Part shown: positions 1-32,000 of the stretch, piece by piece
Layout of the letters: every line of letters begins with the position of its first letter
Position numbering within the stretch: position 1 is the stretch's first letter
Assembly: GCF_003259895.1 (NCBI RefSeq)
Contig: NZ_QLME01000001.1
Location: forward strand, 26,152-58,151
Reading direction: 5' to 3'
Origin: Halanaerobium saccharolyticum
Lineage (GTDB): Bacteria; Bacillota; Halanaerobiia; Halanaerobiales; Halanaerobiaceae
Length of the DNA stretch: 32,000 bases
Notes under the pieces: generated by a model
Database searches by the model: none
What the model saw: the letters and a program-made list of their open reading frames with translations, nothing else
Told to the model about the DNA's origin: nothing
Program-made: the position numbers and the translations under genes

Positions 1-1703
1 CAGACCTCCTTATCTAAAATTAAATTTGTATATTCAAACTCAGTGTAAGAAAGACCGTGTCCAAAGGGGAATTGAGGCTCAATTTTTTTCTTTTCGTAAT
101 ATCTATAACCTACATAAATACCTTCTGCATAATTAACTTCCTCATTTACTCCAGGGAAATTAAGATAAGAAGGATTATGCGCTAAAGAAAGTGGAAAAGT
201 CTCAGCAAGCTTCCCGGAAGGATTAACCTTCCCCTTAATTACATTAACTATCGCTTTTGCCCCTGCCTGTCCGGGCAGCCATCCTTCTAAAACAGCAGGA
301 ACTTTGTCAATCCAGTCAGATATATTTACAGCTGAACCGTTATTTAGCACTACTATAAGATTTTTATTAACTTCTGCAACAGCTTTAATTAACTTATTCT
401 GTCTTTCTGGTAAATTAATATTCTTACGATCAAAACCTTCTGATTCAAATTTTTCAGGAATTCCAGCAAAAATAATAACATAATCCGATTTAACAGCTTT
501 CTTTATAGCCTCATCAATTTGACTTTCTAAATTCTGATCGTTATTATAGCCGGAGGCATAGTTTAATTCTACAGCAGGCGGAATTGAATTTTTGATTTCT
601 GATAAACCATCAGCTAAAATATATGGAGTAACCTTTGAACTTCCATTTCCCTGATAACGAGGATTAACAGCCATCTCGCCAATTACGGTAATTGAACTCA
701 TATTATTAAAATCCAGCGGCAGTAACTTATTCTCATTTTTCAACAATACCACAGACTCTTCAGCTGCAGTTTGTGCTATTTTGTCATGTTGATCATAGTC
801 AACAGTTATTCTTTCTGGTGACGATTTAAATACTGTCTTCAAAACTCGTTTTACAGATTGATTTAAAATCTCTTCTTTCAGTTCCTTTTTATCCAGCTGC
901 ATCTGAATTTTTTCTTTATTGACTCTGGAAGGTCCAGGCATTTCCAGATCAAGACCAGATTTTAATGCTGCTGCCCGATCATGGATCGCCCCCCAGTCAG
1001 AAATAACTAAGCCCTGGTATCCCCATTCAGCTCTTAAAATCTGATTTAAAAGATAATCATTCTGAGTAGCTGGAGTTCCATTAACCCGATTATAAGCAGC
1101 CATAACAGTCCAGGGTTCTGCCTCTTTAACCACCCGTTCGAATGCCAGCAGATATATTTCTCTTAAAGCTCTTTCTGCTACTTCTACATTAACCGAAAAT
1201 CTTTTATATTCCTGATTATTGCAGACATAGTGTTTTAATGAAGTACCAACTCCTTGATCCTGGACCCCCTTAACAAAGCAGGAAGCCAGATCTGCTGTTA
1301 AAATTGGATCTTCAGAAAAATATTCAAAATTTCTCCCACCTAAAGGAGATCTTTTGATATTTACTCCTGGCCCCAGAATAATGTTGACACCTAAACTCTT
1401 TGCCTCCTCTGCCAGAGTCTCTCCCACCTGATATAAAAGTTCTTTATTCCAGCTGGAAGCAAGAGCAGAAGCAGTTGGGAAACAGGTAGTTTTTTTATTG
1501 GAAGTAGCTCCAAATTCATTTATCTCGACCACATAGCGCAGACCATGAGGACCATCTGACATCACAATAGCTGGTATGTTCAGCCTTTTTATTTCTTCTG
1601 TAGTCCACATACTTGCACCACTGCATAGTTTAATTTTTTCTTCTAATGTTAATTCGGCTATCAGCTCATCTATTTTTTTGTCTATATCTATATTATTTTC
1701 CAA
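1..1703 (-). CDS. Glycoside hydrolase family 3 beta-glycosidase (beta-glucosidase/beta-xylosidase-like), C-terminus runs off the window
   Basis: Manual translation from TTG at 1703 (upstream GGAGG): MENNIDIDKKIDELIAELTLEEKIKLCSGASMW...SDGPHGLR...GPGVNIKRSPLGGRNFEYFSEDP...KHYVCNNQE...VISDWGAIHD...ESVVLLKNENKLLPL. These are classic GH3 N- and C-domain motifs. Not in the supplied ORF track because it is open at the window edge. Confidence 0.93.
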   Translation of the reverse strand, partial: MENNIDIDKKIDELIAELTLEEKIKLCSGASMWTTEEIKRLNIPAIVMSDGPHGLRYVVEINEFGATSNKKTTCFPTASALASSWNKELLYQVGETLAEEAKSLGVNIILGPGVNIKRSPLGGRNFEYFSEDPILTADLASCFVKGVQDQGVGTSLKHYVCNNQEYKRFSVNVEVAERALREIYLLAFERVVKEAEPWTVMAAYNRVNGTPATQNDYLLNQILRAEWGYQGLVISDWGAIHDRAAALKSGLDLEMPGPSRVNKEKIQMQLDKKELKEEILNQSVKRVLKTVFKSSPERITVDYDQHDKIAQTAAEESVVLLKNENKLLPLDFNNMSSITVIGEMAVNPRYQGNGSSKVTPYILADGLSEIKNSIPPAVELNYASGYNNDQNLESQIDEAIKKAVKSDYVIIFAGIPEKFESEGFDRKNINLPERQNKLIKAVAEVNKNLIVVLNNGSAVNISDWIDKVPAVLEGWLPGQAGAKAIVNVIKGKVNPSGKLAETFPLSLAHNPSYLNFPGVNEEVNYAEGIYVGYRYYEKKKIEPQFPFGHGLSYTEFEYTNLILDKEV

Positions 1704-1721
1704 AGTCCTTCCTCCCTGTAC

Positions 1722-2564
1722 TTAACCTTTTACCGCTCCTGCACTCATACCTTTTACCAACTGATCTTCCATCAATAAATAAATTGCAATAATCGGAACT
1801 AAGGCCATAGATAATCCAGCCATCTGCATTCCATAATCAGTACTAAATTGACCTGAGAACAAAGAAAGACTTAAAGGTAAAGTCATTAATTTATTGTCAT
1901 TAATTAAAACTAAAGCAAAAGAAAATTCATTCCAGTTATAAACAAAATTCAAAATTCCCACTGTTGCCAGAGCCGGTCTGGTCATTGGTAAAATAATCGA
2001 CCAGAAAATTCTAAGATAACCTGCTCCATCAACAATTGCAGCTTCTTCTACTGCTTTCGGTAAACTTTTCATAAAACTGCTCAAAATAAAAATAGTTAAG
2101 GGCAGGTTAAAAGCAACATAAGGTAAAATTAGTGATGCTCTGGTATTAACAAGCCCAATATTTCGCATCAAAATAAAAATAGGGACTAAAGTACCATGGA
2201 TTGGAACTAAAAGGCCAAAAATAAAAAAACTATAAATTAATTTTTTACCAGGAAATTCAAAACGAGAAATAAAGTATGCTGCTAGAGAACCAATAGATAC
2301 AGTAATCAAAACAGCAATACCAGCTACAATAAAACTATTCATAAAACTCCTGCCCAGAGATACCGCATTCCAGGCTCTAGTGTAATTACTCAGCATCAAT
2401 GACTTTGGCAGTGAAAATGAATTGATAGAAATCTGATTTTCGGTTTTAAACGAGTTCATAACCATCCAGAAAATCGGATATATATTTATTAAAGCAAAAA
2501 ATATCAAAATTGCATATGTAGCATATTTTTTCAATTTATCTAGTTTTTTAATTTTATTACTCAT
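1722..2564 (-). CDS. Sugar ABC transporter permease (MalG/LacG-like)
   Basis: 280 aa with six TM-like segments and an EAA-type loop 'EAAIVDGAGYLRIFWSIILPMTRPALAT'; adjacent to a second permease and a binding protein. Confidence 0.92.
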   Translation of the reverse strand: MSNKIKKLDKLKKYATYAILIFFALINIYPIFWMVMNSFKTENQISINSFSLPKSLMLSNYTRAWNAVSLGRSFMNSFIVAGIAVLITVSIGSLAAYFISRFEFPGKKLIYSFFIFGLLVPIHGTLVPIFILMRNIGLVNTRASLILPYVAFNLPLTIFILSSFMKSLPKAVEEAAIVDGAGYLRIFWSIILPMTRPALATVGILNFVYNWNEFSFALVLINDNKLMTLPLSLSLFSGQFSTDYGMQMAGLSMALVPIIAIYLLMEDQLVKGMSAGAVKG

Positions 2565-2581
2565 GACTACCTCCTTTTAAT

Positions 2582-3460
2582 TTAGTCTCCAAATTTAGCA
2601 AAAAGATTTCTGACTATAGTAACTAAAACAATACCAAATATCACAATAAATATTGAAACCGCACTTCCATAACCAAATTTCATTCCATTAAAGGTATTGT
2701 CATACATATGTATCGCCATCACTTCTGTGGCATGTGAGGGACCACCATTTGTCATTACATAAATCAAAGCAAAAGTTTTAAGGCTGCCGCTAATACATAA
2801 GACTACTGCAGCTAAAATCGAATCTTTAACTAAAGGAATTGTTATATATAATGTTCTTTTCCAACCCTGAGCTCCATCAATTTTTGCAGCCTCTAAAATT
2901 TCATCCGGTACTGTCTGTAAGGCCGCCAGAAATATAATAAAATAAAGACCAACAAACTGCCAGATTATAACAGCAGCTACAGAAAACATTGCTATATCTG
3001 GATCGCTTAACCAGTTCTGGATCCATGATTCCAGTCCTACAAAACTTAAAATATTATTTAAAAGTCCAAAATTATAATTATATACCATACTCCAGACTAA
3101 AGAAATAATTACGGCCGAAATTACTACTGGCATAAAGATAATTGTTCTAAAAAAATGTCTTCCTTTTATTTTCTGATTCACAAGCAAAGCTAATAAAAAA
3201 CCTATTGGTACCTGTCCCAGTACTGAAGCCAAAACAACTACCATATTATTTTTTAAAGAACGCCAGAAAATATTATTTCCAAACATTTCAGCATAATTTT
3301 CTAAACCTACAAATGAAGGGGGAGAAAAACCATTCCACTCAACTAAAGAATAGCGAGCAGAAATAAAGATTGGAATAATTACAAAACCTAGATAGAGTAA
3401 AAAAGCTGGCAAAATACCAAGATATATTAGTTTTTTCTTATGCTTATAAATATGTTCCAC
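2582..3460 (-). CDS. Sugar ABC transporter permease (MalF/LacF-like)
   Basis: 292 aa, EAA loop 'EILEAAKIDGAQGWKRTLYITIPLVKDSI', adjacent to a MalG-like permease. Confidence 0.92.
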   Translation of the reverse strand: MEHIYKHKKKLIYLGILPAFLLYLGFVIIPIFISARYSLVEWNGFSPPSFVGLENYAEMFGNNIFWRSLKNNMVVVLASVLGQVPIGFLLALLVNQKIKGRHFFRTIIFMPVVISAVIISLVWSMVYNYNFGLLNNILSFVGLESWIQNWLSDPDIAMFSVAAVIIWQFVGLYFIIFLAALQTVPDEILEAAKIDGAQGWKRTLYITIPLVKDSILAAVVLCISGSLKTFALIYVMTNGGPSHATEVMAIHMYDNTFNGMKFGYGSAVSIFIVIFGIVLVTIVRNLFAKFGD

Positions 3461-3516
3461 TTTCTAAACCTCCTGAATAAAAGGGGGAGGTTTTTCCTCC
3501 CCCTTAATTATTTATT

Positions 3517-4782
3517 CTATAAGTTATCCTGCATCTGTTGAGCTAACTCTTCTGATGTCATTTCTCCTGTAGTTAATGACTGCAGACCATTATTAATTGT
3601 TTGAATTAAATTAATAGGTAAGACAGCATCATAAACTGGTCCAATTTGATGTTCATTGACTAAATTAATAACATCCTGGAACTGAGGTGAAATATCAGCA
3701 GGTAGATCAACTTTTGCTGGCACAAATGATCCTGTTCTTAAAAGATCTACATATGTTTCTTCGGAGTAGAAAAACTTCAGAAACTTAATTGCAGCTTCTT
3801 TTTGTGCTTCAGAAAGGCCGGATCTAATTGAAAAAGCACTTCCTGTAACTCCAGATAAAGCTTTAGGAGCTACTTCTCCTTCAATTTGAGGGAATGTTGC
3901 AATTCCAACATTCATATCTTCTTCTTTAGCAGTTTCTATTACTCCACCAATATCCCAGGCTCCACCAAAGAACATTGCAGCTCTTTTCTGATAAAATGCC
4001 TGTCTCATTTCCATATCATTTAAACTATTAGCATCTTTATTGAAGTATCCTTCGTCAGCAAGCTCTTTTATAACATCAAGTGCTTTAATAAAAGCAGGGT
4101 CAGTAAATTTGCGTTCTCCTGCTAAAACATCTTCTAAATAATCAATTCCTGTCAATCTATCTCCGATAGTTGAAATATAAATTGACTGCAGTACCCATTT
4201 AGCTTTATTACCTAAAGAAATTGGAACAATATCATTTTCCTTAAGAGCGTCTCCCATCACTTTGAATTCTTCGTATGTTTCAGGCCATTCTGTATAGCCC
4301 GCTTCTGCTAGCATATCTTTATTATAGAAGGCAAAGTGAGTATAATTTACTTTAGCGGGAATTGCATAAACTTTATCATTAAAAGTATATGCAGAAAGAC
4401 TATCTCTTGGAATTAAATCATCAGTCCAGTAGTCAATTATTCCTTCTAAATCCATTAATAATCCTGCTTCAACTAGAGGCTGCACTTCAGATCCTGGATA
4501 TGTCTGCATAATATCAGGAATTTGACCCCCGGCTGCTTGAGTTCTCAGTTTAGTTCTATAACTATCATTTGGAATAACCTGAATCTTAAGTTTTATATTT
4601 GGATTGTTTTCCTGAAACTCTTCGATTTTAGGCAGTAAAACTTCACTTGCAAAAGCATCCTGACCTGTCCAGGCATGCCACATCTCTAATTCAACAGTTT
4701 CCTGAGCCATTACTGAACTTGTAAACAAAATTCCAACAATTAAAACTATAAAAATAATCAGACTATTTTTTTTATTAATCAC
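3517..4782 (-). CDS. Sugar ABC transporter extracellular solute-binding protein (family 1)
   Basis: N-terminal signal peptide then 'TVELEMWHAWTGQDAF...LLPKIEEFQENNPNIKLKIQVIPNDSYRTKLRTQAAGGQIPDI'; typical family 1 binding-protein architecture. Confidence 0.93.
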   Translation of the reverse strand: MINKKNSLIIFIVLIVGILFTSSVMAQETVELEMWHAWTGQDAFASEVLLPKIEEFQENNPNIKLKIQVIPNDSYRTKLRTQAAGGQIPDIMQTYPGSEVQPLVEAGLLMDLEGIIDYWTDDLIPRDSLSAYTFNDKVYAIPAKVNYTHFAFYNKDMLAEAGYTEWPETYEEFKVMGDALKENDIVPISLGNKAKWVLQSIYISTIGDRLTGIDYLEDVLAGERKFTDPAFIKALDVIKELADEGYFNKDANSLNDMEMRQAFYQKRAAMFFGGAWDIGGVIETAKEEDMNVGIATFPQIEGEVAPKALSGVTGSAFSIRSGLSEAQKEAAIKFLKFFYSEETYVDLLRTGSFVPAKVDLPADISPQFQDVINLVNEHQIGPVYDAVLPINLIQTINNGLQSLTTGEMTSEELAQQMQDNL

Positions 4783-4898
4783 ATTAATACCTCCCTGGTT
4801 TTTAAAACATTAAAAAGCCAAAATCAACTGATATTTCAAAACTGATATATCACCTCCGATAAAATTTAATGGCTTATAAGCTTATAATGTTATAATTT

Positions 4899-5933
4899 TT
4901 ATATAGTATCTGTTGATTCCCTTGTGATGAGTTCAACAGGTATAACTATCTTTCTAGTTTTTGCAGCCGGGTTTTTAATTAGTTTATATAATCTTTCCAT
5001 TGCAGTAAGTCCCATTTCCTGTTTAAATATTCTAACAGTTGTTAAAGATGGAGTAATATGTCTTCCAGTTTCAATATCATCAAAACCGCAAACAGAAAAA
5101 TCCTCAGGAACGGAAAAACCAGCATCCTGAATTGCTTTAATTACACCAAGAGCTCTTGAATCATTCACAGCAAAAAAGGCTGTAGGCAAATCCTTTTCTT
5201 CTTTTAACATTTTTGATACAACTTTATAAGCACTTTCTGTTCCATAAGTTGAGTCCCCAATCTTTATAAACGAATCTTTTACTTCTAAAGCATGATTTCT
5301 CAAGCTGTTAATATAACCAGTATATCTTTCTTCAAAAGAAGTATTGTCTAACGGTCCTGAAATAAAGGCTATATCTTGATGTCCCAGCTCAAGCAAATGG
5401 TTCATCATCTTTTTTGCACCAGCAATATTATCATTCAAAATACAATCAATATTTTCCTGCCAGAAATGATTATCAATAACAACAACAGGCATTCCAGCTT
5501 CTTTAATTTCCATAATTAGCTTTTCATCAATCAGATAACCTATAAATACCATTCCAGCAATGTCCTGACTGGAAATCATTTCATCTATTATTTTTTTATC
5601 TTTTTTACTTTCTCCAGTTATTGATTTAATTAACAGTTCATAATTGTGACTTTTAGTAAAATTTTCTAACCCCAGAGCTATCTGAGCATAAAAAGGATTA
5701 CCTAAAATACCACCCTGTTTATCCAGACGATTATTAAAAATCGTAGCAATATATTGAGACTTCTGGTTTAAATCTTTATTATATTTTCTAAACTCATAAC
5801 CCATTTCAGAAGCAGTATCTAAAACAACAGACCGGGTTTGAGCAGAAATATTACCCTTTTCGTTAATAACTCTTGAAACTGTTGAAACAGAAAATCCAGT
5901 TTTTTCTGCAATATCACTTAATGTAGTTGGCAT
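4899..5933 (-). CDS. LacI/GalR family transcriptional regulator
   Basis: N-terminal 'TTLSDIAEKTGFSVSTVSRVINEKGNISAQTRSVVLDTASEMGY' LacI HTH, followed by a periplasmic-binding-like domain. Confidence 0.95.
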   Translation of the reverse strand: MPTTLSDIAEKTGFSVSTVSRVINEKGNISAQTRSVVLDTASEMGYEFRKYNKDLNQKSQYIATIFNNRLDKQGGILGNPFYAQIALGLENFTKSHNYELLIKSITGESKKDKKIIDEMISSQDIAGMVFIGYLIDEKLIMEIKEAGMPVVVIDNHFWQENIDCILNDNIAGAKKMMNHLLELGHQDIAFISGPLDNTSFEERYTGYINSLRNHALEVKDSFIKIGDSTYGTESAYKVVSKMLKEEKDLPTAFFAVNDSRALGVIKAIQDAGFSVPEDFSVCGFDDIETGRHITPSLTTVRIFKQEMGLTAMERLYKLIKNPAAKTRKIVIPVELITRESTDTI

Positions 5934-5959
5934 AATTCAATCCTCCAATTAAAATTTAT

Positions 5960-5977
5960 GCAAAAAAATATTTTTGC
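5960..5977. promoter_or_regulatory. Putative LacI-family operator (inverted repeat GCAAAAA-aata-TTTTTGC)
   Basis: Perfect 7-bp arms about 27 bp upstream of the LacI start; related GCAAA half-sites recur at 6110-6170. Confidence 0.45.
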
Positions 5978-6136
5978 TTAAATAATTTTATTAATATTCA
6001 AATAACATTTAATGATAATCATCCCTGTTATTACAACAAATATATGTTTAAAATAATTTTGATAACTTGTTTTTAACTCACTATATGAAAATTCTAACAC
6101 AAACTTTTACGCAAATCAAGCAAATTATATATTTAA

Positions 6137-6146
6137 TTTGCGCAAA
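6137..6146. promoter_or_regulatory. Putative LacI-family operator core TTTGCGCAAA
   Basis: Perfect 10-bp palindrome with a central CG step, typical of LacI-family sites, near further GCAAA half-sites. Confidence 0.4.
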
Positions 6147-6344
6147 ATTTATATTATTTATGCAAAAGTATGAAAATTAGCTCATTAATTAGGCTTTATT
6201 ATATTCTTTTATCAATAATAATTATTTACACAAACAAAAACTACAGCAAAAATATTCTGCTGCAGTTTTTATCAAATATTAAATTTACGATTAAATTAAC
6301 AAAATTTTTTTCTAGACACCAAACAGTCTTACCTATAACAAAAC

Positions 6345-6669
6345 CACTATTTTTTTAGCTTCCTGATCCGGAATGATTTTAATGCCATTTTCAATTTCCT
6401 CCACTTTACCATTGTCAACTTTTTTATAATCCCAGATATTATTCAGCACAATTGAATAATCTTGAGCTGCATTTTCAACTTAAATTACTTCTCCACTTAA
6501 AAAAATAGTCCAGCAACCTTCTGGCAAATAGTATTTAACTTTGCCATCTTCATTAAATACCGGAGCAACCATTAAAGAATCACCGAGCATAAACTGTCGA
6601 TCCAGATAGTCACAGCCAGGATCATCCTGAAATTCTAAAAGCATTGGCCTTAAAACAAGAGTTCCAGTA
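6345..6669 (-). pseudogene. C-terminal remnant of a GH31 alpha-xylosidase (YicI-like)
   Basis: Manual minus-strand translation: 'TGTLVLRPMLLEFQDDPGCDYLDRQFMLGDSLMVAPVFNEDGKVKYYLPEGCWTIFLSGEVI*VENAAQDYSIVLNN...'. The YicI-type signature is clear, followed by an in-frame stop; the catalytic N-terminal part is missing. Confidence 0.8.
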
Positions 6670-6961
6670 TAAGATTAATAAACTTCAGCCGGATATTATA
6701 ATCACAGATATCAGAATGCCCGAAATGAATGGTCTTGAAATGGCAGAAGAAATCCGAAAAAATAACCAGAAGACTAAAATAATTGTACTCAGCGGTTACG
6801 ATAAATTTGAGTATGCCAAAAAATTAATTAAAGAAAATAGGGAGATTAAATTTTATCAAATTGCTGAAGCTGTAGGCTTTAATGATTATAAATATTTTTC
6901 TACTATTTTTAAAAAATACACCGGAACAACTCCCAGTAAATATAAAAATAATTTATATTAA
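6644..6961 (+). pseudogene. Internally deleted AraC/YesN-type response regulator remnant
   Basis: Contains a receiver-domain stretch 'LQPDIIITDIRMPEMNGLEMAEEIRKNNQKTKIIVLSGYDKFEYAKKLI' joined directly to an AraC C-terminal HTH 'YQIAEAVGFNDYKYFSTIFKKYTGTTPSKYKN'. The REC N- and C-termini and the linker are missing. Confidence 0.78.
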
Positions 6962-7176
6962 TAATAAATTATACTGCCATTGTTTAATCCCTTCGTTAGA
7001 TAATGTGAATAGTTGTACATTATGCTGATTAATGATATAATTAATCCCAGAAAATAATCCAGCAGAACTTTAAGTCTGGTAATAGTATTCTTCCTGAGTC
7101 CAGGGCAGCTGCCTGAAACAGGGGAAGGGTCTTTATAAAATCTGATTTTTTATCAGCTATATTTCATAAAGCAGCC

Positions 7177-7209
7177 CTATCCCTATTCAATATAGAGGAT
7201 AGTTTTTTT
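7177..7209 (+). terminator. Rho-independent terminator
   Basis: CTATCC-CTAT-tcaat-ATAG-a-GGATAG hairpin followed by TTTTTTT on the plus strand; likely a leftover of the unit that held the response regulator. Confidence 0.6.
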
Positions 7210-7344
7210 ATTTAAGCTGATTTTAAGTAAAAAGATAGATTATTTAGCTATCACAACTTGCTTAACAAATTTAGACTATCAATATGCTCTTTGTCATGTT
7301 TTTATAAATTTTTTTACTAACATTTATTAGAGAGGTGAAAGATT

Positions 7345-8592
7345 ATGCAGGAAACACCGAAAGGTAATCGACCGCACATTGGAGTTTTTGGACGCAGAAA
7401 CGCAGGTAAATCAAGTTTGATTAACAGTCTAACTAATCAGGACCTGGCTCTTGTTTCCAGTATTCCCGGAACAACAACTGATCCCGTTTATAAAGCAATG
7501 GAACTCCTGCCCCTTGGTCCCGTAATCATAATCGACACAGCAGGTATCGATGATACTGGTGAGCTGGGCGAGCTGAGAGTAAAGAAAACTCTGGAAGTTA
7601 TCAGGAAAACTGATCTGGCAGTTCTTGTAATTGATCCTGAGCAAAAAATTGGTGATTATGAGTCCGATCTGCTGAATAAATTTTCCGAATCAGAGACTCC
7701 AGTAGTTCTCTGTCTGAATAAAATTGATTTAGAAACTGAAAAAGAAACTTTAATTAACAAAATAAAAGAAGAATATCAGCTGCAGGCTGTGCCAGTCAGT
7801 GCAGCCACAGGAGCAGGAATTGAAAATTTACGTGATCAGATAGCAGATAAAATGCCTGCTGACACGGAAGAAGCATTTATTGTAGGAGATCTGGTTGACC
7901 CGGGTGATACTATTGTACTGGTAACTCCTATTGATCTCGCAGCTCCCAAAGGGAGACTAATTCTACCTCAAGTTCAGACTATTCGCGATGTACTTGATCA
8001 TGATGGAATAACTATGGTCTGTAAAGAAAGAGAATTAAAGCTAACTCTGGATAAATTAAAAGAAGCTCCTAAACTGGTAATCACAGATTCTCAGGCTTTT
8101 ATGAAAGTAGATGCAGATGTACCTGAAGATATTCTGCTGACAGGCTTTTCAGTTCTATTTGCCCGCTACAAAGGTGATCTGGAGATCTTCCTCCGGGGAG
8201 CCAGAAGGTTAGAAAAACTGCAGGCAGGTGATAAAATTTTGATTGCTGAAGCCTGTACCCACCGCCGTCAGGCTGATGATATCGGAACTGTTAAACTGCC
8301 CCGCTGGCTGAGATCAAAGGTCGGCGCTGACTTAGAGTTTGACCATGTTTCCGGTAGAGATTATCCAGACAATTTAACTGATTATGATCTTATACTTCAC
8401 TGTGGTGGCTGTATGCTGAATCGAAAAGAAGTGATTTCCCGCCTGCAAGAGGCAGATCAGGCAGGAATCCCGGTAATTAATTATGGAATGGCAATTGCCC
8501 AGCTGCACGGTATTCTTGACAGAGCTTTAAAACCCTTTCCTGCCGCCTATCATCTCTGGCTGGAAATGAAAGATGAGACAGCTTTAGTTTAA
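7345..8592 (+). CDS. hydF: [FeFe] hydrogenase H-cluster maturation GTPase HydF
   Basis: N-terminal GTPase (GRRNAGKSSL, DTAGIDD, NKID) with C-terminal cluster ligands 'CTHRR...FDHVSGRDYP...ILHCGGCMLNRKEV' (CxH...HCxxC), specific to HydF. Confidence 0.96.
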   Translation: MQETPKGNRPHIGVFGRRNAGKSSLINSLTNQDLALVSSIPGTTTDPVYKAMELLPLGPVIIIDTAGIDDTGELGELRVKKTLEVIRKTDLAVLVIDPEQKIGDYESDLLNKFSESETPVVLCLNKIDLETEKETLINKIKEEYQLQAVPVSAATGAGIENLRDQIADKMPADTEEAFIVGDLVDPGDTIVLVTPIDLAAPKGRLILPQVQTIRDVLDHDGITMVCKERELKLTLDKLKEAPKLVITDSQAFMKVDADVPEDILLTGFSVLFARYKGDLEIFLRGARRLEKLQAGDKILIAEACTHRRQADDIGTVKLPRWLRSKVGADLEFDHVSGRDYPDNLTDYDLILHCGGCMLNRKEVISRLQEADQAGIPVINYGMAIAQLHGILDRALKPFPAAYHLWLEMKDETALV

Positions 8593-8617
8593 ACCCTTTC
8601 TAAATAAGGAGGAAATA

Positions 8618-10045
8618 ATGCTTAAAGACGAAACTAATAACTCAGCCAGAAATATCAGGACTGAGGAAGACAGTATCGGCAAAAAAGAAATTTCTGCTGC
8701 AGCCTATACAGGTATCAATACTGCCCGGGCCCGGGAAAATTTTTCTATCAGCCGGGAAAGTGTTCATCCAGAGTTAATTAAGGCTATTGTAATGGTTAAA
8801 CAGGCAGCAGCATTAACCAACCAGGAACTTGGACTGCTTGAGCCAGAAAAAAGCGATGCCATTGTTAAAGCTGCAGCAGAGATCACAGCAGGTAAGTTAA
8901 GTCAGGAATTCAAACTGGAGGCACTGCAGGGAGGAGCCGGAACCTCAACCAATATGATGGTCAATGAGGTAATTGCCAACCGGGCTCTGGAGATTCTGGG
9001 CCATAAAAAAGGTTCTTATCAAATTATCCATCCCAATGATGATGTTAATCAGGGCCAGTCAACAAATGATGTCTACCCAACTGCTCTCAGAATTGCAGTT
9101 TTAAAACTGCTGCAGCCGCTTACTGAATCTGCGGCCAGTCTGCAGCAGGCACTGCAGGAAAAAGAAAAAGAATTCGCTGCCATAATTAAGCTGGGCAGAA
9201 CCCAGCTTCAGGATGCAGTTCCCATTACTCTGGGGCAGGAATTTTCTGCCTATGCAGAAGCTGTCAATAGAGACCGCTGGCGCCTGTATAAAATTACAGA
9301 CCGCCTTAAAAAAATAAATCTGGGAGGAACTGCAGTTGGAACCGGGCTCAATACTTCCCGCAGCTATATTTTTAAGATAGCCAAACATATACGGCAGATT
9401 AGTGGTTTAAGCCTCTCTCATTCTGAAAATATGATAGATATAACCCAGAACATGGATCTATTTGTTGAAGTCTCCGGCTTATTAAAAGCTACAGCTGTTA
9501 ATCTGAATAAAATTGCCAGTGATCTGAGGCTGCTGGCTTCAGGACCAGCAGGTGGAATTGGAGAAATAAAGCTGCCGGCAGTTCAGGCAGGTTCTTCTAT
9601 TATGCCGGGAAAGGTTAATCCGGTAATCTGTGAGCTGATTAATCAGCTGTCAATTGAAATAATCTGCAGTGACCAGGCAGTAACCATGGCAGCCAGAGAC
9701 GGTCAGCTGGAACTGAACGCCTTTTCCCCACTTATCGCTCATAAAATTTTAAATATGCTCGAAATGATGCGAAAGGGAATAGATAAATTTATTAATAAAT
9801 GTATTCAGGGAATTGAGGCCAATCCGGATAGATGCAAAAATTTACTGGAAAGCAGTCTGGCTGTAGTTACAAGTTTAGTTCCCTATATTGGTTATGATCA
9901 GGCCAGCAAACTGGCTGAAGAGGCTATGGAACGGGACAGGACTCTAAAGGAATTGGTTTTAGAAAAAAATCTTTTAAGTCCACAAAAGCTGGTAGAAATC
10001 TTAAAAACAGAAAAAATGACTTCACCAGGCCTAGTAAAAAATTAA
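8618..10045 (+). CDS. aspA: Aspartate ammonia-lyase (fumarase/aspartase superfamily)
   Basis: 475 aa with 'GAGTSTNMMVNEVIANRALE', 'HPNDDVNQGQSTNDVYPTA' and the superfamily signature 'GSSIMPGKVNPV'. Confidence 0.88.
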   Translation: MLKDETNNSARNIRTEEDSIGKKEISAAAYTGINTARARENFSISRESVHPELIKAIVMVKQAAALTNQELGLLEPEKSDAIVKAAAEITAGKLSQEFKLEALQGGAGTSTNMMVNEVIANRALEILGHKKGSYQIIHPNDDVNQGQSTNDVYPTALRIAVLKLLQPLTESAASLQQALQEKEKEFAAIIKLGRTQLQDAVPITLGQEFSAYAEAVNRDRWRLYKITDRLKKINLGGTAVGTGLNTSRSYIFKIAKHIRQISGLSLSHSENMIDITQNMDLFVEVSGLLKATAVNLNKIASDLRLLASGPAGGIGEIKLPAVQAGSSIMPGKVNPVICELINQLSIEIICSDQAVTMAARDGQLELNAFSPLIAHKILNMLEMMRKGIDKFINKCIQGIEANPDRCKNLLESSLAVVTSLVPYIGYDQASKLAEEAMERDRTLKELVLEKNLLSPQKLVEILKTEKMTSPGLVKN

Positions 10046-10057
10046 CAAATAAAATAA

Positions 10058-10106
10058 CCCCACCTTAAAAGCACCTGTTAAAAAATAGTGCTTAAGGTGG
10101 GTTTTA
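10058..10106. terminator. Bidirectional terminator between convergent genes
   Basis: cccaccttaaaagcac...gtgcttaaggtggg hairpin with TTTT on the plus side and a T/A-rich tract on the minus side, between aspA (+) and the MetE-like gene (-). Confidence 0.75.
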
Positions 10107-10130
10107 ACACTCACAGCTGTTTTCAAATTT

Positions 10131-11234
10131 TCAGCCCCAGATCTCTTCTGCAATTTCAACAATTAATTTTAACTTCTGCCACTGATCTTCCTGACTCAGC
10201 TGATTACCATGATGGGTAGAAGCAAAACCACACTGAGGACTGAGGCAGAGCTGACTAAGAGGTATATATTCTGCTGCCTGCCTGATCCTGGCTTTTACTT
10301 TTTCTTTATCCTCCAGCTGACCATCCTTGGAAGTAATTAGACCCAGCACTACCTTTGTCTTTCCTTCAGGAATGTACTTTAAGGGTTCAAAACCACCTGA
10401 ACGCTGATCATCGTATTCCAGAAAAAAACCATCTACCTTTTCCCTGGCAAATAAAGTAGGGGCAATTAAATCATAACTGCCAGAAAAAGCCCAGCTTGAC
10501 TTATAATTCCCCCGACAGAGATGAGTAGTTAGCGATAGATCAGGCGGCTTCACTTCAAGTACACCATTGACCACTTCTAATGCCAGTTCAATTAGATATT
10601 CTCGTGAGAATGGCGCGTCTTGATAAGAAATATCGGGAGAAGAAAGACTGGCAATATAAACATCATCAAACTGCAGATAGCGAACTCCAGCCTCGTAAAA
10701 AGCTTTAAGTGCATCCTGATAGGTCTCAATTATATCCTGTGCATAGTCTTTAATATCTGGATAAATTTCTGAATTCCTAATTCCAAAATGAAACAGCTGA
10801 TTGGGACTCGGGATTGTCTGTTTAGCTGCTGCCCTTCCGTCAACAATTTTATTAAATTCTTTAAAATACTTAAGAAAAGAATGATCAGAATTAAAACTAA
10901 TTTTACCAGTATTACGGACATCATAGGCTTCTGTTTCCAGGTCAGCAAACTGATAACCTTTTTCCGGTACATACCCTTCAAAACCATTCAACTCTTCCAG
11001 AAAGTCAAGGTGCCACCAATCACGTCTAAACTCACCATCTGTAACAAGTTTAAGTCCGGCTTCCAGCTGTTTATTTACCGCTTTTTCTACTTCTTCTCTT
11101 TCAATCTGATGCAGTTCAGCTGCTCCTATTTTCCCTTGCTTAAAATTACTTTTAGCTTTCAACAGCCTCTTCGGCCTCAGTAAACTTCCAACATGATCAG
11201 CCCGAAAAGGTGCCTGAATTTGATCTGCTCCCAT
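10131..11234 (-). CDS. Cobalamin-independent methionine synthase C-terminal-domain-like protein (YxjG/YxjH-type)
   Basis: Track ORF extends to 11321, but an AGGAGGAG site points to ATG at 11234 (MGADQIQAPFRADHVGSLLRP...). Zn ligands look conserved: 'THLCRG' (HxC), 'FFLEYDDQRSGG' (E), 'LSPQCGFAS' (C). Confidence 0.85.
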   Translation of the reverse strand: MGADQIQAPFRADHVGSLLRPKRLLKAKSNFKQGKIGAAELHQIEREEVEKAVNKQLEAGLKLVTDGEFRRDWWHLDFLEELNGFEGYVPEKGYQFADLETEAYDVRNTGKISFNSDHSFLKYFKEFNKIVDGRAAAKQTIPSPNQLFHFGIRNSEIYPDIKDYAQDIIETYQDALKAFYEAGVRYLQFDDVYIASLSSPDISYQDAPFSREYLIELALEVVNGVLEVKPPDLSLTTHLCRGNYKSSWAFSGSYDLIAPTLFAREKVDGFFLEYDDQRSGGFEPLKYIPEGKTKVVLGLITSKDGQLEDKEKVKARIRQAAEYIPLSQLCLSPQCGFASTHHGNQLSQEDQWQKLKLIVEIAEEIWG

Positions 11235-11272
11235 AATTAAAACTCCTCCTCTTAAAAATTTTACTTTACTTA

Positions 11273-11301
11273 AGTATATCATTTTAAGCAGTTTTTTCCA
11301 A
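11273..11301 (-). promoter_or_regulatory. Putative sigma-A promoter for the MetE-like gene
   Basis: Minus strand TTGGAA-17 nt-TATACT with a TGA extended -10; -35 at 11296-11301, -10 at 11273-11278, about 40 bp upstream of the ATG. Confidence 0.6.
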
Positions 11302-11357
11302 TTATCAGAGCAGGACAGCATAATTTTTACTGAAAGAGCAAAATATATATCTATCTT

Positions 11358-12623
11358 TTACAGAAAGCTCTCCCCACTTTCAGGTGCCCTGACTTCAAAA
11401 TAATCCGCAATTGCTGCTGCTATATCAGCCAGACTTTCGCGGGGCGGCAGTACTTTTGCTGGTAAATCTTTTTTGTAAACTAAAAGGGGGACGTTTTCTC
11501 TGGTATGATGGCTGTGGCCTACAGTTGGATCATCACCATGATCAGCTGTAATAATAAAAAGGTCGTCTTCTCGTAAATTATCTATAATCTCCGGTATCTG
11601 CTGATCCACCATTTTTAAGACTCTGGCAAATTCTGCCGGATCCTGCTGATGACCTGCCAGATCAGTTTCCTGGACATTAACGGCAATCAGACCGGAATCA
11701 GCCTCCTCCATTTCCTGCTGCATCAGTTCCAGCACTTCTTCGGTTGCAACAGCAGGCAGTGATTTTCTGGCTTCTGGACAGTAGATTACATCCTGCACTT
11801 TACCAATCAAGCGGACATCTATCCCCTGGCCGGCCAGAATTGAAGTGATCTGTTTTTGATGATCAATTCCATAACCAAGATGGATTACCTGATAACCCTC
11901 TCCATAAACCCCGGAAGCTGTAGAATTAACACCTGTAATCTCAGAATTAGCATTCTCAATACTGTTAACAATCCTCTCAGTGCTTGTATTCTTACCGCCC
12001 AGCGCGATTACCCGACTGACTTTAACACTTGCTCTTACAATTTTTCCGATTGCAAGTATTTCTTCAAAATCTATCTCTTCTAATGAACCGCTGACATTGT
12101 AAATCTGCCCGTAATCAGCCTCAATATTATCCGCAACCACAACCCGCCGATCAACAAGCAGATAGGGATTTTCCTGGTCAGGCACACTAACTTTGTGCCC
12201 TTCATTTTCCAGAGCAGTCTTAACCTTTTGATGCACAACTTTAAAAGGCTGTATTTTAGGATGGGTCGGACTGGAACCCATAATTTCCTGATGTCCCATA
12301 AATGTATCTGCTCCATCATAACTTAAAGCAGCATAAGTATAAGCAGCTTTAAGTTTTTGTTTTTCACTTCCATTTTCCGTCAAATTTCGCTGTTCCGGAT
12401 CCATTTCCAATGTACTTTTGGGAAAACTTGGATCAAGTCTGCTTAAATTATAAGCCGCCTCCAGACCCAGCTGATTAAGGTTATTCAATTTTAAATCTTT
12501 ATTACTTTTTAAAACATTTCCCAGTGTATCTGCGGCCTGATCCTGCAGCCGCTGCTGTTCTTTGAGGTCATCCATTGCTCCAATTCCAAGTCCATCTAAA
12601 ATTAATAAAATTACTCTCTTCAA
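11358..12623 (-). CDS. yhfW: YhfW-like phosphopentomutase/alkaline phosphatase superfamily metalloenzyme
   Basis: 'MKRVILLILDGLGIGAMDD', 'GADTFMGHQEIMG', 'FIITADHGDDPTVGHSHHTRENVPLLVY': DeoB-like metal-site motifs in a yhf gene context. Confidence 0.85.
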   Translation of the reverse strand: MKRVILLILDGLGIGAMDDLKEQQRLQDQAADTLGNVLKSNKDLKLNNLNQLGLEAAYNLSRLDPSFPKSTLEMDPEQRNLTENGSEKQKLKAAYTYAALSYDGADTFMGHQEIMGSSPTHPKIQPFKVVHQKVKTALENEGHKVSVPDQENPYLLVDRRVVVADNIEADYGQIYNVSGSLEEIDFEEILAIGKIVRASVKVSRVIALGGKNTSTERIVNSIENANSEITGVNSTASGVYGEGYQVIHLGYGIDHQKQITSILAGQGIDVRLIGKVQDVIYCPEARKSLPAVATEEVLELMQQEMEEADSGLIAVNVQETDLAGHQQDPAEFARVLKMVDQQIPEIIDNLREDDLFIITADHGDDPTVGHSHHTRENVPLLVYKKDLPAKVLPPRESLADIAAAIADYFEVRAPESGESFL

Positions 12624-13816
12624 AGCCTGCTCCCTCCTTTTTCGTCTAGCAGTTGTCCCTGACTATTATAAATTCCATGCAGTTTTAATTTACCGTTTTG
12701 TATACCGCTAATCACAGCCACTCTGGCTCTGGTAACAAAAATCTGAGTTCTAAAAGCATAGAGTACTGTGTCTCCAATCTTCAATTTTCGATCTCTATTT
12801 TCCAGCGAAGCATAATAATCAATCATCTCAGAATCTGGCTGTGAGGCTGAATAAACTCGACTATTATTTTGATAGTCATCAGCAGCTACCAGTCCATTTT
12901 TTAAGTGGGAACGGCTGTAAAAGCCGCCGCCAAAAGTATATGCCTTGTCATCTTTTAAATGAGATATTTCAGAAATATAGATCATTGCCGGTTTTTCTCC
13001 CTGATCATAATAACCGTGATAAGGGGTAGTTCCTGTCAGGGCATGTCCCGGCTCCCCGTGAGTTGCTCCAGCAGCAGCCAGCCTTGGAATCGTCTTCTGA
13101 CAGCTGACACTTGGGGTATTTAACTGTTCAATTTCCAGCCCAAATTTTTCATTTAAAATTTCCCCTGTCTTTATCACCAGCTCTAAATTGGGAGTAGTTT
13201 CAATTTTTTTAGTCTGATAGTTAAATAAAAGGCAGGGAAAAGCTGTCAGCCCTTTAATTTCAACTCCCTTAAGCTTCATCAATTCAGGGATTACCTGATC
13301 TATATTTTTTAAATCAAAACCTCCAATCTGACCTTCATAATTAAATGAATCCTGACTGTAGATTCTGAGCATTATCGGCTGCACCCTATTCTGCTCCAGG
13401 GCCAACTTCGAAATTTGTTCTGCTTTTTGAAGGCTGTAGACAGTCATAATTTCCGGCTGATAAGCTATCATTTCTGAGAGCATAGAAGTCGGAACCTGAA
13501 CTAGATGACCGACATTTCCCAGTTCAATCCCTGCCTGCGCCAGAGTTCTGGCCTCCCAGGGATCCACAGCAACCGCCTTTTTAATTCCCGCTTCCACTAC
13601 CGCCTGAGCTGCCAGTGGATTTCTCCCCAGCTGTTTGCTCATAAAGTAGAGACTCAAATTATTCTCTGCTGCCGCTTCTGCCATCATAGCCGTATTAGCC
13701 TGAATCTGGTCCAGGTCTAAAATATATGTATTTGGTTCTAAAATATTTTTTCTGTGTAAATAAAAAGCTGTCTCAATTAATTCTGGATTTCTCTGCTGCA
13801 TTTTTTTTAAAAACAT
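12620..13816 (-). CDS. yhfX: YhfX-like alanine racemase N-terminal-domain PLP enzyme
   Basis: 'NTYILDLDQIQANTAMMAEAAAENNLSLYFMSKQLGRNP' (PLP lysine region), 'HGEPGHALTGTTPYHG'. Overlaps the yhfW start by 4 nt. Confidence 0.85.
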   Translation of the reverse strand: MFLKKMQQRNPELIETAFYLHRKNILEPNTYILDLDQIQANTAMMAEAAAENNLSLYFMSKQLGRNPLAAQAVVEAGIKKAVAVDPWEARTLAQAGIELGNVGHLVQVPTSMLSEMIAYQPEIMTVYSLQKAEQISKLALEQNRVQPIMLRIYSQDSFNYEGQIGGFDLKNIDQVIPELMKLKGVEIKGLTAFPCLLFNYQTKKIETTPNLELVIKTGEILNEKFGLEIEQLNTPSVSCQKTIPRLAAAGATHGEPGHALTGTTPYHGYYDQGEKPAMIYISEISHLKDDKAYTFGGGFYSRSHLKNGLVAADDYQNNSRVYSASQPDSEMIDYYASLENRDRKLKIGDTVLYAFRTQIFVTRARVAVISGIQNGKLKLHGIYNSQGQLLDEKGGSRL

Positions 13817-13818
13817 GA

Positions 13819-14928
13819 TTATCCCTGCCCTTTTAAAGCGGATATAGTTTCTTTAATGATTCTAATAACTGTATCAGCACCGGCCCGCATCGGATTAATC
13901 CGCACCAGATATTTTTCTGCTTCCGGATTTTCCTGTCTAAAAGTTCCCGAAATCCTGTAAAACATGGCTCCAATCTCATAGCGTGATTCTGAACCAACAG
14001 GATAGGGCACCCCTCCCTGCTCATTAACTGCTGCCAGAAAATCACGGGCTATTGCCTGCTCAAATTCTATAATCACAACTTTAGACTGAGCATTGGCAAT
14101 AAATGAATTTTTAACCGCTTCAACTTCTCCCTGATTGAGGCGCTGATTAACCTCTTCTACAGTCTGAGCCTGAATTGCCAGACTGACAGGTGTATTTACC
14201 ATGGACCGGAGAGCATCCATCGCCTCTGGACCCTGCACCTGACTGCCGCCCGAATAATTAATTGCTTCAACTTTATCTAAATATTTTTTCTTACCCACAA
14301 GCAGTCCGATTCCAGGTGGTCCCTGCAGTTTAAAAAGCGAAAAAGTACTCAAATCAGCACCTCTTTCAACCCCAATTTGCTCAACTTTCATTGCTGCATA
14401 GTTGTCATCTGTGATTATTGGTGTTTCGGGATATTTGGCCTTCAATATTTTTATAACTCTGCCAAAATCATAGCTGTCATCTATTTTCTGACGGCTGTGC
14501 TGAACTAAAATAGCTGCAAAATCTTCTGCCGGCAGCAATTTCTGAGCTTCCATTTCCTTTAAGCGATTGAAATCAAATTTTTTAGTTTCTAAATCCATGC
14601 TTTTAAATGTTACTTCAGTTGTTGGATAAACTGCTGCCTCGTGAATTAAAACTTTAGACCCCACCTCAAGATTGGCATTGAAAAAAGCTCTAATTGCACC
14701 AGTGCCTGCTCCTCTAACTAAAAGAGCCTTTTCCGCCCCAAAAAAGTCTGCCAGAACCTTCTCGACTCTGGCTGTATAGCGGGGCTTTTTAAATTCGGGG
14801 TCAAGTCCATAGTCACCTGCCTGCAAAAGCTCTGCTCCCTTAAATTGGCGCTGAATTGCATCTACAAGTTTCTGCTGCAATTTTATGGCTTGTTCCAGGC
14901 TAAGTGATTTAAGAGGATAAGTCTGCAT
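13819..14928 (-). CDS. yhfS: YhfS-like PLP-dependent aminotransferase-fold enzyme
   Basis: 'GAGTGAIRAFFNANL', 'PIITDDNYAAMK', 'ADLSTFSLFKLQGPPGIGLLVG' (Schiff-base Lys context). The GGAGG position favours ATG at 14928 rather than the track start at 14943. Confidence 0.84.
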   Translation of the reverse strand: MQTYPLKSLSLEQAIKLQQKLVDAIQRQFKGAELLQAGDYGLDPEFKKPRYTARVEKVLADFFGAEKALLVRGAGTGAIRAFFNANLEVGSKVLIHEAAVYPTTEVTFKSMDLETKKFDFNRLKEMEAQKLLPAEDFAAILVQHSRQKIDDSYDFGRVIKILKAKYPETPIITDDNYAAMKVEQIGVERGADLSTFSLFKLQGPPGIGLLVGKKKYLDKVEAINYSGGSQVQGPEAMDALRSMVNTPVSLAIQAQTVEEVNQRLNQGEVEAVKNSFIANAQSKVVIIEFEQAIARDFLAAVNEQGGVPYPVGSESRYEIGAMFYRISGTFRQENPEAEKYLVRINPMRAGADTVIRIIKETISALKGQG

Positions 14929-14960
14929 TTTTAAAACCTCCATTTATAAAATAATAGCTT

Positions 14961-15857
14961 TTATGAAAATAATTTTGCCGGATTATGAATCAGGATGCCT
15001 TCAATCTCTTCTTCGCTTACAGCTGCTGCTTTTAATTTAGGAATAAATTTTTCAAAAAGATACTGATAACTGTGGCCGTCATTTGCTTTTAAATGTGACA
15101 TCCGGGTAATATCTGTCGAAATTAAAACTTGATCTTTAAACCCTGCTTTAAGCAGGGCCTTAATCAGTCTAATTCTGAATTGATCACTCTGGTATTTTAA
15201 CTTACCAATGGTATCAATGCCGATAAATACTCCTCTGGCGGCAAGCTCCAGCACATAATCAATATCAGCTGCCAGATCAAGATGACTGAGGGCCACCCGG
15301 GATAAATCTGCACCGGCTTTTTCTAAAATTTCAAGCTGCTCCAGACCACAGCTGCCAAGTGTCAGGTGGGTAATAATCGGAACTCCTGTCTCCTTCTGGG
15401 CGAGGGCGGCAGCCTGCAGTAATTTTTTCTCAGCTGCAGTTATTTCCTGACTGGTGCCAACTTCTCCAATCACACCGGCTTTAATATCTGTCCCCTCAAT
15501 CCCTTCCTTAATTTCGCTGACCATTAATTCGACCAGTTCCTGTTTAGTCTTTTGGTAGAAAAAATCTGGCAGATAGGGTTCTTTGTAAAAGCCTGTGCTG
15601 GCAATAATATTCATTCCCAGCTGATCAGCCAGATAGCGGAGTCTTGCTGTATCTCTTCCCATCCCGATATTAGTCAGTTCGACAATCGTTTTAACTCCGG
15701 CCTTTTTTATTTCTTTAAGATCCTGCAGCAGAGCCTCACCTTCCAGCCGGGCATCGGGATCATTTTTCTGCTCTGTAAGATCTATAGTTAAATGTTCGTG
15801 ATACATTGTAATTCCCATCGCTTCTGCTTTTATTTGTTTATTCAAAGTATTGATCAA
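14961..15857 (-). CDS. php: Php-like phosphotriesterase homology protein (amidohydrolase superfamily)
   Basis: 'MYHEHLTIDL' (HxH), 'GVIGEVGTSQEIT' (Glu where PTE has carbamylated Lys), 'VPIITHLTLG', 'VALSHLDLAAD', 'LISTDITRM'. TTG start with AGGAG upstream; overlaps the upstream gene by 20 nt. Confidence 0.88.
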   Translation of the reverse strand: MINTLNKQIKAEAMGITMYHEHLTIDLTEQKNDPDARLEGEALLQDLKEIKKAGVKTIVELTNIGMGRDTARLRYLADQLGMNIIASTGFYKEPYLPDFFYQKTKQELVELMVSEIKEGIEGTDIKAGVIGEVGTSQEITAAEKKLLQAAALAQKETGVPIITHLTLGSCGLEQLEILEKAGADLSRVALSHLDLAADIDYVLELAARGVFIGIDTIGKLKYQSDQFRIRLIKALLKAGFKDQVLISTDITRMSHLKANDGHSYQYLFEKFIPKLKAAAVSEEEIEGILIHNPAKLFS

Positions 15858-16962
15858 AATTATCAGCTCCTAAAAAATCATTTTCTTTTTCAGCATAATT
15901 TTTGAGAAAATATCTTGCAAAAAGTTCCGGCCGCTTATAGCATTTTTGTAAACGCTCAGCCAATTTAATCACTTTAAATCCATTTTTTATACCTGGTCTG
16001 GCCAGTAAAACTATAGCAAGACCGAGCCTGTCAGTGGGGATAGTAACAGCAGTTGCATTGACCAGATTGGCTGCCCGCATTAGATATTTACCGCTCTTTT
16101 TCTGGGCAGCCTCAGCAATTTTAAAACTGCCGGCAACAGAATCACCATAACCATAATAATCAACAGGTCCTTCTGCAGTTATTATAATCTCATTTCCCTG
16201 CTCAAACGCCTTTTCTATAATCTGAATTGCCTGTTTTCGATCTTCACTGCCCTTAAGATTAATTCTATTTAGATTAAAATCACTCAACTCAGCTTCTATT
16301 TCTGCAGTTACAGCAGCCATATCTTCTCCCTGAGGTAATAAAACACTTTTCACCTCAGGCAGAGCAATAGTCAGATCTTTGTTTAACTCAACATCTTTAC
16401 TCAAAGCCCACTGCTCTGGGGCAAGAATCTTTTTTAAAGCCAGAGTGCAGAGTTTAAAATCGTGAGAAATAAAGCCGATTCCAGGCCTGAATTCTAAATT
16501 ATCAGTTGAAATTCTCTTGTTAGTTGCCTGAAGTCCCATACCTTTAGCCATCAGGGAAGACAGAGAAACCGAGGCTGCAGGAGCTAAAACTGAACCTCCA
16601 CCATCTGTTCCCACCGCAAGATCGTTTATTCCCCGGAGAATATTTAGACAGCCTCCACTGCTGGAACCAGTCATCACTCTCAAAGTTAAAGGATTGATTA
16701 GCTCAGGATCGACTGCTCTCCCACCTCTGGCCATCTTATCAATTGTATGTAAAAGAAAAGTCTGATCCTCAGTTAATTTATCCACTAATTTTTTTGAAAT
16801 TTGAGAGGTGTTTTTAATACCCAGCAGATAATGTTCTTGCCTGGATTCGGCCAATTCTGACAGCCTCTTTTTCAGGCCGCTGTTGTGATAAACCACTGCT
16901 TTAGAACTGCTGGCAAGAGCATTATTAAATTTTTTCTTTAAATCCAGGTTTAAATTATTCAT
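15838..16962 (-). CDS. Compact, divergent amidase-signature family protein embedded in the yhf-type cluster
   Basis: 374 aa; 'TGSSSGGCLNILRGINDLAVGTDGGGSVLAPAASVSL' matches the Ser-cis-Ser core of the amidase signature, followed by 'LQATNKRIS...FRPGIGFISHDFKLCTLALKKI'. Possible catalytic Lys in 'HTIDKMARGG'. Confidence 0.72.
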   Translation of the reverse strand: MNNLNLDLKKKFNNALASSSKAVVYHNSGLKKRLSELAESRQEHYLLGIKNTSQISKKLVDKLTEDQTFLLHTIDKMARGGRAVDPELINPLTLRVMTGSSSGGCLNILRGINDLAVGTDGGGSVLAPAASVSLSSLMAKGMGLQATNKRISTDNLEFRPGIGFISHDFKLCTLALKKILAPEQWALSKDVELNKDLTIALPEVKSVLLPQGEDMAAVTAEIEAELSDFNLNRINLKGSEDRKQAIQIIEKAFEQGNEIIITAEGPVDYYGYGDSVAGSFKIAEAAQKKSGKYLMRAANLVNATAVTIPTDRLGLAIVLLARPGIKNGFKVIKLAERLQKCYKRPELFARYFLKNYAEKENDFLGADNFDQYFE

Positions 16963-17022
16963 ATTTACTCCTTAATTTGAGCCCGAAAATTTTAGAATTC
17001 CCGGGCTCAATTTCAATTGTAT

Positions 17023-18303
17023 TTAGACTAAAGAAAATAAAGCGAAAATATTAGCAATAATACCAACCATTATAGCTGCTGTAGGTCCAACTGCCATTCT
17101 TACTATTGGCTGATCTCCAATTTCGTTTAAAATATAGAGTCCGGCCACAAAGAAAAACCCAAATCCTGGTATGATTGCATTGGCAGCATTCATACCTCCA
17201 ACTAAGAGGGCTACTTCTAAAACTTTAGACATCGAAGTCCTAATATTATCACCGGCTTTTTTAATTCCAGGAAACTTATCAAGCAGAGTTGCAACTTTAC
17301 CCAGTAATAAAATCTCTATGGAAATAATTACAGCACCTACAATTGCAGCAATCAATGGGTTCTGAATAAATAGAGCCGCTGCAAAAATAAATGTCATTCC
17401 TACAGGCCCATATACTCCTGTAGCTATTGCTGTAGTAGCAATTAAAGGAACAAAACCAACTGCTCTGGCTAAAGCAGCAAGTGCAGCTTCATTTATTGCA
17501 CCCTCACTTACTAAGTTTAAGGAAATAGGATCTCCTGCCAGAATTAGATAAGCAGTAGCAGCCGAAACTAATCCACCCATCACAGCTAAATAGGGTAAGT
17601 TGCTTTTAATTCTTTCCACCCTTTTACTAAAAATTGAAACTAAATCACCAACATTACTTTCTTCTCCCTTTTCTCCAGCGGCGAAGATTAATAAGGTTGT
17701 CATACCAGCAATTAGTGCCATTCCTTCGGGATTAATACTTATTTCAAGACCATTAATCATTAAGGGGCTAACAACAACTGCAATTTGTCTCACTATTCCA
17801 GTAAGGATTAAAGTAAATCCACCTTTTTTGATTCCAAACTGATAAGCAACAGCCAGGGCAGGGAAAGCAGCAAAGGCTACAACTATTGGACTACCTACAG
17901 CTCCCAGATCTTCTAAAAAGTTAACAGGTAAAACTTCAAATAAATTTACAATTGCTTCCAGACCATAAGTTAAACCAACACCATATAGAGCACCAACTAC
18001 TCCAGCGCCAGCTGCACCTTTGTTATTATCTGGGGCCCAGGTACCAATAATATCTGTACCCAATAAAATACTATGTATTAAAATAATATTTGCCGATAAA
18101 CTAAATGGAATTCCAAAACCAACAACCAGACCAAAACTCATAGCAAAAGAAGTAGCAGCAAGTTCTTTACGGCTCATTCTATTTTCTACATATTCTGGTA
18201 TTACCGGACGCAAACTATCATTAAATACAGCAATCCCCTTATTTGCAAGTATAGCAGCCATTCCACCAATTAAAGCCATTAGTATTAATTGCATTATTCT
18301 CAC
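17023..18303 (-). CDS. yhfT: YhfT-like multi-pass membrane protein
   Basis: 426 aa, strongly hydrophobic with many TM segments, directly linked to YhfU/YhfY/YhfZ-like ORFs. Confidence 0.83.
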   Translation of the reverse strand: MRIMQLILMALIGGMAAILANKGIAVFNDSLRPVIPEYVENRMSRKELAATSFAMSFGLVVGFGIPFSLSANIILIHSILLGTDIIGTWAPDNNKGAAGAGVVGALYGVGLTYGLEAIVNLFEVLPVNFLEDLGAVGSPIVVAFAAFPALAVAYQFGIKKGGFTLILTGIVRQIAVVVSPLMINGLEISINPEGMALIAGMTTLLIFAAGEKGEESNVGDLVSIFSKRVERIKSNLPYLAVMGGLVSAATAYLILAGDPISLNLVSEGAINEAALAALARAVGFVPLIATTAIATGVYGPVGMTFIFAAALFIQNPLIAAIVGAVIISIEILLLGKVATLLDKFPGIKKAGDNIRTSMSKVLEVALLVGGMNAANAIIPGFGFFFVAGLYILNEIGDQPIVRMAVGPTAAIMVGIIANIFALFSLV

Positions 18304-18327
18304 TCCCGTTTTTTGTTAGACTTTACT

Positions 18328-18684
18328 TTAGTTTAAAATGTTCTTTAATAAAAGAGTCACAGCTTTTTCTAAATGATCTGAAGTAAAACCAAAAGCAACT
18401 TTTCCTGCTTCAAGTTCTTCAACTATTTTTTCCTCTTTAGGTGGCTTAGCAGGCATTGAAATCGTAGCGCATTTAGTGCTGCTCAAGATTGCCATGGCCA
18501 TTCCTAATGCTCCTCCACCACCGGTATGACAGGCACCAAAATAATAATCAGCTTTTCCCTGCTTAATTGTATTCGCCGCTTTAATATCATCCATGATCTC
18601 TACCTCTACTTGATCACCGGCAATTTCTTTAATTTTTTTAGCAATTTTTTGTTTGTCAACCTGACCGCCTACAACTATCTTCAT
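18328..18684 (-). CDS. yhfU: YhfU-like protein (DUF2620)
   Basis: 118 aa 'MKIVVGGQVDKQKIAKKIKE...GKADYYFGACHTGGGGALGMAMAIL...'; adjacent to yhfT, overlaps the preceding gene by 1 nt. Confidence 0.8.
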   Translation of the reverse strand: MKIVVGGQVDKQKIAKKIKEIAGDQVEVEIMDDIKAANTIKQGKADYYFGACHTGGGGALGMAMAILSSTKCATISMPAKPPKEEKIVEELEAGKVAFGFTSDHLEKAVTLLLKNILN

Positions 18685-19058
18685 TATTTATTCCCCCCCT
18701 CTTTTTTTATTAAATTACCAAAATGTAAAACTAAATAATTTTTTTCTCCAGCTGGAATTTCAATTTCGGTTTCAGCTTCAATTTGCTCTATAAAATCCAT
18801 ACAGTCAGAATAAAATTTTTCTTTTTTTAACTCTGCTAAAACCATCTCATTTAAATCTTCTACTTCTTCACCTTTTTTTATCCTCATCAGAGCCATCGGT
18901 AAATGGGTTACCAGCATTGCTGCATTCTCATTTTTTAATTCTAAATTAAAATCTGATTCAAACTTTTTCAATAAACTTTCTATCTTTTTCTTTAGTTCTG
19001 TTTCCAGTTGATCACCTTCAACTAAAATCTCTAATCTCTGTTTTAATTTAGGATCCAT
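18684..19058 (-). CDS. yhfY: YhfY-like stand-alone PRD-domain protein
   Basis: 124 aa with PRD-like histidine contexts 'AAMLVTHLPMALMRIKKGEEVE' and 'NYLVLHFGNLIKK'; located between yhfZ and yhfU. Confidence 0.75.
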   Translation of the reverse strand: MDPKLKQRLEILVEGDQLETELKKKIESLLKKFESDFNLELKNENAAMLVTHLPMALMRIKKGEEVEDLNEMVLAELKKEKFYSDCMDFIEQIEAETEIEIPAGEKNYLVLHFGNLIKKEGGNK

Positions 19059-19068
19059 TCTCTTCCTC

Positions 19069-20004
19069 CTAATACTCAGGAATTAATTTGTGATTATATA
19101 CTTCTTTTTGAGCTTTAATTACCTCTTCAGGATCAATTGTCTTGGCTAAAATCCTCTTAATCATTCTGCTGTTTTTATTAACCAAAATTACCGCATTACT
19201 GATATCTTTATTTTTGGCAGTCGATTTATCATTCTGCAGTTCAGTAAAGTTTATATTATCAAGGTCTTTAATCTCATCATAATTCCAGACTGCTGCATCT
19301 ATAGTTTTATTTTTTATATGCTCCATTATTTTCATGTAGGTCAATTCTATAAATTCTACATCCTGATTTTGACATTCCAGCTTTGTTAGTATCTTATGAT
19401 CAATAGAAGTTGAATCAAGTCCAACTTTCATCCCATTTTCAATTTTTGCAGCTTCCGGATCCGAAAAAACTATCACATGTTTAGAAAGATAGGTACCCGG
19501 TCCAAATTCACAAAAAAGTTCAAATTGATCCCGATCTTCATGATTCTGGGCAGCAAATTTAGATAAAACAATAAAATCATATTTATCATCTTTTAAGACA
19601 TTCAATCGTTTTTCCGCACCTCTGGTATAGGCAATACTGTAATTAAAATCTGCTTTTTTAAACTCCTGATTTAATCCAGTTGCCAGCCCCTCATAACGCA
19701 GAGAATAAGGCAGTGGTAAAAGTCCCATTATCATTCCTAAATCTGCAATTTCCCAGAGCAGGTGATAATCTAAATCAAGAATATAGCTGCCTAAATGTCC
19801 TTTTGATTCCAGCTCTACAGCCTGATGTTCAGTTAAAAATGATATTGCAGACTGGATAGTGCCTCGTCCGGTGTTATAGCGCTCCGCATAACCACTAATT
19901 GTATCAATTCTTTCGCCTTTGTTTTTTAAGAAAAAATCCCGGGCCAGCATTGAAGTTATGAAGCCGATTTTTGACATCATTTTGCTCTTTATTTCAGAAA
20001 CCAT
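19069..20004 (-). CDS. yhfZ: YhfZ-like transcriptional regulator (GntR-like winged HTH plus binding domain)
   Basis: 311 aa; N-terminal 'RIDTISGYAERYNTGRGTIQSAISFLTEHQAVELESKGHLGSYI' wHTH, C-terminal periplasmic-binding-protein-like region; first gene of the cluster, GGAGG upstream. Confidence 0.83.
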   Translation of the reverse strand: MVSEIKSKMMSKIGFITSMLARDFFLKNKGERIDTISGYAERYNTGRGTIQSAISFLTEHQAVELESKGHLGSYILDLDYHLLWEIADLGMIMGLLPLPYSLRYEGLATGLNQEFKKADFNYSIAYTRGAEKRLNVLKDDKYDFIVLSKFAAQNHEDRDQFELFCEFGPGTYLSKHVIVFSDPEAAKIENGMKVGLDSTSIDHKILTKLECQNQDVEFIELTYMKIMEHIKNKTIDAAVWNYDEIKDLDNINFTELQNDKSTAKNKDISNAVILVNKNSRMIKRILAKTIDPEEVIKAQKEVYNHKLIPEY

Positions 20005-20020
20005 TTAATTCCTCCTTTTT

Positions 20021-20082
20021 AATATACAATTTTCTGTACAATAGAATAAAAATAAAATACAATGTACTGTATTCTGTATATT
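20021..20082. promoter_or_regulatory. Repeat-rich putative operator for the yhf-type cluster
   Basis: Inner repeat AATACA-atgtac-TGTATT (20056-20073), outer imperfect repeat aatatacaattttctgtac (20021-20039)/gtactgtattctgtatatt (20064-20082), and several TGTAC/TGTAT half-sites, directly downstream of the -10. Confidence 0.55.
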
Positions 20083-20111
20083 AGTTTAGCATAAGATTTA
20101 AAATTTTGCAA
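20083..20111 (-). promoter_or_regulatory. Putative sigma-A promoter of the yhf-type cluster
   Basis: Minus strand TTGCAA (20106-20111)-17 nt-TAAACT (20083-20088) with a TGC extended -10. Confidence 0.55.
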
Positions 20112-20130
20112 CTATTAATCTAAGTTATCT

Positions 20131-20163
20131 AAAAACTGCAGCCCATAACTGCCTGAGCTGCAG
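20131..20163 (-). terminator. Rho-independent terminator downstream of the nagB-like gene
   Basis: Minus strand CTGCAGC-loop-GCTGCAG followed by TTTTT. Confidence 0.65.
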
Positions 20164-20201
20164 CCATTACAATCTTAAAATCATTTATTTAAACTCATAT
20201 T

Positions 20202-20939
20202 TTATAACAATTTAGCCGAATCTTCATCTAAAAAGACATCTGTACTTTTATGCTCTTTTAAAATTGAGGCAGGACAGTCAACTGTAACTTCATCACCAGC
20301 TAAACAATTCTTAACTGCCTCAGCTTTTCTGGCGCCGGGTACTGTGCAGATAATATTTTCGGACTTCATAATTTGTTTAACTGTCATCGTAATCGCATTT
20401 TTTGGAACATCAGCAATAGTCTCAAACCAGCCTTCTTTAACCTGCTGTTTTCTGGAAACATCATCCAGCTCAACAATAATAAATGGATCCTCTTCTTCAA
20501 AATCTGCAGGTGGTTCATTAAAAGCCAGATGACCATTTTCACCTATGCCAACAAATGCAGCCTGAATTTTATCTTCTTCCTTAATTTTTTGATTTAAGCT
20601 CTGACATTCTTTTTCCGGATCATTCATCCCATCTATTAAGTTAATTTCTTTTAATTCACCAACTTCAGAGATAAAGTTTTCTTTAATATATTTTCTAAAA
20701 CTAGCCTTATGAGTTTCGTCTAGCCCGAGATATTCATCTAAATGATAAAGTTTAGTTTTGGACCAATCTATATCATCGAATTCTACTAATTCAGCTAAAA
20801 AATCAAGTTGAGAATTACCGGTAGCGATGATAAATACTGCTTCCCCATCTTTTTCGATGCTTTCAATCAAAATTTCTCTAGCTCTTTCTGCGGCGTATTT
20901 ACTTGTTGTTTTTTTGTCCTGATAAACATTTATTTTCAT
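20202..20939 (-). CDS. nagB: Glucosamine-6-phosphate deaminase family protein
   Basis: 245 aa; 'FIIATGNSQLDFLAEL', 'KLYHLDEYLGL', 'AAFVGIGENGHLAFNEPPADF', 'ITMTVKQIMKSENIICTVPGARKAEAV'. Confidence 0.85.
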   Translation of the reverse strand: MKINVYQDKKTTSKYAAERAREILIESIEKDGEAVFIIATGNSQLDFLAELVEFDDIDWSKTKLYHLDEYLGLDETHKASFRKYIKENFISEVGELKEINLIDGMNDPEKECQSLNQKIKEEDKIQAAFVGIGENGHLAFNEPPADFEEEDPFIIVELDDVSRKQQVKEGWFETIADVPKNAITMTVKQIMKSENIICTVPGARKAEAVKNCLAGDEVTVDCPASILKEHKSTDVFLDEDSAKLL

Positions 20940-21074
20940 TTTTTGTTTCCTCCTAAGAAGATTGTATGGCTTAAATTTTTAGACTTAATTTATATTTCAC
21001 GGTCAGTATTACTCTCCCTGCATTTTAGAAAATATTTTTAAACTTATTAAATCCTTAAATTGCAATGATAAAAA

Positions 21075-21109
21075 TCCTGCCGTTTTTAAAATTACTTAAA
21101 ACAGCAGGA
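21075..21109 (-). terminator. Rho-independent terminator of the sugar-acid operon
   Basis: tcctgccgtttt...aaaacagcagga hairpin; the minus-strand transcript continues into TTTT(T). Confidence 0.65.
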
Positions 21110-21195
21110 CTCTAGTTACTATTTAATTAGATTTATTAACAACACCCAGGCCGCAATTTGATTTCAGGACTTATTCTTTATATTTTATATCAGCT

Positions 21196-21834
21196 CTAAA
21201 CTTCTCTGGCCTTTGCTATTTTTTCAACAAAAGCCGCCGCAGTTTGAGTCACTTTATCAAAATCTCCAGTTTTGGCACCAGCAGTAAGGGAACTGCCAAC
21301 TCCAACCGCTGCACTTCCGGCCTTAATCCATTCTGCAACATTATCCAGACTAACTCCTCCAGTAGGCAGCAGTGGTGCCTGGGGTACTGGTCCTTTAATT
21401 GCTTTGATGATCTTTGGTCCAAAAAGCGAGGCCGGGAAAATTTTAACTAAATCAGCACCCGCTTCCATAGCTTTTACTACCTCAGTTACTGTCATTGCTC
21501 CCGGGATTACAGGCTTCTGATATCTATTAGCTAACTTAACCATCTCCTCATTAAAAGAGGGACTGACAATGTATTCCGCCCCTGCCAGAATACAGGTTCT
21601 AGCAGTTTCGGCATCCAGAACAGAACCAGCTCCTATTATGATCTCCTCTCCCTCAAATTCTTTACTTAATTCAGAGATAACATCCACCGCTCCGGGAACT
21701 GTCATGGTGATTTCCAGACCTTTTATTCCTCCTTTTTTGACTGCCCGCGCAATCTTGACTGCCTCATCTCCATTTTGAGCTCTAATCACAGCAACGATAC
21801 CTGTTTCCTGCAGTTTATTAATTGTATTCATCAT
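21196..21834 (-). CDS. eda: 2-dehydro-3-deoxy-phosphogluconate/KDG aldolase family protein (Eda-like)
   Basis: 'TGIVAVIRAQNGDEAVKIARAVKKGGIKGLEITMTVPGA', 'GAGSVLDAETARTCILAGAEYIVSP', 'KIFPASLFGPKIIKAIKGPVPQAPLLPTGGV'. Track ORF starts at 21882; GGAAGG supports ATG at 21834. Confidence 0.9.
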   Translation of the reverse strand: MMNTINKLQETGIVAVIRAQNGDEAVKIARAVKKGGIKGLEITMTVPGAVDVISELSKEFEGEEIIIGAGSVLDAETARTCILAGAEYIVSPSFNEEMVKLANRYQKPVIPGAMTVTEVVKAMEAGADLVKIFPASLFGPKIIKAIKGPVPQAPLLPTGGVSLDNVAEWIKAGSAAVGVGSSLTAGAKTGDFDKVTQTAAAFVEKIAKAREV

Positions 21835-23287
21835 AATCATCCTTCCGCTTAGTTTTTTGATACCAGTATTTATACTTCTCAAACCGCGACTGATAAAATT
21901 GATGCCGCTCTAAATTAAAATCGATAACTTTACCAGCTTCTGGCTGATAATTACTTAAATCTTTAATTTCTCCCAGAGCCTTTAGCCCCAGGATTATTGA
22001 TCCCATCGTCGAAGAATCTTTAAATTCCGATACAATCATTTTTCTTCCAAAAATATCGGCAGCCATCTGCAGCCACTTCTCAGAATTTGTAATACCACCA
22101 GAAATCCTTATTTTTTCCGGTTTTAAACCCATTTCTTCAATAATTAAATAGGACTGGTAAAGGTTGAATAAAACTCCTTCCAGAATTGAATAATATAAGT
22201 CGGCAGATAAATGGCTGCCTTTCAGCTCACAGAACTGGGCTTTTCGCTTATCCTGCCAGCCGGGACATCGCTCACCATAAATAAAAGGCAAAAAAATTGG
22301 AGCTTTATTTTTGTTTACATCTTTGAGAGAGTTTTCTAATTCCATGAAGTTAGAATCATTTTCTTTTATCTTATTTTTAAACCACTGAGTACAGTTGCCG
22401 GCCCCAGAAGTAGCTGCCCCGACTATCCTTTTTCCTTCAGCCCCATAATAGCACCAGGTAGCTGGTGCAGACGGAATTTTAGCTTTACTGGATGTAACCC
22501 GCAGGGCCCCGCTGGTGCCAACCGAGAGGGTCATCAGCTTAGATTTTAAACCACCTGCCGCTATCTGATTAAGAGCTCCATCTGGTCCGGGAATTAAGAC
22601 AGGCAACCCAGGTTTTAAGCCAAGTTTTAGCGCCGCTTTTTTAGTTAAGCCAGCCTGATAATTAAGTTTTTTTAGTGGTGATAACTGTTTGGCTGAAAGA
22701 CCGGCAAAATCAAGTATTTCCTGGTCCCAGCTGAGATCATGAATATTAAAGATCCCTGTTCCCGAAGCTGATGCTAGAGAAATTGCCCGGCTTTTAGTTA
22801 ATTTCTCAAAAATATATTCTGGTTTAGATGAAAGATAGATTTGATCCACTTTAAAGCTGCTTTTATCTAAATTCATAAACTTCCAGAGAGGATAAATACT
22901 GTGCACAGGACAGCCTGTTTTTTGATATATCTTTTGAGCTAATTTTTTCTTTTTTCTGTACTTTGACACTGTCTCACCGGCAGAGGTATCAGCCCAGGTT
23001 AAAATCTCAGTCAGGGGCTTTCTATCCTGATCTAAAAGCAGGAAGCTGTGCCAGGTGCTGACCAGAGTTATTAATTCTATCTTGTTTTTTTCTGCCTGAG
23101 TCAGATCATTAATTAACTGCACAGCAGTCTTGATAATAAAATTATATAAAAGCTGGGCTGACTGCCTTTCCATATCTCCAGTCGTCTGCTCATAATTTTT
23201 GCTTAGATTTTTAATAATTCCCTTTGCCCGGGAAAACAGTGTCACTTTAACAGCTGAAGTACTAAACTCCAGAGCCAGAATGTACAT
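21818..23287 (-). CDS. FGGY-family carbohydrate kinase (gluconate/xylulose kinase-like)
   Basis: 'YILALEFSTSAVKVTLF', 'LPVLIPGPDGALNQIAAGGL', 'TLSVGTSGALRVTS', 'ERCPGWQ', 'KIRISGGITNSEKWLQMAADIFGRKM'. Confidence 0.88.
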   Translation of the reverse strand: MYILALEFSTSAVKVTLFSRAKGIIKNLSKNYEQTTGDMERQSAQLLYNFIIKTAVQLINDLTQAEKNKIELITLVSTWHSFLLLDQDRKPLTEILTWADTSAGETVSKYRKKKKLAQKIYQKTGCPVHSIYPLWKFMNLDKSSFKVDQIYLSSKPEYIFEKLTKSRAISLASASGTGIFNIHDLSWDQEILDFAGLSAKQLSPLKKLNYQAGLTKKAALKLGLKPGLPVLIPGPDGALNQIAAGGLKSKLMTLSVGTSGALRVTSSKAKIPSAPATWCYYGAEGKRIVGAATSGAGNCTQWFKNKIKENDSNFMELENSLKDVNKNKAPIFLPFIYGERCPGWQDKRKAQFCELKGSHLSADLYYSILEGVLFNLYQSYLIIEEMGLKPEKIRISGGITNSEKWLQMAADIFGRKMIVSEFKDSSTMGSIILGLKALGEIKDLSNYQPEAGKVIDFNLERHQFYQSRFEKYKYWYQKTKRKDDYDEYN

Positions 23288-23311
23288 TTTTTACCTCCTC
23301 AAATATCAATA

Positions 23312-24127
23312 TTAAACTCCAGAGTAAGCTGCAAAGCCGCCGTCAATTGGGATAATCGAACCATTTACAAAAGAAGAGGCATCTGAGGCCAGCCAGATTA
23401 CAGCTCCTATTAATTCTTCCGGACTGCCGTAGCGGTTCATTGGCGTATTATTTTTAATCTTTTTACCTCTTGCGGTTTCCTCGCCGGTTTCCTGATCAAT
23501 CAGTAAATACTTGTTTTGAGTTGTTAGTAAAAAGCCGGGAGCAATTGCATTTACTCTTATTTTTTCCGAAATATTTTGATTTAGATAAACCGCAAGCCAC
23601 TGGGTAAAATTACTGACAGCAGCCTTAGCTGCAGAATAAGCAATGGTTTTAGTCAGGGGACTGATAGCTGCCATCGAAGAAATATTTATAATACTCCCCT
23701 TCTCATTATTTGCAATTTCTTTTCCAAAAACCTGAGAAGTTAAAACAGTGCCTAAAAAATTAAGATTAAAGACCCATTTTATGGCATCCTCAGGCAGATC
23801 AAAAAAATCAAGCTCTTCACTGGTAGTTGCTTCTTTTTTATTACCGCCTGCCCCATTGATCAGAATATCCACTCTGCCAAATTCAGCTAACACTTCCTCT
23901 CTGGCATTTTTTAGACTCTCTTTATTTAAAACATCAGTTTTGACAGCTAAAACCTCACCGCCATTTTCTTTAATCTCAGCTGCTATCTCCAGGGCAGGCT
24001 CCAGATTAATATCTAAAAGTCCTATTTTCGCTCCCTGTTGAGCAAGTTCCAGCGCAATTTTGCTGCCTAAAACTCCACCGGCACCGGTTATTACCGCAAC
24101 TTGATCTTTAATATCAAAAATATCCAT
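23312..24127 (-). CDS. SDR-family oxidoreductase, similar to the SDR D-mannonate oxidoreductase type
   Basis: 'VAVITGAGGVLGSKIALELAQQGAKIGLLDIN', 'INISSMAAISPLTKTIAYSAAKAAVSNFTQWLAVYL', 'RVNAIAPGFLLTTQNKYLL'; Rossmann plus YxxxK active site. Confidence 0.82.
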   Translation of the reverse strand: MDIFDIKDQVAVITGAGGVLGSKIALELAQQGAKIGLLDINLEPALEIAAEIKENGGEVLAVKTDVLNKESLKNAREEVLAEFGRVDILINGAGGNKKEATTSEELDFFDLPEDAIKWVFNLNFLGTVLTSQVFGKEIANNEKGSIINISSMAAISPLTKTIAYSAAKAAVSNFTQWLAVYLNQNISEKIRVNAIAPGFLLTTQNKYLLIDQETGEETARGKKIKNNTPMNRYGSPEELIGAVIWLASDASSFVNGSIIPIDGGFAAYSGV

Positions 24128-24250
24128 TTTAAACCTCCTAATTTTCTCGCTAAATTTAATCTGTTATCTCCAATCAATCTTTTCTGAGCCTGAGTCCAGT
24201 CCTCTCCTAATTTCAGGCCAATCATTTGCATCCTAATTCTGGCTAATTTT

Positions 24251-25555
24251 TTATAAATCCCGGGCTGTCCAGAGACCGGTTGTCGGGTTGTCAATATAAA
24301 ATACTCGCTCAGCGTTGATCAAATTATTGAATCCATAATCAAACTGCGAAATTGGGTAGCGGGCAAGTGCTTTATCCAGGGGCAGACAACTGTGATTTAC
24401 CCCCTCTACTTCCTCCCGACTCAATTTATCAGTGGCAAAAGTGACTTTAAACCTGCCCTCAGTTGAGCCATGGATTAAGTGTGCTGCAGCTGATAAATTA
24501 TTTTTTAAATCAGCATTATTCTCGACTTCCTGCCTGATCTGCTCACTACCTCGATATCCATATTTTCTAATTAGCTGATCAACTTCTTCGTATTCTCCAA
24601 ATTCCTTTAAGCCGGGAGCGATTACAATTAGCTCCCCTCCGTCAGCAATAGCCAGTCTGGTTCTATAAATTGCCTTACAGCTTAACCAGGTTGATTTAAA
24701 TTCTTTTTTGTCCATGTAAACAACTACCTTTTCCAGCGGCTCGGAGACTTTAGTTATATTGTGCTTCTGACTTAATTTAACCGCCCACTTAAATATTTCT
24801 TTATCCCGACCAATATAAAGACCCAGCAGATCAGTCGTTCCGGTCTCTTTATTAACTTCGGTAGAATTAACAGTTAAAATATAATCAACATTTACATTTT
24901 TTAAGAAATGTTCTTCTGCATAATCATATAATTTGCGGACAGGAGTCTCCCCTCTGCCAAGTAAACGCTCTATCCCATAAACAGCACCCAGATAGTGAGA
25001 GATATTTATCATTTCTGCGCCACCACAGCCGACAAAAATATTTTTGTTGAAGTTTGACATACCAACAACCCCGTGGGGTAAAACCTGACCAACAGAGATT
25101 ACAAGATCATATTCGTCATTGACCAGTCTTTTATTTATTTTGACTTCAATTGACCTCTGCAGCTTCCCCTCAGAAATATTTTCGACAAAATCAGCGGGGA
25201 TTTCTCCTATTTTCTGAATTTCATTTTTAAAGTCATGAACCAGAAAATTATCAGGTGGAATCTCCTGGCCAAACATATCTCTTATTTCCTGTTCGGTCAT
25301 TGCTTTATGGGTTCCCAGGGCCGGCATAATATCAACTTGATAATCAGCCTGCAAAAGATTATATAATTCCCTGGTCAGTCTACCCGAACCCGAGTGTTTC
25401 CGGGTATAATCAGGTGGTACAATTAATATCCTGTCAATATCAGAAGCAATTTGAGCTGCATATTTCCTTAACAGTTCTTTTTCTTCTGCAGTCGATATTC
25501 TGTTAGAAACAGTTTTTCTTTCCAGGGCGAAACTTTTATTATTAATTTTTAACAC
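24251..25555 (-). CDS. LarA superfamily (DUF2088) protein, putative nickel-pincer-dependent 2-hydroxyacid/aldonate racemase or epimerase
   Basis: 'ILIVPPDYTRKHSGSG', 'DIMPALGTHKAMTEQEI', 'YDLVISVGQVLPHGVVGMSNFNKNIFVGCGGAEMINISHYLGA': LarA-like DxTR, GTH and pH..G motifs. Confidence 0.82.
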   Translation of the reverse strand: MLKINNKSFALERKTVSNRISTAEEKELLRKYAAQIASDIDRILIVPPDYTRKHSGSGRLTRELYNLLQADYQVDIMPALGTHKAMTEQEIRDMFGQEIPPDNFLVHDFKNEIQKIGEIPADFVENISEGKLQRSIEVKINKRLVNDEYDLVISVGQVLPHGVVGMSNFNKNIFVGCGGAEMINISHYLGAVYGIERLLGRGETPVRKLYDYAEEHFLKNVNVDYILTVNSTEVNKETGTTDLLGLYIGRDKEIFKWAVKLSQKHNITKVSEPLEKVVVYMDKKEFKSTWLSCKAIYRTRLAIADGGELIVIAPGLKEFGEYEEVDQLIRKYGYRGSEQIRQEVENNADLKNNLSAAAHLIHGSTEGRFKVTFATDKLSREEVEGVNHSCLPLDKALARYPISQFDYGFNNLINAERVFYIDNPTTGLWTARDL

Positions 25556-26492
25556 CTCCTGCTGAATTATTCTCTAACATTGCAATTAAATTTCTGGTGG
25601 CTGCAGCTGCCATTTTCTCCACTGCCTCTTTTGTATTGGCACCCATGTGGGGAGTCAGCAGAAAATTATCAAGTTCTAACAATTGATGTTTACCTGGAGG
25701 TTCTTCCGAAAAAACATCACAGGCTGCTGACTCAAGCTCATTGTTTTTCAGTGCCTGATATAACTCAGCTTCATCAATCAGACCTCCCCGGGAAGTATTG
25801 ACCAGCACAGCATCACCTTTCAGGAGGGAAAGTTCTTTTCTGGAAATGAAATTTTGGGTTTCCTTATTTAAGGGTAAATGCAGCGAAATAAAATCTGCTT
25901 CCTGCAGCAGTCTATCCTTATCCAGCATCTGCAGCTTATATTTTCTGATGAATTGACTATCATCAAAATAGGGGTCATAGACTTTGATAGACTTAAATAT
26001 TCCAGCAGCTCTTTTTACTACTTCTCTGCCAATTTTTCCACAGCCAATTAAACCTAAAGTCTTGTCAGTCAGTTCTACTCCTTTGATCCGCTTCCACTCC
26101 CCTTTTTTTACGCTTTTAACTGCCTGAGGCAAATTACGGGCAGCTGCAAAGATCAGACCCAGAGCTAACTCTGCTACAGAAACATTATTGGTGCCGGGAG
26201 TATTGTCCAGTTTAATGTTTTTCTCTCTGGCAGCTTCCAGATCAATATTATCCATTCCCACCCCATATTTAGAAATTGCTCTGAGATTGGAAGCATTTTC
26301 AATTACCTTGCTGCTGATTGGATCAATACCAATTATGATTCCAACCACATCTTCTGCTAAATTGAGCATCTGTTTTTCAGTAAAAGTTTTTCCGGTATCA
26401 TTAAAAATCGGCTGATAATCTCCCAGCAGCGGCATCATTTTATCTCTAATTTTGTAATATGATTTTGGGGTAATCAAAATTTTTTCTGACAA
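25542..26492 (-). CDS. D-isomer-specific 2-hydroxyacid dehydrogenase (SerA-like)
   Basis: 'LGLIGCGKIGREVVKRA', 'VLVNTSRGGLIDEAEL', 'DVFSEEPP...LLLTPHMGANTKEA'-type pattern; TTG start with AGGAGG. Confidence 0.88.
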   Translation of the reverse strand: MSEKILITPKSYYKIRDKMMPLLGDYQPIFNDTGKTFTEKQMLNLAEDVVGIIIGIDPISSKVIENASNLRAISKYGVGMDNIDLEAAREKNIKLDNTPGTNNVSVAELALGLIFAAARNLPQAVKSVKKGEWKRIKGVELTDKTLGLIGCGKIGREVVKRAAGIFKSIKVYDPYFDDSQFIRKYKLQMLDKDRLLQEADFISLHLPLNKETQNFISRKELSLLKGDAVLVNTSRGGLIDEAELYQALKNNELESAACDVFSEEPPGKHQLLELDNFLLTPHMGANTKEAVEKMAAAATRNLIAMLENNSAGGVKN

Positions 26493-26538
26493 CTTTATTC
26501 CTCCTATAGGTTATTCCATTTGTTTTTCTATTTAATGA

Positions 26539-27279
26539 CTAATCCATTAGAAATCCACCATTGACATCAATTATTTCGCCAGTGATAAAACTGGCAGCAT
26601 CTGATAAGAGGAAACTTACAGCTCCTGCAACATCTTCCGGCTGTCCCAGCCTCTTAAGTGGAATCTCAGAAATTATTCGCTTTCTTTTTTCTTCCGACCA
26701 TTCTGAACTCATATCGGTTTCTATTGCATGGGGAGCAACTCCATTAACTGTAACATTATAGGGAGCTAAATCTCTGGCAAATGTTTTAGTCATTCCATCC
26801 AGGGCTGCCTTGGAGGGACCATAGCCTGGAGCAGAAGTTATATCTCCCATTTTGCCAGCTATAGAAGAGATATTTACAATCCTTCCCTGCTTCTGTTCTT
26901 TAAATTGAGGCCGTAAATATTTGCAGAATAGAAATGCACCTCTGGTATTTACTGCAAAAACCTGATCCCAGTCAGAGATACTTATTTCTTCTCCTACTCT
27001 TCTTTTGATAATCCCCGCATTATTTACCAGGGCCTCAATCTGACCGTATTCTTCTATAACTCCCTTAACCACTCTTGCAACATCTTCTTCCCTGGCTACA
27101 TTGCAGTGTTTAAATCTGTACTCTCCCTCAAAATCAGAACTCTTTTCTTCTAATTTCTGACCTTCATCCTGATTAATGTCACATATTACTGCAGTAAAAT
27201 TATTTTCAACCAATCGGTCAGCAATTGCTCTTCCAATCCCATTAACAGCACCTGTTACAATTGCAACTTTAGTTTCCAT
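26539..27279 (-). CDS. SDR-family oxidoreductase (FabG-like 3-oxoacyl reductase family)
   Basis: 'KVAIVTGAVNGIGRAIADRL', 'INNAGI', 'IVNISSIAGKMGDITSAPGYGPSKAALDGMTKTFARDLAPYNVTVNGVAP', 'GEIIDVNGGFLMD'. Confidence 0.87.
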   Translation of the reverse strand: METKVAIVTGAVNGIGRAIADRLVENNFTAVICDINQDEGQKLEEKSSDFEGEYRFKHCNVAREEDVARVVKGVIEEYGQIEALVNNAGIIKRRVGEEISISDWDQVFAVNTRGAFLFCKYLRPQFKEQKQGRIVNISSIAGKMGDITSAPGYGPSKAALDGMTKTFARDLAPYNVTVNGVAPHAIETDMSSEWSEEKRKRIISEIPLKRLGQPEDVAGAVSFLLSDAASFITGEIIDVNGGFLMD

Positions 27280-27327
27280 TTAAATCTCCTTTCTTAAGCT
27301 TAAATTAGATCTTAATCTCAAATCATC

Positions 27328-28608
27328 TTAGTTAAAAATCAAATTCGGTAAAAATATTACTAATTGAGGAAAAAACACTAACAAGATTATGACTGAAAAT
27401 AATGCTAATAAAAATGGATAACTTTCTTTCATATATTCACCAACTGAGCATTCCATCACCGAGCAGACTGAGTACATGGCAACTCCAACCGGAGGTGTTA
27501 ACAATCCCATGGCACAGATTATAACCATCACTACTCCAAAATGTACAGGGTCAATTCCAATTCTGGTAATTACAGGCACCAGAATTGAGGTTAAAAGCAA
27601 GATTATAACTGTTGAATCAATGAACATTCCCAGAAAGAATAAAAATGTGAGGATTATTAAAAATATTACCTGAGGACTGTCGCTAATATTTAATAAAAAA
27701 CTTGTTAAAATAACAGGTATTCTGTCCCAGACAATTCCGTAGCTAAATAGTGAGGACAGCGATATTAAAAAGATGATCATTCCTACATCACCAATTGTAT
27801 CCTTAACCGAATTGACAAATCGCTGCCAGCTCAGTTCTTTATAGATCAGGACTCCAATTACAATTGCATAGACTGCTGCAAATGAGCCAGCCTCTGAGGG
27901 AGTCATTAAACCAAATCTTAAACCAACAATTAAAATCACCGGAAATAAAAGGGCCCAGATGCTTTTAATAAAAGTTGGTATAATTTCATCAATCGAGGCC
28001 ATTTCTTCTCTTTCTGGAGCATAGCCTTTTTTCCTGGAGGTGATAGTAACAGCAATCATTAAAAAAGCCATCATCATTAATCCAGGCACAATTCCACCTG
28101 TAAAAAGTCTTCCAATTGAGATTTCACCAATGTTTCCATAAAGCACCAGACCAATCCCCGGAGGAACCGCGATACAAATCAGGGCTGAAAAACCAATAAT
28201 TGCAGCTGAATAGCCTTTTTCATATCCCTTTTTTGTCATATCCGGCCCCAAAATTCTGGCCTGCATTGAAGAATCGGCAATTGCAGATCCGGATACTCCT
28301 CCCATTAAGGTACTTAATACTACAGTAACCTGAGCCAGGGTTCCATATAAATGGCCGGCCAGTACTGACGCTAAATCTAATAATCTGCTAGTAATTCCTG
28401 TATTATTTAATAAATTTCCGGCCAGCATAAACATGGGTATTGCCAGCAGAGTAAAGCTCTGTGTTTCTGATAAAACTAATTGAACTGGCATTGTATAGGG
28501 CAGTGCCGGTTCCTGCATGAAAAAGAAAAACCCGGAAATTCCAATTGCAAAAGCAACGGGCATCCCCATTATTAAAAATAATGCAAATATAATTATTACT
28601 TCCAGCAT
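27328..28608 (-). CDS. dctM: TRAP transporter large permease (DctM)
   Basis: 426 aa 'GMPVAFAIGISGF...LLAIPMFMLAGNLLNNTGIT...ATVVLSTLMGGVSGSAIADSSMQARILGPDMTKKGY'; typical DctM. Confidence 0.94.
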   Translation of the reverse strand: MLEVIIIFALFLIMGMPVAFAIGISGFFFFMQEPALPYTMPVQLVLSETQSFTLLAIPMFMLAGNLLNNTGITSRLLDLASVLAGHLYGTLAQVTVVLSTLMGGVSGSAIADSSMQARILGPDMTKKGYEKGYSAAIIGFSALICIAVPPGIGLVLYGNIGEISIGRLFTGGIVPGLMMMAFLMIAVTITSRKKGYAPEREEMASIDEIIPTFIKSIWALLFPVILIVGLRFGLMTPSEAGSFAAVYAIVIGVLIYKELSWQRFVNSVKDTIGDVGMIIFLISLSSLFSYGIVWDRIPVILTSFLLNISDSPQVIFLIILTFLFFLGMFIDSTVIILLLTSILVPVITRIGIDPVHFGVVMVIICAMGLLTPPVGVAMYSVCSVMECSVGEYMKESYPFLLALFSVIILLVFFPQLVIFLPNLIFN

Positions 28609-28627
28609 TTATTATCTTCCTCCTAAA

Positions 28628-29155
28628 TTAATCACTTAATTGATCTACCTTTTCTTTATCTTTCATTTTAAGAGATGCTGCCTCTTTTGTTTTATAGACC
28701 TGACGCATTTTATTAACTGTGGAAATTAATAATAAAATTGAGCCAATGGGTACACTGAGGGTTGCCCAGGCATAACTGAGCTCCGGGATCCCCTGGAATG
28801 TTCTAAATCTCGTATTATAGGTCTGGATAAAACCAAATCTAATTAGATAGCCCAGAAAAACAACAATAATTAAGTAATTTGCTAAAGTAATATAGTACTG
28901 AGCTTTTTCCGGAAGTTTTAATACTATAAATTTTACACTTAAATGTCTATCCTGCCGCATCGCAACATCTGCACTAAAAAAAGCTGCCCAGGCAAAAAGA
29001 AAAGCAGAAATATCAATCGCCCAATTTAAAGGATGCCCTACTGCCCTGCCGATAGCGGACAGAAACACAATTATCATAATCAAAACTAAGAATACTCCTG
29101 AAATTATTTTTTCGACCTGACATATTTTATGATAAATATTTTTAGCAGTCTCCAA
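28628..29155 (-). CDS. dctQ: TRAP transporter small permease (DctQ)
   Basis: 175 aa, four TM segments, 'WAIDISAFLFAWAAFFSADVAMRQDRHLSVKFI'. Confidence 0.9.
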   Translation of the reverse strand: METAKNIYHKICQVEKIISGVFLVLIMIIVFLSAIGRAVGHPLNWAIDISAFLFAWAAFFSADVAMRQDRHLSVKFIVLKLPEKAQYYITLANYLIIVVFLGYLIRFGFIQTYNTRFRTFQGIPELSYAWATLSVPIGSILLLISTVNKMRQVYKTKEAASLKMKDKEKVDQLSD

Positions 29156-29212
29156 CTATAAACCTCCTTAAGAACCCCGGCCAATTTTGACCGGGGCCAG
29201 CCTTATTAATTT

Positions 29213-30196
29213 TTACTCTATTGCTTCCATTTCTTCATAAATTTGCTCTCGCTCATCCATCAAATCTAATTCCTCATAGGCCTGCATTCCGGCTTCTCTA
29301 AATGCTTCCAGATCAACATCTTCCACAATAGTCATTCCTTCTTCCTGCACAGTCTGCTTTATTTCTTCAGTCTGTTCGGCTAATTTGCGGGAAGTTTCCA
29401 GACCGGCTCTATTGGACTCTTCAACTAAGACCTCCTGATAAGCTTCGGGTAAGCTCTCAAACCACTGATTACTTACAACCTGAAAGTTAACTAATAAAAA
29501 ATGTCTGGTTTCATTTACATAATCTAAAACTTCAAATAAATTTCCAGCAGGAATATTACTGTAAACTAACTCTGCTCCATCAACAGAACCCTGCTGAATA
29601 CCTGTATAGATATCACCAAAATTCATTGCTGTCGGCACAGCACCTAAAGCCTCAACCGACTGATGCCAGATTGGTGCAGGGGGTGTCCTGATCCTTAAAC
29701 CATCCAGATCCTCCGGACTTCTGACAGGTTCATTTGTCATAAAATGCCTGAATCCCTGAACCCAGGAGAAGGAAAGAATTTTAATTCCATATTCTTCTGC
29801 CAGTTCTTCTTCCCATTTTTGCATTGTCGGTGTCTGACGTAATTTTTCTACATCTTCTATTGTGTCAACAAAATAAGGAGCGTTAACCACTGCCAGTCCG
29901 GGCACATAACTGCCTAACCTTGCTGCATCAGTATTCCAGGCTATAGGTACTCCAGATCTCAGCTGTTCCAGAACATCTTCCTCTACTCCTAATTGCGAAC
30001 TGGGAAAAACCTCAATCTGCAAATCTCCATCAGTTCTGTTTTCTACCCTTTCTGCCATGTTTACAAAACCTTCGTGAAAGGGATGGCTTTCATTTAGAAC
30101 ATGCCCATATCTTAATGTATACTCCTGGGCTGAGGCTGAAGCGGTGAGAACCAAAAGCAGTGATACTAAAACTACTAAACTCAAAATTTTCTTCAT
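29213..30196 (-). CDS. dctP: TRAP transporter substrate-binding protein (DctP family)
   Basis: Signal peptide then 'YTLRYGHVLNESHPFHEGFVNMAERVENRTDGDLQIEVFPSSQLGVEEDVLEQLRSG...LDGLRIRTPPAPIWHQSVEALGAVPTAMNFGDIYTGIQQGSVDGAE'. Confidence 0.94.
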   Translation of the reverse strand: MKKILSLVVLVSLLLVLTASASAQEYTLRYGHVLNESHPFHEGFVNMAERVENRTDGDLQIEVFPSSQLGVEEDVLEQLRSGVPIAWNTDAARLGSYVPGLAVVNAPYFVDTIEDVEKLRQTPTMQKWEEELAEEYGIKILSFSWVQGFRHFMTNEPVRSPEDLDGLRIRTPPAPIWHQSVEALGAVPTAMNFGDIYTGIQQGSVDGAELVYSNIPAGNLFEVLDYVNETRHFLLVNFQVVSNQWFESLPEAYQEVLVEESNRAGLETSRKLAEQTEEIKQTVQEEGMTIVEDVDLEAFREAGMQAYEELDLMDEREQIYEEMEAIE

Positions 30197-30265
30197 AATT
30201 TAAAATCCTCCTTATTATTTTGCAAAATCAATCCCAATTGTGGACTTTTAGAACAAAAAAAGAGA

Positions 30266-30287
30266 CCGGGAAAAATAAATTTCCCGG
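30266..30287 (-). terminator. Strong intrinsic terminator between the small ORF and the TRAP operon
   Basis: Minus strand CCGGGAAAtttattTTTCCCGG-TCTCTTTTTTTG. Confidence 0.75.
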
Positions 30288-30310
30288 CCCATGGCCCCAG
30301 GTTAGTCTTC

Positions 30311-30454
30311 TTATTTGACTTTTTTGATCTGTATAACAAAATTTTCTTTTTGCCCTTTGACTAAAACCTTTTGATGTTTAAAAAGTTTATATATCTTATC
30401 TCCAGGTTGAAACTTCACTAAATCTGTCAGCTCTTCTTTATAATTTTTACTCAA
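30311..30454 (-). CDS. Small protein (47 aa) of unknown function
   Basis: Track gives 81 aa (30311-30556), but a strong GGGAGGG site sits just before TTG at 30454, giving MSKNYKEELTDLVKFQPGDKIYKLFKHQKVLVKGQKENFVIQIKKVK. Confidence 0.55.
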   Translation of the reverse strand: MSKNYKEELTDLVKFQPGDKIYKLFKHQKVLVKGQKENFVIQIKKVK

Positions 30455-30738
30455 AAAAGATCCCTCCCGGGAACCACCAAGACTAATTAAACCGACTGTT
30501 TGAAAGATTCTGATTTTTGAAACAAAAAGGGGGTCTTTAAAATTTACACCCTTCAACGAATGTGATATAATTATTTAGTATTAACCCTAACAGAACAGCG
30601 CCAACTGAAATCTGTTACCCTTTTTATCTAATCTACTATCAATATTTAATCCCTCCTTTGTCTGCAAAAAGAGCAAGGGATAACTCTGTCCATTTATTGT
30701 TTCTGGACTTTAGTTTATAATTATCACATTTCAAGTTT

Positions 30739-30767
30739 ATTATAGTTCTAATTTAGAACAATGTCAA
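30739..30767 (-). promoter_or_regulatory. Consensus sigma-A promoter with an embedded palindromic operator
   Basis: Minus strand TTGACA (30762-30767)-17 nt-TATAAT (30739-30744); the spacer contains the perfect palindrome GTTCTAA-T-TTAGAAC (30745-30759). Confidence 0.85.
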
Positions 30768-30827
30768 GCTATTTTTATAAGTTTTTTTGTTAATTTTAAT
30801 TATTCGACAAAATTGGAGGAATTTTTT

Positions 30828-31181
30828 ATGACTTTCGGTGAAAACCTCAAAAAAGCTCGCAAAAATAAAGGTTTTACACAAAAAGATCTGGCAGAAATCG
30901 TGGGAATTAAACGCTCAACCATTGCCGGCTATGAAAGCAAAGATCAGGAACCAGCTTACAAAGTACTGAAAAAAATTGCTAAAGCATTAGACTGCAGCAT
31001 TGATACCCTGCTTGCTGTTGATTATGATAATTATAAAGTAAGTGAAAGTAATGTAACTAAAGAAATACTACATAATGATCAACTTAAATTATTATTTAAC
31101 GAAATACGAGAGATGTCTAATGACAAAATTGAGTTTTATAGAAATTTGATCAAATTTATTGAGTCTGAAAAAAATGAGTGA
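30828..31181 (+). CDS. XRE-family HTH transcriptional regulator
   Basis: 'FGENLKKARKNKGFTQKDLAEIVGIKRSTIAGYESKDQEPAYKVLKKIAKALDCSIDTLLAVDYD'. Track start (30813) is a TTG inside the GGAGG region; ATG at 30828 fits better. Confidence 0.92.
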   Translation: MTFGENLKKARKNKGFTQKDLAEIVGIKRSTIAGYESKDQEPAYKVLKKIAKALDCSIDTLLAVDYDNYKVSESNVTKEILHNDQLKLLFNEIREMSNDKIEFYRNLIKFIESEKNE

Positions 31182-31195
31182 GTTTAGTAAAAGAA

Positions 31196-31234
31196 AACTC
31201 CTGTCAGCAATCGTACAAATGACCAACAGGAGTT
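31196..31234. terminator. Bidirectional terminator between convergent XRE and SIS genes
   Basis: aactcctgt...acaggagtt hairpin; T-rich on the minus side (TTTTCTTTT). Confidence 0.65.
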
Positions 31235-31295
31235 CTTAATTATCTATTCTTTTTAGTTTTACCCGATACAAATTAAATAAGCTGATGTATCCAGT

Positions 31296-32000
31296 TTATA
31301 AGTCTTTAATTCTTTTCCCATACTTTTGAGCCAATTTTTTATTATCTGCATCTGCTCCATCTATATTACCACTTTTATAAACTGGTATTTCCAGATCTTT
31401 TTCTTTCATAATTGCAATGACTTCGGCAATAATACCATTAATAATATAGGAAGCTGCAATAGTGGAAGCCGGAACAGCCTTTGTTATTTCAAAATCTATT
31501 ACTGCATCTCCATAAGGAGTATGGTTATCAAGCACATAATCTGCCACTTCAAATAATCTTTTCCCACTCTGATGTCTGGAGTCATTAGCTTTAGAATATT
31601 CTAGAGAAGTAAGAGCAATTACTTCTAAACCTTCTTTCTGGGCTTTAAGAGCTGCATCTATAGGGACAGAATTACGGCCAGAATTGGAAACCACCACCAT
31701 TAAATCTTTTTCCTGCAGCTCATAATTATCTAGAATAATCTCTCCATAAGCTTCTAAACGCTCCATCTTAGTGCTTTTAATAGCACCTTGATCCAGCATA
31801 ACTCCCGAGTCAAAAATTGGGCTCATAACTGCCAGTCCTCCAGCTCTGTAAAAAACTTCTTCTGCCAACATATGAGAATGACCTGAACCAAAAACATGGA
31901 TTATACCCTCATTATTAATTGTTTCTACAAACTTTTCTGCTATTTTCTTTACTTTATCTCTTTCATTTTTATCGATTGCTTTTATAATCTCAGATATTTT
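31296..32000 (-). CDS. SIS-domain sugar isomerase-like protein (UPF0309-like), 5' end beyond the window
   Basis: Track starts at 31871, but the frame stays open to the edge: '...KISEIIKAIDKNERDKVKKIAEKFVETINNEGIIHVFGSGHSHMLAEEVFYRAGGLAV...VVVSNSGRNSVPIDAALKAQKEGLEVIALTS'. Confidence 0.82.
   Translation of the reverse strand, partial: KISEIIKAIDKNERDKVKKIAEKFVETINNEGIIHVFGSGHSHMLAEEVFYRAGGLAVMSPIFDSGVMLDQGAIKSTKMERLEAYGEIILDNYELQEKDLMVVVSNSGRNSVPIDAALKAQKEGLEVIALTSLEYSKANDSRHQSGKRLFEVADYVLDNHTPYGDAVIDFEITKAVPASTIAASYIINGIIAEVIAIMKEKDLEIPVYKSGNIDGADADNKKLAQKYGKRIKDL

Follow-up and report, generated by a model that had tools for sequence, protein, structure and literature searches.

A complete yhf/php operon in Halanaerobium saccharolyticum, its probable YhfZ operator and a tentative link to cell-wall fragments

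The window analysed here, a 32,000 nt stretch of the Halanaerobium saccharolyticum genome, carries on its minus strand (positions 11358-20004) a run of genes resembling the yhf/php cluster of E. coli, for which a literature search found no paper reporting a function. The locus raises the question of whether these genes form one functional unit and, if so, on what compound their products might act.

Gene content and conservation of the cluster

Nine consecutive minus-strand ORFs fill the interval exactly. In their order along the transcript they are:

19069..20004, minus strand: yhfZ, regulator with a GntR-type HTH and a periplasmic-binding-protein-like sensor domain
18684..19058, minus strand: yhfY, single PRD domain protein (PF00874, E=4e-13)
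18328..18684, minus strand: yhfU, DUF2620 protein with a predicted RpiB-like fold (PF10941, E=3e-45)
17023..18294, minus strand: yhfT, polytopic membrane protein, presumed permease (PF10797, E=3e-172)
15838..16962, minus strand: short cytoplasmic amidase-signature enzyme (PF01425)
14961..15857, minus strand: php, binuclear-metal amidohydrolase of the phosphotriesterase family (PF02126, E=2e-87)
13819..14928, minus strand: yhfS, fold-type I PLP enzyme (YhfS-like_C and Aminotran_5)
12620..13816, minus strand: yhfX, fold-type III, alanine-racemase-like PLP enzyme (Ala_racemase_N and YhfX-like_C)
11358..12623, minus strand: yhfW, phosphopentomutase-like metalloenzyme of the alkaline-phosphatase superfamily

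For yhfT and yhfS the ORFs (17023-18303 and 13819-14943) are longer than the genes as read from their ATG starts at 18294 and 14928. The tight spacing described in the initial annotation was borne out by the ORF listing, with intergenic distances from yhfZ to yhfW of +10, -1, +33, +60, -20, +32, +2 and -4 nt and three start/stop overlaps, including the 4 nt shared by yhfX and yhfW. The family names previously given to yhfZ, yhfY, yhfU, yhfT, php, yhfS, yhfX and yhfW all hold in Pfam and NCBIfam, none of the eight being overturned by HMM searches. Protein identity to the E. coli K-12 counterparts is 27-49% (BLASTP), and the best PDB matches of Php, YhfS and YhfX are the solved E. coli structures. 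A chance arrangement is of no concern because the same nine genes were called independently on five related metagenome contigs. The Halanaerobium cluster contains the whole of the yhf/php operon, which is widespread and also present in E. coli, and it is an ordinary member of this known yet unsolved operon.

Anchoring on YhfT alone gave 80 genome loci, of which 64 (from Bacillota, Thermotogota and Fusobacteriota) were not truncated and make up the complete set. Php, YhfS and YhfX were found in all 64, YhfU in 63, YhfZ and YhfY in 61 and YhfW in 59, and all eight core genes were present in 55; the genes are a conserved set, as had been proposed, and not an unrelated or scattered one. Together the nine families travel in at least four phyla. 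The commonest order, Z-Y-U-T-(amidase)-Php-S-X-W, occurs in 26 of the complete loci, whereas E. coli, with Z-Y-X-W-Php-U-T-S, is an outlier. Thus, although the Halanaerobium order does differ from that of E. coli, it is the latter that is rearranged. A third order was seen in Marinilactibacillus, and the pairs Z-Y, U-T and X-W are kept even where the order differs. The ninth gene, earlier counted as one extra gene, is a real ORF with the amidase signature but is a regular member of the cluster, being present in 41/64 complete loci; two distant homologues, looked up independently, both lie within yhf clusters.

Control region and ends of the transcript

YhfZ scores 373 bits against NF041241 (YhfZ_full; cutoff 260), has the domains HTH_41 and YhfZ_C and is 29% identical to E. 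coli YhfZ. Its gene is adjoined by yhfY in Firmicute and E. coli gene orders alike, and Thr51-His52 and Arg59 of YhfY are invariant among 16 orthologues, E. coli included. The grouping of YhfT, YhfU and YhfY as a membrane/small-protein module had to be given up for YhfY, which is a regulatory PRD domain and invariably accompanies YhfZ. The following features flank the nine genes:

20202..20939, minus strand: NagB-like gene directly upstream of yhfZ (PF01182)
20106..20111, minus strand: candidate -35 box TTGCAA of the yhfZ promoter
20083..20088, minus strand: candidate -10 box TAAACT
20057..20072, no strand assigned: palindrome O1, putative YhfZ operator (minus strand: ATACAGTACATTGTAT)
20024..20039, no strand assigned: palindrome O2, second putative YhfZ operator (minus strand: GTACAGAAAATTGTAT)
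10131..11234, minus strand: MetE-like gene, cobalamin-independent methionine-synthase family (NF005085, 443 bits)
10051..10101, minus strand: hairpin followed by a T-run (CCCACCTTAAGCAC ... GTGCTTTTAAGGTGGG then GTTATTTTATTT)

The two candidate promoter boxes, read from the sequence, are separated by a 17 nt spacer, and the TTGCAA/TAnnCT arrangement recurs in the Halanaerobium loci L007-L009. Both palindromes lie between the candidate promoter and yhfZ, O2 just upstream of the ribosome-binding site. RTACA-N6-TGTAY has two matches in the 32 kb window, both upstream of yhfZ, with 0.11 expected, and 0/100 shuffles reached two. Across genomes, a site falls within -200..+60 of yhfZ in 53/73 loci, at a density of 3.2 per kb compared to 0.05 per kb elsewhere, and most of the sites outside this upstream region fall at the Z-Y junction. 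Similarly, 50/74 upstream regions come within three mismatches of the palindrome consensus, compared to 1.9% of background windows. This conserved palindrome, newly described here, is probably the YhfZ operator.

No convincing terminator was seen between yhfW and the MetE-like gene, which is possibly a tenth gene of the transcript, its membership of the operon being uncertain; in two Fictibacillus loci a gene of the same family immediately precedes yhfZ. The hairpin at 10051..10101, picked out by reading the sequence, is the likely transcript end; it was absent from the minus-strand list of an automatic terminator scan. At the other end, the NagB-like gene (141 bits against TIGR00502, under the 236.9 cutoff) is a separate unit and a recurrent companion of the cluster, and a weak terminator-like hairpin lies at 20138-20152. 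A NagB-like gene is likewise upstream of yhfZ in Psychrilyobacter, and 7-10 other loci have a nagB-like gene directly downstream of yhfW, the one scored (L014) reaching 297 bits, above the nagB cutoff.

Predicted activities of the encoded proteins

The amidase shows 100% identity to an 'amidase' of H. saccharolyticum. It matches PF01425 partially (30.4 bits, cutoff 27), aligns with GatA and malonamidase E2 over its signature core, and has Lys50, Ser102 and Ser124, which 24 homologues keep without exception. Php matches 1BF6/4LEF (E=1e-72) and has H20, H22, E132, H164, H192 and D249, which we take to be the metal ligands of E. coli Php, all conserved with that protein. Judged by alignment, the predicted catalytic triad of the amidase and the six ligands of Php are intact. 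The Php family also includes PTER, which hydrolyses N-acetyl amides (PMC11374699).

YhfS matches 4J8L (E=1e-104) and has an invariant Lys200; the enzymes closest to its family profile are methionine gamma-lyases and C-S lyases (E=3e-13). YhfX matches 4KBX (E=3e-87), with an invariant Lys61 and alanine racemases as the next-best matches of its profile (E=1e-5). YhfW scores 515 bits against PRK12383 (cutoff 254), shares the motifs DxxGxG and GxDTFMGHQE with E. coli YhfW, and matches DeoB structures (E=1e-30) over its C-terminal part only.

YhfT is at least 57% identical across phyla. Comparison of its model (pLDDT 69) with solved structures gave no significant match and no solved transporter, and neither this comparison nor a Pfam search found similarity to PTS EIIC. 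YhfU models confidently (AlphaFold, pLDDT 95.8) and looks RpiB-like in fold, its Cys-x-Thr loop being invariant: the best TM-scores (0.65-0.69) are to RpiB structures, the alignment columns of Cys52-x-Thr54-Gly4 are invariant, and Cys52/Thr54 align, in what is a weak alignment, with RpiB Cys66/Thr68.

Candidate substrates

Import and breakdown of an amino-containing, possibly phosphorylated compound, as suggested by the initial annotation, would fit everything seen. Going further, we tentatively propose, from gene content and context, that the region is one YhfZ-controlled operon, a Firmicute-type version of the E. coli cluster with a dedicated amidase, and that its substrate may be an amide-linked amino-sugar/amino-acid fragment of the bacterial cell wall, freed from peptidoglycan or from polymers attached to it. 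The cell-wall and amino-sugar neighbours come from independent lineages. PBP4B-like genes encoding a signal peptide and an SxxK motif occur in 15 loci, in four of them inside the operon, and nagB or nagB-like genes are adjacent in about 12. MupG is found in four loci, in one of them along with a Lac/Chb-type PTS that separates yhfU from yhfT, MurQ in three and a MurP-like PTS in two. yhfZ is adjoined by an M23 peptidoglycan endopeptidase in two loci and by an L-Ala-D/L-Glu-epimerase-like gene in H. kushneri, and in sister strains a NAGPA phosphodiester-glycosidase-domain gene is inserted upstream of it. Such neighbours are a minority, roughly 35/82 loci, in a count made without a background rate. 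In five Bacilli loci a HisJ-type phosphatase stands in place of yhfW, which points to a phosphate-handling step. PBP4B of E. coli is part of the murQP operon, and murQRP of B. subtilis carries the muramoyl-L-alanine amidase AmiE (PMC5061867). A plain MurNAc pathway was ruled out, since MurQ co-occurs with the cluster and is not replaced by it.

By family resemblance, on which every enzymatic step rests, YhfZ would occupy both RTACA-N6-TGTAY sites and repress transcription until its sensor domain takes an inducer, with the PRD protein YhfY, which has an invariant histidine, perhaps modulating it. The substrate would be taken up by YhfT together with the RpiB-like Cys-loop protein YhfU, and the cytoplasmic amidase would split an amide bond, a step that other lineages might replace by extracellular cutting of a larger precursor with a secreted PBP4B-like serine hydrolase. 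Php could then hydrolyse a second bond, either an N-acyl group, as mammalian PTER does, or a lactone/phosphoester. At the exposed alpha-amino centre YhfX may epimerise and YhfS eliminate or transaminate, YhfW would shift or remove a phosphate, and the sugar part might leave as hexosamine-6-phosphate for NagB. A point against the proposal is that peptidoglycan peptides lack phosphate, leaving YhfW without an obvious role unless the substrate is phosphorylated on uptake, and YhfT is not similar to PTS EIIC.

Pentose phosphates are the substrates of the nearest characterised relatives of Php (phospho-furanose lactonase), YhfW (phosphopentomutase) and YhfU (RpiB), a pattern pointing away from a cell-wall substrate. 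The nearness of YhfS to sulfur-amino-acid lyases is a further observation against it, as are the missing amidase in E. coli and 23/64 complete loci and the fructoselysine genes (frlABCDR) next to the E. coli cluster.

That E. coli neighbourhood fits catabolism of glycated amino acids (Amadori/Heyns products, relatives of fructose-/glucose-lysine), in which YhfU would isomerise an imported sugar-amine, or a NagB-like enzyme split sugar from amine, with YhfX and YhfS handling the (D/L) basic amino acid set free. In L014 the cluster is closely followed downstream by a fructoselysine-6-phosphate deglycase (NF008481, 454 bits, cutoff 430) and a PfkB-family kinase; the best NCBIfam match of YhfX is ornithine racemase; and NagB chemistry could in principle free an N-substituent from a 2-amino sugar phosphate. 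However, Frl-type neighbours occur in only about three lineages, Php, the amidase, YhfW and the secreted PBP4B-like enzymes are left unexplained, and halophilic or thermophilic anaerobes would not obviously feed on Maillard products, making this unlikely. We consider equally doubtful a phosphorylated 2-amino-2-deoxy-aldonate or lactone (a glucosaminate-like 'sugar amino acid'), for which Php would open a phospho-lactone or remove an N-acyl group, YhfX epimerise C2, a DgaE-like YhfS eliminate water and ammonia, supplying an aldolase with a 2-keto-3-deoxy acid phosphate, and YhfW reposition the phosphate. Php does match a phospho-furanose lactonase (NF045706, E=3e-36), and presumably has phosphate in its active site in the E. 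coli entry 4LEF; YhfS weakly matches DgaE/SelA-like and MJ0158 PLP families; and the window has a KDPG aldolase gene 1.2 kb upstream. There is also a weak match of YhfU to the Gly-rich SFCGS family, some homologues carrying both Pfam labels, and an Enterococcus cluster of that family, with PRD, membrane protein, amidohydrolase, SelA-like and KDPG-aldolase genes, is presumably analogous. Against this, the aldolase is not a conserved neighbour, no dehydrogenase is present to produce the aldonate or lactone, the YhfS profile is nearer to Met gamma-lyases than to SelA/DgaE, and the NagB, amidase and PBP4B-like genes stay unexplained.

The same YhfS profile could suit salvage of a sulfur-/homoserine-type conjugate (an S-ribosyl/S-alkyl homocysteine derivative or N-acyl-homoserine lactone), with Php as lactonase, the amidase as deacylase, YhfS as gamma-lyase, YhfU and YhfW acting on pentose phosphate, as their likeness to RpiB and phosphopentomutase would allow, and homocysteine passing to the MetE-like enzyme. 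Lactonase activity is common among PTE-like enzymes, the cluster has a MetE-like neighbour in the window and in the two Fictibacillus loci, and 11 loci have MetN-type ABC ATPases at a distance of 6 kb or less. This is quite improbable: the MetE and MetN neighbours are few, mostly outside the operon and partly limited to related genomes, the NagB, MupG, MurQ and PBP4B-like genes find no place, and acyl-homoserine lactones are atypical of these anaerobic Firmicutes. Still less probable is an N-acylated phospho-/phosphono-amine (e.g. N-acetyl aminoethyl-phosphonate or -phosphate), which Php would deacylate as PTER does N-acetyltaurine, before YhfS as aminotransferase and YhfW as C-P or P-O hydrolase. 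It draws on cleavage by PTER of N-acetyl amides of anionic amines, on the match of YhfS to Aminotran_5, a class that includes AEP transaminase, on the membership of YhfW in the alkaline-phosphatase superfamily and its weak match to the phosphonate enzyme PhpG, and on the amino-alcohol phosphate known as substrate of the HisJ-type phosphatases that replace YhfW, but the loci have no phosphonate-specific neighbour, and the idea accounts for neither YhfX nor YhfU nor the NagB and muropeptide context. Mere juxtaposition without a single pathway, which has nothing specific in its favour, is effectively refuted by the co-occurrence data, as 55/64 complete loci from four phyla have the eight core families side by side and in one orientation, the Z-Y, U-T and X-W pairs survive reordering, the Marinilactibacillus order included, and a common operator motif is present.

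Composition and gene order of the yhf/php cluster

Positions 11358-20004 were found in the ORF listing to be filled exactly by nine minus-strand ORFs in the order yhfZ-yhfY-yhfU-yhfT-amidase-php-yhfS-yhfX-yhfW, with intergenic spacings, in that order, of +10, -1, +33, +60, -20, +32, +2 and -4 nt. Three pairs overlap, and the genes show the one-strand contiguity (gaps of -20 to +60 nt) that marks a yhf/php cluster. All eight core families (YhfZ, PRD/YhfY, DUF2620/YhfU, YhfT, PTE/Php, YhfS, YhfX and YhfW) were recognised in the window with Pfam and NCBIfam, together with one extra gene.

Family assignments of the nine genes (11358-20004, minus strand), from yhfZ to yhfW
YhfZ: NF041241 equivalog, 373 bits (cutoff 260)
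YhfY: single PRD domain, PF00874
YhfU: DUF2620
YhfT: PF10797, E=3e-172
Extra gene: Amidase, PF01425, 30.4 bits (cutoff 27); a weak, partial match over residues 90-207 only
Php: PTE family, E=2e-87
YhfS: YhfS-like_C and Aminotran_5
YhfX: Ala_racemase_N and YhfX-like_C
YhfW: PRK12383, 515 bits (cutoff 254)

Reciprocal BLASTP against the E. coli K-12 proteins gave E values from 1e-12 to 2e-117 and identities of 27-49%, and the top PDB matches by far were E. coli crystal structures (Php, 1BF6/4LEF; YhfS, 4J8L; YhfX, 4KBX). Independent gene calls on related metagenome contigs returned the identical nine-gene set. YhfT shares 80-88% identity with proteins of Halanaerobium, and for the amidase there is a 100% identical protein in Halanaerobium saccharolyticum, a species placed in Bacillota, Clostridia, Halanaerobiales. 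The ORF listing, the family assignments, the PDB matches and the independent gene calls thus bear out the initial annotation, which had read this region as a complete nine-gene yhf/php set.

A scan with a YhfT alignment, covering one genome per species, detected relatives in 360 stretches. ORFs were called in the best 80 of these 360 loci and matched to the window proteins, and the 64 loci among them with sequence past both cluster ends were treated as complete. In these 64 (among the best 80 of 360), Php, YhfS, YhfX and YhfT were present throughout, YhfU in 63, YhfZ and YhfY in 61 each and YhfW in 59, and the full eight-gene core in 55. Co-occurrence of the genes in other genomes, a check set beforehand, was thereby decisively confirmed. 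The carriers include Clostridia, Tissierellia, Negativicutes, Bacilli, Thermoanaerobacter and Tepidanaerobacter, and also Thermotogota (comparison loci L031, L034, L038) and Fusobacteriota (L069, L076, L079, L089). A variant cluster in two Negativicutes loci (L055 and L060) is without yhfZ and has two yhfT copies, with a gene for an NYN-domain protein between the second yhfT and yhfU.

The E. coli K-12 cluster (yhfZ-yhfY-yhfX-yhfW-php-yhfU-yhfT-yhfS, b3383-b3376) contains the same eight families, likewise co-oriented and contiguous, and the pairs Z-Y, U-T and X-W (letters standing for the yhf genes, Ami for the amidase) are kept in both. The blocks, however, are ordered ZY/XW/Php/UT/S in E. 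coli and ZY/UT/Ami/Php/S/XW in the window, which has the amidase gene in addition and so departs from the E. coli gene order. The window's order was the commonest among the complete loci (26/64, from the best 80 of 360), followed in the same set by this order minus the amidase (17/64) and by placement of the amidase after yhfW (10/64), and gene order is therefore not defining for membership of the cluster. A third gene order was seen in Marinilactibacillus. The initial annotation was right that the order differs from that of E. coli, but had taken the window to be the rearranged one; it is E. coli that is rearranged, the window having the majority order. The cluster is an ordinary, majority-type copy of a known but functionally unsolved operon, and the window copy in itself has nothing unusual.

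The yhf/php genes are a long-standing orphan operon of E. coli K-12. Crystal structures exist for at least three of the products, in entries labelled 'uncharacterized' or 'homology protein', and the full-text literature yielded no study of what any yhf protein does. Many literature matches were acronyms or the unrelated yhfS, yhfT and yhfW of B. subtilis, and 'b3379' in PMC9396866 is a strain name and not the E. coli gene. The 1.26-fold increase of yhfV (php) in E. coli under Bdellovibrio attack is negligible. A genome-wide screen (PMC12924614) had yhfW among its hits, with the MIC of ampicillin and of erythromycin raised 3-fold, an effect too weak and too general to build on. What is new here is comparative: the true core, the majority order, a dedicated amidase, alternative accessory enzymes, a candidate operator and a predicted RpiB-like fold for YhfU. 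Together with the phosphatase that takes the place of YhfW in some Bacilli and the recurrent association with NagB, MupG and MurQ, these provide handles for solving the operon; they would not surprise a specialist but are testable leads on a long-open question.

The control region and the limits of the operon

The counts from a generic promoter/terminator scan were at the level of shuffled sequence (37 vs 30.7; 12 vs 9.8), and the regulatory regions were consequently read by eye. No riboswitch or leader came out of an Rfam scan across the whole window.

Features upstream of yhfZ (minus-strand gene)
Upstream of yhfZ: promoter candidate, TTGCAA, 17-nt spacer, TAAACT, read from the sequence
20057-20072: palindrome ATACAGTACATTGTAT, between the promoter candidate and the ribosome-binding site
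20024-20039: palindrome GTACAGAAAATTGTAT, between the promoter candidate and the ribosome-binding site

In the 32-kb window the pattern RTACA-N6-TGTAY occurs at these two sites only, compared with 0.11 expected by chance. Across genomes, it was found within -200 to +60 of the yhfZ start in 53 of 73 loci, at a density of 3.2 per kb in that interval, compared with 0.05 per kb outside it. The yhfZ-yhfY junction, which also carries the palindrome in about 45 other genomes (loci L010-L086), accounts for most of the outside matches, and a few lie before php in some Clostridium loci. Sites with three or fewer mismatches to ATACAAAATATTGTAT were present in 50/74 upstream regions versus 1.9% of background windows. 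The palindrome occurs in Clostridia, Bacilli, Negativicutes and Thermotogota; it was not evident in the two Fusobacteriota loci tested nor in E. coli, where the pattern was undetectable upstream of yhfZ and the best match had 6 mismatches. It sits downstream of the -10 box, ahead of the ribosome-binding site, and for a GntR-type autorepressor a palindrome with a GT...AC core is expected in the interval from the -10 box to the start codon. We know of no published description of this palindrome, a conserved candidate operator that YhfZ would bind.

YhfY has an invariant Thr-His plus an Arg, typical of PRD domains. His52 does not vary, and E. coli YhfY is without the second PRD histidine. This regulatory domain (PF00874) with its conserved His52 is a PTS-related trait in the window. 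YhfY had initially been assigned to a membrane/transport module, a reading that had to be abandoned because the protein is a PRD domain and always travels with yhfZ, keeping to it, and not to yhfT and yhfU, when the order changes.

At the distal end, a strong hairpin followed by a T-run lies after the MetE-like gene (about 10051-10101), and since there is no convincing terminator before that point, the MetE-like gene may be co-transcribed with the operon. This gene (10131-11234, minus strand, downstream of yhfW) encodes a short protein of the cobalamin-independent methionine-synthase family (NF005085), a family that in two Fictibacillus loci (L078, L081) is the immediate upstream neighbour of yhfZ. 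On the plus strand, 7345-10045 encodes a maturation GTPase for [FeFe]-hydrogenase (HydF type) and a lyase of the class II fumarase/aspartase family, both genes running towards the operon terminator. On the other side, the NagB-like gene (20202-20939, minus strand) is followed by a weak terminator-like hairpin and has no operator. Four sister strains (L001, L002, L004, L008) carry a strain-variable insertion of about 8 kb between this gene and yhfZ, encoding an ABC sugar transporter, an 847-aa protein with a NAGPA (phosphodiester glycosidase) domain, a LacI regulator and a 421-aa protein without a family match; the insertion is missing from the window and from L003.

The putative amidase and the presumed uptake proteins

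Homologues of the extra gene form a compact family of 340-380 residues (442 at E<=1e-3). In an alignment of 24 homologues, Lys50 (G-[VI]-K-[ND]), Ser102 (GSSSG) and Ser124 (DGGGS) are invariant. GatA, FAAH and malonamidase E2 can be aligned to the signature core, GSSSGG...DGGGS corresponding to GGSSGG...DTGGS in GatA. By analogy, the three residues would form the Lys/cis-Ser/Ser triad of amidase-signature (AS) enzymes. The protein has 374 aa, compared with about 450-500 aa for a full-length AS fold, and could be aligned over about 50-120 residues with known AS members and about 50 with solved AS enzymes. It is a putative amidase-signature enzyme, with the signature and triad residues present in a partial match. 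Two distant homologues, looked up independently, both lay within yhf clusters, and the amidase is therefore a dedicated accessory gene of the operon.

YhfT is highly conserved, with at least 57% identity across phyla. Its structural model was only moderately confident (pLDDT 69), and this model gave no significant fold match among solved structures (best E=0.11, TM-score 0.2). PF10797 is its sole Pfam family, and with no fold match to a solved transporter YhfT does not qualify as an EIIC-type permease; the notion of YhfT as a PTS EIIC in disguise, or as a member of some other known class of transporter, was dropped because nothing significant emerged from the structure search.

The YhfU model was of high confidence (pLDDT 95.8), and its best superpositions were with type B ribose-5-phosphate isomerases (TM-score 0.65-0.69, rmsd 3.3-3.4 A); PTS EIIB was absent among the top 50 structural matches, and there were no sequence relatives in the PDB. 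An invariant loop, G-A-C52-x-T54-G-G-G-G, aligns, tentatively, with the catalytic Cys-Gly-Thr-Gly of RpiB, the match being weak (hhalign E=0.03, 10-15% identity). The likeness to RpiB/LacAB comprises the fold and the Cys-x-Thr-Gly loop, and sequence similarity is marginal: Pfam gave no match to PF02502 (RpiB) at E<=0.01, and no counterpart could be seen to RpiB's N-terminal Asp-His or to its phosphate site (His/Arg). Having neither the profile nor the full catalytic set, YhfU is, on its model, RpiB-like in a real fold resemblance but not a member of the RpiB family. In 61/64 complete loci (among the best 80 of 360), and in E. coli, yhfU adjoins yhfT, and this near-constant adjacency favours a joint role; YhfU may be an enzyme akin to sugar-phosphate isomerases, or else a partner of YhfT that depends on its Cys.

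Genomic neighbours, catalytic proteins and the possible substrate

Flanking ORFs from the best 80 of the 360 loci were clustered and then annotated for recurrent companions. Beta-lactamase-fold proteins resembling PBP4B were found in 15 loci, in four of them inside the operon (in the U-T or Php-S gap), and all have a signal peptide and an SxxK motif. As the amidase is without a signal peptide, strict functional equivalence of the two enzymes was rejected. A nagB or nagB-like gene directly follows yhfW in 7-10 loci, and a nagB-like gene precedes yhfZ in the window and in Psychrilyobacter; the window gene scores 141 bits against TIGR00502, below the cutoff of 236.9, and the nagB next to yhfW in L014 clears it (297 bits). 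Four loci have MupG, one of them together with a PTS of the Lac/Chb type that separates yhfU from yhfT; MurQ was seen in three loci and a MurP-like PTS in two. The neighbour of yhfZ is an M23 peptidoglycan endopeptidase gene in two loci and an L-Ala-D/L-Glu-epimerase-like gene in H. kushneri. In five Bacilli loci without yhfW (L051, L078, L081, L083, L086) a HisJ-type PHP phosphatase gene is adjacent; in L078, L081 and L083 the PRD gene has diverged beyond BLAST detection. The window's YhfW falls below the cutoff of the DeoB equivalog TIGR01696 (156 bits vs 341) and above that of PRK12383 (515 vs 254), and by these profiles it represents a sister family of phosphopentomutase and is not DeoB.

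The cluster is very probably one inducible uptake-and-catabolism operon under YhfZ. As to its substrate class, we infer, tentatively, an amide-linked amino-sugar/amino-acid fragment derived from bacterial cell walls. Such a compound would be imported by YhfT and YhfU and de-amidated by the amidase or, in other lineages, extracellularly by the PBP4B-like enzyme; Php would carry out a further hydrolysis, YhfX and YhfS would process the amino-acid part, YhfW would move or remove a phosphate, and the sugar part would exit via NagB.

AmiE of B. subtilis presumably has a beta-lactamase fold. PBP4B of E. coli is part of the murQP operon, and the B. subtilis murQRP operon carries the secreted muramoyl-L-alanine amidase AmiE (PMC5061867). 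The logic shared with muropeptide/MurNAc recycling (E. coli murQ-murP-yfeW; B. subtilis murQRP-amiE-nagZ-namZ) would be extracellular amidase, uptake and cytoplasmic processing (PMC5061867, PMC8054146), and in several lineages PBP4B-like, MurQ, MupG, MurP-like PTS and NagB genes lie beside or inside yhf clusters. The likeness is one of genomic context only: no core yhf protein (0/8) belongs to the known pathway, and unlike MurNAc recycling operons the window itself is without MurQ, MupG or a PBP4B-like gene. The cell-wall neighbours occur in a minority of loci, the source of a phosphate is not obvious unless uptake phosphorylates the substrate, and relatives among phospho-furanose lactonases, phosphopentomutase, RpiB and methionine gamma-lyases point to pentose-phosphate or sulfur-amino-acid chemistry. 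A bolder version, which we think rather improbable, is that yhf is an undescribed catabolic route for cell-wall amino-sugar/amino-acid conjugates (e.g. de-N-acetylated or lactam-type muropeptides beyond NagZ/AmiE/NamZ/MurQ) with a new uptake machine, in which YhfT has no solved relative, YhfU would isomerise or phosphorylate the cargo and the PRD protein YhfY would report transport to the repressor YhfZ. Should the link to cell walls be real, the operon would fill a gap in the account of how gut, soil and subsurface bacteria live off the walls of other bacterial cells.

Glycated amino acids are an unlikely substrate. FrlB and a PfkB-family kinase accompany the cluster in one lineage, and the frl operon (frlABCDR) does so in E. 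coli; in the window the neighbour is the NagB-like gene.

Phospho-amino-aldonates or their lactones are equally unlikely. Characterised relatives of Php are lactonases, phospho-furanose lactonases and phosphotriesterases. The Salmonella D-glucosaminate (dga) pathway uses DgaE/DgaF chemistry, and YhfS weakly matches the MJ0158 and DgaE families. An Enterococcus cluster, which we take to comprise a PRD protein, a Gly-rich SFCGS protein, DUF4310/4311/4312 membrane proteins, an amidohydrolase, a SelA-like PLP enzyme and a KDPG aldolase, would on that composition share the yhf architecture (PRD, small Cys/Gly-loop protein, membrane protein(s), amidohydrolase, lyase-like fold-type I PLP enzyme), and YhfU weakly matches PF14272 (Gly-rich SFCGS), with double labels in some homologues. 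The yhf cluster differs in having another membrane protein family, no aldolase, and YhfX and YhfW in addition; no paper was found on the Enterococcus-type SFCGS/DUF431x cluster or on DgaE/DgaF chemistry.

Conjugates of homocysteine or homoserine seem less probable again. Compared by profile, YhfS comes closest to methionine gamma-lyases and C-S lyases (E=3e-13), with cysteine desulfurases next.

The YhfX profile reached, beyond YhfX itself, alanine racemases only (E=1e-5). Both PLP enzymes have an invariant lysine.

Php residues H20, H22, E132, H164, H192 and D249 align with H12, H14, E125, H158, H186 and D243 of E. coli Php, presumably the metal ligands described with structure 1BF6. With the ligands so assigned, the binuclear metal site (four His, one Asp, bridging Glu) appears to be kept. 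Against the PRK09875 equivalog the window protein scores 284 bits, below the cutoff of 486; it is an orthologue by context and best match, too diverged for that threshold. Classical phosphotriesterases have a carboxylated lysine as a metal ligand. PTER belongs to the same Pfam family as Php and both have a glutamate ligand (E132 in Php, E169 in mouse PTER), but PTER has a eukaryote-specific helical insertion and is a weaker PDB match to the window Php (9EFA, E=4e-38) than E. coli Php is (1e-72). The mammalian enzyme is an N-acetyltaurine/N-acetyl-beta-alanine amidohydrolase acting on N-acetyl amides (PMC11374699, PMC12873775), an example of the ability of the Php subfamily to hydrolyse small N-acyl amides. 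N-acyl phospho- or phosphono-amines, a substrate of that general kind, are nevertheless the least probable of those considered.

Elsewhere in the window, 21196-30196 (minus strand) forms a separate apparent sugar-acid utilisation block encoding TRAP DctP/Q/M, two SDRs, a D-2-hydroxyacid dehydrogenase, a LarA-like protein (Lar_N), an FGGY kinase and a KDPG aldolase, unusual company for the LarA-like protein. A 105-aa ORF at 6644-6961 (plus strand), within a low-GC stretch (6000-7000, GC 0.275), joins a response-regulator receiver tail directly to an AraC HTH tail and looks like the leftover of a deleted two-domain regulator.

What the first reader, a model, noticed from the sequence alone, without database searches (positions are those of the whole stretch)
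15838..16962. Compact, divergent amidase-signature protein inserted between yhfT and php
This extra gene, absent from the E. coli yhf cluster as I know it, shows the amidase Ser-cis-Ser core (GSSSGG...GTDGGGS), but the region from the possible catalytic Lys (HTIDKMARGG) to that core is much shorter than in typical amidases. The whole protein is only 374 aa. Its stop overlaps the php start by 20 nt, suggesting coupled translation and a shared step. An amide-bond hydrolase would be a strong clue to the pathway's substrate.
Basis: partly seen in the sequence, partly recalled or inferred. Interest (0 to 1): 0.78.

Follow-up and report, generated by a model that had tools for sequence, protein, structure and literature searches.

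The report
Minimal amidase tied to yhf operon
The gene is a real but unusually small member of the amidase-signature enzyme family, found almost only inside copies of the uncharacterised yhf operon, so it is a useful though not revolutionary clue that this orphan pathway handles an amide-containing compound.

Summary
The ORF is real: window 15838-16962, minus strand, 374 aa. It is identical to a Halanaerobium saccharolyticum protein that NCBI already labels 'amidase'.

**Family.** It belongs to the amidase-signature (AS) superfamily.
- Pfam Amidase scores 30.4 bits against a cut-off of 27, but only over the core.
- The AlphaFold model (pLDDT 89.9) matches only AS enzymes in the PDB (E about 1e-12, TM 0.55-0.66, 10-17% identity).
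- The cis-Ser (S100) and nucleophile Ser (S124) align without gaps to malonamidase E2 S131/S155. Both are invariant in 118 of 118 family members.

The proposed Lys (K76, HTIDK) is conserved in only 54 of 118 members. The invariant Lys is K50, in the motif G-[IV]-K-[ND].

**Compactness.** The protein is truly small. About 25 residues after the Lys and a block of about 85 residues are missing relative to GatA.

**Distribution.** The family is small (about 115 clusters among 1.84 billion representatives). It is almost confined to yhf-type clusters (77 of 80 genome loci), in several different gene orders. It is optional: E. coli, a B. thuringiensis plasmid, a Vibrio plasmid and a human-gut lineage lack it.

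**Most likely role.** An active accessory hydrolase feeding an amide-bearing substrate into the yhf pathway. The substrate is unknown.

The parts
15838..16962 (-). Compact amidase-signature (AS) protein, 374 aa
   Evidence: ORF. 100% identical to NCBI 'amidase [Halanaerobium saccharolyticum]'. Pfam PF01425 30.4 bits, gathering score 27. AF2 model pLDDT 89.9. Foldseek top hits are all AS amidases.
16813..16815 (-). K50, proposed catalytic Lys in the motif G48-I-K50-N51
   Evidence: Invariant in 118/118 members. Lies at the end of predicted strand E45-50, before the helix that aligns to GatA 104-112. The best local hhalign places K50-N51 on GatA K79-D80, but not significantly.
16735..16737 (-).
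   Evidence: K in only 54/118 members. The segment aligns to GatA 'MDEFAMGG'.
16576..16668 (-). AS core: G99-S100-S101-S102-G-G ... G118-T119-D-G-G-G-S124-V-L-A-P128-A129
   Evidence: Ungapped HMM alignment to malonamidase E2 G130-S131-S132-S133 ... T150 ... S155. S100, S102, D120-S124, P128 and A129 are invariant.
16663..16665 (-). S100, equivalent of the cis-Ser (MAE2 S131, GatA S154)
16591..16593 (-). S124, equivalent of the nucleophile Ser (MAE2 S155, GatA S178); 24 residues after S100, as in canonical AS enzymes
16968..16973 (-). Shine-Dalgarno AAGGAG, 5 nt before the amidase ATG
   Evidence: Sequence read.
15838..15857 (-). 20-nt overlap between the amidase 3' end/stop and the php TTG start (php SD AGGAG at 15867-15871)
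   Evidence: The junction is conserved in L001-L003.
17023..18303 (-). YhfT-family membrane protein, upstream neighbour
   Evidence: Pfam PF10797, 573.8 bits.
14961..15857 (-). Php (phosphotriesterase-family hydrolase), downstream neighbour
   Evidence: Pfam PF02126, 293.7 bits. Closest PDB entry is E. coli Php 1bf6/4lef.
18328..20004 (-). YhfZ regulator (19069-20004), PRD protein YhfY (18684-19058), DUF2620/YhfU (18328-18684)
11358..14943 (-). YhfS (13819-14943), YhfX (12620-13816), YhfW phosphomutase-like (11358-12623)

Best explanation
The gene encodes a catalytically competent but structurally pared-down amidase-signature hydrolase with the triad K50 / cis-Ser S100 / nucleophile S124. It belongs to a small, sharply bounded subfamily that is dedicated to the yhf pathway.

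It is an optional, peripheral step. It most likely hydrolyses an amide bond (a carboxamide or N-acyl link) in a variant of the pathway's imported substrate. The product can then be processed by the core enzymes: Php hydrolase, the YhfS and YhfX PLP enzymes, and the YhfW phosphomutase.

Shown: superfamily membership, conservation of the catalytic residues, and the genomic linkage. Inferred: hydrolytic activity, the position of the step in the pathway, and the nature of the substrate.
For: Family membership:
- Pfam Amidase is above its gathering score.
- The high-confidence AF2 model has only AS enzymes among its top PDB neighbours at E about 1e-12.
- Profile-profile match to GatA has 94.6% probability over aa 56-311.
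- S100, S102, T119 and S124 align without gaps to MAE2 S131, S133, T150 and S155.
- K50, S100 and S124 are invariant in 118/118 members.

Linkage to the yhf pathway:
- 77 of 80 genome loci seeded with the amidase carry yhf genes alongside, on the same strand and in several different orders.
- Distant members P0117 and P0120 (34-38% identity) are also next to yhf clusters.
- The family has only about 115 clusters at E<=1e-30 among 1.84 billion representatives.

Accessory character:
- E. coli, a B. thuringiensis plasmid and a Vibrio plasmid lack it.
- A human-gut lineage and others lack it in the YhfT-seeded metagenome sample.
- The gene often sits at cluster edges. In L054 and L062 it sits with a second, divergent YhfT paralogue.
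Against: - No activity data exist, and no substrate can be deduced.
- The equivalence of K50 with the canonical Lys rests on invariance, the K-[ND] motif and predicted topology. The sequence alignment there is not significant, and the 3D geometry could not be inspected.
- The family lacks the conserved loop after the Lys and a block of about 85 residues that in GatA lies over the active site. The pocket, and perhaps the chemistry, may therefore differ from known amidases.
- Two genomes (L023, L035) carry the gene away from any yhf cluster.
Confidence: 0.68

Rival explanations
1. The amidase is a functional alternative to Php (non-orthologous, partly redundant hydrolase). Both would open the same kind of bond (amide, lactam or ester) in the pathway substrate, and clusters carry one, the other or both.
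For: - Clusters exist with Php only (E. coli, B. thuringiensis, Vibrio, a gut lineage), with both (most loci), and with the amidase but no Php (L047, L060).
- The mammalian Php homologue PTER is an amide hydrolase, acting on N-acetyltaurine (PMC11374699).
- The two genes are adjacent or overlapping in the commonest arrangement.
Against: - Most amidase-bearing clusters keep Php, which argues for two distinct steps.
- Php-less cases are few (2 clear loci), and Php could lie elsewhere in those genomes.
- The closest characterised bacterial PTE-family relatives named by NCBIfam are lactonases, not amidases.
Confidence: 0.15
2. It is a GatA-like glutaminase or ammonia-donor subunit that supplies ammonia or an amide group to another enzyme of the cluster, giving an amidotransfer rather than a catabolic hydrolysis.
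For: GatA is among the best sequence and structure matches.
Against: - The NCBIfam gatA model scores 21.8 bits against a cut-off of 481.
- No gatB- or gatC-like partner is present in any examined cluster.
- The block of about 85 residues that includes GatA's substrate-binding helical region is deleted.
- The cluster has a transporter and regulators typical of catabolism.
Confidence: 0.05
3. It is a degenerate or non-catalytic AS-fold protein (binding or regulatory subunit), or a passenger gene unrelated to the yhf pathway.
For: - It shows large deletions relative to canonical AS enzymes.
- It gives only a partial Pfam match (profile 119-247 of 445).
- It is absent from many yhf clusters.
Against: - The presumptive triad and some 35 other positions are invariant over sequences down to about 35% identity.
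- Linkage to yhf genes survives repeated gene-order rearrangement.
Confidence: 0.07

Closest known systems
Malonamidase E2 (MAE2, Bradyrhizobium japonicum; PDB 1ocl/1obl etc., 412-414 aa)
   Same: - AS fold (Foldseek E about 1e-11, TM 0.55-0.58).
- The core aligns without gaps: G130-S131-S132-S133 matches G99-S100-S101-S102, T150 matches T119, and S155 matches S124.
- Both are single-domain and at the short end of the AS length range.
   Different: - Only about 15% identity.
- Lys to cis-Ser is 69 residues in MAE2 and 50 here.
- MAE2 R158, the position mutated in 1obk, is Ala127 here.
- This family is about 45 residues shorter at the median (369 aa) and goes down to about 300 aa.
- MAE2 is not linked to yhf genes.
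GatA, glutaminase subunit of GatCAB amidotransferase (PDB 2df4, 3kfu; 485 aa)
   Same: - Best profile-profile match: 94.6% probability, aa 56-311 against GatA 104-444.
- The same S-(24)-S spacing.
- The HTID-x-x-x-GG motif matches GatA 'NMDEFAMGG'.
   Different: - About 23-25 residues following the Lys (GatA 81-103) are missing.
- About 85 residues (GatA about 300-385) are missing.
- The N-terminus is shorter.
- The Arg of GGS-I-R-x-P is absent.
- There are no GatB/GatC partners.
- It fails the NCBIfam gatA cut-off by a wide margin.
Other solved AS amidases: 2dc0 amidase, allophanate hydrolase (4gys, 4iss), NylA (3a2q), FAAH, and urethanase-type amidases (9je9, 9giz)
   Same: Same fold, all with Foldseek probability 1.0.
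   Different: - 10-17% identity and TM only 0.52-0.66.
- All are longer; every hit listed in the table has a target length of 376 residues or more.
- None of the NCBIfam amidase equivalogs is passed (best 31.7 bits against cut-offs of 391-559).
E. coli yhfZYXW-php-yhfUTS cluster
   Same: All eight gene families are present in the window, at 29-49% identity.
   Different: - The E. coli cluster has no amidase, and its gene order differs.
- The function of the cluster is unknown in both organisms. The PDB entries for YhfS, YhfX and Php are labelled uncharacterised, and no paper on its function was found.

Membership tests
Amidase-signature (AS) superfamily, Pfam PF01425 | Significant match to the family profile at or above the curated threshold | tested here: met
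   30.4 bits against gathering score 27, E 2.7e-7, but covering only profile positions 119-247 of 445. Many family members carry no precomputed PF01425 hit.
Amidase-signature (AS) superfamily, Pfam PF01425 | AS fold | tested here: met
   AF2 model has pLDDT 89.9 and pTM 0.90. All 50 listed Foldseek PDB hits are AS enzymes, E 2.5e-12 to 1.5e-10, probability 1.0, TM (query-normalised) 0.52-0.66.
Amidase-signature (AS) superfamily, Pfam PF01425 | Nucleophile Ser and cis-Ser in the Gly/Ser-rich signature, 24 residues apart | tested here: met
   S100 and S124 align without gaps to MAE2 S131 and S155. Both are invariant in 118/118 members.
Amidase-signature (AS) superfamily, Pfam PF01425 | Catalytic Lys upstream of the signature | tested here: inconclusive
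K50 is invariant in 118/118 members, has a K-[ND] motif, and lies at the end of predicted strand 45-50. The alignment to GatA K79 appears only in a non-significant local alignment (E 0.05), and the full-length extension puts it elsewhere with zero confidence.
Amidase-signature (AS) superfamily, Pfam PF01425 | Ser-cisSer-Lys side chains in hydrogen-bonding geometry | not testable with these tools
Amidase-signature (AS) superfamily, Pfam PF01425 | Amide-bond hydrolase activity | not testable with these tools
   Requires an enzyme assay.
GatA (TIGR00132) and the other named NCBIfam amidase equivalogs | Score above the curated full-length cut-off | tested here: not met
   Best scores are 31.7 and 31.6 bits against cut-offs of 391 and 463. 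gatA scores 21.8 against 481.
GatA (TIGR00132) and the other named NCBIfam amidase equivalogs | GatB/GatC partners encoded alongside | tested here: not met
   None is present in the window or in related loci. Compare the gatC-gatA-gatB operons.
yhf-type gene cluster (YhfZ, YhfY, YhfU, YhfT, Php, YhfS, YhfX, YhfW) | Consistent co-location of the gene with the cluster across genomes | tested here: met
   77 of 80 genome loci, plus L087, L168 and L169/L170. Exceptions are L023 and L035 (a different context) and L064 (contig too short).
yhf-type gene cluster (YhfZ, YhfY, YhfU, YhfT, Php, YhfS, YhfX, YhfW) | Present in all such clusters (a core component) | tested here: not met
   Absent from E. 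coli K-12, the B. thuringiensis and Vibrio plasmid clusters, and many complete YhfT-seeded metagenome clusters.

The most novel reading that the evidence does not exclude
This is a previously undescribed minimal architecture of the amidase-signature fold, 300-380 aa. It has lost the post-Lys loop and the lid-like block of about 85 residues, yet keeps an intact triad.

It would have evolved as a dedicated entry enzyme, or as a Php-replacing enzyme, of the orphan yhf pathway. Identifying its amide substrate would then reveal what the long-unexplained E. coli yhf/php operon metabolises. A plausible candidate class is an amidated or N-acylated, amino-acid-like compound, possibly a phosphorylated sugar-acid derivative.
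Probability: 0.25. Interest if true: 0.65.

Novelty: new variant of a known kind. Interest (0 to 1): 0.45.

Why it matters
The yhfS-yhfZ/php operon is one of the conserved E. coli gene clusters whose function remains unknown. Three of its proteins have solved structures, but none has an assigned substrate, and no paper on its function was found.

A dedicated amidase that travels with this cluster in Clostridia, Bacilli, Fusobacteria, Negativicutes, a Treponema and an Izimaplasma genome narrows the chemistry. At least one natural substrate form would contain a hydrolysable amide.

The protein also offers a small, soluble, assayable entry point. Purified enzyme could be screened against amide libraries, and ligands of the YhfZ regulator could be searched for.

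Structurally, it would be among the smallest AS enzymes. It is therefore useful for defining the minimal AS catalytic scaffold.

It is not a new kind of enzyme. Automated annotation already calls it 'amidase'.

Tried and rejected
Rejected by conservation (54/118) and by alignment to GatA 'MDEFAMGG'.
- **My first assignment of S102 as the cis-Ser.** Corrected to S100 after the ungapped alignment with MAE2, whose PDB mutant names fix the numbering.
- **Canonical amidases in the fetched loci for a profile comparison.** None were present. tblastn of the query against plasmids found only one family member. GatA genes were therefore fetched from plasmid records instead.
- **Full-length hhalign with a low MAC threshold.** The N-terminal extension has zero confidence and does not place K50 on K79. 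A restricted N-terminal alignment does place it there, but is not significant.
- **Literature on the yhf cluster.** Nothing functional was found.
[quoted passage not shown] The closest entry is E. coli YhfS itself, followed by weak hits to Cys/Met-metabolism enzymes and cysteine desulfurases.
- **A 'transporter + M20 + phosphomutase + amidase' module in L023 and L035 as a parallel pathway.** Weakened, because the mutase is a bona fide GlmM by the NCBIfam cut-off and is probably housekeeping.
- **Promoter and terminator scans.** Counts were not above the shuffled expectation.
Full report
**1. The observation**

An ATG-to-TAA ORF of 374 aa occupies window 15838..16962 on the minus strand. It has an AAGGAG Shine-Dalgarno 5 nt upstream. 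It is 100% identical to a protein that NCBI labels 'amidase [Halanaerobium saccharolyticum]'. The same contig turned up in a metagenome scan as L088, Ga0182239_1000078.

The ORF lies in a nine-gene minus-strand cluster whose other members Pfam identifies as follows:
- YhfZ (19069-20004)
- a PRD protein, YhfY (18684-19058)
- DUF2620/YhfU (18328-18684)
- YhfT (17023-18303)
- PTE/Php (14961-15857)
- YhfS (13819-14943)
- YhfX (12620-13816)
- a YhfW-type phosphomutase (11358-12623)

The annotated E. coli K-12 region carries yhfZ-yhfY-yhfX-yhfW-php-yhfU-yhfT-yhfS with no amidase.

The 20-nt overlap with php depends on php starting at TTG 15857. That start has an AGGAG 9 nt upstream, whereas the next in-frame ATG (M14) has no consistent Shine-Dalgarno. 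The junction AGGAGCTGATAATTTTG is identical in three other Halanaerobium species, including one whose amidase is only 61% identical. The overlap is plausible and conserved in this genus.

**2. What the protein is**

Pfam Amidase (PF01425) scores 30.4 bits against a gathering score of 27 (E 2.7e-7). It covers only aa 90-207, which corresponds to profile positions 119-247 of 445. No NCBIfam amidase equivalog comes near its cut-off: the best scores are about 32 bits against cut-offs of 391-559.

An AlphaFold2 model built on a 39-sequence family alignment is confident (pLDDT 89.9, pTM 0.90). Its Foldseek neighbours in the PDB are exclusively AS enzymes: 2dc0, allophanate hydrolase, GatA, malonamidase E2, NylA, FAAH and urethanases. 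They match at E about 1e-12 and probability 1.0, but with only 10-17% identity and TM 0.52-0.66.

A family profile aligns the core without gaps to malonamidase E2. The PDB mutant names (K62A, G130A, S131A, S133A, T150A, S155C, R158Q) fix the MAE2 numbering. The correspondences are:

| Window protein | MAE2 |
|---|---|
| G99 | G130 |
| S100 | S131 (cis-Ser) |
| S102 | S133 |
| T119 | T150 |
| S124 | S155 (nucleophile) |

The spacing from S100 to S124 is the canonical 24 residues. The same spacing holds for GatA S154 and S178.

**3. The Lys**

In 118 full-length family members, K76 is Lys in only 54. K50, in the motif G48-[IV]-K50-[ND], is invariant, as are S100 and S124. The HTID-x-x-x-GG segment aligns to GatA 'NMDEFAMGG' (residues 123-130), far downstream of GatA K79.

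K50 ends predicted strand 45-50. Six residues later comes the helix (57-64) that hhalign aligns confidently to GatA 104-112. This is the topology expected for the catalytic Lys if roughly 23 residues after it are deleted.

A restricted N-terminal profile alignment does place L46-x-G48...K50-N51 on GatA L71-x-G73...K79-D80, followed by a 16-residue gap. However, it is not significant on its own (E 0.05), and the full-length extension is uninformative. K50 is thus the well-supported candidate, but its equivalence is inferred rather than shown. The 3D geometry could not be inspected with the tools available.

**4. How it is compact**

Lys to cis-Ser is 50 residues here, against 69 in MAE2 and 75 in GatA. 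The hhalign alignment to GatA (94.6% probability, aa 56-311 against GatA 104-444) shows a further gap of about 85 residues (GatA about 300-385) and shorter termini.

Family members listed range from 269 to 413 aa. The 117 members of at least 320 aa that were aligned have a median of 369 aa. One abundant member (P0120) is 302 aa. Every chain listed in the Foldseek table is 376 residues or longer.

The Arg of the common GGS-I-R-x-P motif is absent (S124-V-L-A-P). Family-specific invariant polar residues include T73, D75, R82, D85, N90, N107, S152, T153, R242, E264, K292, N299 and Y351. These are candidates for substrate binding; that is my inference.

**5. Family size and distribution**

A profile search of 1.84 billion 50%-identity representatives finds 115 proteins at E<=1e-30, 156 at E<=1e-10 and 938 at E<=1e-3. 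The family is small and sharply separated from ordinary amidases. Members come from Clostridia, Bacilli, Negativicutes, Fusobacteria, Synergistaceae, a Treponema, Symbiobacteriaceae and an Izimaplasma.

**6. Genomic context**

Of 80 genome loci retrieved with the amidase alone, 77 carry yhf genes next to it on the same strand. The position of the amidase varies:
- YhfT-amidase-Php, the commonest arrangement
- YhfX-amidase-PRD (Bacilli)
- amidase-YhfZ
- YhfW-amidase (Clostridium paraputrificum and C. tertium types)
- Php-amidase

In Marinilactibacillus it is divergently transcribed from the operon. Linkage that persists through this much rearrangement is strong evidence of a shared function.

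The exceptions are:
- L064, whose contig is too short to judge.
- L023 and L035 (C. polynesiense and C. amylolyticum). There the gene follows a YfcC-like transporter, an M20 amidohydrolase and glmM.

**7. The converse: is it a core gene?**

Clusters found through YhfT often lack the amidase. Examples are E. coli, a B. thuringiensis plasmid and a Vibrio halioticoli plasmid. In the metagenome sample, a redundant human-gut lineage and several others also lack it, although many other distinct clusters have it.

A few clusters have the amidase but no Php (L047, L060). Two Negativicutes-type loci pair it with a second, divergent YhfT (L054, L062). The gene is therefore an accessory, not a core component.

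**8. Mechanism**

Shown: AS superfamily fold, conserved Ser and cis-Ser, an invariant Lys, and tight but optional linkage to the yhf cluster.

Inferred: the protein is an active Ser-cisSer-Lys hydrolase that performs a peripheral step. Most likely it converts an amide-bearing form of the imported compound into the substrate of the core enzymes. Its optional presence, its edge positions and its association with a second transporter paralogue all fit an entry or funnelling role.

A rival is partial functional equivalence with Php, given the either/or/both pattern. The mammalian Php homologue PTER is an N-acetyltaurine amidohydrolase (PMC11374699). A GatA-like ammonia-donor role and a non-catalytic role are unlikely, for the reasons given under the rival explanations.

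The substrate cannot be named. Two PLP enzymes, a phosphomutase, a PRD protein, and a recurrent NagB-like neighbour suggest an amino-acid-like, probably phosphorylated, sugar-derived compound. This is speculation.

**9. Comparison and novelty**

The protein is a member of the AS superfamily. Threshold, fold and the two serines are met. The Lys is inconclusive, and geometry and activity are untestable here. It is not a member of any named amidase family.

No paper on the yhf cluster's function was found. The PDB entries for YhfS (4j8l), YhfX (4kbx) and Php (1bf6, 4lef) are uncharacterised. I rate it a new structural and contextual variant of a known enzyme kind.

**10. Verdict**

The finding is real and largely correct in outline. 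It is wrong on the Lys, and over-generalised on coupling with php. It is of moderate interest, mainly as a handle on an orphan operon.

Noticed in passing
window 16978-17009 (minus strand, between the yhfT stop at 17023 and the amidase ATG at 16962): An 8-bp GC-rich hairpin (TGAGCCCG ... CGGGCTCA, 16-nt loop) with no T-run. Hairpins of different sequence occupy the same intergenic position in two other Halanaerobium genomes (L002, L003) but not in L001. A promoter-like match (17016..16989) overlaps it, but promoter-like counts in the region are not above chance.
   Followed up: partly
L023 3965-9354 and L035 5606-11083: In C. polynesiense and C. amylolyticum the amidase homologue is not in a yhf cluster. 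It follows a YfcC/DcuC-like transporter, an M20 amidohydrolase (TIGR01891) and glmM, with different outer flanks in the two genomes. The M20 and transporter neighbours hint at N-acyl or amino-acid-derived substrates. glmM is probably housekeeping.
   Followed up: partly
L047 7024-14898; L060: These yhf-type clusters contain the amidase but no Php gene within the 10-kb flanks (YhfZ-YhfU-YhfT-amidase-PRD-YhfS-YhfX-YhfW). Their YhfT is a divergent type, about 44% identical to the window's.
   Followed up: partly
L054 1289-11020; L062: These clusters have two YhfT paralogues. One (58% identity) sits with Php-YhfS-YhfX-YhfW. A second (43-46% identity) is followed by a NYN-domain gene, YhfU and the amidase. 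This may indicate two related substrates.
   Followed up: partly
window 20202-20939 (minus strand); also L005, L007, L010, L011, L080 and 17 metagenome loci: A NagB-like gene (glucosamine-6-phosphate deaminase / 6-phosphogluconolactonase family, below NCBIfam cut-offs) lies just upstream of yhfZ in the window. In many other loci it lies directly after YhfW, including in clusters without the amidase. It is a second recurrent accessory gene of the cluster.
   Followed up: partly
window 18328-18684 (YhfU/DUF2620) and 18684-19058 (PRD protein): YhfU carries the motif 'YYFGACHTGGGGALGMA' and overlaps the stop of a single-PRD-domain protein by one base. A PRD partner and a Cys-His/Gly-rich small protein next to the YhfT membrane protein suggest a PTS-like phosphorylation relay. 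This is untested.
   Followed up: no
window 21196-25555 (minus strand); L168 10132-18934: Sugar-acid catabolism genes lie immediately upstream of the cluster: KDPG/KHG aldolase, an FGGY kinase whose start overlaps the aldolase gene, an SDR and a LarA-N-like protein. In Marinilactibacillus the yhf cluster is likewise next to KDPG-type aldolases, DHDPS-like lyases, SIS proteins and a PTS.
   Followed up: no
window 10131-11321 (minus strand): A MetE-like (cobalamin-independent methionine synthase family, PRK06520 subfamily) gene follows yhfW with a 36-nt gap. Among all loci examined it accompanies the cluster only in the window's own contig, so it is probably unrelated.
   Followed up: partly
L169 9001-9909 (P0120): A 302-aa family member with 167 member sequences sits in the same YhfT-amidase-PTE position. 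Its end coincides with the first base of the PTE gene (both at 9909). It is an even more reduced version of the fold.
   Followed up: no
window 7345-10045 (plus strand): A HydF [FeFe]-hydrogenase maturase GTPase and an aspartase/fumarase-class lyase lie on the opposite strand, downstream of the cluster. They appear unrelated to the finding.
   Followed up: no
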